A DNA stretch of 64,000 nucleotides. It comes from Eledone cirrhosa. Its lineage: Eukaryota. A program made the position numbers and the translations under genes. The stretch is from the NCBI GenBank assembly GCA_964016885.1, contig OZ024740.1:382974001-383038000 (forward strand), given 5' to 3'. Positions 1 to 64,000 of the stretch are shown piece after piece (within the stretch, counting starts at the first letter, position 1; each line of letters begins with the position of its first letter). The notes under the pieces were generated by a model that was given only the letters and a program-made list of their open reading frames with translations, was not told where the DNA came from and searched no databases.

Positions 1-779
1 CATTGATGTATATGTATGCACGCTTATTTGTGGTTGTGTGTTCGTATATACCAGTGAGCAAATGTATATATGTGCTAGTGTGAACGTATCTTTTTTTTCT
101 TTCAGTTTGTTTGTAGATTTCTGAATTGGAGTTTGTGTATGCGAATTAGTTGATGCATCTGTGTATTGGCTTCGTGTGTGAAAATAATTTAATGAGAGAG
201 GGGAAAGAGAGAATATAAAAAAGCAACCCGGAAATGGGATGAGGGTAGGTTGAAAAAAGCAGTGTGTTTTCAAAGCATGCGATGTCACAAAAGAAGTAGG
301 AGTTACAATAGAGAATTTAAAAGAAAATAAAGAGAAAGAAAAGCTGAAACACAAAAAAAAACAAAAAAAAAACTTATTGGGTGATGAGTTAGTGGGGGCT
401 GGGGTGATAAAAAGGAACAGGAGTGAGGTAGAAGTATAATGTTGAAGTAGTTCTTAGCCTAACCCAGTAGGAAGGGAGGTGTAAACAAATGTTGAAGATA
501 GCTGAAGTTGAGATGAGTGGGTGAGAATGAATTAACAGAACGTGTATAGAAAGACAGTCGTAGAAGATTGACGTTGATGAAGTAGTTTGAAAAAGAGTCG
601 GGGAGAGAGGTACAAAGAAATAGAGGGAGCGTGGAAGACAGACACAATTCGTGAACTACTCAATGATAAATAACACGCACTTATTTGTATTTTAAATTGA
701 CATTAAAATGTTTTTCCTAGACCGAAAAACCGCCCTGCTCTTCTCTCTCGTTCGTACACAGATACATATTCACACACGC

Positions 780-782
<3 letters not shown>

Positions 783-834
<52 letters not shown>

Positions 835-843
835 CACACACAC

Positions 844-923
<80 letters not shown>
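783..923. repeat. (CA)n microsatellite
   Basis: About 140 bp of near-perfect CA dinucleotide repeat. It explains the poly-HT and poly-CV ORFs. Confidence 0.97.
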
Positions 924-929
<6 letters not shown>

Positions 930-2055
930 GTGTATATATATGTATATATATATAATTAAATCTTAGACAGGAACAAAAACAGAGAGGCAGTACAAATATG
1001 AGTTTATTAGGTTCACGCTTGTGAGAGTGGGGGAGGGTGGCGTGGAAGTTGACGGGACTAGCATGAGTTAATATGAATAATATACTCTGCTTTTGTGTGG
1101 AGCACGTATTCTTTGATATATTTCCTATAGAGGTAAAATTTGTCAGCACCAACATGTAGAGCCACAATTATAGCTATATTTATACTTGGATGCCAAATAT
1201 AAAGAAGGACAAATTTGATTAAATCAACCCAACTACTTGTCCATCACATTATTACATAGACACCGGAAGAATGAAAGGCAAGACATTGGTGTTATTTTGA
1301 ACTCAGGACGTAATTAGCCAGAACAAATACAGCAATTGCAATTCATCCAAAACTCTTTCAATCTACCACCCTTTAATTAATTAACATTAATGAAGAGCAG
1401 GGTAGTTGTGATCATTAGAAATACAGTAACAAGGCTGAACATGTTTTAGTGTTATTGGTATTCCTCATATGTGTCTTCATACAGAAAATTTCCATGTAAT
1501 TTCTAATCATTCTAAGATCTGCAATAACAGCTGGGCGACTACAATAAAATCTCAACATATCCTCAATTTTCCACTTAATGCTGACTTTCCACTACATTGT
1601 ATTTTACTATTGTATTTTACTTCTGTGTTCGATTCCTGGTCCTTCTTCTTTTTATCAGAAGTAGAAATCCCGAAATTTAAAATAATTATAATTTCTTATG
1701 TATGGCATGTATGGTAGCGAATGAAAGGCGCCCGTGTGTATTTTCCGTGTAGTATTAGTTTAAGTTTGTATAATGGGAAAGATACTGTCATTGCTACAAT
1801 CATCAGTTCTGCTAAAGCTGATAATAATCATGGAAAATTGAGGAATGTAACTAATGCGTCAATCTAAAAAGTTATAAATGGCAGAAATTCTGAGAAAACA
1901 ATATAAACTATACGAAATAATACAAAACTTGAGAAACAATAGCAGCTACATCAATGGCAAGAGAACGTACACTCAGTAACACTTACACACGCACTCTGTC
2001 GTCATTATATGTCTGTGTATATACAGAAGGTATGTTTGTGTCTCCGTCTTGCTTT

Positions 2056-2062
<7 letters not shown>

Positions 2063-2142
<80 letters not shown>
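2063..2142. repeat. (TA)n microsatellite flanked by a ~35-bp inverted repeat
   Basis: Pure TA tract, with CAGAAGGTATGTTT..GTCTCCGTCTTGCTTTTGT on the left and its reverse complement on the right. Confidence 0.93.
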
Positions 2143-2145
<3 letters not shown>

Positions 2146-2671
2146 AAAGCAAGACGGAGACTTAAACATACCTTCTGGTGTCCGATAACGTATTTTGGTG
2201 TTTTGAAAGACTCTGCCAGATACGTTATATTATTAATTTATGACCAGACAAACATACAATTTCTGCAGTCGATCAAATTATTATATCAGATAAGAAGTAC
2301 ACCTTTTAGTTCTGTAATCTGGCTAGGAAGTAAAGTAGCAGATATTAAAATGCTAGGACTCGGGGAGAAGGGGATTATATATTTAATGACATGGTGTGCG
2401 TATATGCGAATGTTATACTAGGTTTGTGTAGATGTATGTGTTTGTACATGTTGTTTAGTCACTGATCTGGTCTGAAAAAAAAAATGGCCTTATCAATGAC
2501 CTTGTCAAGCAACGGAATACACCCCATTCTATGTGTGATTTCGGCAGATTTCTTCCAGAGAAAGAGAGAGGCGGAGAAAGTGCGAAAGAGATGTACAAAA
2601 AGCATCAATCTCAAAAGGATGAAATACATTTTTTAGCTCGTCGAGAATTGAACTCAGAACACCAAAACACT

Positions 2672-3096
2672 TGTAGTAACTATGGCGACAGTGTATTGAC
2701 TATAGCAACGCAGTGTCCCCACCTGTGGGTAACACAACAAAATAACAAATTACTTCCCTTATCTCGGCGTTCTCTAAAAGAAGAGACGCCAATGTAAAAC
2801 TCAAGAGATTTGGTTTTCAATTCCAGACGCCTTTGTCCTGCCACGTGGACGTACTTTGTAAAAACGCCTGTTTTTGACCAAGACATTTTCATATCTCTTC
2901 TTGAGTGTAAGAATTAAGCCATTACCGTTTAGCTAGCAGGGTATGTCCTTTGAATGTAATTATTATGTCATGTTTTATTAAATGAATCATTTAATAAAAG
3001 ATTAATCTTGTTATCGAAAGCCCTTCTGTTTTAATTAATAATCTTAGAGAGATGAGATGTCGTTCACACACCTGGACGATATATCATTTTTCTTTA
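2672..3096 (+). repeat. 5' LTR
   Basis: Starts TGTAGTAAC and ends TCTTTA. Direct repeat of 8159-8583 with about 17 substitutions by eye. Contains AATAAA near 2992. Confidence 0.95.
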
Positions 3097-3097
3097 T

Positions 3098-3110
3098 TGG
3101 TGACCCCGAC
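3098..3110 (+). promoter_or_regulatory. Primer-binding site complementary to the 3' end of tRNA-Trp
   Basis: TGGTGACCCCGAC, 1 nt after the 5' LTR. It is the reverse complement of ...GUCGGGGUCACCA, the metazoan tRNA-Trp 3' end. Confidence 0.88.
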
Positions 3111-3361
3111 TAAGAACAACTTTAAAATTCTTCTGTATTGCTGAATTGTATCTCCTTCTGACCTGCCTTGCAAGCATAGTTAGATAAAAACCCCCAAAAA
3201 TTATTACAGCTCAGCCAGCGTTTTATCAACAACGATATTTATTTTATGTACAAAGTGTGCGACGCTGCACAAATATATATGGAATTCACCCCCTTGTTGT
3301 TTGGTATCTTGTCTTTGAGTGAACGATATTTCTCCTTTTGCATTAACTTCTCTCTTTAAAG

Positions 3362-3392
<31 letters not shown>

Positions 3393-3701
3393 TTCTCTGG
3401 ATATACAATGTTGCTTTCAACCTTCTGTTAAAATAACAAAATGGAGACTCAAACATTTTGTTTTCCCGCGTACAGCTTGTCGTCTTCAATCCCAGCCATC
3501 TGATTGGCTGCATCGTGCCACATGACGGCTTCTTCATCACAAACACATTTTTCAATCAGCCATCTTGGGATTTTCTTACCAAATAATTTTCATTGAAAAT
3601 AATTTTTTTTATTATGCAAATTTTATTTTGGCCGGCGAGAATTTTCCAAAAGAATTTCAGTTGAATTCGCGTGAATAAAATTCATCAAATCTTTGGGCAT
3701 C

Positions 3702-4570
3702 ATGAATCAACATCATTTGCCGTCCTTCGCAGGCGACATCAAGTTATGGTTTTTGCAGCTTAAATGCTATTTTGATTTAACCAAAACCAAACAACAGCAT
3801 AAACTGAAGGTTCTAGTGAGTGGCTTGCCTGTGTCGTTGGCATATTCCGTGAAGGATGTGGTAACCAATTTAGCCGCGGACGTTGCTTATGGCTCGTTGA
3901 AAGGGGAAATTATTCGGAGGAATACCAAGTCAGCGGAAAGTCGTTTTCGGGAATCGTTAGATGATGCGCAAATGGGTGACAGGACGCCAAGCTCCTATTT
4001 GCGACATCTGCGGAAATTGAGCGACTCCCAGGGGATGGACACCCCATTCCTCAAACAACTATTTTTCTCTCGTTTACCGCCAAGTGCGCAGATGGTCTTG
4101 GTCAATAATTTGGAGAGGGAATCGTTAGATCAACTTGCCGCATCCGCGGATAGAATACTAGCGGTGGACTCTAACAGCAGTCGGCATAATCCTTGTGTGG
4201 CTTCTTCTTCTGTTCCCCCACGCAATTCTTCTGTGGCGACAGCAAACTGTTGGAGATGATCGAAGCGCTCACACAAAAAGTGGAGTATTTGACCGTACAA
4301 CACAGAGAGCCTTCTCAACGTTTGAGGTACCGTTCACCTCCGTCTGCTATTCCTCGAAGCCCCTACGAGTACCGTTCGCCTCCGTCTGCTATTCCTCGAA
4401 ACCGCTACGAGTACCGTTCGCCGCCGTCTTATATTCATCACCAGCACTACAACGCAGACAACAATAATTCTTCGTTTTGTTGGTATCATGCTAACTTCGG
4501 CAGTAGGGCACAACGTTGTCGCACGCCCTGTAATTACAAGAGATCGGAAAACGCAAAGCAGAGCCACTAG
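3702..4570 (+). pseudogene. gag: gag (one frameshift near 4.2 kb)
   Basis: ORFs 3693-4259 and 4193-4570 together give LPSF..D..LWF.QL, MGDRTPS.YLR.LR and the C-terminal CWYHANFGSRAQRCRTPC (CHCC motif). Confidence 0.88.
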
Positions 4571-7500
4571 GGACGTCTAGTGAACTCTGGGAAAATCGAC
4601 CGAACCGCCATCTTTTTGTATACGACCTGCGGTCGAAAAACATTTTCCTTGTCGATACTGGCGCGTCGATGAGTATTTGGCCAGTCAGTTATCTCAAAAA
4701 ACCCCATCTGAATCAAATATAAATTTACGAGCACTCAACCACACGGCCATTCGAACGTACGGGCAAATTTCGCTTCCTCTTCGGTTAAAAAATTTGCGTC
4801 GTGAATTGAAGTGGAAGTTTACTATCGCCGACTAGCCATACGCCATTTTGGGACGGATTTTCTCCAACATTTTTCCTTGTCGATTGACATCCGCAGACAA
4901 CGACTTTTTGATGCTAATACAGGCCTATCGTTCGAGGATACAAAGCCGGAGATCGCCACAGTAAGCCCTGCTTTTCTCTTGGCTGAAGTAGGCAACCAGT
5001 ATCACAGTTTGTTAAAATCATTCCCACAGCTGACGCAAGGAAGATTACGAATTGCTAGTCCGGATCATGTGATTGAACACTTTATATCCACTACAGGTCC
5101 ACCTGTTTTCTCACGTCCTTGAAGATTATCTGCAGAGAAGTTGAAAGCTGCACGGTCTGAATTCGACCACATGCTGGAATTAGGAATAATTCGGCGTTCC
5201 GCAAGTCCTTGGACATCGCCTCTATATATGGTACTTACATCTTCTGGTGATTGGAGACCGAGGGTCACTACCGACGCTTAAACGCGAATACTGTGCCTGA
5301 CCGTTATCCAATCCCGCATTTGCAGGATTTCGCTTCTTCATTACAAGGTTGCACAATTTTTTCTAAGCTCGATTTGATTCGTGCTTATAATCAGATTCCG
5401 GTTAAAAAGGAGGATATTCCGAAGACTGCTATTGCCACTCCTTTTGGATCTTTCGAGTTCCTTATTATGCCTTTCGGCCTAAGAAATGCGGCTAGTACCT
5501 TCCAACGATTTATGGATGATGTTACTCGGGGCCTGGATTTTGTGTATACGTATATCGATGATGTGTTGATTGCTAGTTCTTCTCCTGAGCAGCATTCAAA
5601 GCATCTGGATCTCGTATTGCGTCGTTTACAGAGATATAAGGTTCGTATTAATGCTTCCAAGTGTGTTTTCAGCTCGACTTCACTAACATGTTTAGGCCAT
5701 CTGATTGACGCCGATGGTATTCGACCTCTTCCTGAGAAGGTTAAGGCAGTATCGGATTTGCCTCCGCCAAGTTCACTGCGACAATGGCGTCAATTCTTAG
5801 GCCTTGTAAATTTTTATAGGCGATTCGTACCTAATTGTTCCAACTTGCTGTTCTCGTTGACAGAAATTTTTAAAAATTGCCGGCGTAAGAATATGGACAT
5901 TTCCTTAAATAAAACGCAGCTTGAGGATTTTAAAAAAGTGAAAAAGGCGTTAGCGAGGGCGTCTTTGCCTGCCGACCCAGTACCCAACGCCGAGCTATCG
6001 CTCTGTGTTGATGCGTCGGATACCGCCGTGGGTGCAACAGAAGTGCGATGGTTTACAACAACCACTGGAATTTTTTTCGAGAAAGCTAAAGCCTGCCGAA
6101 AATCGTTATAGTACTTTCGGGCGTGAGCTTTTAGCAATTTATTTATCTGTGAAACCTTTCTCCCATGTTCTGGACGGGAGAGCGTTCACTATTTTCACAG
6201 ATCACAAACCGTTGGTTTTCGCTTTAAGATCAAAATTTGACAAATATTTTCCTAGGGAAACTAGACATCTGGATTTTGTTTCCCAATACACCAATGATAT
6301 TCAACATATTCCGGGTGCTGTGAACACTGCGGCAGACGCCTTGTCTCGTCTCCCGATAGCTTTGATCTCGTCGTCTAACGATATAAATTTGCTTCAAATG
6401 GCCATTGACCAACCCTCGCTTGAATCATTGGATTGCACATCGCCGGAGTTCATTAACTGCAATATGAAATACCTTCCTTTAACAACCGCTGACGGACAGA
6501 TACTTTGTGATATCTCGTTGGACTCACCACGACCTCTCGTCCCAGTTGGTCATCGACGAACTGTATTTCTCGCTTTGCATGGCATTTCTCACCCAGGAGC
6601 TACAGCCTCGGTCAAACTCATAACAGCCAGATTTTTCTGGCCTGATATGAGACGTGACATTGCTGCTTGTTGCCGTTCCTGTGTCGCTTGCCAAAAGTCA
6701 AAAGTTCATAAGCACGTTAAAACTCCTCTCGGAACTTTCACCTGTCCTGATGCCAGATTTCGTCACGTTCATGTGGACATCGTCGGCCCGTGGCCGATTA
6801 GTCGTGGTTATTCGTATATTTTAACGATCGTTGACCGTTTTTCGCGTTGGCCTGAAGCCATCCCTATGACAGATATCACTGCTGAAACGACAGCGCGTAC
6901 TCTCGTATCTGCATGGATCGCTCGTTTTGGAGTACCAACCACAATAACAACAGACCGCTGTCGTCAATTTGAATCGAACCTCTTCCGTGAATTAACACAA
7001 ATTATTGGCGCTACTCGCATAAGAACCACGGCATATCATCCAGCATCAAACGGAATGGTGGAAAGATTTCACAGACAGCTTAAAGCCTATTTAAGGGCTT
7101 CAATGGACTCTTCACGTTGGAGTGAGTACCTACCTATTGTGTTGTTAGGTATGCGGTCGACAATAAAGGTGGACCTTGGGTTCTCCCCGGCCGAATTGAT
7201 TTATGGTACTCCTCTTGCGTTACCGGGGAAAATGCTTGCTCCTGTTGATCTTGCTTCGCAGGATCCCGCTTCCTACGTGTCCCGGCTTCATTCTTACTTC
7301 CAGGAGTTACCACCGATGGACACTAGGAAGCAAACTGTAAAAACTGCCGTCCCAAGGGATATTGCCTTGTGGACACATGATTTCGTTAGAGACGACGCTG
7401 TGAGACCCCCTCTCATACGGCCGTACTCTGGACCCTATCGTGTGCTTGCTCGTACAGAGAAACATTTCACAGTGGACATTATGGTGTCCAGGGAAACTAT

Positions 7501-7696
7501 TTCCGTTGATCACCTCAAACGAGCCAATCTGGACACTGACACAGTGACACTTGAACCACAAATGCCCCCTTCTTTTTCTTCGCCACATACACTTGTTTCT
7601 TCGCCCCCCCCCCCTCCACCAACATACAGAAATACGACCCGTTCAGGTCGAAGGGTGCATTGGCCCTGTAAGCTATGCAGTACTATAAACTTCTGA
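4546..7696 (+). pseudogene. pol: pol polyprotein (aspartic protease, RT, RNase H, integrase), several frameshifts and stops
   Basis: FLVDTGA near 4645, [23 protein letters not shown] at 5551, RNase H FTDHKPL, integrase H-H-C-C, VHVDIVGP/TTD/GMVERFH, and GPY (PYSGPYRV). Confidence 0.95.
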
Positions 7697-8158
7697 ATTG
7701 TATTCTTTTTTCTTGCAGTTATTTTTACTGTATATTGAATTTGTTGTTGCATTTTGTACCCTGACAGCCTTTGGTATTTTTAAGGCATATTATAATTTTT
7801 CATTGCATTTTGTAACCTTACTGCCTATGGCAGTTTCAATGCCTATCGTTTTTTTTTATCGTATTTGGGACCCTTACTGCGAATGGTATTTTTAATGCAT
7901 TTTGCATTTATTGCTGCATGTGTATAATTATTGCATTTGTTGTATAATTTTTGTGTAATGCTTGCATGCATTAACCTATTTCACCTCTATATTGTTCGTT
8001 TTGAAACCGGTTTCAACAACTTGTAAAGAGTACCTTGTAAGGCTTTGGCTTCATTGTTATATACTACAGGAATCTTTCTTGTACCAATTTACAACTTCTG
8101 GTTCCTACATGCTATCGTTTGTTTTACGATTTTTATTAAAAATCTGGTCGGAGGTGAT

Positions 8159-8583
8159 TGTAGTAACTATGGCGACAGTGTGTTGACTATAGCAACGCAG
8201 TGTCGCCACCTGTGGGTAACACAAAAAAATAGCGAATTACTTCCCTTATCTCGGCGTTCTCTAAATGAAGAGACGCCAATGTAAAACTCAAGAGATTTTG
8301 TTTTCAATTCCAGTCGCTTTTGTCCTGCAACGTGGACGTACTTTTTAAAAACGCCTGTTTTTGACCAAGACATTTTCATATCTCTTCTTGAATGTAAGAA
8401 TTAAGCCATTGCCGTTTAGCTTGCAGGGTATGTCCTATGAATGTAATTATTATGTCATGTTTTATTAAATGAATCATTTAATAAAAGATTAGCCTTGTTA
8501 TCGAAAGCCCTTCTGTTTTAATTAATAATCTTAGAGAGATGAGATGTCGTTCACACACCTGGACGATATATCATTTTTCTTTA
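8159..8583 (+). repeat. 3' LTR
   Basis: Direct repeat of 2672-3096, preceded by a degenerate purine-rich tract GGTCGGAGGTGA and followed by the TSD CACT. Confidence 0.95.
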
Positions 8584-8981
8584 CACTCTATCTGAAGTGC
8601 TAACGACATTGTCAGTTTGCCACATATAGGCAAAATATAAACATATGATAAATAAAAACACAATGTATTGTAGTAATTAATGAGGGTGTACAAAACTGCT
8701 ATAGGTAATGCAGAGAAGAAGAGAGTCAAAGTAAATCCTGGATTGCCTTGTAATAAAATAAATATACATCACTCATATAATGCAAAGGAAATGAAACAGG
8801 GGATATAATCATTTACGTTTGTCACATTTGTATTTTCTTGCAAGTGAAGTGAACTTCCCTCCAGTGTGGAGGATCAAGTTGTTGATCCCTTTAATTGTAC
8901 ATCTCTACTACATATTTTTGGCCGTATGCCATTCAGAATTCATCATTTTATCATCACCACCAGTATTGGTGGAATTATTAT

Positions 8982-9185
8982 TGGCAGAGGATTGGCAGTA
9001 TCAGAAGAGCGTCGGACAACATGCTTTGCTGTCTTCTACGTTCTGAATAAAAATCTCTCCGTGGTTAGCTTTGGCTTTCATCAGTACGCAGTCGATAAAT
9101 TATAGCACCAGTAACGCACTGGATTCGATTTAATCAACTTTGCCCTCCCCAAAATGTACTGTCATGTGCCTCAATCAGAAAACAT
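8982..9185 (+). mobile_element. Degenerate tRNA-derived SINE
   Basis: GGCAGAGGATTGGCAGTATC head, GCTTTCATC..GTCGATAAA..ACCAG body and TGTGCC..AGAAAACA tail, similar to the younger copies in this window. Confidence 0.6.
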
Positions 9186-9518
9186 TGTGATGGGTTCGTA
9201 GACGTTAGAGTGTCAGACAGAATGTGTTGTTAGTATGATTGTATTTTTCTACACATTCATTTGGACCGGTATATAAGCGTGCGCACACAGAAAACTAAGA
9301 CACAAACTCACGCACACACAAGCACATACATAGATTATATCACACATAAACAAATCACCTGCTTATATGCATGTGTAAATAATTGTGTTAGTGTTGTATA
9401 TTTTGCGTATAATTGTGTTCAATTATTCGTCGCATCTGAGAAAATAATATCCTGTTAATAGATGTCGATAACAATGTTGCAAAATAACGTATATATGTGA
9501 ATGATCGTGTGGGTGTGT

Positions 9519-9556
<38 letters not shown>

Positions 9557-9855
9557 ATGTGGGTGTGGGTGTATGTATGTGTGTGTGTGTGTCTGTGTCT
9601 CTGTTTCTGTGTATGTTCGTGTGTGGGTGTGCAGTCTCTATTCTTATGCTTAGTTTATCTCGCAGAATGTATTGGAGATTTGCCGAATAGAAAAAAAAAG
9701 TTATTTTCGTCGCCTTATTCAAATAATTGCTATTGATATGTCTCTTTATTTATATAGCTTCTTTTGTCTCTCACTCACACACACCTCTAGCCGCCCCTGT
9801 ATATATATATCAGTATATATCTATCAGTCTATATATATACAAACACAGACACAGC

Positions 9856-9893
<38 letters not shown>

Positions 9894-10400
9894 TAAGCAA
9901 AAATGTTTTATTGTCCCAGCATAGCTCGGATAAAAGAAAATACAGTTACCACCAACTTACTCTTGAGAAATTTAAATTTGCCCTCTAGACCAGTATGTTT
10001 GAATGTGTAAAATACTATTATTTTGATCACTCTTTCTTAAAGTAACGTAACAATGAATACATATTATTAATATCTACTGACATCAAGTTTCAGACATTAA
10101 TGCCGTCTCAAACAAAAAATAAAAAAATACGGGAAATAATTGCAACTATTTAGAAACAATTTAAATGGCCCAGATGCACTTTAATAACGTTTCAGTGTCC
10201 ATTTCAAAGAAAGTTACATAAATGTAATGTTTTCAGTGATAATGTACTGCAACTGATATATGTGTTGTGTGGGTGTTAATAGGAGTGTTTCGAACTTAAA
10301 GAATGTTTTCCAATTATCGTGTACATTCTCTTCTATACAATAACATTGGACCAATATTTGCTGTGATTTTACCACACACCCATGCACGCATGCACACACA

Positions 10401-10431
<31 letters not shown>

Positions 10432-10650
10432 GCACATATATATATATGACACTAAAAGAAAAAAAATCAATCTGTGAACGCAGAATAAATATTTAGGAAA
10501 ACGTTGCAATCGCAGGAAAACAGGAAGACGATACTTTGGTTTGTGAAGACGTTCCCTGGCAATGAACGGATAAATGCGAAGATCATATCGAGCCCTCTTT
10601 TGATTTCAGTCTTCATATTTATTATGATTACTATATATGTAATATATATA

Positions 10651-10693
<43 letters not shown>

Positions 10694-10697
<4 letters not shown>

Positions 10698-10887
10698 TTA
10701 ATATAGATGAGATTCTACAGGACTAGAACTGTTTCATTCATTAGAAATCATCAGGAATCTCTGATGATTTCTAATGAATGAAACAGTTCTAGTCCTGTAG
10801 AATCTCATCTATATTAAAACTGTTATACTCTGCTATGTATTGAGTACCTTACTTACTGTGGTTACCTCCGATTCAACCCGGAATAAC

Positions 10888-10888
<1 letters not shown>
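10694..10888. mobile_element. Penelope-like pLTR remnant with 61-bp perfect inverted duplication, between (TA)n tracts
   Basis: Arms 10694-10754 and 10761-10821 with a 6-nt spacer. Carries a hammerhead core. The GTATTGAGTAC tail motif is shared (inverted) with the neighbouring element at 10944-11150. Confidence 0.65.
10709..10761 (-). ncRNA. Type I hammerhead ribozyme
   Basis: Minus strand reads GAGAUUC-CUGAUGA-UUUC UAAU GAAU-GAAA-CAG UUCUAGUC CUG-UA-GAAUCUC. Stem I is 7 bp, the core is intact, stem III is ACAG/CUGU, and the cleavage triplet is GUA. Confidence 0.8.
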
Positions 10889-10943
<55 letters not shown>

Positions 10944-10945
<2 letters not shown>

Positions 10946-11145
10946 CAAAGGAAATGTGGTAAGGAACCAGATGGACCATAACGCACCAAAGTACTCAATA
11001 CTTAGTGTAGTAGAGTGGGTAATAGGAACAAGTATGACCCCGACGGCAGAGCTCAAGCCGTTTCGACGGCTAATTCTGGACAGAATTAGAGTCCAGAATT
11101 AGCCGTCGAAACGGCTTGAGCTTTGCCGTCAGGGTCATACTTGTT

Positions 11146-11150
<5 letters not shown>
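10944..11150. mobile_element. Second Penelope-like fold-back remnant with the 3' half of a hammerhead, between (TA)n tracts
   Basis: Inverted arms 11022-11081 and 11091-11150, containing GAAAC-GGC-loop-GCC-GTC. Confidence 0.55.
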
Positions 11151-11207
<57 letters not shown>

Positions 11208-12317
11208 ATTACAGGCATACTGTGGCACCAACCTCAATGGTACATTCAATTATAGCGACTGCATACATTTGAAATGTCATACAAGATACCACCTACCTAT
11301 TGCCTTAAGTTCATATATTCTGTATACCGAATTGCTTGGGTATACAAAAATATAAAATCAAACACACACATATATATATACATATATATACCACATGGAA
11401 ATTTCTATGCATATATATATATATATATAAGCGTAGACATTTCCATGTGGCATACGTATACTTTCCTTCGTTCTATCATATACCCTCCCAGCCTTTTTCA
11501 CATTTACCTCTCTATCCAGCCATATAGGTTTCTAAGTATTAGATTATATCATAACCATTAATAAGCAATGAGACTTATATATAATTATCATATTAGTATA
11601 CCTCGATGGAAAAAAACAAATGTTTTCGCTTCCATTGTATTTCTCGTTTTTTTTTTCTATTTTGAGTACTCTATTTCGATTTTCTTTCTTCCATTTCCAT
11701 TTTATTCTTTCTTTCTTTCCCATACCTACACACGCTTCTAGTTTCTGAAATCATCGAACAAGAGAAATAACAATCGATGTTGTCAATTAATTCCACTTAG
11801 ACGTAATTGCAATTTAATAACAAATACAGCTATCTTTTCGGCTCCTTAGTTGTTATTGTTCTTTTTTCTCTCCTTTTTATAGTTATCGTTCATCAATCTA
11901 TCAAACAAACGCTACATGACAATGCAGTTATATGGTAAATGGAACAGTTTTTAGTGGAAATAAATAAGAAAACATAAAGAATTAACCAAATATGGGAATA
12001 TGTTTACAAAGAAATATGTTTTTTTCTTTTCTGTTGCAGAAAGGCAGCTTCTTGTTTATTGTAATATAACAGTTCGATTAATTCGAGGCATAATTACGTT
12101 TTGGTATACAAATACACGGTCATAGAAACTTACACGCGATTAAGATCGAAGTTTGTATAAAAAAATATGTGCAATATAGTGAGAATAATATTAACTTACT
12201 CATAAATGGCAATACTATAGACGTATATAAACATTCAAATATTACTGATTACACTGCACAGACAGAATAACATGCCATTATGCATTTGTAATCTTCATCA
12301 GATATACGAATCTATAT

Positions 12318-12493
12318 TTGTTTCTACTTTAGACACAAGGCCAGCAATTACCCAGTTCATTACTGGTACTATATTTCATCGACCCCGTAAGGATGAAAGG
12401 AAAAGTCAACCTCGGCGGGATTTGAACTCAGATCGTAAAGGGACGTAACTATGCTGGAAAGCATGGCGTCCGACCCTCTACCGATACTGCCAA
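12318..12493 (-). mobile_element. tRNA-derived SINE
   Basis: B-box GAGTTCAAATCCC, body TTTCATCCTTACGGGGTCGA, tail TGGCCTTGTG..AGTAGAAACAA on the minus strand. Confidence 0.88.
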
Positions 12494-12562
12494 TGAATCT
12501 ATATTATGACTTTTTATGAACCTATGCATACATTTAAGTCCACACATGTATTTGTTGTGCAT

Positions 12563-12731
12563 TATCGGTAGAGGGTCGGACGCCATGCTTTCCAGCTTAG
12601 TTACGTCCCTTTATGATCTGAGTTCAAATCCCGCCGAGGTTGACTTTGCCTTTCATCCTTACGGGGCCAATAAAATAAAGTACCAGTAATGCACTGGGTG
12701 ATTGCTGGCCTTGTGCCTAAAGTAGAAACAA
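12563..12731 (+). mobile_element. tRNA-derived SINE (inverted partner of 12318-12493)
   Basis: Same family, 5' end slightly truncated. Confidence 0.88.
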
Positions 12732-15502
12732 TTATGTTTATGTACACTTATCTTTAAATATACTACAATGCAGAACACTTTTGAGATAGGTATAATTATA
12801 TTAGTTAGTATTGAAAATACGTTATTAGATATATGATTACAGCTTCTAATTCTTTCGTGACTTTAGACTGTGTATGGTATCTGGCAACCACCTCTTGTTG
12901 AATTAAAAGTAGACCATACTAACATATTCAGGCGGCGAATTGTAAGAGACTTTAGAACATGGGATAGTCCAGGTTGCGTTATTCGGTCCAGTGTTTTGCG
13001 TACTGAGAGCAAATCTCGTTGAGTTCTATTTAGCTTTTCAACCTTCAGATGTCAATGAAAAAGAACCAATCCAATACTGGATCTATTCTTCCTCTGCACA
13101 TATTTCTCACTTTCTCTTTCCTCCCGTCTCTCTCTCTTTTTCTCTTGATCTCACCCTCTCTTTCACTGGAAGAAATTGGCTGTGATCAGGGCTTCAGAGA
13201 GGTATGTTCCACTAGGTATTAAAACCACCCTGACCCCGCACATGTTACTATGGGACCATCTTACATTTTACATATTGATAATAGGGGATGATTTTTTCAA
13301 AAGTATTTCAACATTATTTTGAAGCAGACATCTATTGGTAAGAGATCATTATTGAAAAAAAAACACTGCATTGATATGCCAGCTCAATTGATACATTGAG
13401 TTTCACATATTCTAGAATATTTAGTTTGCGTAAATTCAATATAGGTTCTTTGCGTTTTGAAAAGGTTCCAGGATTAAAGTAGTATTATATACAATGGTTG
13501 TTTCTCCATCATTTTAGAATGTTATTCAGACAAAGGTTATAGCGAAGGTTAAATCACACGTAAATATCATGCATTCATATGGTTCCTGTTCTGCTTTGAA
13601 TAACGAGAAGAAAAATAACGTAGCCTTTTATAAATTCTGTCAGAAATATGTAATGATAAATACATAAAAGATACTATGAACGGTGAAGCTCCCAGACAGA
13701 AGACAATTGCATATAATGTTGGCAATAATTAGATCAGTACCTAAAGATACATATTTCTTTATCTATCAGATTTGGTTTTCCGCAATATTTCCCAGAAACT
13801 ATGAAATAAATACTACTAATATGCATGGTGCTTAGTCAATAGATTACGGCAACGTTGCTCGTTGTAAAACAGATACTGTAACCATAAAAGATACAACTTA
13901 TTGATACGACTTATTGCCCATAGTATAATGTCAATAACTAGACCCGTGTATAGTTTTATAACTCGTATTTGTGCTGTAATTGACTTGTCATATTTCCATT
14001 TAAAGATTGCATTTATTCAGAGTGAAACGCTGTTGAATATTCGTAACTTACAAAAAGATATATATGAAAATATCAACAGGACATATTACTCGACCAAGGT
14101 TGTACAGCATTATGTAATGGCACTGTCAGCTATAATATTTTAAAGATTTCAATATATTATCTACATTACCAATTTGTGAATATATGCGTCAGGATGTGCG
14201 TGGAGATTTGTTCTCATGTTGTTGTCTTAATACAATATGTAGCTCTATCTTATTGATCCAAGCGAATAATTTCAACTGAAAAAAATCATGATGATTTTCA
14301 AATATTAATTTTGTTTTCTAATAATAATAACGCTTCATCCTTTTATGGTTTTATTGTTGTTAATAATTCCAATAAACATCCAATGCAAAATCGTGAAATA
14401 AATTTTGTCCGTATTTCTGCATTTCTACTATTTCAAGTGAATATTTTTTGACATTTTCAATCAAAACCAAAAAATATGTTTAATTGAATTTTTCCAAAAT
14501 CATACGTGCATATAAACAAATACATACATATATACATGAATTTGTGTATGTATTTTAAAATGCGTTTTACTATATATATATAAAGTTTTATTTTTTGTAG
14601 AGTTGAAATTAAAATTAATAAAAGACTCATTTTTATTCATCTTTTCTAACTTCAGTTACGATTCTATTTGACACTAAATTGTTTATTATATGTAAATATA
14701 GATATTATTAGAAGCATGTAAAAAGTACCAGGGAGAATATGTCTTCAAAAGATTCACCTACGCCGAAAATAAATATACATACATAATGATAAAGTGCCAG
14801 TTTCTCATTACATTTAATATGAAAATGGCACACAGCCATATATGTTTTCAATTCACAACTCGTTTTGCTGGAATTCTTATTTTCTGGGCTTTGTATATGA
14901 CATTAGTACTAGCTGGCTCTATAAAAGAAAGACTATTAGTCTGTAATTCTAGTAAATAGGTAATATCTTTGCTTCCAAATTTACCCTTGAGAAATATAGA
15001 ACTCAAATTCTAATAAAATTGTTGTGAGCGTTGGAACAAAATGCGCACATCATTTCAATCTCCGACCTAGTTTCCATTTTTCTTCTTATACTCCGAGAAG
15101 CAGACATGTTACAATATTAAACATCCTTTCTTCTAGCATTTTTTTAGTTATAGAAGAGTTATATATTTAGACAAGAATATGGACTTAACCCATTGTAAAC
15201 AATATTCATATGGCCGTCATAATTCACACACATATTAATTGATCATACAGAGAATCACCCGTTACTGCAACGAAAGATAGACATAGCTTTTCAGTCGGTT
15301 TTTACGAATAGTTTAGTGCATCCATATAGCTTTTGTTACGGCAAATATGTTTATATTACTTATATGTATAAAACAGTTATGATAAAACATTTAAACTACA
15401 GGAGAGTTTAATAATATATAATGATAATTCCTAGAACATTCGTGATATCTTTTATTGTTTGACACAATATATTAAAAAAACACCCAAATACGGAGAGATG
15501 AA

Positions 15503-15504
<2 letters not shown>

Positions 15505-15597
<93 letters not shown>
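15505..15597. repeat. (TA)n(GA)n compound microsatellite
   Basis: Direct inspection. Confidence 0.95.
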
Positions 15598-15601
<4 letters not shown>

Positions 15602-15895
15602 GTGAGATCAAATAATCATAAATGTCTTACACATAGTTTCGAAACATGTTGCGATCTTCTGTCTACAGCTATAATTTTGTTGAAAAAGATGAATCAGTAT
15701 GGATGACACTACTGTAGTTTATTCTTCCGCTATTACTCTGTATAACTACACAGTCTGATTTTGTGAGTGTATCGAACGCGCTTGTTATGTGTATAATTCA
15801 GACTTTCATTTATTTTACTGCTTTCAATCACTCGTCATTTTCTGCGAAATAGTTAATGATGTGGTCGATTATGTTTGATGTATTTTCATTATATT

Positions 15896-16079
15896 TGGAT
15901 TGGCTGTATCGGTAGAGGGTCTGACGCCATGCTTTGCAGCAACGAGTTACGGTCCCTTATGGTCTGAGTTCAAATCCCGCCGAGGTTAACTTTGCCTTTA
16001 ATCCTTACGGGGTCGATGAAATAAAGTACCAGTAATACACTGGGATAATTGCTGGCCTTGTGTCAAAAGTAGAAACAAT
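15896..16079 (+). mobile_element. tRNA-derived SINE
   Basis: TGGATTGGC..TCGGTAGAG A-box region, GAGTTCAAATCCCGCCGAGG B-box, and the family tail. Confidence 0.88.
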
Positions 16080-17056
16080 TATATTAAACAGTACGACAAA
16101 AATCAACTTTATCCTGACGGGATTTGAACTCGAAAATGAATGGAACGAATCCTGACGTTTTCCAAATTAGTCCATATTCTACCATTCTTTTCTGTCTACC
16201 GTTATTGCTACTTAATCTTCTGTAGTACTATATTTGTGGTGCTGATCATAGTCACATTCCTTTGCTGTTTATCTTGCAATTAATCATTTTCTTTTGTTGG
16301 TCTGCTATGTTTAGCTGTCTTTTAGACGTAGACGATATGTTTTCGTAGTCAGACCATCCATCATTTACTATGCTGTTTCTTTTATGGTTTTCCCCTTTCT
16401 GACAATCATTACTTCCTTAATTCTTACCCATTATTTATTGTATCTCGACTTCACTTTCATTCGTCATTTTTTTTAAAAATCACTCTCTCTCTCTCTCTCT
16501 TTCTCTCTCGTTCTCTCTCTCCTTCAGACACATTCTCTCTATCTCTCGTTATCTCACTTTCTCCCCGAGGATATTTATCTCAATATTTCCCTGCTGTTGA
16601 AAGAACCTAGGAGACAGAATAACAAAGCACCATGCAAAGTCGTTTATTGTATGTCTATACTCAAATAAGTCACTCTAGGTTCAAATCCCACAGTTGTTAA
16701 CATTACATTCTATGTAAAAATAGCTCCATTTTATTTATTTCAAAAAAACAGTGAAATTTGTTTTCCCGAGAAGGAGTAAGTACCAGTAAAGTACTGGGAT
16801 TGATATTATCGGCTACACATTTGCAACAAAATGCCTGGCTTTGTTCCTAAATCAGGAAACCTATATTTCCAATTACATTAGACACTGGCTATCTCTCATC
16901 TAACAAGCACATATCATTTTTATGATTATAATATTCCTACTCTGGTCTACAAATACATATGTATGCATAACAAATAAATATAGAAATGATATCATGAATA
17001 TAAATGTATATATATTCATAACCGCACACATGCAAACACACACGCACGCACACGAG

Positions 17057-17089
<33 letters not shown>

Positions 17090-17319
17090 GTGTGTGTGTG
17101 TGTGTGTACGCATCTTTGTATGTGTGTACGTGTGTGTGTTTGTGTCCGCCAGGTTGATAATACTTGTAAACACTTCATACTTTAAGAATAGCCACTTACA
17201 GACAAGGTCATTGTTATTATCTTAAATATATATTTTACTGTAACACACACACCCACACACTCACACATACACACACACACACAGACGCACACACAAACAC
17301 ACAAAATAACACACACACA

Positions 17320-18085
17320 TATGTAGAGGCGCAGTGCGGTTTTAGAGCTGAGAGATCAACGATCGATATGATATTCAGTCTGAGGTAGTTGCAAGAGAGG
17401 TGCCGCGAGCAGAGACGCTCACTGTACACCGGCTTCATTGACCTGACCAAAGGGTTCAATTTTATCAGCAGGACAGGCCTGTTTATACTCCTGCAAATAA
17501 TTGGATGTCCTCCCAATCTCCCGAGGATGATCACATCCCTTCATGAGGACATGAAAGGCACCGTCTAGCACGATGACTTCTTCTAGGATCGCTTCCCCAT
17601 CAAATAGGGTTGTGTCTTCGCCGCGACACGTTTAGGCATCCTGTTCTCCCTGCTGCTGCGCTATGCCTTTGGTGAATCCGAAGAGAGCGTCTACCTTCAC
17701 ACTAGAAGCGACGGCAGCCTGTGCAACCACGCACGTATCCGTGCAAATACGAAGGTACGAAAAGTCCTCATTCGTGACATGCTGTTTTCTGACGATGCGA
17801 CCCTGATGACACACACCGAGTCTGCCCTCCAAGAGCACATCAGCCGTTTCTTTCTTGCCTGCAAAGTTGGCGGTATCAAAAAGACCCAAATCATGGGCCA
17901 AGATATCAGTTCGTATCCCTGCATCTACATCGGTGACTGTACTTCGAAGTGGTGTAAGATTCCACATATGGCACCATCTCCAGCAGCAGCCTCTGGCTGG
18001 TCATCGAGCTGAACTCAGGTATCGGCAAAGCATCAGCAGCAATTGCTCATCTGTCAAAGAGTGTGTGGGAAAACTCCATGACCCT
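17320..18085 (+). mobile_element. Decayed RTE/BovB-like LINE reverse transcriptase fragment
   Basis: Pieces in several frames: EAQCGFRAERSTIDMIFSLR.LQERCREQ, FIDLTKGF, GCPP, GCVFA and IRDMLFSDDATL. Confidence 0.85.
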
Positions 18086-18362
18086 AGCTTTAACTGAGGA
18101 ATACGCACTATCTCTAAAACATCTACTTTATAAGATGAAATAAAATGTCAACAAAAAAAAAAAAGGAATGATCAAGAAGATGAGTATAAATCAACCAATA
18201 GGATTGAATGGACATCCTCCAAATAGTCTTTGCTAGATAGTTAAAACCGAATCCATATATCAACTGGGCGAAGGATGATCAACATCAAAACCTGCCCGAA
18301 ATATATATAACAGCAACAAAATAATGATAATATGATGGAAGATACATGCACACTGAGTTTTC

Positions 18363-18397
<35 letters not shown>

Positions 18398-19110
18398 CCA
18401 AAATTAAATTAAGAGGGTCATGTCAGAGAGACATGCGCCATGTCCATTGTAGAGTATGCTCCAAGATTCCAATGAATAGATCCGAGCATTTTATATCAAC
18501 TAGAAATTGATTGACATATATATATATCTAAAATAAACATATGAAACAATCACAGTGAATAATTTGTAAAAGTGTGTAAGCACACATAGCTAGGTAGGAA
18601 ACTATTTAAAGTTTAACTAGAACTTTAAATATAGATACCTTATGAATTGATTAATCTTCCTTGTATATATTTCATTAAAGAAATATATTTCACCATCAAT
18701 CGATCGGTAAACCACAATAGCCAAATATGGATTTTCAACAAGGAAGGAGTTTTAACTATCTGTATTTACACACCAAATTCAAATCTGCGAATGACTAGCA
18801 GCACGTGTTTCATTTTTTAAAAGTAAACATCGTACCAGCTTCATCCCAGTGGCGTAAATAGGGTTATCGACAACTAGAAATAGCAGCCGAATCCTTTCAA
18901 TTGAGTTAGCTCTACAATTAAGGGGCCGTATATATATCCCAAATTAAATTAAGGGTTTCATGTCAGAGAGACATGCGCCATATCCACTGTAGAATATGCT
19001 CCAATGAATAGATCCGAGCATTTTATATCAAGTAGAACTTGATTGAAATTATTCCCTGTGATTCTTCCCTGTGATTGTTTCATATGTTTATTTTAGATAT
19101 ATATATCTCA
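18398..19110. repeat. Local ~120-bp direct repeat plus an inverted ~50-bp segment next to (TA)n tracts
   Basis: 18398-18515 resembles 18939-19046, and 18519-18566 is the reverse complement of parts of 19047-19105. Confidence 0.75.
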
Positions 19111-20531
19111 ATCAAGTGATATATATGTATAGAGAGAGAGAGAGGAAAATGCGAAGAGTCCTTTTAAGGCCGTGATATATATTTCAATGATGATACTTGC
19201 CACTTGATTATTTAAACAATATTTGTGTATCCTGAGATAGCAATATTGAGTAAATGTTTACGCTTCCGAGGCTATTTTGCTGTCTGATAAAATCAAGATA
19301 TTAAAGTCATGATATTAATAGTCAAGTGAGCAAGATCGTCATTGAAATATGTAACAATGCCTTATTAATAAAGTACTCTCTATCATATACAACTTCGCAT
19401 TTACCTCATTCCAATTATACTCCACTATCCTTATTTTGAAGAAGTAAGAAGTAACACGGAGTACGGAGTTATTCAGGAGTAGTCAGCTAATGTAATAAAT
19501 AAGTGTATATATATATATATATATACACTTATTTATTACATGAGCTGACTACTCCTGTAGAACTCCGTACACACAACCTTTTCATCAGGAATGCAAAACA
19601 CGCGATACGGCATTTGAAGTAGATGTCAGCTCGATCCAACCGAACCAAGAGCAGATTTTTAAAATGTATGTGGAAATGTAAGAGAATCATGAAAATGAAA
19701 ATCGTTTCTTTAACCATAAAACTACCTGTAGGCAGGCGGAAAAGAAAGAACAACACCAAACGTACAAGCCATGTGTGTACTCTCAAGGATCATGACAGAT
19801 TTCCCCATTAACTAGGGCATTCAAATAGAACGAAGTCGTTTAATTTTTTGCACAAACGAGAGATGGAACATTCTTAATAGGCTACATGATATCAGCAATA
19901 ATTGCTTTGAATACAATAGCAGATTTCTTTCCTCGGTTCCTTCTCATATCCAAATATATTATAACAAACTGGAAATATCCGGACTAAATGTCACACCACC
20001 ATCCCACCAAGAGAGAACAGAATCCACTCTTTAGCATTTTCACCTCTCTACAGGAAGACTCGTCTCTTGAATATTGAGAAAACAAACTTTTCTTATTAAC
20101 ATCCAAAAGCCATCTAAGAGTCCTATTTATATGTATTTCCCCCACTTCCTATACACCTCTTCTTGTCTTAGCTCTCTCTTTATATACTTTTCAAGATAAT
20201 TTAAAAAAAAATACACTATAATATCAAAGTTAGCACTACCTGAAATCGGTAGTGTAAAATATTACTCCCTTCTTTTTTAAAACCTAATTATTTCACCTCT
20301 CCCTAGAGCTCTCCTATCAAAGAGTGAACGAACACAGCCATTCCAAAATGGCGTGACTGAAGATTTGACAGTGTCAATTTAGAAAATGTTAATATACCTA
20401 GAGCAAGCAAGTTCATATATCTGCAAACATGATCTGTTGACGTAATAAGCATATGTATAACACAACGCTTCTGCTTCCCTCCTATTAAGTGCTCGTCCAG
20501 CTTCGGATATTTACAACGAAAGTTAGATACA

Positions 20532-20584
<53 letters not shown>

Positions 20585-20804
20585 CATTTTTTCGTTGATG
20601 AAAGTTGGTTGATCAAATAATCTACCAACGTTTTTTCGTAAACAGATGTAAGGCACTCAAAGATTTGTATTCCGTATTGTTGTCTCTGTAACGTATCATC
20701 TTGAGCTTTTATATAATAAGAGAGACATTTTGATACTTACATCTAAGAATTATGTAATAAAATGAAGATGTACGAATAAAACCGTCTCTCTTATTTATTA
20801 TATC

Positions 20805-20850
20805 TAAATATATATATACATATATATATATAAATATATATATATATGTG

Positions 20851-20940
<90 letters not shown>
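20805..20940. repeat. (TA)n microsatellite
   Basis: Direct inspection. Confidence 0.95.
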
Positions 20941-20943
<3 letters not shown>

Positions 20944-21219
20944 GAAAGATTAATACAGTCTCGTTAAGTGCCCCTAAAATGAATAATATAAACTGATGCA
21001 CATGCAAGATAACGTCTTAATGTATACGTAGAGACTGCATTTACATACTATTGAAAGAAATATATATTTTCTCACCATTAGATATCAGATATCGTGTAAA
21101 CTTATACTCGTCTATGAGAGAATGATTTATATGTAATGTTTCTGTATATTGCTGTTAGCCGTTGATTCATAATTTAATACTATTATTGAATCTTTTCAAC
21201 AATATTCTATCTTCAACAG

Positions 21220-21462
21220 CTGCTTACGAGAAACTCTTCCATCGACTGCCAAACCACGTGGTATCGTTACAACATAACCTGAAAATACCAGGTGTCAGCG
21301 TTGAAGAGTGTGCACGACGCTGTATTTTGGAGACAAGATTTAATTGTCGGGGCTTTGATTATGAACGTAAATTGAAAAACTGCTGGTTAACTGAAGCCAC
21401 ACCCGAAAGCGTAAAAGGGGTGCAAGTATTTGCTAACGCTGATTATTACGAACGAATTCCAG
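21220..21462 (+). CDS. Internal exon encoding a PAN/apple domain (host gene; other exons not identified)
   Basis: Acceptor ...TCTTCAACAG| and donor CAG|GTATGG. 243 nt, phase 1-1, open frame: AYEKLF...SVEECARRCILETRFNCRGFDYERKLKNCWL...ADYYER, which fits the PAN pattern C-x3-C...C-x-x-F-x-Y...C...DYYE. Confidence 0.9.
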
Positions 21463-21806
21463 GTATGGTTATTTTCTCAATATTTGTTAATCTATTTTGC
21501 ATTCTATGTGTCAGTATGTCTGAAATGCCTCACACATATACACACACCACATACGCACACACAAACACATACATTTACACACAAACAAATACAGCGTTTT
21601 TTTTGTTGGAATAAAAAAAGTATTAAGTATTATTAAATTATAATTAACTATTATTATATCGTACTTAAATGTTTCGCGTAAATCAGAAGCTGTACTCCTT
21701 TACACATTAGAATATTTAGAAACGCTCTCCCTTCCTGGGTGCCATCAATATTCAAGCGGTCCTTTCGCTTCTCAACCGGTACGTTTCGCTATACAATATC
21801 AAATAA

Positions 21807-21990
21807 TTGTTTCTACGTTTGGCACAATGCCAGCAATTAACCAGTGCATTACTGGTACATTATTTTATCGACCCCGTAAGGATGAAAGGCAAAGTCAACC
21901 TCGGCGGGATTTGAACTCAGAATGGCAAGGGACGTAACTATGCTGGAAAGCATGGCGTCTGACCCTCTACCGATACTGCCAACCCACCAC
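21807..21990 (-). mobile_element. tRNA-derived SINE
   Basis: Same family as 12318 and 15896. Confidence 0.88.
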
Positions 21991-22599
21991 CCTTATCCAT
22001 CGCCAATATCAAATAATGACTTTATATTTCTTAGTGTCCGTTTCGTTCTCCCCTCTCTCTCTCTGAACGAGGAAATATGTTTCAACAATAACAAGCAAAC
22101 AAATATTGCTCCATTGTATAACTGATACGTTTTACTTAATCCTGTCTAATTTTGGACTTGTGGTGAATGAGTGAGACATTTTAAATTCTAGGCTGGAGCA
22201 GTTTCACTTTTTATTGTAATATTTTTGAAATACGTTTAAGTAGTCCAGGGAAGAGTAATGGTGTCACTTCTATAATAATAGCCAACACAATGGTCCCACT
22301 AGCTAAAACCACTTATGAGATTTTATATGTACGTTAAGAAATGGATAGTGACATTTATGGATGTCTAAATGAGACTCGATTAACACATATTTAAAACCCT
22401 GTATAGGTTACGTTTGTTTAATTTCCTGCTGCCTACATAGTCCTATATTTTCACAGGTCAGCAATGATGAGTAATCAGATTAATTCCTAGACATATATTT
22501 ATATAACCGTTCCATGTTCATATAGGGGCGAATACGTTGTTTAAATCATAAAATGTTAGTCTAGTCAGAGCTAATATTTTGTCTACATTTGTCTCGAGC

Positions 22600-22862
22600 C
22601 CGGAAGCTCATATGGCCGACGACGATTATCATGGTTTGCGTGGTCTAAATTGACTCAGAGTAGAATATCACATCCCCCAGAGCAGGACGCCTTTCCATTG
22701 CAGGGTTAAACCACCACATATAACCTGTACTCATGTTCAGCTGAGTGCACTGGAGCAATGTGAAATGAAGGGCCTTGCTCAAGAGTGGAAAACACAACCC
22801 AGTCCAGGAATCGAAAACACGATGTTATAATCGTAAATCAAAGACCCTAACCTCTAGTCCAT
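22600..22862 (-). mobile_element. Older tRNA-derived CORE-type SINE
   Basis: Minus strand has a tRNA-like head (..TAGAGGTTAGG..TTCGATTCC) followed by CTTGAGCAAG..CTTCATTTC..GCTCCAGT..CACTCAGCTG, resembling the CORE domain. Confidence 0.6.
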
Positions 22863-25522
22863 GGATCTTCATTCTTATTTTCTGGATTGTGGTTTATTTG
22901 CAGAGATGATTGATTGCACTGAACAAACAATCATGCCGCAAGACGATATTTCGGTTAAGTTCATAATGACATATTTCCCATGAGATATATTTTGTAAAAT
23001 TAATCTTAGTAATATTTTTCACAAGATCAATCTAGATATGAAGTATATTTCATGTAAAAGTAAAACAAAATCGGGCAGTGTTATCTATTAATTCTGAATT
23101 AATAAACTCCTAGATCATACTATATTAGATTATTCAGAAAATTATATTTAATTATTCAAACCTGAAATATTGGCAACTATCATTGGCAGATAGATTACCG
23201 TTAAGGTTTTAGGAGAGAAAAATGTAATTATGTAGTTAATTATGTGGTTGAATTGAATCGGTTGATTGTCATTATATAATGATAGATAATACAAATCAAC
23301 AGCTATATTAATTAATAAAACACATATAAAACAGTAGTATAGCACGCAAAGCCTCTCTGCAACCTTTGATAGTGAATAAACGTCAATGACAGTTTTGCCT
23401 TACAGGCATAAAATACTGCAACTGGCAACATTTAAAAACTGACTTCACTTTTTACATCATTCTGATTGTGTATCACATCGTACGACCCAAATATACATTC
23501 ATGTGAAACATTTTACCATGGAACATATTTCCATTTCACACTTGTTTTAAATATACGAACCCAGTTAAATATGAAGTGCTTCAATCTTACTTCTTTTTAA
23601 TGCATGTTAGCAAACATAACCACCGTCTCCCAAACGAAAAGAAGTGCTCAGAATTAATATTGTAAGTGAGGTTTAAAAATACGACAGGAAAGTCTGAGGT
23701 TTGATGATGGAGAAAAACAAACTCACCTGGAAATGGACGAATTAAATTTTTGAATAGATCTGCTGCCATAATTTCACTCCCTCGCATGTAGACCCATGCA
23801 GTCACAGCAAGGCCACGGCAACCTCACCAGGTGCAAGTCTTTGTTTTAGTGACGCAAAGGATGTCATCGATAACATTACCTTTCTTTCTAAAAGTACTTT
23901 AAACATAAGTGCATAATATAGTTTCTTAGTCAAATGAATTCAGTAGATTACATCGAGCTATATATATATATTTAATATTTATAATAAAACAAAGAAGAGT
24001 GAAAGAAAAAATATGACTAAGTGGATATATATTTACCGTTTTAAATTCATTAACTTGTACGGCCATTTCTACTAACAGACTATCATAATACTAGTGTATG
24101 TCTGACATGATACGCAGGTTTTATGCTTGACTTTTCCAAAAATAATTGCAGCCACTAGATGTGAACTTTAGGAAGTTCTCGAGATGTTATCTTAAATATT
24201 ATAAATAGTATCATTCATAAAAACTACATCAGTCTCACCAAAATATATCGAGTCTGTTTATATTGTCCTCACTCACTATACTTTTAATAATGATCTATTT
24301 AAACGTTTTACATTTTTAGCTGTTAATATATCATACTAAAAAAATGAATACTAAATAAATGGTTCCTATGTGTCAGAAACAAAACTGTTCTTTGTTTCTT
24401 TTTCAAATAAATTAACGTAGATGAATAGAAAACACACAAACACTCATACGCTCACATACTCTTGTATATATATATATATATATATATGACTGTGTGTATG
24501 TGCATGTGTGTGTGTGTTGTTGCGTAGTATATTTATGAGTTCATATTAATAATCCAAGAACTCTTCGACTAGCGGAAATTGTAGAGAATGCCTGAGGTTA
24601 TTGAAATACGTATCTTCATATTCTACGTTCAAAGCTCAAGAAAGAGAAAAGTTGCATTTCATCCACCAGGGTCGATAAAATATATGCCACGCAACTACTG
24701 GAATTATCTTTACCCTGATGCCGTTTAGCTACAGTAAAACTAAATACGAATAACCCTAACGTTCGGCTGATAGCCGAGTCGGTAGAACACTAAGCAAACT
24801 ATTTTTCAGATTTTTTATTAACATTTAGTTTTTAAATTATATATTAACTTTTAGTTTCTAAATTATTTCCACTAGCTTAACTTAGCGTTTCAGCTCTCCA
24901 AATATAAGTATCAGAAAAATAATGTGGTCGATGAAATTGTCTCAATGAGTTTTAAAATGTCTGATTATGTTACGACGTTGTTTCCATTCGCTGATGTTTA
25001 TAATTACTTCAGTTATATGTGATTGTAAGTCGCAGAGTCGGTAAAACATCTGATGGACTGCTTTGTAGTATTTGTTTAGGCTTTCTGAACTCGGATTTCA
25101 AATCTCACCGAAGTCAACAATGTTGCTATTCATTCTTTGTATATATTTCTTTTACTAGTTTCAGTCGTCGGGCCTCAGTCATGTTGGCCAGCTTCTGCCA
25201 GCCACGAAGAATCCAATTATATGTTTCAAACCTGACACAAATATTGTCAGTATTTTCTGACGGCCTGCTAATGTGTTTTGACATATAATAGTTAGCGTGG
25301 CGTTTGCAGACTTTAGTCGATTAAATAGACAATAGTTTTTGACTGCTACTTTACTTTTTTCGTCCCAAGTAAGATGAAAGGAAAATTCCCAACGGAATTG
25401 CTGTTAGAACGTAAAGTACAAAAGAAATATCTCAATTATGTTTGTCCGACAATCTAACGAATCTGGCAATCTTCTGTATCGGTATAAGTTTATAAGCAGG
25501 AAATGCTTATGCACCCCCCGCC

Positions 25523-25572
<50 letters not shown>

Positions 25573-26689
25573 CTGTGTGTGTGTGTGTCTGTGTGTGTAT
25601 GTAAAACGTAAACAGAAATAATAGTGCAAACGACACAGCACAATGCGAAATGCATTAGTTTAACGCTTGAAATAGTAGGAAAAGTGTTTGAACGTTTCTA
25701 ACACAACACACAGATATATATATAGTATATTTGATAATATACTGTATGTTTAACTGAAATAATTTTGAAGACCTTTCGCTATGAATTTTATAGTAATGAC
25801 TATGTTATTTAATTAATCTCGGCAAAAATAAAGGAGAATAATCGAGAGCCCAATGTCTGGCTCGTTAATGGTTATCAAGATTACTTACCCCTTCGCTTCT
25901 GCCGAGAATTATAGGAGCTGGATTCTTATAGAATTCCAGTAATGTTTAAGAGCTGATTAAACAGAGCGGTTGACGGTCCAGCAAAAATTAAATATTAGTA
26001 TTGGTGCTCTGAAATAGAGATGTACCTATGAATGTATGTGTAGTATATTTGATAATATTTTAATTAAACATTTTTTGAAGATATTTTGCCGAGAATAAGT
26101 AAGTAACATAGCAACTACTATGAAATTCATAGTGAATGGTCTTCAAAATGTTTTTTAATTAAACATACAGTTTATTATCAAATATAATATACATACATTC
26201 ATAGGTACATCGCTATTTCAGAGCACCAATACCTACATATATATATATTGGTAAACGGAATAGAAAATGCTGACAAATTGTTCACAGTGAAAAATAGTTT
26301 AATTAGGAATAAGTGAGAATTAGTAATTGTATTTCATTTTTGGTTTCAAGTTTTACCGGTTGCGCATTTCTAATGCTTTTCAAAAATAATTTTGAGATAG
26401 AGCGTCCGTGATGTTTGCTCTGATCTGATTAGTTTTGGGAATTCTACCTGTTTTTATGTTAAAAAAGTGGCTCCAGCGGTATTAAAATAAGTTTTGCGCC
26501 AATTCGTGTTGCAAAAATTCTTGTGGTCGAAACATTTTCGATTGGTCGGTAGAGGTCATGTGAATGTAAAAAATTGATTTTGCGCCAAATGTAGGTTTGC
26601 GTCGGCTGACTGAGAAATAACTCTTTCACGTTGGAATCCAACGTGCCCTAAAACTCAGTACCCAGGACCTTAGACACCCTAAAGTAAAT

Positions 26690-27310
26690 CAACCGAAACT
26701 AAAATCTCTTCCATACATCTCCACACACAACCCCCTCAACAATGAGGCCTTTGACACCATCCTCCAGAACATCCCTGTGTTGAAAAAGGACCATAGAATG
26801 AAACAAATCCTACGTACACACGATATCATAAAGAGCAAAAGACAATCTAAGTCAATGAAAAACATCCTAATACATGCCAAAATACTGCCAACCACAACAA
26901 CGAAACCCACAGTAAAAAGTTGCGATAGACCCAACTGTGGCATTTGCATCAACTTAATAGAGTGTTCGGAATTCTATTTCAAAGAAGGACAATGTTTTAT
27001 AGTAAAACACAATTTCACATGTGCATCGGAAAATCTAATATATGTATTAACTTGCTCAGGTTGTCGAGAACAATACATAGGCCAGACCAAAAACAGCCTC
27101 CGCCAACGCATGACTGTCCATAGATCCCAAATTAAAATACTGGAATACAGGAAAATACCTCTGAGTGAACACATTGATACCTGTGCCGCCCAAAATCATC
27201 CCAACTTCAGAATCTTTCCCCTCTACAAATTTAAAGATAATGCCACCCACACCCAGTGAATCAACAAGGAATCTTACTTTATTAAAAAATACGGACCCCG
27301 TCTAAACACT
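26690..27310 (+). pseudogene. Penelope GIY-YIG endonuclease, C-terminal part
   Basis: C-x4-C-x2-C (CDRPNCGIC), then FTCASENLIYVLTCSGCREQYIGQTKNSLRQRMTVHR..PLSEH. After a premature stop it continues KESYFIKKYGPRLN. Confidence 0.9.
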
Positions 27311-27547
27311 TCTCCCTAAGACGAACCCACAATATACACACGTCAACATACATACCTACATCAGCACACATCTCTACCCATAATATAAACACAATGACAT
27401 ACGTAAACACACATGTTCTATGGTGCAACACAAATATACACAAATTTGCATATCTTTGATGTCTATAGATATAAACGTGCCGACACACACACATACATAA
27501 ACGCACACATGCATTGCACACTGATGGGCACATACATTTTTAGTACA

Positions 27548-27980
27548 GGTATTCCAATACGGCAAAGCCTAATGAATTCCCCTTGCAGTACGTGCAATCT
27601 GGACACACTCCAGATACATATTTGTACACAGGTATACAATTTCTGGACACACTCCAGATACATGTGTACAATTTGTGCACAAGTATACAATTTGTGCACA
27701 GGTATACAATTTCTGGACACACTCCAGATACATATTTGTGCACGGGTATTCCAATACGGCAAGGCCTAACAATCTGGACACACTCCAGATACATATTTGT
27801 GCGCAGGTATACAATTTCTGGACACACTCCAGATACATGTGTACAGTTTGTGCACAAGTATACAATTTGTGCACAGGTATACAATTTCTGGACACACTCC
27901 AGATAATTATTTGTGCACAGGTATTCCAATACGGTAAGGCCTAATGGATCCCCCTTTAAGTACGTACAATCTGGACACAC
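27548..27980. repeat. Hierarchical minisatellite inside the PLE 3' region
   Basis: Six copies of the hairpin TCTGGA-CACAC-TCCAGA arranged as two 175-bp higher-order units, starting at 27595 and 27770. Confidence 0.9.
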
Positions 27981-28219
27981 ACACACACTCACACACACCT
28001 TGGTATTATACCAATACTATATATCATTTCACACCTTTTATTATTAAGGTTTTTGATGTTCTATTGAGAGAATCGATTTTACTGAAAATATCGAATAATG
28101 TACACCATTTTACCAGGAAAAAAATACTGGTCCACCCACCCACACACACACACACACATTCTCACGCACACATACACATATACACACACACACATACGCG
28201 TACATTAACATACAAAGAG

Positions 28220-28257
<38 letters not shown>

Positions 28258-28363
28258 CTCCGTATAAGACAAGAACTAAAAAATATCTTTTAACATGTTA
28301 AAATATCCCCCACACACCTACAGACACATTCCTACTGACCATCCCTCTGCCACGATTACTCTG

Positions 28364-28409
<46 letters not shown>

Positions 28410-28505
28410 TCGTCTTAATGGGCATTTGAACTGTCAACAGGCTGCGGTTCGCACACGCATCCCTGCTGACCTTTATCACAACAACGAACACTTTACTACT
28501 ACTAC

Positions 28506-28543
<38 letters not shown>

Positions 28544-28974
28544 TTGTGGTGAAAGAGTTATTTCTCAGTCAGCCGACACAAACCTACATTTGGCGCAAAA
28601 TCAATTTTTTACATTCACATGACCTCTACCGACCAATCGAAATTGTTTTGACCACAAGAATTTTTGCAACACGAATTGGCGCAAAACTTATTTTAATACC
28701 GCTGGAGCCACTTTTTTAACATAAAAACAGGTAGAATTCCCAAAACTAATCAGATCAGAGCAAACATCACGGACGCTCTATCTCAAAATTATTTTTGAAA
28801 AGCATTAGAAATGCGCAACCGGTAAAACTTGAAACCAAAACTGAATACTAGCCAATACAATTACTAATTCTCACTTATTCCTAATTAAACTATTTTTCAC
28901 TGTGAACAATTTGTCAGCATTTTCTATTCCGTTTACCAATATATAATAAATTGTGTGTTACGCCTCTATTCTTT

Positions 28975-28977
<3 letters not shown>

Positions 28978-29052
<75 letters not shown>

Positions 29053-29091
29053 TGTGTGTGTGTGTGTGTGTAAGTGTGTGTGTGTGTGTGT

Positions 29092-29165
<74 letters not shown>
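28978..29165. repeat. (TA)n(TG)n compound microsatellite
   Basis: Direct inspection. Confidence 0.95.
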
Positions 29166-29170
<5 letters not shown>

Positions 29171-29739
29171 AGAGGGAGAGATGGGGACCGAGAAAACTGG
29201 AGTCCTGGAGTCGATATCATTGACTCTCCTTTTTGCCCAAATTGGTGTACTGAAAGGATCAAACTCACCACAGAGTTACGTACCAGTCATCTTTTTTTTA
29301 CATTCCAATCATTAGGTATGACGCTAATGAAGTAACAGAAATACATATAGTCGAAAACGATGAATCATTCATTTCCTGTGTGTCAACTTAGGAGGGAAGT
29401 GATTTGATTGATTCCACAAATTCATTGACATCTGAGATCGAAATTATTTGTCTTCAAATTGCTACATGTTTCACAACTTAGAAATTAGCCTCCATTGTTA
29501 ATGTGATTATTTCTTTAAGAATTGTATTTCTGAGTAAATTCATTCTGCTACTTCTGTTTGATTTTGAGACCAGATTGAACAAAAATCAAGAAACCATAAT
29601 GTTTCTCTAAAGGGAATTTGTTCTCAGCCTTCTGCACTATTGTCTCAACTACGGTCACTCTTTCTCTTGTGACGCTAAACTCCGCCAATTTCAGACTGCT
29701 CAGTAATATGTGATATATCTCTCCACAACGTTCAATCAC

Positions 29740-32230
29740 CAGCAGCAGAGTTCAAAGAGCAAAGATCAAGTCCAGTCCATAAATTGACATTGTCTAGTCA
29801 TGTTTTTGGCTGCCGGCCTCTGCTTCTCTTATCAGCCAATCTTCCTTCCAGCCATAACCTACTCACACCAAGAGTTGAACTTTTTTATATGGCTGTAAAG
29901 TTTGAGTACATTTCACTTGCTAATCATAAGTCTCATGATGTGGTTCTAGAATGTAGAGAGCTTCTGAAGTGACCTTTTCATCCAATTAACTCAGTCAAGA
30001 ACATATAACACAACTGGTAGGTAGTAAGTATCACATATGTTAGCCTTCAACCGATAGGAATCTCGTTTTGATGTTAGTACTTCCTTGTTCTGGTTGAAAG
30101 CTGCCCAAACGTAAGCGATTCGATATTGCGCAGCAACCATTCCATTGTTGTTTGATGATAGTTTGTGACGAAGACATACAAACTCTCTAACTTTTGGAAT
30201 TTGCTGGTTGTAGATCGTGAGTTGGAGATTGGCATTGTTTTTATCAGTTGTCATACCTTTTGTTTTGGAGATATTGGTGTGTAGGCCAACCTCCAGCGAA
30301 TGTTTGGCCAGTACATTCAGAATGTCTTGCATATCAGTTCTAGAGTAATCCATAATGGCCAGATCGTCTGCATAGCTAAGATTTGTTAGGATTTTACCTA
30401 TATGTGATAGCCAGAGGAGCATTCTTCTTCAGTTTATTAAATAAATTCAGCTATAACTATACAGATAAGAAGTGCTGATAGTACATCCCCCTGCGTAACT
30501 CCCTTCAAGATGTCTACACAGCGTGTAGTTCCCCAGTCTGTTTTGACATATACTGTTGATTTTGGTGTAAGGTTTTCCAATAGGTTGATGTGTCTTGTGT
30601 TAACTGAGGTCTTGTTTAAGAGTTGCGACAAGCTGGATAGTTTCACGTTCTCAAAACCTTTTGTGATATCAATGAAGGTGATGTGAGCAGGGTTGTTGAA
30701 TTCTATTGATTTCTCAATGATTTGTTCAATAGTTAGGATCTGCTCAATGGTGCATCTTCCAGGTTGATATGCGGCTTGTGTTTCAGGAAATGAGCCATAA
30801 AATTCTGCAATGATACCCATAAAAAGCTTGTAAACGTGACTCAGTTATCTGATAGGACGATAGTTCCCACAATCAAGTCTGTACCTATTTTGTAGAGTAC
30901 AACTATCAATGCTCTTTTTAACATGTCTGGGCTTTTTCCTGTAGTGATAATACAATTAAAGAGGTGTTGAAGTGCTTTGGTAATTGGTTCACCTCCAGCC
31001 TTGATGAATTCTGAGTATATGTGGTCCAGTCCAGGGCTTTTTACTCGTTTCAAATATTTGATGACATGAGATATCTCACTAGCCAAGATTGATGGAATGG
31101 CATCTGATGTCGAATCATGAATGGTTATTTGTTCTGAGTTGCTGAAGTACAATTCATCATAGAATTTAACCCAGCGTTCAAGATATCATCTTTGGAAGTA
31201 ACGATAATATCGTTTGAATTTTTAATGCCCCAGCTAAGATTTCTTGGTTTAGTCTTTAGTCTCTTCAGATCAGCCTGATATAGCCTGTTTATAGGTTATT
31301 CAGCTCCTCGATTGTATTGTACATTTGCTTAAGTTTGTCTGATTTAAAGAGTTTTTTTTATTCAGCCTTCGCTTATCTATATTGGACTGATGTGTGGCCA
31401 CATTCTCTTCTGATTCTATGCTTTTTCAGATATTGCTTTCTTTGATTGTTGTGACATCCATTGTGGGATGGAAAGGCTTTCCTGGGCTAAGATATCTTCA
31501 GATACATCGTGTATGCCTCTGCTGATAGTATCATAAATCTTGTCTGGGTCTTCATCAGATTGTAAAGCTGAAAAGCGGTTTTGCAACTCCAGTTTAAATC
31601 AGCTTGTTGTTTCGTTATCTGAGAGTTTGTCTAAGTTATCTTTCGATGGTATTTTAGTTCTTTGTAGCCAAACAAAGTTGATGCAAAATCTCATGCGCAC
31701 CATAAGATGGTCAGATATATCATGAATGTTAATAGCAGTGCTGTCTAATATGCTAAGTCTTGCTGCAGATGTTCTTGCTATTATGAAGTCTCTTTGATTC
31801 TTAGTTATACTGTCTGGTGATAGACAAGTGAACAAGTTTTTCTTTTGAAATATTGTATTGGTGATCTGCATATTGTTCTTTGTACACCATTCGGCTAGAA
31901 GCTCACCTATCGAGATAAATATACGTGTCGTATATTTGCCAATACTTGATGGAAATGATTCGTTCAGTTGACCAATTCTGCAGTTAAAGTGACCCATCAG
32001 AAAGAGGTGATCTCTCTTTAGTGTCTTATCTATAATGGCCTGTATATTGTCCTATAACTCATTGATTTCTTCATCTGGGTGTGTAGATGTGGGAATATAG
32101 CACTGGATAAGTACGAGTTTACTTATAAAGCTCAGAACAGGTTGTCTCTCTGATATAGATCGATAGTTGTGTACTAATGATGCGCATTTTTTGTTCACCA
32201 AGAAACTCATTCCACAATGCGACAAATCAC
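29740..32230 (-). mobile_element. Decayed RTE-type non-LTR retrotransposon (APE endonuclease plus RT)
   Basis: APE: IQCYIPTS, MGHFNCRIG, QRDFII, SDH. RT: KSPGLDHI..E.IKAGG, QAAYQPGR, FIDITKGFE, GVTQGDVLS, LSYADDL, YYLPVVLY. The 3' end resembles GRRP.TW. Confidence 0.9.
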
Positions 32231-32370
32231 AGTTCTAATTCAATAAAGTCTCTCAATGCAACGCTCATGTATCCGATGAACAGCTGGGGGAGACCACATA
32301 TCTAATACCTAATATTTCGCAGGAGTGAATAAAGAAAACATATGCAGCGATATACATATATATATATATG

Positions 32371-32569
32371 TACGATGTTGTGCTGAAATATTCCTAGATT
32401 GATCGATGTTACAGAGGCCTGGGTGGAGGCCCAACATTCAGTAGGCTTAGAAGCACTGAAAGACTACTACAATAATTGTGTGAGTCTCACAGGGGAATAT
32501 GTTGAATAAAATAATTAACTGAACCTCCTGTATTTTATTTTACACAAAGCCCGGAACTTTTCAGCACCC

Positions 32570-32576
<7 letters not shown>
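32371..32576. mobile_element. Tc1/mariner-type non-autonomous element (MITE)
   Basis: Imperfect TIRs TACGATGTTGTGCTGAAATATTCC and GGAACTTTTCAGCACCCCCTTATA, with TA at both ends and GGGGAATATGTTGAATAA typical of the mariner transposase 3' end. Confidence 0.75.
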
Positions 32577-32621
<45 letters not shown>

Positions 32622-32704
32622 ATAATAATAAATTTGAAGACTAAAATCCAAAGAGGGCTAGATAAGGATAAATATATATCAAATATATAAGAACCGTAGA
32701 GCAA

Positions 32705-33047
32705 ATATTTATTAAAATAACAGATTAAAGTTTAAGCAAAGAATCACTGCTTTCACCCTTAACGGGATCTTCTGAAACTAACAAAGTCAATCTGTAAACG
32801 CAGAAATGGATATTTCAAAAAACGTTGCAACCGGAGGAAGACAGGAAGACGATACTTTGGTTCGTGGAAACGTTCGCTGGCAAAGAACGGGAAAAAACGA
32901 ATATAATACGTCATTAATGACGTATTATATTGCAACGTTTTTTGAAATATCCACTTCTGCGTTTACAGATTGACTTTGTTAGTTTCAGAAGATCCCGTTA
33001 AGGGTGAAAGCAGCGATTATTTGCTTAAACTTTAATCTGTTATTTTA

Positions 33048-33055
<8 letters not shown>
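32705..33055. mobile_element. Fold-back Penelope-like remnant with degenerate hammerhead, between TA-rich tracts
   Basis: ~126-bp inverted arms 32705-32830 and 32930-33055. The internal part is homologous to 10467-10570. Confidence 0.6.
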
Positions 33056-33111
<56 letters not shown>

Positions 33112-33879
33112 ATGTGTGTGTGTGTGTGTAAAAGGGTGAGAGAGAGATCACAAACATTTGGCACTGAGGGCTACACGAGATCCTGAAATTGACGCCATTG
33201 CCAAGTATCAAACTATGGAAAATGTATTAACACTAATGGCTTTGCACCATCATGTCTATATCCCGTGGTATGGGACAGTTATTAGAGTAATCGTGTAAGT
33301 TATGGTTATACTTGTGTTTTTATTTACTTGTGTAATTATTTGCTAATATGAAATTATGTCTTACTTCAGTAAAATAACAAACTAACGGCTTTCATTTCTA
33401 ATTAATATTGGAGAAACGCTTTTGTTTTGATTGTTTTCGAACTTAAAATGTCATTAATTATATTCTGGAAGTAAAAAATCTATTTGGAATCTTTTTTTTT
33501 CAATTGGAATCTGAAATAAATCTACTTGAAAAACACAGCTGTTTAGTCGTATGACAATTATTTTTTAATATGTCGTACACTGCACTGCTAAGGTCAAGAC
33601 GTTAGAAAACAACAATATAAATGAAAATTCGTGGAATTTTCTTTTTTCATTTGAAATTATTAATTTATTGAAAGTCAATAGGATGGATTAAAGTAACCAG
33701 TCATTCCGGTATAGAATTCTAAATTTTAAGAGACATCAGTATAGATAATTGTTTATGTTTTGTTTTGTGTTATTTTGTCTTTGAAAAAATTTCATTTAAT
33801 TAATGTGATATCAACTTTGAATAACTCTGAACTTGAGAGACCCACCCAGTTTCGAAATAAGTGATCAGTAGCAACTGGA

Positions 33880-34110
33880 TGTTCTAATTTGTACATTAAC
33901 GAGATGTTCACCGAACAAATAGTTGCCTGCAGGCGAATGAAGCTGGCTAGGCACTGCATCCGTCATCCAGAAGAGATAGCATCACAACTTGTGTTCTGGA
34001 AACCGGCGGCCGGACGAAGAAGCGGGGGAAGACAGAGCGTCTCATTCATTGATACCCTGATGACTTGAGAAATGTCATACTCGACCGGGACGATTGGAAA
34101 AGGCGTGCTG
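33880..34110 (+). mobile_element. LINE 3'-end fragment (RTE-like)
   Basis: RRMKLARHCIRHPEEIASQLVFWKP..GRRSGGRQ..SFIDTL, followed by DRDDWK. Confidence 0.7.
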
Positions 34111-34215
34111 AATGTAAGTGTAAACTCGGCGGAAGAAGAAGTTACCAATAACATGATCCCAAGCTTAATCTGTGTGACACAGCAGTAATATGGTATAAAA
34201 TGTATATGTCTGGCC

Positions 34216-34579
34216 CAGTGTTTCCCAACGTGGGCGCTGGGAGTTTGTATTTCATTGGGGGAGGGGTGCTCAATATACTCAGGTGGGCGGTGGGCATTTG
34301 TCTACTTTTTTCTTTAAAGTTTTCAAGAATTTAAAAAACACTTTTTTCACTTTGAACTTAAATTGACCCCTGGGGATTAAAGGTCTAACCTCATACACAC
34401 ATACACACACTCACATTTGTTTAGCTTTTGTACCCATTTGAACTGTGGTCATACACCAAATAACGTGGTAAGTCTTATGAATTCAGTATCTTATTTGAAA
34501 TATAATTTGACAGGGGAGCGTGGACAAAATACTTTGCGCCCAAAGCTTGCGCTGGCTGAAAAAAAGTTGGGAAACACTG
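34216..34579. mobile_element. hAT (Charlie-like) MITE
   Basis: Perfect 14-bp TIRs CAGTGTTTCCCAAC and GTTGGGAAACACTG. Degenerate 8-bp TSD GTCTGGCC / ATCTAGCG (5 of 8 match, NTCTAGNN-like). Confidence 0.82.
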
Positions 34580-35768
34580 ATCTAGCGCAGATGCTATGCA
34601 ATGTGATCGCAGTCATGAACACATGCTTCTGAGGAGAACCTCTTAACCCAATGTTGATGTCCACATATATATGCTTTGTAATGGGATATATATATATATA
34701 TATATTGTTTGAATGTTTTTTTTTTTGTAGGAGTGTTTTCAATAATTCCTAATGGTTATTATACTGATTTTACACAGCGATATCTGAACCACTGCATAAG
34801 GCAATGGGTTCTGACCATGAAAGGCTATTTACGTTTATGGCTCTCCAGGATAATCTGTATATGCCAATTTTGCATTAAAATATTGTGTGTGCATCTGCGG
34901 AGATTCCAACACATAACTCATTTGAAATCCACCTTAGACGAATTCTAATCACCCTGCCTCATTGGCTTTCAATACTATCGTTCTACTACAATTTCTGTCC
35001 TCATAAGTATTTATCTATGTTTAAATAAACAAATATTTTTTTCTTATATTTTATCAAAATTCAATGGCCACAATTGTTTTTGACACTGATGTTTCGCTTG
35101 TCGCAAATGTAATTGTATCTGCAATTTCTAAAACAATACCAATGAGCCAGACAGCTTTTAGGCATGTCCATTTAAAGCTTTTACCGAATCTCATAACCCA
35201 CCAAATATCGAATGTTGTTTAGCTCTGATGTGCTGCAGCAGTACGGGCAAATATTTCAGTCTTTTACAGTGATTGCCTTGATGCTTTATCTGACGTAAGA
35301 CTATTTCCATCTCGATTGCATTAAGTAAGGACATTTTCTGGAACATTTCAAAAGCATCATTCGGGAAATGCACATATCGTTTAAGAATCATAAGCATATA
35401 AACGTTTATTCTGTTACAAACTATCTGATAAAATGGCATATTCAATACAATTATGTCGCCTCCAAAGCCAAAGAACGGAATATTTGAAATGTGTGTATTA
35501 AATTGATTATCTTTATTAATGTAATTAGCCCGTTCATTAATTGACAAAAGCGGTGCTACGTTGATTAATTCAAAACAACCAATTTGTGTATGCCACATCC
35601 CACATTCCTCAGTTATTTGTACCGCGCTGTTCTACATTGTATGGTCATATTTTCTGTCTTGATAAGGAATTTTATATCTGAAATATTGGAATATAAGATG
35701 TAAACGTATTGTTTGTTTCCACACTTTTAAATTCAGTTTTCATTGTAATGGATTTCATATAAACCTAG

Positions 35769-35802
<34 letters not shown>

Positions 35803-36820
35803 GCACACCAGATGCTGCCTAGATTAACATTGATTTTCCTGTGAGGGGGTGGGTAAAATACAGTTACAGACTAGACATGCTTCATTGGTGTAGTGTCTTT
35901 AGGGTTGGACAGTATTTGAGCATTCGAATTCCTCCTCCTCCCACCTTGATGCTTCTACCAGGAGCTACCCTCGAGAGACAATATTGACAGTGAAAGCAGA
36001 ATTTCTTTGGTACGATCTGACAATTGGATCATTTCCTTTCGTATTTTTTTGCCACAAGTAAAAAATCTCATGCCCCATGGTAGCAAGAGTTTCGTTGTTT
36101 CTTGCATCCAACCTAAATTATCTTCATAACATTTATAAGATTGTAGAAATTTGTTTTCCAATTACTATCTTTAAAATGTCTTGAAATATCCCGAAACTGC
36201 GGAAGGAAGGTATTAATTATGTGAAGGATAGAATAATTATAGTGAGACATGTATTTCATAACAAATGAAGACTATATATATCTATATTTCAGATTTACGT
36301 ATTTAATTGACATCTTGACAAAAGGAAATGATTAGCTGAATATTTAATTGTTTGGAATAATCAGTAATGTTGAATCCCGTATTAAAGCCACTTGAAACAA
36401 TACAACACACTTTCATATTTATTTACAGTTTCTAATGAAAATCATCGTTCTAGAGTCTATGGGCCTAGTATTAACCACTTAAATATATTACCGTAGTAAT
36501 TCTAGCTCTCACGATATCTATTATTTAGTAGTGCATAATATCTGTCAACATCACCATGTCCAGTTTCAATCCTATTCCATGGCATCGTGAGTAATTGTAT
36601 AAATTACAGCATTAGACCACTTTAAGCCTTATGATTCAATTTTGCTACACAAGATCTTTCTAGAACTCTATCAGGTAGATTGTATCTCAAACTGGAAGTT
36701 CTGAAATCGTCACACAACTGCGTAAATATGTAATAGCTGCTTACACATCAAAGTAACAAGACAAACGAGGAGCATATTGAATAATTACCAACGAAAGCAA
36801 CGGGGAATCCGTTATGGTGT

Positions 36821-36901
<81 letters not shown>

Positions 36902-36982
36902 GGTAAACAGAAATAACGACACAATCAGAACAGTATATGGAAGGAATATATTAGATTAACACTTGAAATTGCAGGAAGATGG

Positions 36983-37019
36983 TCTTAACTTTTCGGACGC
37001 TAGTCCTTTATCAGAAGAT
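36983..37019 (-). ncRNA. Degenerate minimal hammerhead ribozyme (Penelope-type)
   Basis: UCUU-CUGAUAA-A-GGAC UAGC GUCC-GAAA-AGUU-AAGA. Two departures from CUGAUGA and GAAACGUU. Confidence 0.5.
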
Positions 37020-37115
37020 AGAATGAGAAATAAGATAGATTGAAGGGATGGGCGGGATGGATTTGGGTAAAATGTCTTTAGATAAAAATAACAGGCCCTT
37101 TCATGTTGACATCTC

Positions 37116-37116
<1 letters not shown>

Positions 37117-37147
<31 letters not shown>

Positions 37148-37245
37148 TGTATGTATGTATGTATGTATGTATGTATGTATGTATGTATGCATGTATTTAT
37201 GTATTTATGTATGTATGTATGTATTTATGTATGTATGTATGCATG
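37117..37245. repeat. (TATG)n tetranucleotide microsatellite
   Basis: Direct inspection. Confidence 0.93.
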
Positions 37246-38667
37246 TGTGTGTGTGTAAGCATGTATGTGTGTGTGTGATTGTGTTTGTGGGTTTATATTC
37301 ACGAGAGCTTAAAGTGCACTGAATCAAAGGCTTTGTTGATGATGCGTTTAAATTAAAATTATTTCTCATATTCTCTGCTAATCAATTCTTGATCGACGTT
37401 TTGGGGAGCTTCAACTTCAAGCAGTTCATAACTCCTCATTATTTTGTTCAGCTCGTGGATATTTTTCTTGGTAACCCAACTAGCAAACTGTGTTATTCCT
37501 TTATAATTAACTGCTTCTACAAAGTAGTTGATAAAGCTACTCAGAAAATATATAAGGAAGAAGGTTTACGCGCATGCCAGAGAACAAAGTGAAAGAAATA
37601 TAAAGATGAACATTCTAGCTCGTATACATCTCTAAAAATTATTTGACCCATCTTTCATTGTATTAAATAAAGAGAACATGTAACTTACATACTTGTATTG
37701 ATGTATCCAATAATTACTAAATATGCCACCATACTCTTTTTGGGAATGAATCTGTTGTATAGATGCTGCTCTATAAATCTCTTACAAGAGGATTTCTGTA
37801 CAATAGTAACTAGATTAATTATAAATATCCTACTAGAAGATGTCTGCAAAATAATGGCTAGATTTATAATGAATTCATGCTACTTAAAATGTTGTTACGT
37901 CTCTAAATACTGATGTACCTGTAGCAATTTATTGAACGTTGAAATACTCATTTGTTTGTACAATAGTAGCTTCAGACATTTGTCTACTTTATATTAGAAA
38001 ATACATAAATCTCTGTGCTTAACATTCAAAACAGTAACAGCAATTGAAAGAATGAATGGAAGCGGAGTGATGGGTGGCAATAGAAAATTGACAGATTCGA
38101 AACGAAAGATTTAATATTTTTCAACTAGACAGTAGTAATAGATTTTCTACTCATAAAGGTAATACAAATAATGTACAATTTTACTTGTTATGCCATGCAA
38201 TTCTGTCACATATATGCGCAAGCATAGAAAATCGGAAAGATATTAATGAAACCATATCGATTAATACATTTTTTTTAAATATTTACGAAAAGCATAACGA
38301 AATCAATTAATATGTAGTTCTTTGTATGTGTGCATAAGTGCATAGGGATCTCATTTATTTATTGACTCATATTAATGAGCTCAGCAATATAATGATTAGT
38401 TATCGTAAATTATCCATGATAATCTATTGAGCACTATGCATCTTTCTGTTGAGTAAGGATAAATGAAGGATTAATCGATTGTATATACTCATGCACCGAC
38501 TAGTATTTATTTTAACGAATCCATAAACCATCTACGCAAGTCAACCAGGCAAAATTCGAACGGCCAACGTAAATTGAGTTAGCAAAATATCACAATACAG
38601 TATTTGCAATTCTTTTTTCATTTCTGTCAGAAACGCAGGTAATAGTTACAAAGAGATGAATATATAT

Positions 38668-38822
38668 TTGTTTCTACTTTAGGCACAAGGCCAGAAATTA
38701 CCCAGTACATTACTGGTACTTTATTTTATCGACCCCGGGATTTGAACTCAGATAGTAAAGGGACGTAACTATGCTGGAAAGCATGGCGTCCGACCCTCTA
38801 CTGATACTGCCAATCCACCGCC
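38668..38822 (-). mobile_element. tRNA-derived SINE with internal deletion
   Basis: Same family. The segment between GACCCC and GGGATTTGAAC is missing. Confidence 0.87.
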
Positions 38823-40299
38823 GAGATGAATATATATTGAATGCTTTTCATAACTGCTTACATACACTAAGTCCTGTACTTATATAATTAATATTTGATC
38901 AAAATATATTTAAAGAAGTTGTCCGACTGGTAAAGAATAGCGGGCTAATGTTCGTCAAATGTACTCAATCTTAAGGAAAGTAAATATATATTGAGTACTA
39001 TAGGGATTACAACTAGCATGTCTGGATCAACATTTGCTTGATCTATCATAGGTAATGCTAAACTTTGCAACATGTAAAATGAATAAAAATTCAAATGTGT
39101 TCCTATGAAAATAGTTTAAAACAAATGGTTTATGAGTAAACAATGATAATATGTTTATGATAGCAAATTCAGTACGATATTTCAATGTACAGCCAAATCA
39201 AATATGATTCGAAATGTTTGAAAAGAGCCGTTATTTCTAATTGGGAACCGTAGCACGTCTGTATTTCTATGCATATATAAATCATGTATACTTGCATGTA
39301 TAGATTTGTTTGTATGTATGTGAAATGAATGTACATATGTTTGCAGGTATGTGAAATGCTGGTAATATGCAATGGCAAGTTATGAAATGCAGGTATCATA
39401 TCCAACTGTTCCCTACGCATTTCAGTACTCATCGGAAATTACACATAGATTCATGTATATGTCGAGGGTATATTCATATACATATAGTGTACAGGATATA
39501 TTTAAAATTAAAAGAACAGAATAAAATAAGTAGAATTAAGATCTTTGTACCATGGCAAGTGAATCATATGGCAACACTTCTGGTTAATAAATTACTTAGG
39601 TTAATAAATTACTATGAAATAAACTACTCAAACTTTTTCCGTCGACAATAGACTATAAACATTCACCGATAACAATTATTGTGTCATTGTGATTGTTGGA
39701 ATCATTGTTGAAAAGTTACATAATACGTATCATATCTTTCATATGTCCTTCCTGCGTTCACCATGAGAAAGGATTTATCCAACTTAAATGTCTTTTTTTT
39801 TGCTTACAAGATACATTATCCAGTATACTTCACTATTATTATATAAAATAATATATATAGGAGCGGTTGTATCTTGTTTATGAATAAAACGGACGTACCA
39901 TTAACTGAAAATATATATCCGTAAATATTTAGCAGCCACATAACTAACAAATTACCCAACCAATATTTTGCCACGCTCTTAACTGTACTTCGTTGTAAAT
40001 ATTTCGTGATATTATGCTAATTAATAATCATCATAAATAAATAAATGTGATACATAATCATTTCTCTAAAACTAATAATTCAATATTCTATTCATCATCG
40101 TATACTGCATCACACAAGAATATTCCAAAATACAGCAAACAGAATATATTGTCCGTGGTGGAAGTCTTTGTTCCATTAACACATCCAATATAGAAACTTT
40201 AAATTTATTCACGATAATTCCAATATTCGTTTCAACATTGATATACACTACTGAGTAAATTTGCAAACCCAATATTTCTTCTATTTTACCCATTCATTC

Positions 40300-40760
40300 C
40301 TGGGAAGGTTGCGGGGACAGAGACATCACAAACTCTTTCAGGATCATCCTATCACAAGCAGCCGTCTCCACCTGACCCGGTTAAAACCCAAAGTGAGACC
40401 AACTGAGTTCAATGATGTTATTCAATTATCTTGCTCGTGGTCGAACCCTGGATATCCTGTTTTTTTGTTTCAATGTAAAATATGTCCAGTGATTAAATCC
40501 GTAGACATTTTAACCCACATAACATTTGTATCCGACCCCTGATATCCGAGCTACTCTGTCACGCACCCTTACTGCAGAGACTTCGGAGGAATCTCATTTC
40601 GGCCGCTTGTAATCGTGAACGTATTCTCTTGGTCATCACACAATATTCATGACTGTAGTCAAGGCTAAGCACGAACACAAAATTGAAGGTAGTGAGTTTA
40701 GCCTTACCACCACACTTCCGGTAACTAAGTGCTGTACCTGGTATAATAAATACATCGCCT
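40300..40760 (-). mobile_element. Decayed LINE 3' fragment (RTE-like)
   Basis: Minus strand resembles GRPR..W...I..DLS.S.FG....VETAACDR. Heavily degraded. Confidence 0.45.
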
Positions 40761-42258
40761 CATACAATTATTGCATTTAATTCAGCCTTCTGATTTCTAT
40801 CGCCCGCAAAAACTGCTAGCTGCTTCTGTGGAGATCAACTGACATGAAGAGTACACTGCCCAGGCTTCCTATCTAGCGCATGTTGGGGATCATATTCCCA
40901 CGTGTTAAGTAGTACCATGTTGTCTGCAATTGCTGCTGACTGATCCACCACGCGACAGAATTTATACAAATTCCAGCTCGATTTTGCACATTAAACATTT
41001 TAATGATTATTATAAACATGGGAAGAGTACGCATTGTTAGCGGACACCAACATACGCATTTAATGATTTTGATTTCCATTTATCCAAGCACGAATAATAA
41101 AGCATTCACTTAGAGACATCAAGGCAACAAGACCCTGACCACGATTTCAGATCCTTCTACAAGTTCCGTTTAAAGCGGTCGTAATCTTTATTTTGGTCTG
41201 CGAAACAGACATACAGCATTTGACAAGATATGCCACAGTATTAATTAATATTAAAGCAGCAGTGCTGAGTTATGGGCAAAACTACATTGTTTATCAGCTA
41301 GCTTATACTCGACAATATATTTACATGTCTTTTACCCGGGAAGCTTTATAAGGGGGTTTCTCTCTAATTAGAAACATTTTTGATGTGTCCCTTTTTGATA
41401 ATTGGGATCATCAGTCCCGATTGCCATGGATTTGGTGCATTCCATAGGTCAGGCACACGAGTCAGCATAAGGATACCTTTTTCTTAACAATTTTATATAT
41501 TTATACCTGTTTTAATCATTGGATTACTACGGTGTTAGCTGTGGTGAATTGTGTGGGAGAGATAGGGTAGTAGTCTACGAAACGCCAGTATTTAAAGAGA
41601 CTCAAGCTCATTTTTTTTTTACTATAGATAATACGCAAGTTTAATCTACCCGTGCGTATTGAGGCATCCAGATTTTGAAAGCCCAGCCACGAGAATGAAA
41701 TTTTCTGTGGATGTTAATGAAAATTATTCTATTTTATTTCCAGCTTTCAACATTTGATTTTAGACAAAATAAAGCTAAGTCCACTAATACATACATTAGT
41801 GTATAACAAAGGTCCCATTGTGTAGCTTTGTAATTATACATACACATCAATAGAACCATAGATACAGACGGGAAGAATGTAAAAGTCATTCTTACAATGG
41901 CGCTTACACATTGTACCCATGTAAAAGTCAATTAACCATATTCTTATTATATCTCAAACACGTTAAAAGAAATTAAGTGAATGAAATGTTTAAAACTAAG
42001 ATCATCACCGTGTCACAGTATTGATAACAATTATTCTCTCTCATATCCTTTTATTTCATAATGAAGCACACGGGCGAGACAATTGATTCCACTCAAAAGT
42101 CAAATGTTCGTATAAAATTTAATTAAAATGAGTTTTTTTTATTATTTAATTAAAGAAGCAACCGACAGTTTTTAAGATAATACAGTTAAATCAAACCCCT
42201 GAATATAATTATTATCCACTCATATCATAAATACACCCTCTCACAGACAGATATTTAG

Positions 42259-42305
<47 letters not shown>

Positions 42306-42439
42306 CAGTCCTGATTTGTAATCGAGAATGACTTGGTAGTATATACCATGCTTCTTTAATGAAGTTAAGTGCCCATGTTGTCACGAATATACACATATTC
42401 CTTCTCAATCCTCCCAGCCTCAATCCAGTGGGACATGAC

Positions 42440-42878
42440 AGAAAGTAGGAAAAGTTCTGAAAGGATGAAGGTAAAGTGCATCTTGGCAGGGTTCTCAGAT
42501 TATGCTATAGATATTATACTTCACCAAATTGGTAGTAAGAGCATGGTCTTTCACTGCAACTTTGAGATTTTAAATGACACGTTTCAAATCGGCTGGCCTA
42601 AGTCATGTCCATGGTCGTGTTTTATTCTCGATATCCGGTGTATTTCCTTCAAATTGAGTATCCATTCTCATTCCTAAATCTTCTATTTTCTCTTAAAAAT
42701 CTTGTTAAACACTTCTTTTCCAACCATATCTATTGTATTTACAGCCATATTTTCTGCTTCATATTGCAACAATACTTCATCACTGTCTACAAAGTATTCT
42801 GCAAGCGTTCTCCTTACACTCCTTATACAATGATCTACACTGTTGAGACTTCTGCAACTAATCTGTCTCTTCATAATA
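42440..42878 (-). mobile_element. Decayed R4/Dong-like LINE C-terminal fragment
   Basis: RSLNSVDHCIRSVRRTLAEY..SDE.LL, then QFE..T.DI...W..LR.ADLKR...NL.VA.KDHALTTN.VKY.I. This resembles the post-RT region of RLE-type (R4/Dong) elements. Confidence 0.6.
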
Positions 42879-43118
42879 ATTGTTTGTACTTTTGGTACAC
42901 GGCCAGCAATTATCCCAGTGTATTACTGGCACAAGGCCAGTAATTTGGGGGAAGGAAAAGTCGATTAAATCGACCCCAGTACGTTACTGGTGCTTTATTT
43001 TATCGACCCCGTAAGGATGAAAGACAAAGTTAACCTCGGTGGGATTTGAACTCAGACCGTAAGGGACTCTATGCTGCAAAGCATGGTGTCCGACTCTCTA
43101 CCGATACTGCCAATCCAC
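42879..43118 (-). mobile_element. tRNA-derived SINE (longer variant with duplicated tail)
   Basis: Family B-box and body, plus an extra GGGGTCGATTTAATCGAC..CCCCCAAATT segment and two GGCCAG..ATT tail motifs. Confidence 0.85.
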
Positions 43119-43401
43119 TTAATAATGATAATAATAATGATTTTATTTATTGGCGACAAGGGCCAACATACAAGGGACAATACAAAAGACTGGGACAGTG
43201 GTGTTTTACAGAAAAATCGAGTAAACAATATGAATAACAATAACAAAGTAAGAATAAAGTAACAAAAAAATTACAAGAAAAAATTCCCCAATATGGGGGA
43301 TGACCACCCAGGGTTCGCTCAGGTACCCCACCAATCCTGAATGACCCGACGCTTCGAGAGCACCCTGGAAGGGCACCCCTCTCCTCCTCAAAATTACCTA
43401 C

Positions 43402-46400
43402 CTACAGCCGCATGGCCAGAGTAGGTCCATTCACACGGGACATTCTCGCCACATTCACCCCTCTTTCAGCAAATGTACTGGGGGGGGGGGGCACTTCTCT
43501 CTCCACCCTCACCTTCCTTTCCAAGTGAAACTTGAAAAAGTTGATGAGGGATTGGCTGAAGAGAAACGTATCTGTCTTCAGTCCTTTCAACCTCGTCCAC
43601 CATACAACCTCTTTCGCTACCGCCACCAGACAGAGGAAAATTGTCTGCCCTTCCTGGCCAAAAGAAGGCGGCGGGTCGATCTTCAGTATGGCCTGGGTTG
43701 ATAGCCGGATCCGTGCTACCCGCGACAACAGCTGTTCAACATAATTCCTCAATTCAGTGATGCACAGACACTGGACGAGTGCGTGCAGAACGGTCGCTCT
43801 GCGCGCATCTAGGGCAGGTCCGTCTGACAGCACTTACGTGCCTGTAGAGTTTATCCCGAACCGGCGGTGCCCCCCGGTAGCGCTGCCAAGCGAGGGATTT
43901 TTGGAAATTATCCATCGTACCCGACTAGAAAGTCCTCCGGTACAGACTGGTTAGTTCGACATCGTTGACTCCCAGAGCCTCTCCGATGCGTCGTCGCACT
44001 CTCCCACCACTAATCCTCTATAGAACTCGAGAGTGGAAGTTCCACTGACCGCATTGCCCGCCTGGTAGAGGGAAGTGAGTGCCTGGCAACATTCCAGATG
44101 CCAGTCACCCATTCTCGGTCTCTTATGATCCAGGACTGCAGCTCAGTCAAAGAAACGAGCTGCGGAAAGGCCCGTCTGACAAACGGCGACCACACCTGTT
44201 CACCGTTTAGGGAGAATATCTGGAGATGCCGCAGTCTCATCGCGTGCCTGCGCATCATTAGCCACGGCATGCCCAGCCCTCCGCGTAGAGGGTTCTGGCC
44301 GCAGATGGACCGCCTCACCAGCGGAACCTGGCCCCTCCACAAAAATTTGAAGAGGCGCCGCTCCAAGATGGCGAGGCGCGAACGGGGGCAAGGGACGACG
44401 GTCAGACGGTAGTAGATAACGGACGTGATGTGCGCGTCCGCCACCTCCGCCCGACCTTTCAGTGATAGCTTCATCCCAGCCCATTTCTGGCTGAGACTGG
44501 CTACCCTGCCCGTCACCTCGTCCCAATACTTATCCACCTGGAGGTCTGGCACGAACCAAACCCCTAGCAACTTTACCGGTCCGTCCGTCCAGCGCCTAAC
44601 GACGCTGTTGGACGGCATGGACTTGCCTCTCCAGGTGCCGAGTTGCAAGCCCACCGACTTTTCCGGGTCAAGTTTGGGTCCCGTCAACCTTTCACATTCC
44701 TCCAATAAGTTGCCGACTACCTCGATTTCTGAGGTGTCCGACACAATCACGGTGATGTCGTCAGCATAAGCCTACACAGCCTTTCCGCGCCTCGATTCGA
44801 GCGGGATGCCCTGCAACAGCTCCAGCTTCCACAGTAAAGGCTCGAGAGTCAATACGTACAGAAGGGAGGAGAGAGGGCACCCTTGGCGGACCGATCGGGA
44901 CACCAGAAACGGTTCCGAAAGGTGGCCATTCATTTTGACCATCGAGCAGTTGCCGCTGTGCATTGCAGAGATCCAGCTTCTGAAGACGGGGCCGAAGCCA
45001 ACCGCCTTGAGGACAGCCTCCAGGTACCGATGATCGACCCTATCGAATGCTTTCGATTGATCTAAATTGATCAGAGCCCCACCGAAGCCAGGTTTACACC
45101 CAACCCTCTCTATGATGTATCGCAGTAGGTGGAGGTTGTCGTGTATGGACCTGGTTGGAATTGCGCAAGTTTGCGCCTCCCCAACCAAATCCCCGACGAC
45201 AAGCGCCAACCTCTTCGCTAAAACCCTGGCCAAAATATTAAAATCTGTGTTGAGCAGTGTTATGGGCCTGAAATTGTCCAAGGATCCCTCTTGTTCTCGT
45301 CTTTCTTTATCAGCGTCACTACGCTCCGGCTCACAGAACTGGGAATACTCCCGTTTTGCTGCCAGTTGCAGTAGAGCGCTTCGAGGAGATTGGAGAACAA
45401 GTCTGGCATATTTACGTGACTTGCGCCTCATGCTGACGAAAAGGGCATCCTGAATCTCGGCTGAAGTAATTGGCCTTTCGCAGCGCCCAGCGTCAGCCGT
45501 CAAGAGTTGCGGCAAGCCATCGAAGTAGGGACTGAAGTCCGCCACATCCCCCGAACAACCGAGCAAAATGTTGGTGAAAGGCCTCACACATCCGCTTGGA
45601 ATCGCTCAGCTCGTGTCCGTCAAAGACCGAATCGTTGTTTTATTACCACGCGGGCCCATCGAACAGCTTTGGTTCCCTCGTTTCTCAGAGCACGCGCCTT
45701 AGCTCTGACAATGCAACCTTCGTGTTTCGCATTGAAGAAATGGTCTAATGCCATTCTCGCCGCTAGCACGTGAGTTGCAATGCCACTACCAATAGCCTCG
45801 TCTAACTTATCTACCAACTCCCCCTGCTTTCTATTTTTTCTAACGCTACTTCTTTGCTAATCTCTATCGACAATACTCTAATCTCTCTTTTGAGAGCCCC
45901 TCACCATCTATTGTTGATGACTCCCCCTGTCAACTCTTTCTTAACTAAATTGTTGACCTGGTCCCTGTAAGCCTTACGTGCCGGAAATGACATGTTTAGC
46001 TTCCAATAATCAGGTCCTAACCTACGCGTCTTATCTAGGTCGACCATACAGATCTAAAACTTGTGATCTGATAGGCGACCGTTTCAAAACGTGGACAGCT
46101 TACACTATTTTTATATTTTCCTAATGAATATCCTGTCTATATACGATCTAGATGACCCTATGCAGGTCCACACTGGCGCATTAGGGAACTCTAGTCGGTA
46201 CCTGTCAGACAGTTGTAACTGGCTTATTAGATTCTTGGGGCTTTTGCACCCCCCGCTCCTATCGGATACTCCCACACAGTCCCAGCGTGCGTCTAAGATG
46301 CCGTTCCAGTCTCCCGCTAACAGTAAAGGGCGAGACTTTCCCAGAAAGGCTTCCAAGCGTCTAAAGAAGACGGGCCGTCCTGCCCCAGTCTAAAGGCACC

Positions 46401-46709
46401 CCCTTCGATATTGTTCACGTCCAGGACTACCAACTTCCCGTCCGGGTCCCTGAAGATCGACCTTACCTCGAGATCCTGGCCTTTCCTAAACAGCACTGCC
46501 ACCCCGCCTCCCATTCCCGGCCGGATAACAGATGCAAATATCTGATAGTCATTAAAAATGGGGGCTAGTGCGCGCGTGTCGGAAATCCTGGTCTCGCTGA
46601 CGGCAATCACATCCATTTCTAGAGACCTGAGGTCGTTGAGCAGGTAACTCGGCTTCCAGGACGATCCCAGGTCTCGAATATTTAAACATCCTACTCTTAA
46701 TACAGTCAT
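43402..46709 (-). pseudogene. ORF2 of element A (APE endonuclease, RT)
   Basis: GCLNIR, VSETR, GGGVAVL, AGDWN, SYIDR, NFRPITLLNTD, LDQSKAFDRVDH, SVRQGCPLS, AYADD, GGLGMP. Multiple frameshifts. Confidence 0.92.
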
Positions 46710-46741
46710 GTTGGCAGGTTAAAAAGAGAGAGATGAAAGGT

Positions 46742-48704
46742 TTACTTACCTTCCGGGCTCTTGTGAAGGTCGGGTTGTTCGACCTCCATAGTTGGTGGGG
46801 TTTCTTTTGGGAACCCCTTTAAAAGTCTTGAAGTTGGTTTTACGTTGGGGGTTCCCACGTCCCGAGGAAAGCTGTCTCCTATTTCTTTGTATAATTCGAT
46901 CGACATTCGCACCAGAACCAAATCTTCCGGCACGCGAAATGTGATCGATTTAAAAATGTCCCCCTTTTTTTGTATATTTTCACTTCGTGCTACGAGGGCC
47001 GTCAGTTCCTTGTTGGCCCTCCTGACGAGCACGAAGTTTTGTATGTTTTGTTGGTGTGATTTATTTGTTTGCATGGCCGTGGTGGTGATGATGTTGGTGG
47101 TGTTGTTTCGGTTGTGTCTGTGTTTGTTGTGAGTGCGGTGTCTGTGGTTTCAGATGTTTGTGTGCATATTTGTTCTTGCGTCCGTTTAGGTTGTTTGCGT
47201 TTGGGGGATTCTGGTGATGGTGATGGTAGTGTTGATGTTGGTCTTATTGGAGAGATGTTTGCTGGGTGGTGTCTGCTTTTTTATTGGGGGTGATTTTGTG
47301 CTTTGTTGAGTTGTTTTTTTTTCTTTTTGTGTTTCCTTTTTTGTATTTTGGGGTATTTTGGTTTTCCCTCATCTTCACTACTGGTAGATGAGGGGTCTGT
47401 GTCTGTAAGTGTGTCTGTATGTATGTTTATGGTTTTATTGGTGCGTGTACTTTTGCGGGGAGGGGGAATTTGATGGCTTTCCTCGTTTCCCCCCTGGGTG
47501 GTCAATGTTGGTGGTGGTCTTTCTATTGGTGTTGTTGTTTGTGGTTTTGCTGGTGCTGGTGTTGGTTGTGGTCCTCGCACCGGCGTCGGAAACAGTGGAG
47601 CCTTTCGACCCCTTGCCTCTTTCAGCAGTTGAGGGCAGAAGGCTCGCACATGGGTTTTTCCCCACAAACAAAACACTGCCATTGTTTTGACTTCGGTCAT
47701 AATGTGAATGACCGTCCCATTCTGAAGGCAGATGTGGTCCAGGATTGTCTTCACATTCTCGGGCCTGATTTGGAGAAGGAAGTCCAGGCCAACCCCGGAC
47801 CAGTCCTCTCTGGCCGTTCTGTTCACTTCTATAGGGACGGTTTCCGTCCCCTCCACAATCACACATCGCAGAAGACCACATGTCATGTCCTGGTGGGATT
47901 CTGGGAAAGCGGAGACGGGCCGTTCTTTTATCCATGTGGGAGGGGTACATTATGACCTTGATGATTTTGCAAGGAGACATAGCGTGTTTGATAGCGAGGG
48001 CTTCTGACTTGAACAGCACTGAAATGGTGCCGTACTGTCTGCCCCTCTCTATGAATTCGGTGTCTTCTATGATGCCTCTCAGCGCGACTTCGACATCTTC
48101 TTGTGGGATTAAAGGTGCCCTTTTGGTTTGTGCTGAGATGCATCTATAATGCACCGTTCTGCGCCCACTGCCTCAATAGCTTCTACTGTGACAGTTAAGT
48201 TGGCCCAGGTTTGCTCTTGCTTGATGAACTTCCATGCCTGGGTCAACTTTTCATCTTTGTTTGAGAGGTCCATGTTGAAGCATGGCCTCTTTTTTGTGAA
48301 AGTGTTCTTCTTGTTTTCGTTGGGGTTGTCGTTGTCGTTGTTCTTGTTGGTGTTGTTGTTATCACTGTCGCTGTTATCATTGTTGTCTTTGTTGCCACCG
48401 TTGTTCTCGGTGCAGTTGGTATTGTTGCTGTTGGGGTTGTCGCTATTTGTTTTCATGTTAGTGGTGTTGATATTTTGGTTGCATTTGTCATTTTTTTTTT
48501 GTTATCTGTATTTTCGTTGTCGCTGCTACTGTCATCTTTTTCAAAATTAGAGTTCTTATTGGTATCATTGCTGCCTTTGTTTACATTGTTTGTGGTGGTG
48601 TTTGTGTTATCAATTTGTGTTAATTTCGCTGTAGCGCTCCTCTCAACTTCTACGTCGTTATCGCACGACAGCAGACATATCGCTGGCGGGCGTGGCTCAG
48701 CCAT
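46742..48704 (-). pseudogene. ORF1 of element A (RRM-like region, CCHC knuckle, low-complexity N/T/K tracts)
   Basis: ATG at 48704, RGRQYGTISVLF, QCFVCGEKT(H)VRAFC-like knuckle, and a C-terminus ending PEGK*. Frameshifted. Confidence 0.8.
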
Positions 48705-49182
48705 GTTTTTTTTTTCTCCGTAAATTATTTAACATGTAAAAAAAAGTTCAAATATTTGGGCCAAAAGGCCCAAATATTATACTTTCCCCTTCACAGGGCA
48801 AAGTCTAAGGGCTTATATCCCTTACACAACAAGAAATATTTAACAACAAATAATTTTAACAGGCAAATAAAGCGACTTACTGGGAGCGAGCCAAAAAGAC
48901 GTCCGAACAGACCAATAATAATAATAATAATAATACTTTCTTTATTAACCACAAGGGTTTAAAAGAAAGTAGACATTAAGGACAGTACAGGACAATACAG
49001 GACGGTACAAATGGGTATTGTTGCGTGTAAAAAAAAACGGAGGATTTAACAAAAAAAATAACAATGAAAAATTCCCCAACACGGGGGAGACTTGCGAGGG
49101 GTTGGTGGAGAAAGCCCATTAAAAAGCAACAGTGATCCTGACCACCAGGGCAAGTGCCCTCTCCCAGTTTTCCATCTTTAAT

Positions 49183-52100
49183 TTACAGACGCATACTCAG
49201 AGTAGGCCCATTCAGTCGGGCCATTCTTGCCTCTCTCACCCATCCTTCAACAACATTCTGGGAAGAGAGCACTTTCCTCTTTACCCTGATTTTCCTTTTC
49301 AAACGAAATTTGAAAAAGTTAATCAAGGCATCACCGAAGAGGTAAGTGCTCGTCTTCAGCCCTTTCAAACCTGTCCACTATACTTTCGCTTTCGCCATGG
49401 CCACCAGACAGATAAAAACATCCTGCCCTTCCCGGCTAAAGAATGAGGGCGGGTCAATCCTCACGATGGACTCAGCTGATAGCTGGATCCCTCCTACACA
49501 AGTCAGCAATGCTAGGACACTGGACGAGTGCGTGCAGGACGGTTTCGTCGTCCTGCGCGCATCTCGGACATGCCCGGCTGACGGCACCTCCATGCCTGTA
49601 GAGTTTATCCCGAACTGGCAAAGCTCCTCGGTAGCACTGCCAGGCCAGGGATTTCTGAAAGTTGTCCATAGGCCCCGGCCCGAAAGTTCTTCCGAAGAGA
49701 TTGGCTAGTTGATTTTCGTCGACGCCTAGGGTTTCCCCAAGTACGTTCACGCTCTTCCCTTCTACTAATCCTCTATAGAACACCAAGGTGGAGTTTCCAC
49801 CGATCACATTGCCCGATTGGTCGAGGGCTGTGAGCGCCTGAAGACATTCCAGTCTCCAAGCGCTCCCTCTCGGTTTCGCTTGACCCAGGACTCCAGCTCC
49901 GTCAAGGAGACGAGCTGGGTAAAGACGCGTCTAGCAAACGGCGACCACACCTGATCACAGTCGAGAAAGAGGTGGACATGTCGTAGCCTGAGCGCGTGTC
50001 TGCGCATCATCAGCCACGGTGCCCAGCCCTCCACGTAGCGGGTGTTGACATCAGATGGACCGCCTGCTCATCGGAGCGCGTCCCTTCCACAAGAAGCGAA
50101 AGAGCAAACGCTCCAGCGCAGTCAAGCGGGGCTTAGGACAAGGTACGACGGTCAGGCGGTAGTAGATGACGGACGCGATGTACGCGTTAGCCACCTCCGC
50201 TCGACCTTTCAGGGATAGCTTCCTCTCCGCCTATTTCTTGGTCAGAGAAGCCACCCTACTAGTCACCTCGTCCCAGTTTTTGTCCGTCTGGAGGTCCGGA
50301 CCGAACCAGACCACTAGTAATTTAACCGGTCCGTCCGTCCAGCGCCCGACGACGCTGTTGGACGACATGGACCTTCTTCTCCAGGTGCCGAGCTGCAGGC
50401 CCACTGACTTTTCCTGGTTGATCATTGCTCCTGTCACCGCTTCGTATTCTCTTAGTGTAGTGCAGATCGCCTCGATGTGTTTGGCGTTCGACACCACAAC
50501 GGAGACATAGTCTGCATATGCTGACACTGATCTTTCGCAACCTAGTTCGCGCGGGATTCCCCTCAACGTCTCCAGTTTGTGCAGTAATGGCTCGAGAGTC
50601 AATACGTACAAGAGGGACGAAAGGGGACATCCTAGCGGACCGAGCGCATGATGTTGAACGGTTCCGAAAGGTGACCGTTCACTCTCACCACAGAGCAGAT
50701 GTCGCTGTAAATGGCAGCGATCCAGTCTCTGAAGACGGGCACAAGGCCAGCCGCCCTCAGGACTGCCGTTAGGTAACGATGGTCGACACTCTCGAAAGCT
50801 TTCGACTGATTTAAATTGATCAAGGACCCACCCGTGCCAGGTTCCCTAGCTACCCTCTCTACGATATATCGCATGAGGTGGAGGTTGTCGTGGACGGATC
50901 TGTCTGCGCCTCTCCCACCTGGTAATTCTCCCGTTCTGTTTCCAGTTGCAGTAGACGTCCGCCAAGAGGCCTCCGAACAAGTCTGGCATCCGTACGTAAA
51001 GTTCATAGGGCGGACCATCCAAACCAGACGATTTACCCCTTGTGCAGCTAGTCATTGCCTCCCATACTTCGGCGGCTGTTATCGGCTTTTCGCAACACTC
51101 CGCCTCAGTGGCTGAGAGCCGCGGCAGTCCGTCGAGGTAGACACTAAAGTCCATCCATCGACACGGCCCGCCGCTGCCCCCGAACAGCTGAGCGAAGTGT
51201 CGCTGAAAAGCTTCACACATTTGCTCGTGATCGAGTAGCATGCGCTTGTCGTGGTCCACCAAAGACCGGATCGTGGCTGTGTTGCCACGACGCGCCTCCG
51301 CCACTCGGGCCCATTGGACGGCTTTCCTCCCCTCGTGTCTGAGAGCATGCACCCTAGCTCTGACAGCGCAGCCTTCGTGCTTTGCATTGAAGAATTGTTC
51401 AAAAACCAATTTCGCCGCAAGTACGTCTGTCGCGTTGCCTTTGCTAAGCGCCTCGTCTAATTGTCTAACTAATTCTCCCTCTACTCTATTTTTCACTATT
51501 GCTAAAACCTTACTAAACCTAATTGACTCTATTCTAATCGCTCTTTACAGAGCAAACCACCACTTGTTGTTGACGATGGCCCCCGTCAACGCCCGCTTAA
51601 CTAGTTCGCTAATCCGGTCTCTGTAGGGCTTGCCCGCTGGTAAGAACGCGTTTAGCTTCCAGTAGCCGGGTCCTTGTCTATGAAGCCTATCTAAGTCAAG
51701 CTCACAGATCACGAATTTGTGATCCGTGTAGCTGACTATCTTGAATTGTGGACAGTCTATGCTAGACCTATCTATTTCCCTACAAAATACTATATCTAGA
51801 TATGATCTGGATGACCCTATGCGGTTTGTCCAAGTCCACATTGGCACATTCGGGAAATCCAATCGGTACCTGTCAGGCAGTTCAAAATGCCTGAGTAGGT
51901 TCGTGAGGCTCTTGCACCCTTCTACCCTATCCTCTAATCCCGCACAGTGCCAGCGTGCATCTAAGAACCCGTTCCAGTCGCCCACTAACACTAAAGAGCG
52001 GGACGTTCAAAGAAAGGTCTCCAGACGCCGGAAGAAATCAGGCCGCCCTGCTCCTGTCCGGGCATAGACGGCCACTAGCCTGAAAGCTTGCTCGTCTCCG

Positions 52101-52381
52101 CTGGTCACATCCAGCACCACCAACTTACCTTCTGGGTCCAGGAAGATGGCCCGTATAGCGAGATCCAGACCTCTCCGAAAAAGCACAGCAAATCCTCCAC
52201 CCGATCCAGGTCGGCTGGGAGATGCGTACACATCGTAGCCGCCGAAGATCGGTGCGAAGGCCCGTGCTTCGGAGATCTGGTCTCGCTGATGGCCACTACA
52301 TCTATGTTTGGTGACCTGACGTCGTTGAGCAGGTGGCCCAAAACCACGCGCATTTATGCTGCCTATTCTGAGTGAGGTCAT
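49183..52381 (-). pseudogene. ORF2 of element B
   Basis: GSINARG, ISETR, VGDWN, SYLD, YTDHK, GPGYWKLN, GLDG, QSKAF, SAYADY, CPRC..ETVLHALVQC. Has an internal deletion near 50910. Confidence 0.92.
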
Positions 52382-52421
52382 GTTGAAATGGAGTGGAAAA
52401 GATGGGAAAGACCGCTTACCT

Positions 52422-54231
52422 TACTTCTCGTAGAGGAAGGATGGTATCTCCATCCTGTTCACTGCCTGTTGCTTCCTCCGGAAGGATGTCCTAAGAAATC
52501 CTCCGGGAGAGTGCTTGTCGTAGTCTCCGATGTCTTTGGGGAATTTTTATTTTAGTGTCGTGTACGTTTTCTGTGTGATGCGAGTGATTTGTATGTGCGG
52601 AGGTGGTGTGAATTTTTGGGTTGTTGTGTAGTCTTTCTCTGTGATGCTGGTGTTGTGTTAGATGTAGTGTAATAATTGGTTGTTGTTCAAATTTTATGCT
52701 GTGTAGTGTGTATCGTATTGGTTGTTTTGTTTTGATTGCGTTTGTTGTGGGTTTGTTTCTGTTTTGATTTTTGGTGACTTTTGTGGTGTTGGTGATGGTG
52801 GTGTTGGGGTTAATGATGGTGATGGTGTTGGTGTTTGTAGTGGTGAGGTTGGTGATGCTGGTGTGAATGGTGGCATGTCTGTCCTAACTTTTTTGTTTGA
52901 TAGTATATTAGTTTCCCTCTGTATTTTGTTTTTGGAGGGGGAAGGAAGAGGATTTTTTTTTGGGGGGGGGTCTTTTTCTTATTTTCTTTTTTCCTGATAC
53001 CATTTCCCACTCCTCAGCGTGACAATCTGTCTCCAGTTGCGATAGGTCGGGAAGTGGAAAATCCTCCGTGGCGTTGGTTTTGGTTGTGGCGTGGTGGATG
53101 GTGTAGGCGCTAGTGCTAGTTCTGGCGCGTTGGGTGGTGGAGGTGTTGGTTTTGCTACTATTGCTGGGGTTGTTGCTGTTACAGTTGCTTCTCTTGTTGC
53201 TGTTACAGTTGTTGCTGCCATTTCTGCTGCTGCTGGTGTTGATGGTTGAGTCACTGGGGTGGGTAAGAAAGGTGGCCTCAATCTTTTAGCCTGAGGGCAG
53301 AAAGCCCTTAGGTGGGTTCCTTCACCACAAACGACACTATGGCCTTCTGCTCTCGACGATTGCGGTGAGGTGGCTGCCGTCAGTGAGGTCTATTACCTCT
53401 GGGATCTCCTCAATGCTTTTTTGGTCCGCTTGGATCAGGAGCTCCATCCCAGATCCGGACCAGTTCTTCTGCTTTTCTTTCGCTATTTCGATTATCTTGG
53501 TGTTGGCCTCGTTGCCAGCGAGGACGGCAGCCATTAGCCAGAGAATTTCGATGGCCGGTGGAACGTGGATCACCCTGATCTTCACGAGTCTCTGGCCACA
53601 ATAGCTTGGGACGAGTGTGAAGTCTTCACATCTTAATAGGGCCATGGAGTCTTCTCTGGCCTCCTGTGGTGTTCCAAAGAACACATCCACGGTTCCATAT
53701 TTCTGCCCACGTCTGATGTGGGTTTTTTTTTTGCCCACACATGTCCCAAAGCTTTTTGGATTTGGGACTCAGATGCCCGTTCCACTCGGCGCGATCTTAT
53801 GTTAATCGTCCGATAATACACGGTGCATAGGTGCCGATGCTCCATTTTATTAGGTGTGTGTGTGGGGAGGGGGTGCTGACCCTGTACCCATCTTTCTTTA
53901 CCATTCTCTTGGCTTCATGTAATTCCTCCTGATTTACCTGGATTGCTTCGCACTTTTGTGCTACTCTGGCAAAAGACAGGTTGGTTTTCTTATTCTCATT
54001 GTTGGTGTTGCTGTTGTTGTTATCGTTATTTTTGTTATTGTTATTTTTAATTTCAGTTGTGGTGGTGGTGGCGTCAGTGGTGTTCGATGTGGAAGATTCC
54101 ATTTTGGGTGAATCCATTTCGATGTCACGAGATAATTTATTTTTTTCTTTTGTTTCTGTTGTCGCTGTTGTGGTGGTGGGGGTGGCGACTTCAACACCCG
54201 TAGTCATTGGTAATGGCGGGAAATGAGACAC
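52422..54231 (-). pseudogene. ORF1 of element B
   Basis: ATG at 54231, RGQKYGTVDVFF, CRLW/CGEGTHLRAFC-like knuckle near 53300-53340, and a proline/threonine-rich tract. Confidence 0.75.
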
Positions 54232-54564
54232 ATTTAAATTATTGCTACTGCTTATATTTTTAGTGTTGGCAAACGTAGTAATATTTACAATGGTGGTGTC
54301 GGTGCGAGGTGTTAGTTTGTGGGGAAGGTTTTACTGTGAGTCGTGCATGATTTCTTTTAAAGAAAACTTTTGTTTGATAATTATAAAAGTTTAAATTTTG
54401 GCGCTCAAGGCCCCAATCTTTTTGAGTGTCCTTTTCCGAAAGCAAATGTTGTGAACTTATAAATAATTAACAACAAAAATTTTCCATAAATGACAATTTT
54501 AAACAAACGAAAACCACAAACATTTGCGGAGCTCACGATGATACGATTTCCTACATAGGTCGCC

Positions 54565-54595
<31 letters not shown>

Positions 54596-55204
54596 TGGTG
54601 GATAGGGTATTATGGAATCGGTCCCGTAAGTTTTTGATTTTTTACATATTTAAAACAATTTGGATAGAATAATTCTTATTACAAATGAAACGTAAGATAT
54701 CAGTCTTTTTACTCTCAGGAAGTCGCAACGCATCACATTACGACATAGGGCTCCAATATGTAATATTTAATTTAATATTTAATTTTGTACCAGAAATCTT
54801 ATAGTCAGAAAAGAAAATGGCTAGAAAACAACAGCCAAATAACTTCACCACCAGCACCACCACCACCGCCGCCGCCACAATCACCATCACCACTACCACA
54901 AAAAATCTAGCATCATACAAACCAGCACCATCCCTATAGAAATGCTGTCCCATCACCACCGCCACCACTGCATCATCGCTACCGCCACTATTCTCTCACT
55001 ACTTAAGAGAGGGGTGGTGGTACCGCTACAGATGAAAAGAAGCGAGGAAGGTATCATAAGATATAAATAGACTGGTTTAGTGACTCGGTCAAACAGCTAA
55101 CAACAACAACAACAACACCAAAACAATTATGTTGTTGTATCTCTAAACTCTCTCAAAATGTTTAGTTTAAACGATGTCAAATCTAAACTATAATATAATA
55201 ATAA

Positions 55205-55385
55205 TTGTTTCTACTTTTGGCACAAGGCCAAGAATTATCCAGTACATTACTGGTACTTTATTTTATCGACCCGGTAACGATGAAAGGCAAAGTTAACCTC
55301 GGCGGGATTTGAACTCAGACCGTAAAGGGACATAACTATGCTGGAAAACATGGTGTCCGACTCTCTTCCGATACTGCAAATCCAA
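55205..55385 (-). mobile_element. tRNA-derived SINE (left arm)
   Basis: Family motifs. The tail-side flank mirrors that of 58850-59038. Confidence 0.88.
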
Positions 55386-55431
55386 CCAGCGCCGCCGCCG
55401 CCACCATCACCATCACCACTACCACAAAATA

Positions 55432-56780
55432 AAAACAGTTCCAATAACGGTGAAGTGGAGACTGGAATGTCATGTGACAGACTCTCACCCAAAAGGTGCT
55501 CCCTGGCCCAGCAGCAGGGACCTGGCTGTCATCCAAATACTGCTGGTGTTGGAGTAAGAGGAAGAAGGAAAGAGACCAGAACCAACTGGACGGATGCATA
55601 ACATCTGGAACGAGATTGGTCTATTTGAATTAGATAAACAAAAATGGGCAGGCTCGGGTAATAAGAACTAATGGGTGGATAAGCGAGCTGGAACTGGAGG
55701 AACTAAACAGAGAGATTAGGTTGGAAATGGATAGTGGAGTATGCCAGGCAAACGAGCCAGTGGGAAATGAAGGTCAAGAGGTTGAGAGAACGGAGGAACC
55801 ATCCGAAGCAGACAATGATCTGAATGCTGAAATAAATAATACCTGGAACAAAGATAAGGCCATTGAGGAAATGAATGCTGACGGGCTAGGACAAGATTTG
55901 TTTGATATCCTAAACTTAGTGGTAGATGAAATGAACAATGACCGTAAAATTTGTAGACAGGAAAAAGTTAAAAGAAACAACAGCTGGGGTAAACAAAGTC
56001 ATACCATACCTTGAGGCGAGGAGCCTTCACCAGTGCAACAATATCCTCAAAACAACAGCAAATGCGGTGAGAAAATTACTTGGCATGAAAGCGAGAGGAA
56101 ACAACAAACAAGAAAGATCAGAACCTTGGAGGAATAAACGACTGAATGGTCAAATCAAGGAAATGAGAAATGACATTGGAAAGCTGAGTCCCTACTGAAT
56201 GGGACACTAAAAAACATAGACACAAAAATAGACTGGAAATAAAGTACAAAACTAGGGGGGAAAAGCTAAATATTGTAGCAAAGAGTGCAAAAATGAGGGG
56301 ATACGAGAGCAGAGTCAGTCAGTATAGACAGAACCGTATGTTTGACAACAACCAGAAGATGTTGTTTGGACAGCTTGGAGAGAAAGAAAGAGACAACGAC
56401 TTGATCCCTGAGGCGGAACAAACTAAGACATTCTGGGGACGAATATGGGAGCATGATGTTAAACATAATGGTCAAGCAGTGTGGATTGAGACAGTACAAA
56501 AGGAGATTAGTGAACAGGCTCACCAATAAACTGATTTGAGTATCACAGTTGAAACTCTTAACGGGCAGGACAAAAACTAACCATCTGAAAATCACCAGGC
56601 CCAGTGGTGTGCAGGGGTATTGGATTAAAAATATAACATCCCTCCACCCGTAACTGACAACCATGTTCAATGACTGCTTGATGTCAGGTGAGGTACCAGA
56701 GTGGTTGAAAAAAGGTAACACAGTTCTGGTAATGAAAGACCGAATCAAGCGTAATGATGTTACCAACTATAGACCTATCA
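55432..56780 (+). mobile_element. R4/Dong-like LINE, 5' part (left-arm copy)
   Basis: RVIRTNGWISELELEEL, EPWRNKRL..QI..MRNDI, YRQNRMFDNNQK, FW..IW, SPG..GVQGYWIK, NYRPI. Ends inside the RT. Confidence 0.85.
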
Positions 56781-58424
56781 TACTATATTCATTACCATCA
56801 TTGCAATTCCTCATTACCACCTTATCAATAAGTAACTGGTCCTTTATACCACAGGACTTCTTTCGGCGTTCTTTCTCTTCGTCCGGTAACACGTTGTTTA
56901 TGTGGAGGTGATGGTAGATTTCCTCAGACACAATGCTCGTCAACAGTTTCCACATTACGGACAGACATGTGATAGGCCTATAGTTGGTAACATCATTACC
57001 CTTGATTCGGTCTTTCATTACCAGAACTGCGGTACCTTTTATCAAGCACTCTGGTACATCACCCGACATCAAGCAGTCATTGAACATGGTTGTCAGTTTC
57101 GGGTGGAGGGATGTCATATTTTTAATCCAATACCCCTGCACACCATCTGGGACCTGGTGATTTCCAGTTGGTTAGTATTTTGGCCTGCCCCTTAAGAGTT
57201 TCAACTGTGATACTCAAATCAGTTTATTCGTGTGCTTGTGCACTAATCTCCTTTTGTACTGTCTCAATCTACACTGCCTGACCATTATGTTCAACATCCT
57301 GCTCTCATATGCCTCTCCAGAATGTCTTAGTCTGTTCCGCCTCAGGGATCACGTCGTTGCCTCTTTCTTTCCCTTCAAGCTGTCCAAACAACATCTTTTG
57401 GCTGTTGTCAAACATGCGGTTCTGTCTATAATGACTGACTCTGCTCTCATATCGCCTAATCATTGCACTTTTTGCTACAATGCATTGCTTCAGTTCCTCT
57501 ATGACAATATTTAGCCCCCCCCCCTAGTTGTGTAGTTTGCTTCCAATCTATTTTTAGTATCTATGTTTTGTAACGTCCCATTCAGTAGGGAGTCAAACTT
57601 TCCAATGTCTTTGCTCATTTCCTTGATTTGACCACTCAGTCGTTTCGTCCACCAAGGTTCTGATCTTTCTTATTTGATGTTTCCTCTCGTTGTTATGCCA
57701 AGTAATTTCCTCATCGCATTTGCTGTTGTTTTAAGGATATTGTTGCATAGGTGAAGGTTCCTCGCGTCAAGATATGGGATGACTTTGTTTACCTTAGCTG
57801 TTGTTTCTTTTAACTTTTTCCTGTCTACAAATCTTAGATTCATAGGTTTTCCCCTATTATTGTTCATTTCATCTACCACTAAGTTCAGAATATCAACCAA
57901 ATCTTGCCCTAACCCATCAGCATTAATTACCTCAATGGCCGTACCTTTGTTCCAGATGTTATTTATTTCAGCATTCAGATGGTTCCTCAGATCTCTTAAC
58001 CACTTCACCTTCATTTCCCACTGGTTCATTTGCTTGACATACTCCACTCTCCATTCCAACTTAATCTCTCTGTTCAGTTCCTCCAGTTCCAACTCGTTTA
58101 TCCACCCATTAGTTCTTATTACCCGAGCCTGCCCGGCCAATTTTTGTTCATCTAATTTAAATAGATCAATCTCGCTCCAGATGTTATGCATCCGTTTCCT
58201 ATAGCCTTTTTCCATGGGGTTACTCTTCAGGTAACATTTCATGAGAGTTCTATAGAATTATTTCGTCCAGTTGGTTCTTGTCCCTTTCCTTCTTCTTCTT
58301 CCTCCAACACCAGCAATATTTGGATGACAGCCAGGTCCCTGCTGCTGAGCCAGGGAGCACTTGCTGGTTTATAGTCTTTCACATGACGTTCCAGTCTCCT
58401 CTTCACCGTTATTCGAACTGTTTT
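56781..58424 (-). mobile_element. R4/Dong-like LINE, 5' part (right-arm copy)
   Basis: MKCYLKSNPMEKGYRKRMHNIW..EQKLAGQARVIRTNGW...NYRPITCLSVMWKLLTSI...GIKDQLLIDK. Truncated at the fold-back junction. Confidence 0.87.
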
Positions 58425-58849
58425 GGTTCGACATTTAAACAGTCATATCGAGAATTTTGTGAATGTATGGTTACATAACCACCCGTGATTTTAGCGTGGC
58501 ACCATCACTCTGTAGAAGAAAATGAATGAATAAATAAATAAATTCAAACATAAAAAATAGACATAAATTTAATTGTAAAGTTTGAATGTCTGACTTCGTT
58601 TTATTTGTTTTTTGTTTTTTTTTCGTTTTTCAAAGCCAGTAACATCGGTTCCTAGTGTTGTTGTTGCTGCTGCTGCTGTTTTTGATTTTAGCTACGCTAA
58701 GATCGTAGTCATAGCAACAGGGTAGGTAGAGGGTGTTGCTTTCAAAACTTTTGAAATTTGCTTTTCTTTTGATGTTGCGTTTGTTTTTGTTTGTGTTCTG
58801 GTCTCTAATTTTTCGACTTGTTGCTTATCATCATTATTATTATTTGAAA

Positions 58850-59038
58850 GGGCGGTGGATTGTCAGTATCGGTAGAGGGTCGGACGTCAGGCTTTGACGC
58901 ATAGAATTACGGCCCTTTCCATTCTGAGTTCAAATCTCGCCGAGGTCAACTTTGCCTTTCATCCTTACGGGGTCGATAAAATAAAGTACCAGTAATGTAC
59001 TGGATAATTGCTGGCCTTGTGCCAAAAGTAGAAACAAT
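58850..59038 (+). mobile_element. tRNA-derived SINE (right arm)
   Basis: Full-length head GGCGGTGGATTG..GGTAGAG, B-box and tail. Confidence 0.88.
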
Positions 59039-59591
59039 TATTATTATTATTTAACATCGTTTAAACTAAACTGCAATAATAATAATTATTATGGTGTTGT
59101 TGTCTATGTTTGACTGGGTCACTAAATCAGTCTATTTATATATTTTGGTAGCTATTGGTAGGTAACTCCTTTCTAGGCAATACTACTACCTTCCCTCTCC
59201 AGGAGGTAGTGAGGGAATAATGGTGTTAGCAATAATGGAGAGGTGACAGTAGTGATGTGGTAGTAGTACTGTAGTGATGGTGTTGTTGCTGTAGCTAAAT
59301 TTTGTGGTAGTGGTGGTGGTGTTCGTGGTGAAATTATTTGGCTGTTGTTTTCTTCCATTTGTAACCATTTTCGTTTTTAACTATAACATTTCTGATATAA
59401 AATTAAATATTTGAGCCATATACAAGAGTGTTATATGTTGTCACTTCCTGAGAGTTAAGACTGCTGCCTTATGTCCCATGTAATAAGAATTATTCTATCA
59501 CAATTGTTTTAAATATGTAAAAAATCAAAAACTTACGGGAGCGATTCCATAACACACTATCCACCATGTGCGTATACCTCCCTTCGAATAG

Positions 59592-62500
59592 TTGGCCCAG
59601 GCGTGGAGGTTAATTAAATGGGAGACGTCCTGGGCAAACCTGACCATCCTGGACGGGGAAATAACGGCCATGCAAAGGAGCACGGTGTACTTTCGATGCG
59701 TTTCAGTGCAGACACGCAAAGTGGAATTTGCCAGACAAGCAGAGGTCGCGGCTGCTTTGAAGTGCATCGGAAGTGACATAGAGTATAAAGCAAGGCCCAA
59801 GCAGTTCGGTACCATCTCGGTACTGTTCAAAACCGAGGCCCTTGCTATTAAGCACTCGGTGACCCCCTGCAGAACGGAACGTATTATCATGTACCCGTCC
59901 TACATGGGTAAAAGGACAGTAAAGGTCCGCATTCCCAGGATACCACCAGGAATGAACATATGGTGGCTCCTGTGATGCGTAATCGAGGAGGGGACAGACA
60001 CTACCCTGCTGGATATCAAAAGGACAGAGAGAGGAGATTGGTCCGGAATGGATTTGGAGATTTCTCTCCAAATAAAACCAGAGTACATGAACAACTTACC
60101 GGATGTCGCCCGCCTGCAGGACGGGACAACAATCCAATGAATCACAGAGGGAAGAAGGCAGCACTGCTTCGTCTGCGAGGAAGCAACGCATCTGCAAGCC
60201 GTCTGCCCTCAGCTCAAAAATGCAGGGGTCGCAAACCTCCTTTGTTGCCAACTCTAGTGTCAGCTCGGAAAGCTACACCACCACCAAAAACAACACAACA
60301 ATGACACGGCTAACCCCACCAACATCAAAAGCAATCGGACAACCACCAGCACCGAAACCAATCCAAGGAGAAAACGAGGAAAGCTCTCCCACTCCCTCTA
60401 CCCCTCCAATTATACACATAAAAAAACAATAGATGCACACAGACACATATACACTCACAGCCACAGTTCCTTTGTCTTCCAGAAGTGAAGATGAAGGAAA
60501 AACCAAAAGTGCCAAAAAACAAAAGAGAAAACTCACCAAAAAACAAAAAAGCACCAACAAAACACAAGAACATACAAAACAAAAAATACAGACACCACTA
60601 ACGCAAACACTTCCCCAATAACATCAACACCAACAACAACATAATAACCACCCCTACAATCCCCGAAACGCAAACAACCTAAACAAACACAAGAAGAAAT
60701 AAACACAGACACCTGAAATTGCAGACACCACACCTACAACAAACACAGACATACCCCAAACAACACCACCAAAACCATCGCCACCCTCTTCACCAAAACT
60801 AAAACAAATAAAACCACACCAACAAAATGTTAAAAACATCGTGCTTGTCACGATAAACTGATGGCCCTCTTACCACGAAGCGAGGACATTCAAACAGAGG
60901 AGGAAATCTTTGAACTGAACACATTTTGCGTTCCAGAAGATTTGCTTCTGGTGCGAATGTCGTTCAATTCTTACAAAGAAATTCGAGACAGCTTTCCTCA
61001 AGACGTGGGAACCCCGAACGTGAACTCCACATCAAGAATTTTAAAGGGGTTCCCAAAAGAAACCCCACCAACCATGGAGGTCGAAACACCCGACCATCAA
61101 AAGACCCCGGGAGGTAAGTAAATCTTCCCTCTCTCTTTTAGCTCGTCAACATGGCCATATTCAGAGAAGGAAGTTTAAATGTACGCGGCCTGGGGTCACC
61201 ATGGAAGAAGGGTGGCCTGCTCAACGAGATTAGGTCTCTGGAAATGGATGTGATTGCCGTCAGCAAGACCAGGATTTCCGACACGCGCGTACTAGCCCCC
61301 ATTTTCGATGACTATCAGATCTTCGCATCTGTTAGCAGACCGGGAAGGGAAGTTGGGGTAGCAGTGCTGTTTAGGAAAGGTCTGGATCTCGAGGTAAGGT
61401 CAATCTTCCGGGATCCGGACGGTAAGTTGGTGGTCCTGGATGTAAGCAGTAGCGAAGGTGGTGCCTTTAGACTGCTGGCCATCTACGCCCCTATTGGGGC
61501 CGGACGATCGGACTTCTTTAGGCGCCTGGAAATCTTTCTGGGTACGTCTCGCTCTCTACTGTTAGCGGGGGACTGGAACGGCATCTTAGAAGCACGCTGG
61601 GATTGTGTGGGAGTAGCTGATAGGAGCGGGGGGTGCAAAAGCCTCAAACACCTAATCAGTCAATTCCAACTGTCTGACAGGTATCGACTAGATTTCCCCA
61701 ATGCGCCAGTGTGGACGTGAACCAACCGCATAGGGTCAACGAGATCGTATATAGACAGGATATTTATTAGGAAAGTAGATATAAATAGTGTAGGCTGCCC
61801 AATTTTTAAAACAGTCGCCTATTCAGATCACAAATTTGTGATCTGTTTAGTCGACCTAGAGAAAACGCGTAGGTTGGGTCCTGGTTACAGGGAGATGAAC
61901 ATGTCACTACCGGCACGTAAGGCTTACAGGGACCAAGTCAACAATTTAGTTAAGCAAAAGTTGACAGGGGGGATGATCAACGACAGAGGGGGGGGGGGGG
62001 GGGGAGCTACAAAAGGGAGATTAGAGTATCTTCGATAGAGTTCAGCAAAGAACTAGCGTTAGAGAAAAATAGAAAGGAGGGGCAGCTGGTAGATATGTTA
62101 GACGAGGCTATTTGTAATGGCATTGCAACTGACGTGCTAGCGGCGAGAATTTCTTCAATGCGAAACACGAAGGCTGCATTGTCAGAGCTAAGGCGCGTGC
62201 GCTGAGAAACGAGGGAACCAAAGCTGTTCGATGGGATCGCGTGGCAGTGGCGCAGCGTGGTAATAAAACCACAATTCGGTCTTTGGCGGACCTAGACGGA
62301 CAGCAGATAAGCGATTCCAAGCGGATGTGTGTGGCCTTTCGCCAGCACTTTGCTCGGTTGTTCGGGGAGAGTGGCGAGTCAGAGACAGCAGCAGATTTCA
62401 TACCCTACCTTGACGGCTTGCTGCGCATCTCGACGGTCGACGCTGAGCGCTGCGAAAGGCCGATTACTTCAGCCGAAGTTTAGGACGCCCTTGTCGGCTG

Positions 62501-64000
62501 CATAAGGCGCAAGTCACCCGGTTTGGATGGCCTGCCCTATGAGCTTTACGTAACTATGCCAGACTTGTTCTCTGATCTCCTCGAAGCACTCTACTGCAAC
62601 TGGCAGCAGAATGGGAGTATTCCCAGTTCTGTGAGCAGGGGAGTGGTGACGCTCATAAGGAAAGTCGAGAACAAGAGGGATACATTAGACAACTTCAGGA
62701 CCATAACTCTGCTCAACACAGAGTTTAAGATTTTGGCCAAGGTTTAGCAAAGAGATTGGCGCTTGTCGTCGAGCATTTGGTTGGGAGGCGCAAACTTGTG
62801 CAATCACAGGCAGGTCCATACACGACAATCTCCACGTAATACATCATGTGATACATCATAGAGAGTGTAGGGTGTATACCTAGCTTCGGTGGGACACTGA
62901 TCAATTTAGATCAATTGAAAGCATTCGATAGAGTTGACCATCGGTATCTGGAGTTTGTCCTCAAAGCAGCTGGCTTCGGCCCTGTCTTCAGAAGCTGGAT
63001 CGCTGCAATGCATAGCGGCACACGCTCGGTGGTTAAGGTTAATGGCCACCTCTCGGAACCATTTGTGCTCTCCCGATCGGTCCGTCAAGTGTGCACTCTC
63101 TTTTCCCTTCTGTACGTATTGACTCTCGAGCCTTTACTGCGGAAGCTGGAGCTGTTGCAAGGCATCCCACTCGAACCGGGAAGTGGAAAGGCGGTGTCGG
63201 CTTATGCGGACGACATCACGATGACGACACCTCAGAAATCGAGGTGGTCGGCACCTTATTGAAGGAATATGAATGGTTGACAGGAGCCAAACTTAACCCG
63301 GAAAAGTCGGTGGGCTTGCAGCTCAGAACCTGGAGGGGCAAGCCTATGCCGTCAAACTGCGTCGTGGGACGCTGGACGGACGGACCGTAAAGTTGCTCGG
63401 GGCTTGGTTCGGACCAGACCTCCAGGTGGAAAATAATTGGGACGAGGTAAAAAGCAGAGTCGCCAGTCTCACCGCAAAATAGGCTGGGAATGAAGCTATC
63501 ACTGAAATGTCGCGCGGAGGTGGCGAATGCGTACATCGCGTCCGTCATCTACTACGGCCTTACGGTCGTGCCTTTCACCCGTCCGCGCCTCGTCATGTTG
63601 GAACGGCTCCTCTTCAAATTCTTGTGGAAAGGACAAGTTACGTTGGTGAGGCGACTCATCTGCTGCCAGTACCCTCTACGCGGAGGGCTGGCCATGTCTT
63701 GGCTAATGATGAAGGACATGCGCTGAGACTGCGACACCTCCATATATTCTGCCTAAACAGTAAACAGGTGTGGTCGCCGTTTATCAGACATGCCCTTCCG
63801 CAGCTCATTTCTTTGACTGAGCTGCAGTCCTGGGTCAAGAAGAGACTGAGACTGGGTGACTGGCTCTTGGAATGTTGCCAGGCACTCAGTGCACTCTACC
63901 AAGCGGGCAATGCGATCAGTGGAACTTCCACTCTCGAGTTCTCTAGAGGATTAGTGGTGGGCAAGTGCGATGACGCACTGGGAGAAGCTTTGGTCCTCGA
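59592..64000 (+). mobile_element. Tx1/L1-clade non-LTR retrotransposon C, 5'-truncated, runs off the window
   Basis: ORF1 remnant 59592-61121 (KQFGTISVLF, HCFVCEEATHLQAVC). ORF2 from ATG 61151 (GSLNVRG, AGDWN, NFRTITLLN, KAFDRVDH, AYADD) with stops and frameshifts. Closer to A than to B. Confidence 0.93.

What the first reader, a model, noticed from the sequence alone, without database searches (positions are those of the whole stretch)
10694..10821. Complete hammerhead ribozyme hidden in a perfect 128-bp palindrome at a (TA)n tract
Seen on the minus strand (10761 to 10709): stem I GAGAUUC/GAAUCUC, core CUGAUGA, short stem II (UUC/GAA closed by an unusual U.U pair), GAAA, stem III ACAG/CUGU with a loop containing the palindrome CUAG, and a GUA cleavage site (predicted cut between 10716 and 10715). 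The plus strand carries a second core whose 5' stem-I strand is lost, because the inversion breakpoint falls at the ribozyme's 5' edge. Established: Penelope-like retroelements and retrozymes carry type I, often dimer-acting, hammerheads in their pLTRs, and PLEs often show inverted 5' truncations. Inference: this is a small non-autonomous ribozyme-bearing retroelement or PLE terminus that targets TA microsatellites. A read-through transcript would instead form a 61-bp dsRNA hairpin that masks the ribozyme, a possible ADAR or Dicer substrate.
Basis: partly seen in the sequence, partly recalled or inferred. Interest (0 to 1): 0.8.

Follow-up and report, generated by a model that had tools for sequence, protein, structure and literature searches.

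The report
Penelope retroelement stub with hammerhead ribozyme
This hairpin-shaped repeat is a short, promoterless leftover of a Penelope-like jumping gene: two head-to-head copies of the element's ribozyme-bearing end, one of thousands like it in this genome, whose shared start point likely marks where the element's RNA begins.

Summary
The hammerhead is real, and the structure is a known kind of insertion. The unit is 10694-10888, not 128 bp, and lies between (TA)n tracts. It has a tailless inverted arm and a sense arm with a 67-nt tail. Both arms match the terminal repeat (pLTR) of an autonomous Hydra-clade Penelope-like element without a mismatch. Four of eight long copies fetched have an intact 713-aa RT/GIY-YIG ORF. 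The palindrome is rebuilt at each insertion: junctions vary, subfamily variants are mirrored in both arms, and two chimeric pairs exist. This exact junction occurs 209 times, and 4,498 loci join within 14 nt of the core. The U·U pair is common in published Hydra-clade hammerheads.

Less ordinary: 5' ends pile up on the first bases of stem I. In the parent, those bases lie 30 nt downstream of a TATA box, on an initiator-like motif. These stubs are therefore likely run-off cDNAs of the RNA's 5' end (inferred; no RNA data). Noticed in passing: a satellite of about 377 kb made of 78-bp hammerhead-only units from the same family. Cleavage and editing are untested.

The parts
10632..10693 (.). (TA)n target tract, left side
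   Evidence: TRF 10632-10694; sequence
10694..10760 (-). Tailless inverted arm, equal to parent pLTR positions +1..+67 (+1 = first base of stem I)
   Evidence: 0 mismatches in 67 against ORF-linked copy L131
10709..10761 (-). Type I hammerhead: 6-bp parental stem I plus one junction-made pair, core, 3-bp stem II over U·U, 4-bp stem III with palindromic loop, predicted cut 10716/10715
   Evidence: covariation of stem I
10755..10760 (.). 6-nt spacer: the complement of the 5' strand of stem I, i.e. the point where the tailless cDNA ended
   Evidence: identical junction at 209 loci
10761..10888 (+). Tail-bearing sense arm, equal to parent pLTR positions +7..+134
   Evidence: 0 mismatches in 128 against L131
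10761..10805 (+). Second hammerhead core lacking the 5' strand of stem I
10822..10888 (+).
   Evidence: 3' ends cluster at about +60/+67 and at the tail end
10889..10944 (.). (TA)28 tract, right side, shared with a neighbouring inverted insertion of another family

Best explanation
This is a short, promoterless insertion of a Hydra-clade Penelope-like retroelement, made of two head-to-head copies of the element's ribozyme-bearing terminal repeat, likely produced when two cDNAs ran off the 5' end of the element's RNA and were joined there.

Shown: the identity of the parent (pLTR-ORF-pLTR, about 5 kb, 713-aa RT plus GIY-YIG), the (TA)n targets, the two 3' end points (about +60/+67 and +134), variable junctions, mirrored variants, and the pile-up of 5' ends at -1..+7.

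Inferred: (1) CCAAT (-84), CACCC-type boxes (-66 to -58), TATA (-30) and an initiator-like motif act as a Pol II promoter starting RNA at +1/+2, the first bases of stem I. (2) The protein nicks both strands of a (TA)n target and primes at two internal sites downstream of the uncleaved ribozyme, as shown in vitro for the lizard element PAc. (3) When it does so on the copy of the repeat at the RNA's 5' end, both cDNAs run out of template after about 67 and 134 nt. (4) Their 3' ends pair through 0-2 bases and are extended, giving the palindrome. Usually both cDNAs come from the same RNA or source locus, rarely from two. The ribozyme here is a passenger: it has no promoter of its own and would be masked by the 61-bp hairpin in read-through RNA.

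Confidence is about 0.95 for the identity and about 0.6 for the start-site run-off mechanism.
For: Parent: both arms match L131 with 0 mismatches. The pLTR runs through the tail into the ORF in many loci. The ORF is intact in 4 of 8 long copies fetched, each with a second pLTR hammerhead 4.8-5.7 kb downstream.

Copy counts (exact patterns, reversed-pattern controls 0 to 1 per strand): cleavage site plus tail 1,911, core 4,241, head-to-head junctions within 14 nt of the core 4,498, this junction 209.

Rebuilt at each insertion: 38 of 38 strict pairs share the loop II and +53 variants in both arms, 13 of them non-majority. The same junction sits on five alleles. Either arm can be the longer one. 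L200 joins arms of two different families and L212 arms of two subfamilies.

5' edge: of 66 arms not selected on their junction, 23 end at -1..+2, 34 at -1..+7, 0 at -7..-2, 6 at -29..-8, 14 beyond -30 and 12 at +9..+22. By hand count, 41 of the first 100 matches listed end at -1..+7 and 2 at -2..-8 (these overlap the loci). Promoter motif positions are; the TATA box and its spacing are kept in a sister subfamily whose spacer has diverged (L041). ORF-length copies L132/L133 (a duplicated pair) and L134 begin at -2 and about -5. Five of six arms ending at +1 are preceded by G, as a copied cap would give.
Against: No RNA start was measured. TATA conservation rests on one diverged sister copy (L041); the 12 other sister-subfamily hammerheads printed had no upstream promoter. 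The commonest end is +2, not +1. Several G-preceded ends can be explained by the opposite arm. A stop caused by the ribozyme's own structure predicts the same edge. D. virilis Penelope has an internal, TATA-less promoter (PMC2377424, passages). With a looser pattern, 4 of 40 pairs differ between arms. L200 and L212 came from a pattern that favoured odd junctions and could be later recombinants. 57 of the 100 matches do continue upstream. The predicted probability of stem I in the +1..+63 RNA is only 0.02, so ribozyme activity is not shown.
Confidence: 0.7

Rival explanations
1. Same element, but the shared 5' edge is caused by the ribozyme's structure. Once stem I has been copied, the cDNA end can snap back onto the complement of the other stem-I strand, or the bound RNP blocks the RT, so synthesis ends there wherever transcription starts.
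For: The edge coincides with the stem-I boundary in family A and its sister subfamilies.
Against: A TATA box at -30, an initiator-like motif at +1, and CCAAT and CACCC boxes upstream would all be coincidence. Simple snap-back gives junctions that resume at about +52, while most junctions seen rejoin at +1..+7. More than half of the listed cores read through the edge.
Confidence: 0.2
2. The inversion forms by self-priming (fold-back) of a single strand, possibly on an antisense template, as proposed for rotifer Penelope elements, rather than by two cDNAs.
For: It explains mirrored variants directly. It is proposed in PMC3846280 (passages).
Against: Here the tailless arm reaches further 5' (+1) than the tail-bearing arm (+7). 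In L044 and L047 the two arms hold different upstream parts. Chimeric pairs exist.
Confidence: 0.12
3. The 195-bp palindromic unit is itself a non-autonomous element (retrozyme- or MITE-like) that is amplified whole.
For: 209 loci share the exact junction, and the 40 best DNA matches are 98-100% identical.
Against: That junction is 209 of 4,498. It occurs on five alleles mirrored in both arms, one of which (+53T) also occurs in ORF-linked pLTRs. The unit has no promoter-like motif and is not tandem. Its left end varies between about +60 and +67.
Confidence: 0.04
4. The 5' ends are products of ribozyme cleavage.
For: The motif is a complete hammerhead, and two copies co-fold as a double hammerhead through the CUAG loop.
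Against: Cleavage would give ends at +46, and 0 of 19 tail-anchored arms begin there (small sample). Insertions carry the uncleaved site. In PAc, ribozyme mutants insert normally (PMC11167929, sections read).
Confidence: 0.02

Closest known systems
Hydra-clade Penelope-like elements (Craig et al. 2021, PMC8557442; section 11, passages and parts of the supplement read)
   Same: Single ORF with C-terminal GIY-YIG, DKT, CxCX5C, CxxC and CxH motifs and no CCHH; (TA)n targets; canonical hammerhead in the pLTR. Many listed Hydra hammerheads have the same U·U at the base of stem II. The inverted 5'-truncated copy and the one-sided tail are described for PLEs in general.
   Different: A different family from the published Hydra-1_Obim (different ribozyme and protein). 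About 5 kb because of a microsatellite-rich 3' UTR, against under 3 kb in general. RWR instead of RWK. The tail is 67 nt against 30-40 bp. Loop III has 8 nt, longer than in the listed Hydra motifs. A start-site pile-up is not mentioned in the passages I saw.
PAc, Poseidon of Anolis carolinensis (Frangieh et al. 2024, PMC11167929; parts 1-2 of 4 read)
   Same: Both target strands are nicked and extended, two internal RT start sites define the tail, the protein is a predicted dimer, uncleaved RNA is the substrate, and the ribozyme is active only with protein.
   Different: A different clade. The PAc ORF starts inside the ribozyme, whereas here the ATG is at about +182. Run-off at a capped 5' end and head-to-head joining were not shown there.
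PLE hammerheads (Cervera and de la Pena 2014, PMC4209133; parts 1-2 of 4 read)
   Same: Hammerheads lie in pLTRs and thousands of solo copies derive from truncated PLEs. Pairs on opposite strands 100-700 bp apart were already noted. Palindromic loop III and dimer action are described.
   Different: This motif has a full 4-bp stem III rather than a minimal one, and the two cores are only 6 nt apart.
Non-LTR retrozymes (PMC7229834, passages; bioRxiv 10.64898/2026.07.22.740005, parts 1-2 of 5)
   Same: Type I hammerhead derived from PLE pLTRs; a U·U at the base of helix II in axolotl HHR_Amex2. The tandem arrays on C1 and C28 fit the tandem definition.
   Different: The window copy is inverted and single, not tandem. 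No circular RNA was tested.

Membership tests
Hydra-clade PLE | Single ORF with RT and C-terminal GIY-YIG endonuclease | tested here: met
   713-aa ORF in L177, L180, L181 and L183. GIY-YIG Pfam E 0.0021, below the cut-off, and no RVT_1 match. RT motifs match the published Hydra alignment by eye. 1,407 unnamed homologues at E<=1e-30 among 8,000 candidates scored.
Hydra-clade PLE | DKG modified to DKT | tested here: met
   SDKT in the ORF
Hydra-clade PLE | N-terminal RWK motif | tested here: inconclusive
   RWR at the matching place
Hydra-clade PLE | CxCX5C linker, CxxC and CxH near the C-terminus, no CCHH | tested here: met
   Read from the protein against the definitions
Hydra-clade PLE | Canonical hammerhead in the pLTR | tested here: met
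   U·U form shared with many Hydra rows
Hydra-clade PLE | Insertion into (TA)n | tested here: met
   All 30 copies are followed by (TA)n; TA-rich tracts also follow the tail in the 30 loci, a few of them short or degenerate
Hydra-clade PLE | Generally shorter than 3 kb (a tendency, not a diagnostic) | tested here: not met
   4.8-5.7 kb between pLTR hammerheads
Hydra-clade PLE | Placement in an RT phylogeny with named Hydra references | not tested
PLE insertion unit | Inverted 5'-truncated copy with a tail on one side only | tested here: met
Type I hammerhead ribozyme | Core nucleotides and three stems | tested here: met
   no Rfam match
Type I hammerhead ribozyme | Self-cleavage | not testable with these tools
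   Only folding predictions: monomer marginal, dimer fold -21.4 kcal/mol
Non-LTR retrozyme | Two or more tandem units each with a hammerhead | tested here: not met
   The window copy is a single inverted pair. Related arrays on C1 and C28 do meet it.
Non-LTR retrozyme | Circular RNA monomers | not testable with these tools
   Needs RNA data
MITE / palindromic DNA element | Terminal inverted repeats at both ends and fixed length | tested here: not met
   The tail lies outside the inverted repeat, lengths and junctions vary, and the parent is an RT element

The most novel reading that the evidence does not exclude
In this Penelope-like family transcription starts on the first base of the hammerhead. 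Internal priming on the RNA's own 5' repeat then yields 'strong-stop'-like cDNAs of 67 and 134 nt, which are capped off and joined head-to-head thousands of times. This would explain PLE inverted stubs, tails and junction palindromes with one mechanism, and would make PLEs a factory of near-perfect 60-bp hairpins, ready-made ADAR substrates, in a genome type known for heavy RNA editing. The same repeat has also seeded a satellite of about 377 kb that consists of nothing but the ribozyme.
Probability: 0.5. Interest if true: 0.62.

Novelty: new member of a known kind. Interest (0 to 1): 0.42.

Why it matters
The locus itself is a dead insertion of a known architecture. Its value lies in the family. 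It is young, has intact ORFs and has thousands of nearly identical insertions with readable junctions. How PLE inverted repeats and tails form, and what the PLE hammerhead does, are called unresolved in PMC8557442 and PMC11167929. The pile-up of 5' ends at a TATA/initiator position gives a direct test by 5'-RACE and by an in vitro reaction. Thousands of 60-bp hairpins are a candidate source of double-stranded RNA: PMC5625713 (passages) reports exceptional dsRNA potential and hyper-editing in octopus, and Penelope as a massively edited repeat in lizard. That this genome is octopus-type is my inference from recalled repeat content and was not tested.

Tried and rejected
Rfam: no hammerhead match at either threshold; the motif rests on my descriptor, covariation and the published Hydra table.

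A DNA search with the tail alone returned nothing; the tool skips very common words, so this says nothing about rarity.

Expression: no RNA holder listed. Both read-laying runs used contigs of runs of unknown kind. They cannot show starts, cleavage or editing, and no listed piece bridged the window's junction. The summed contig depth steps up about 8-fold near +1 and falls about 1,000-fold after the tail, but the tool warns that this is no copy number, and sister subfamilies contribute.

A distal extension of stem I (about -13..-6 with +57..+64) is possible in family A but is not kept in the sister copy L041, so it is not claimed.

The first ORF found between inverted pLTRs (L103, 969-aa frame) and another in L104/L105 belong to other PLE families nested in the microsatellite UTR. 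They were rejected as the parent.

The parent of neighbouring family B was not found: 0 matches to a core-plus-stem pattern, and 1 of 48 arms had a core-like word upstream, in unrelated flank.

The C28 satellite shows no sign of selection on the core (the scan was anchored on the core, so it is biased).

Literature: nine searches turned up no paper describing a PLE start-site pile-up, a hammerhead-only satellite of this unit length or this family. The library lacks most subscription journals and Repbase entries, I read papers only in part, and bioRxiv supplements were closed; the 2026 preprint reports retrozyme units down to 51 bp.

Full report
Observation. The arms 10694-10754 and 10761-10821 are perfectly complementary around a 6-nt spacer, so 4 of 128 positions mismatch. 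The minus strand carries the type I hammerhead as described, with the predicted cut at 10716/10715. The plus strand carries a second core without its 5' stem-I strand. It was the only descriptor hit in the window with stem I of 4 bp or more; 2 of 30 shuffles gave one. Rfam does not detect it. The isolated fold is marginal, while the 61-bp hairpin is very stable at -100.2 kcal/mol.

A search with 10755-10888 returned 40 scored matches of 487 candidates at 98-100% identity, 39 of them with an adjoining inverted arm. In the 30 loci fetched, the sequence runs on through a 67-nt tail to (TA)n. Exact patterns give 1,911 copies of the cleavage site plus tail, 4,241 of the core, 4,498 head-to-head junctions within 14 nt of the core, sister subfamilies included, and 209 of this exact junction.

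Parent. Thirty loci chosen without regard to junction show the classic PLE pattern: 5' truncation, a tailless inverted arm and variable junctions. Walking upstream led through a microsatellite-rich UTR to an RT/GIY-YIG ORF, and walking from the ORF start led back to the same pLTR. Four of eight long copies have an intact 713-aa ORF between two pLTR hammerheads 4.8-5.7 kb apart. The protein has DKT, RWR, CxCX5C, CxxC and CxH and lacks CCHH, the marks of the Hydra clade (PMC8557442). It is not the published Hydra-1_Obim. The window's arms equal parent +1..+67 and +7..+134 with no mismatch. The parent's stem I has 6 bp and covaries across sister subfamilies. The U·U under stem II occurs in many rows of the published Hydra hammerhead table and in axolotl HHR_Amex2.

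The palindrome is rebuilt at each insertion. In 38 of 38 pairs passing a strict pattern, both arms share the loop II and +53 variants, 13 of them non-majority (this set includes the window's own copy and drops mutated arms). With a looser pattern 36 of 40 pairs agree. The identical junction sits on five alleles, one of which also occurs in ORF-linked pLTRs. Either arm can reach further 5', and two pairs join arms from different families or subfamilies (L200, L212). This fits two cDNAs primed on the two target strands from two internal start sites, as shown in vitro for PAc (PMC11167929), better than fold-back of one strand (PMC3846280) or amplification of a fixed palindrome.

The 5' edge. Of 66 arms not selected on their junction, 23 end at -1..+2 and 34 at -1..+7. 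None ends at -7..-2, 6 end at -29..-8, 14 go beyond -30 and 12 end at +9..+22. A hand count of the first 100 matches gives 41 ending at -1..+7, 2 at -2..-8 and 57 reaching the limit of view, 12 of those from one array; the two samples overlap. In the parent, TATAAATA lies at -30, an initiator-like YYANWYY (consensus recalled) spans +1, CACCC-type boxes lie at -66 to -58 and CCAAT at -84. One diverged sister copy keeps the TATA box at almost the same distance (L041). ORF-length copies L132/L133 and L134 begin at about the same place. Five of six arms ending at +1 are preceded by G, though several are ambiguous. None of 19 tail-anchored arms begins at the cleavage site. I infer that RNA starts on the first bases of the ribozyme and that the stubs are run-off copies of its 5' end. 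This is not shown: no RNA ends could be examined, and a stop caused by the ribozyme's structure predicts the same edge. Putative TATA/Inr motifs in pLTRs were noted in rotifers, while D. virilis Penelope has an internal promoter.

Function at this locus. The copy has none of the promoter-like motifs, and in read-through RNA both cores would be buried in the hairpin. The ribozyme is most likely a passenger. Two copies of the motif co-fold as a double hammerhead through the CUAG loop, as expected for PLE ribozymes. Opposite-strand hammerhead pairs from truncated PLEs were noted in 2014. The ADAR idea is reasonable but untested.

Side result. A joint seen in public contigs led to a satellite on C28 from about 30,496,750 to 30,873,720, with 78-bp units equal to pLTR -14..+63, i.e. 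the ribozyme alone. About 4,800 units are estimated from both ends and interior samples; the interior was not read whole. Its left end begins with an inverted tail-bearing arm. 84 of 257 sampled units keep the exact core and stems.

Earlier notes of this scan on other genomes reach the same reading for PLE stubs, and one reports the same 5' edge. These are unchecked AI notes and not independent evidence.

Verdict: a new member of a known kind. The locus is ordinary, and the family gives a good test of an open mechanistic question. Interest 0.42.

Noticed in passing
G000:C28 about 30,496,750-30,873,720 (L142-L161, L172-L176): Satellite of about 377 kb made of 78-bp units that are the family A hammerhead alone (-14..+63), about 4,800 units by estimate. 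It starts with an inverted tail-bearing arm. 84 of 257 sampled units keep the exact core and stems.
   Followed up: partly
G000:C1 83,679,700-83,692,300 (L109, L110): Twelve tandem units of about 1.08 kb, each with the promoter-like region, hammerhead and tail but no ORF, at the 3' end of an ORF-bearing copy; retrozyme-like.
   Followed up: partly
window 10945-11150: Second (TA)n-flanked inverted insertion with a one-sided tail (family B), tail to tail with the finding. It is very common in the fetched loci and has a stereotyped 5' end. It resembles the 3' half of a hammerhead (GAAA, palindromic loop, GUC), but no CUGANGA core or parent was found.
   Followed up: partly
window 10450-10631 and 32619-33047: A third family of (TA)n-flanked inverted insertions with a one-sided tail. 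The 32.6-kb copy has a hammerhead-like stretch with CAGAAGA in place of CUGANGA. Three different PLE-type ends thus share the TA tracts between 10450 and 11210.
   Followed up: no
window 26333-28845: Decayed PLE: GIY-YIG remnant at 26621-27256 (Pfam E 0.00025, below the cut-off) between 297-bp inverted repeats.
   Followed up: no
window 2671-8457: LTR-retrotransposon-like element: 95%-identical direct repeats around RT, RNase H and integrase frames.
   Followed up: no
window 41333-41414 (-): Isolated hammerhead-like core with long stem II and 4-bp stem III but no stem I pairing; may be decayed or chance.
   Followed up: no
L200:1420-1690 and L212:1430-1650: Chimeric inverted insertions whose two arms come from different families or subfamilies.
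   Followed up: partly
L103, L104-L105: Other PLE families with long ORFs nested in the microsatellite-rich UTR of family A. Many further hammerhead-bearing repeat families appear as by-catch in the loci.
   Followed up: no
window 43987-54330 and 60856-63977: Several LINE-like copies (RT and AP-endonuclease remnants) in both orientations.
   Followed up: no
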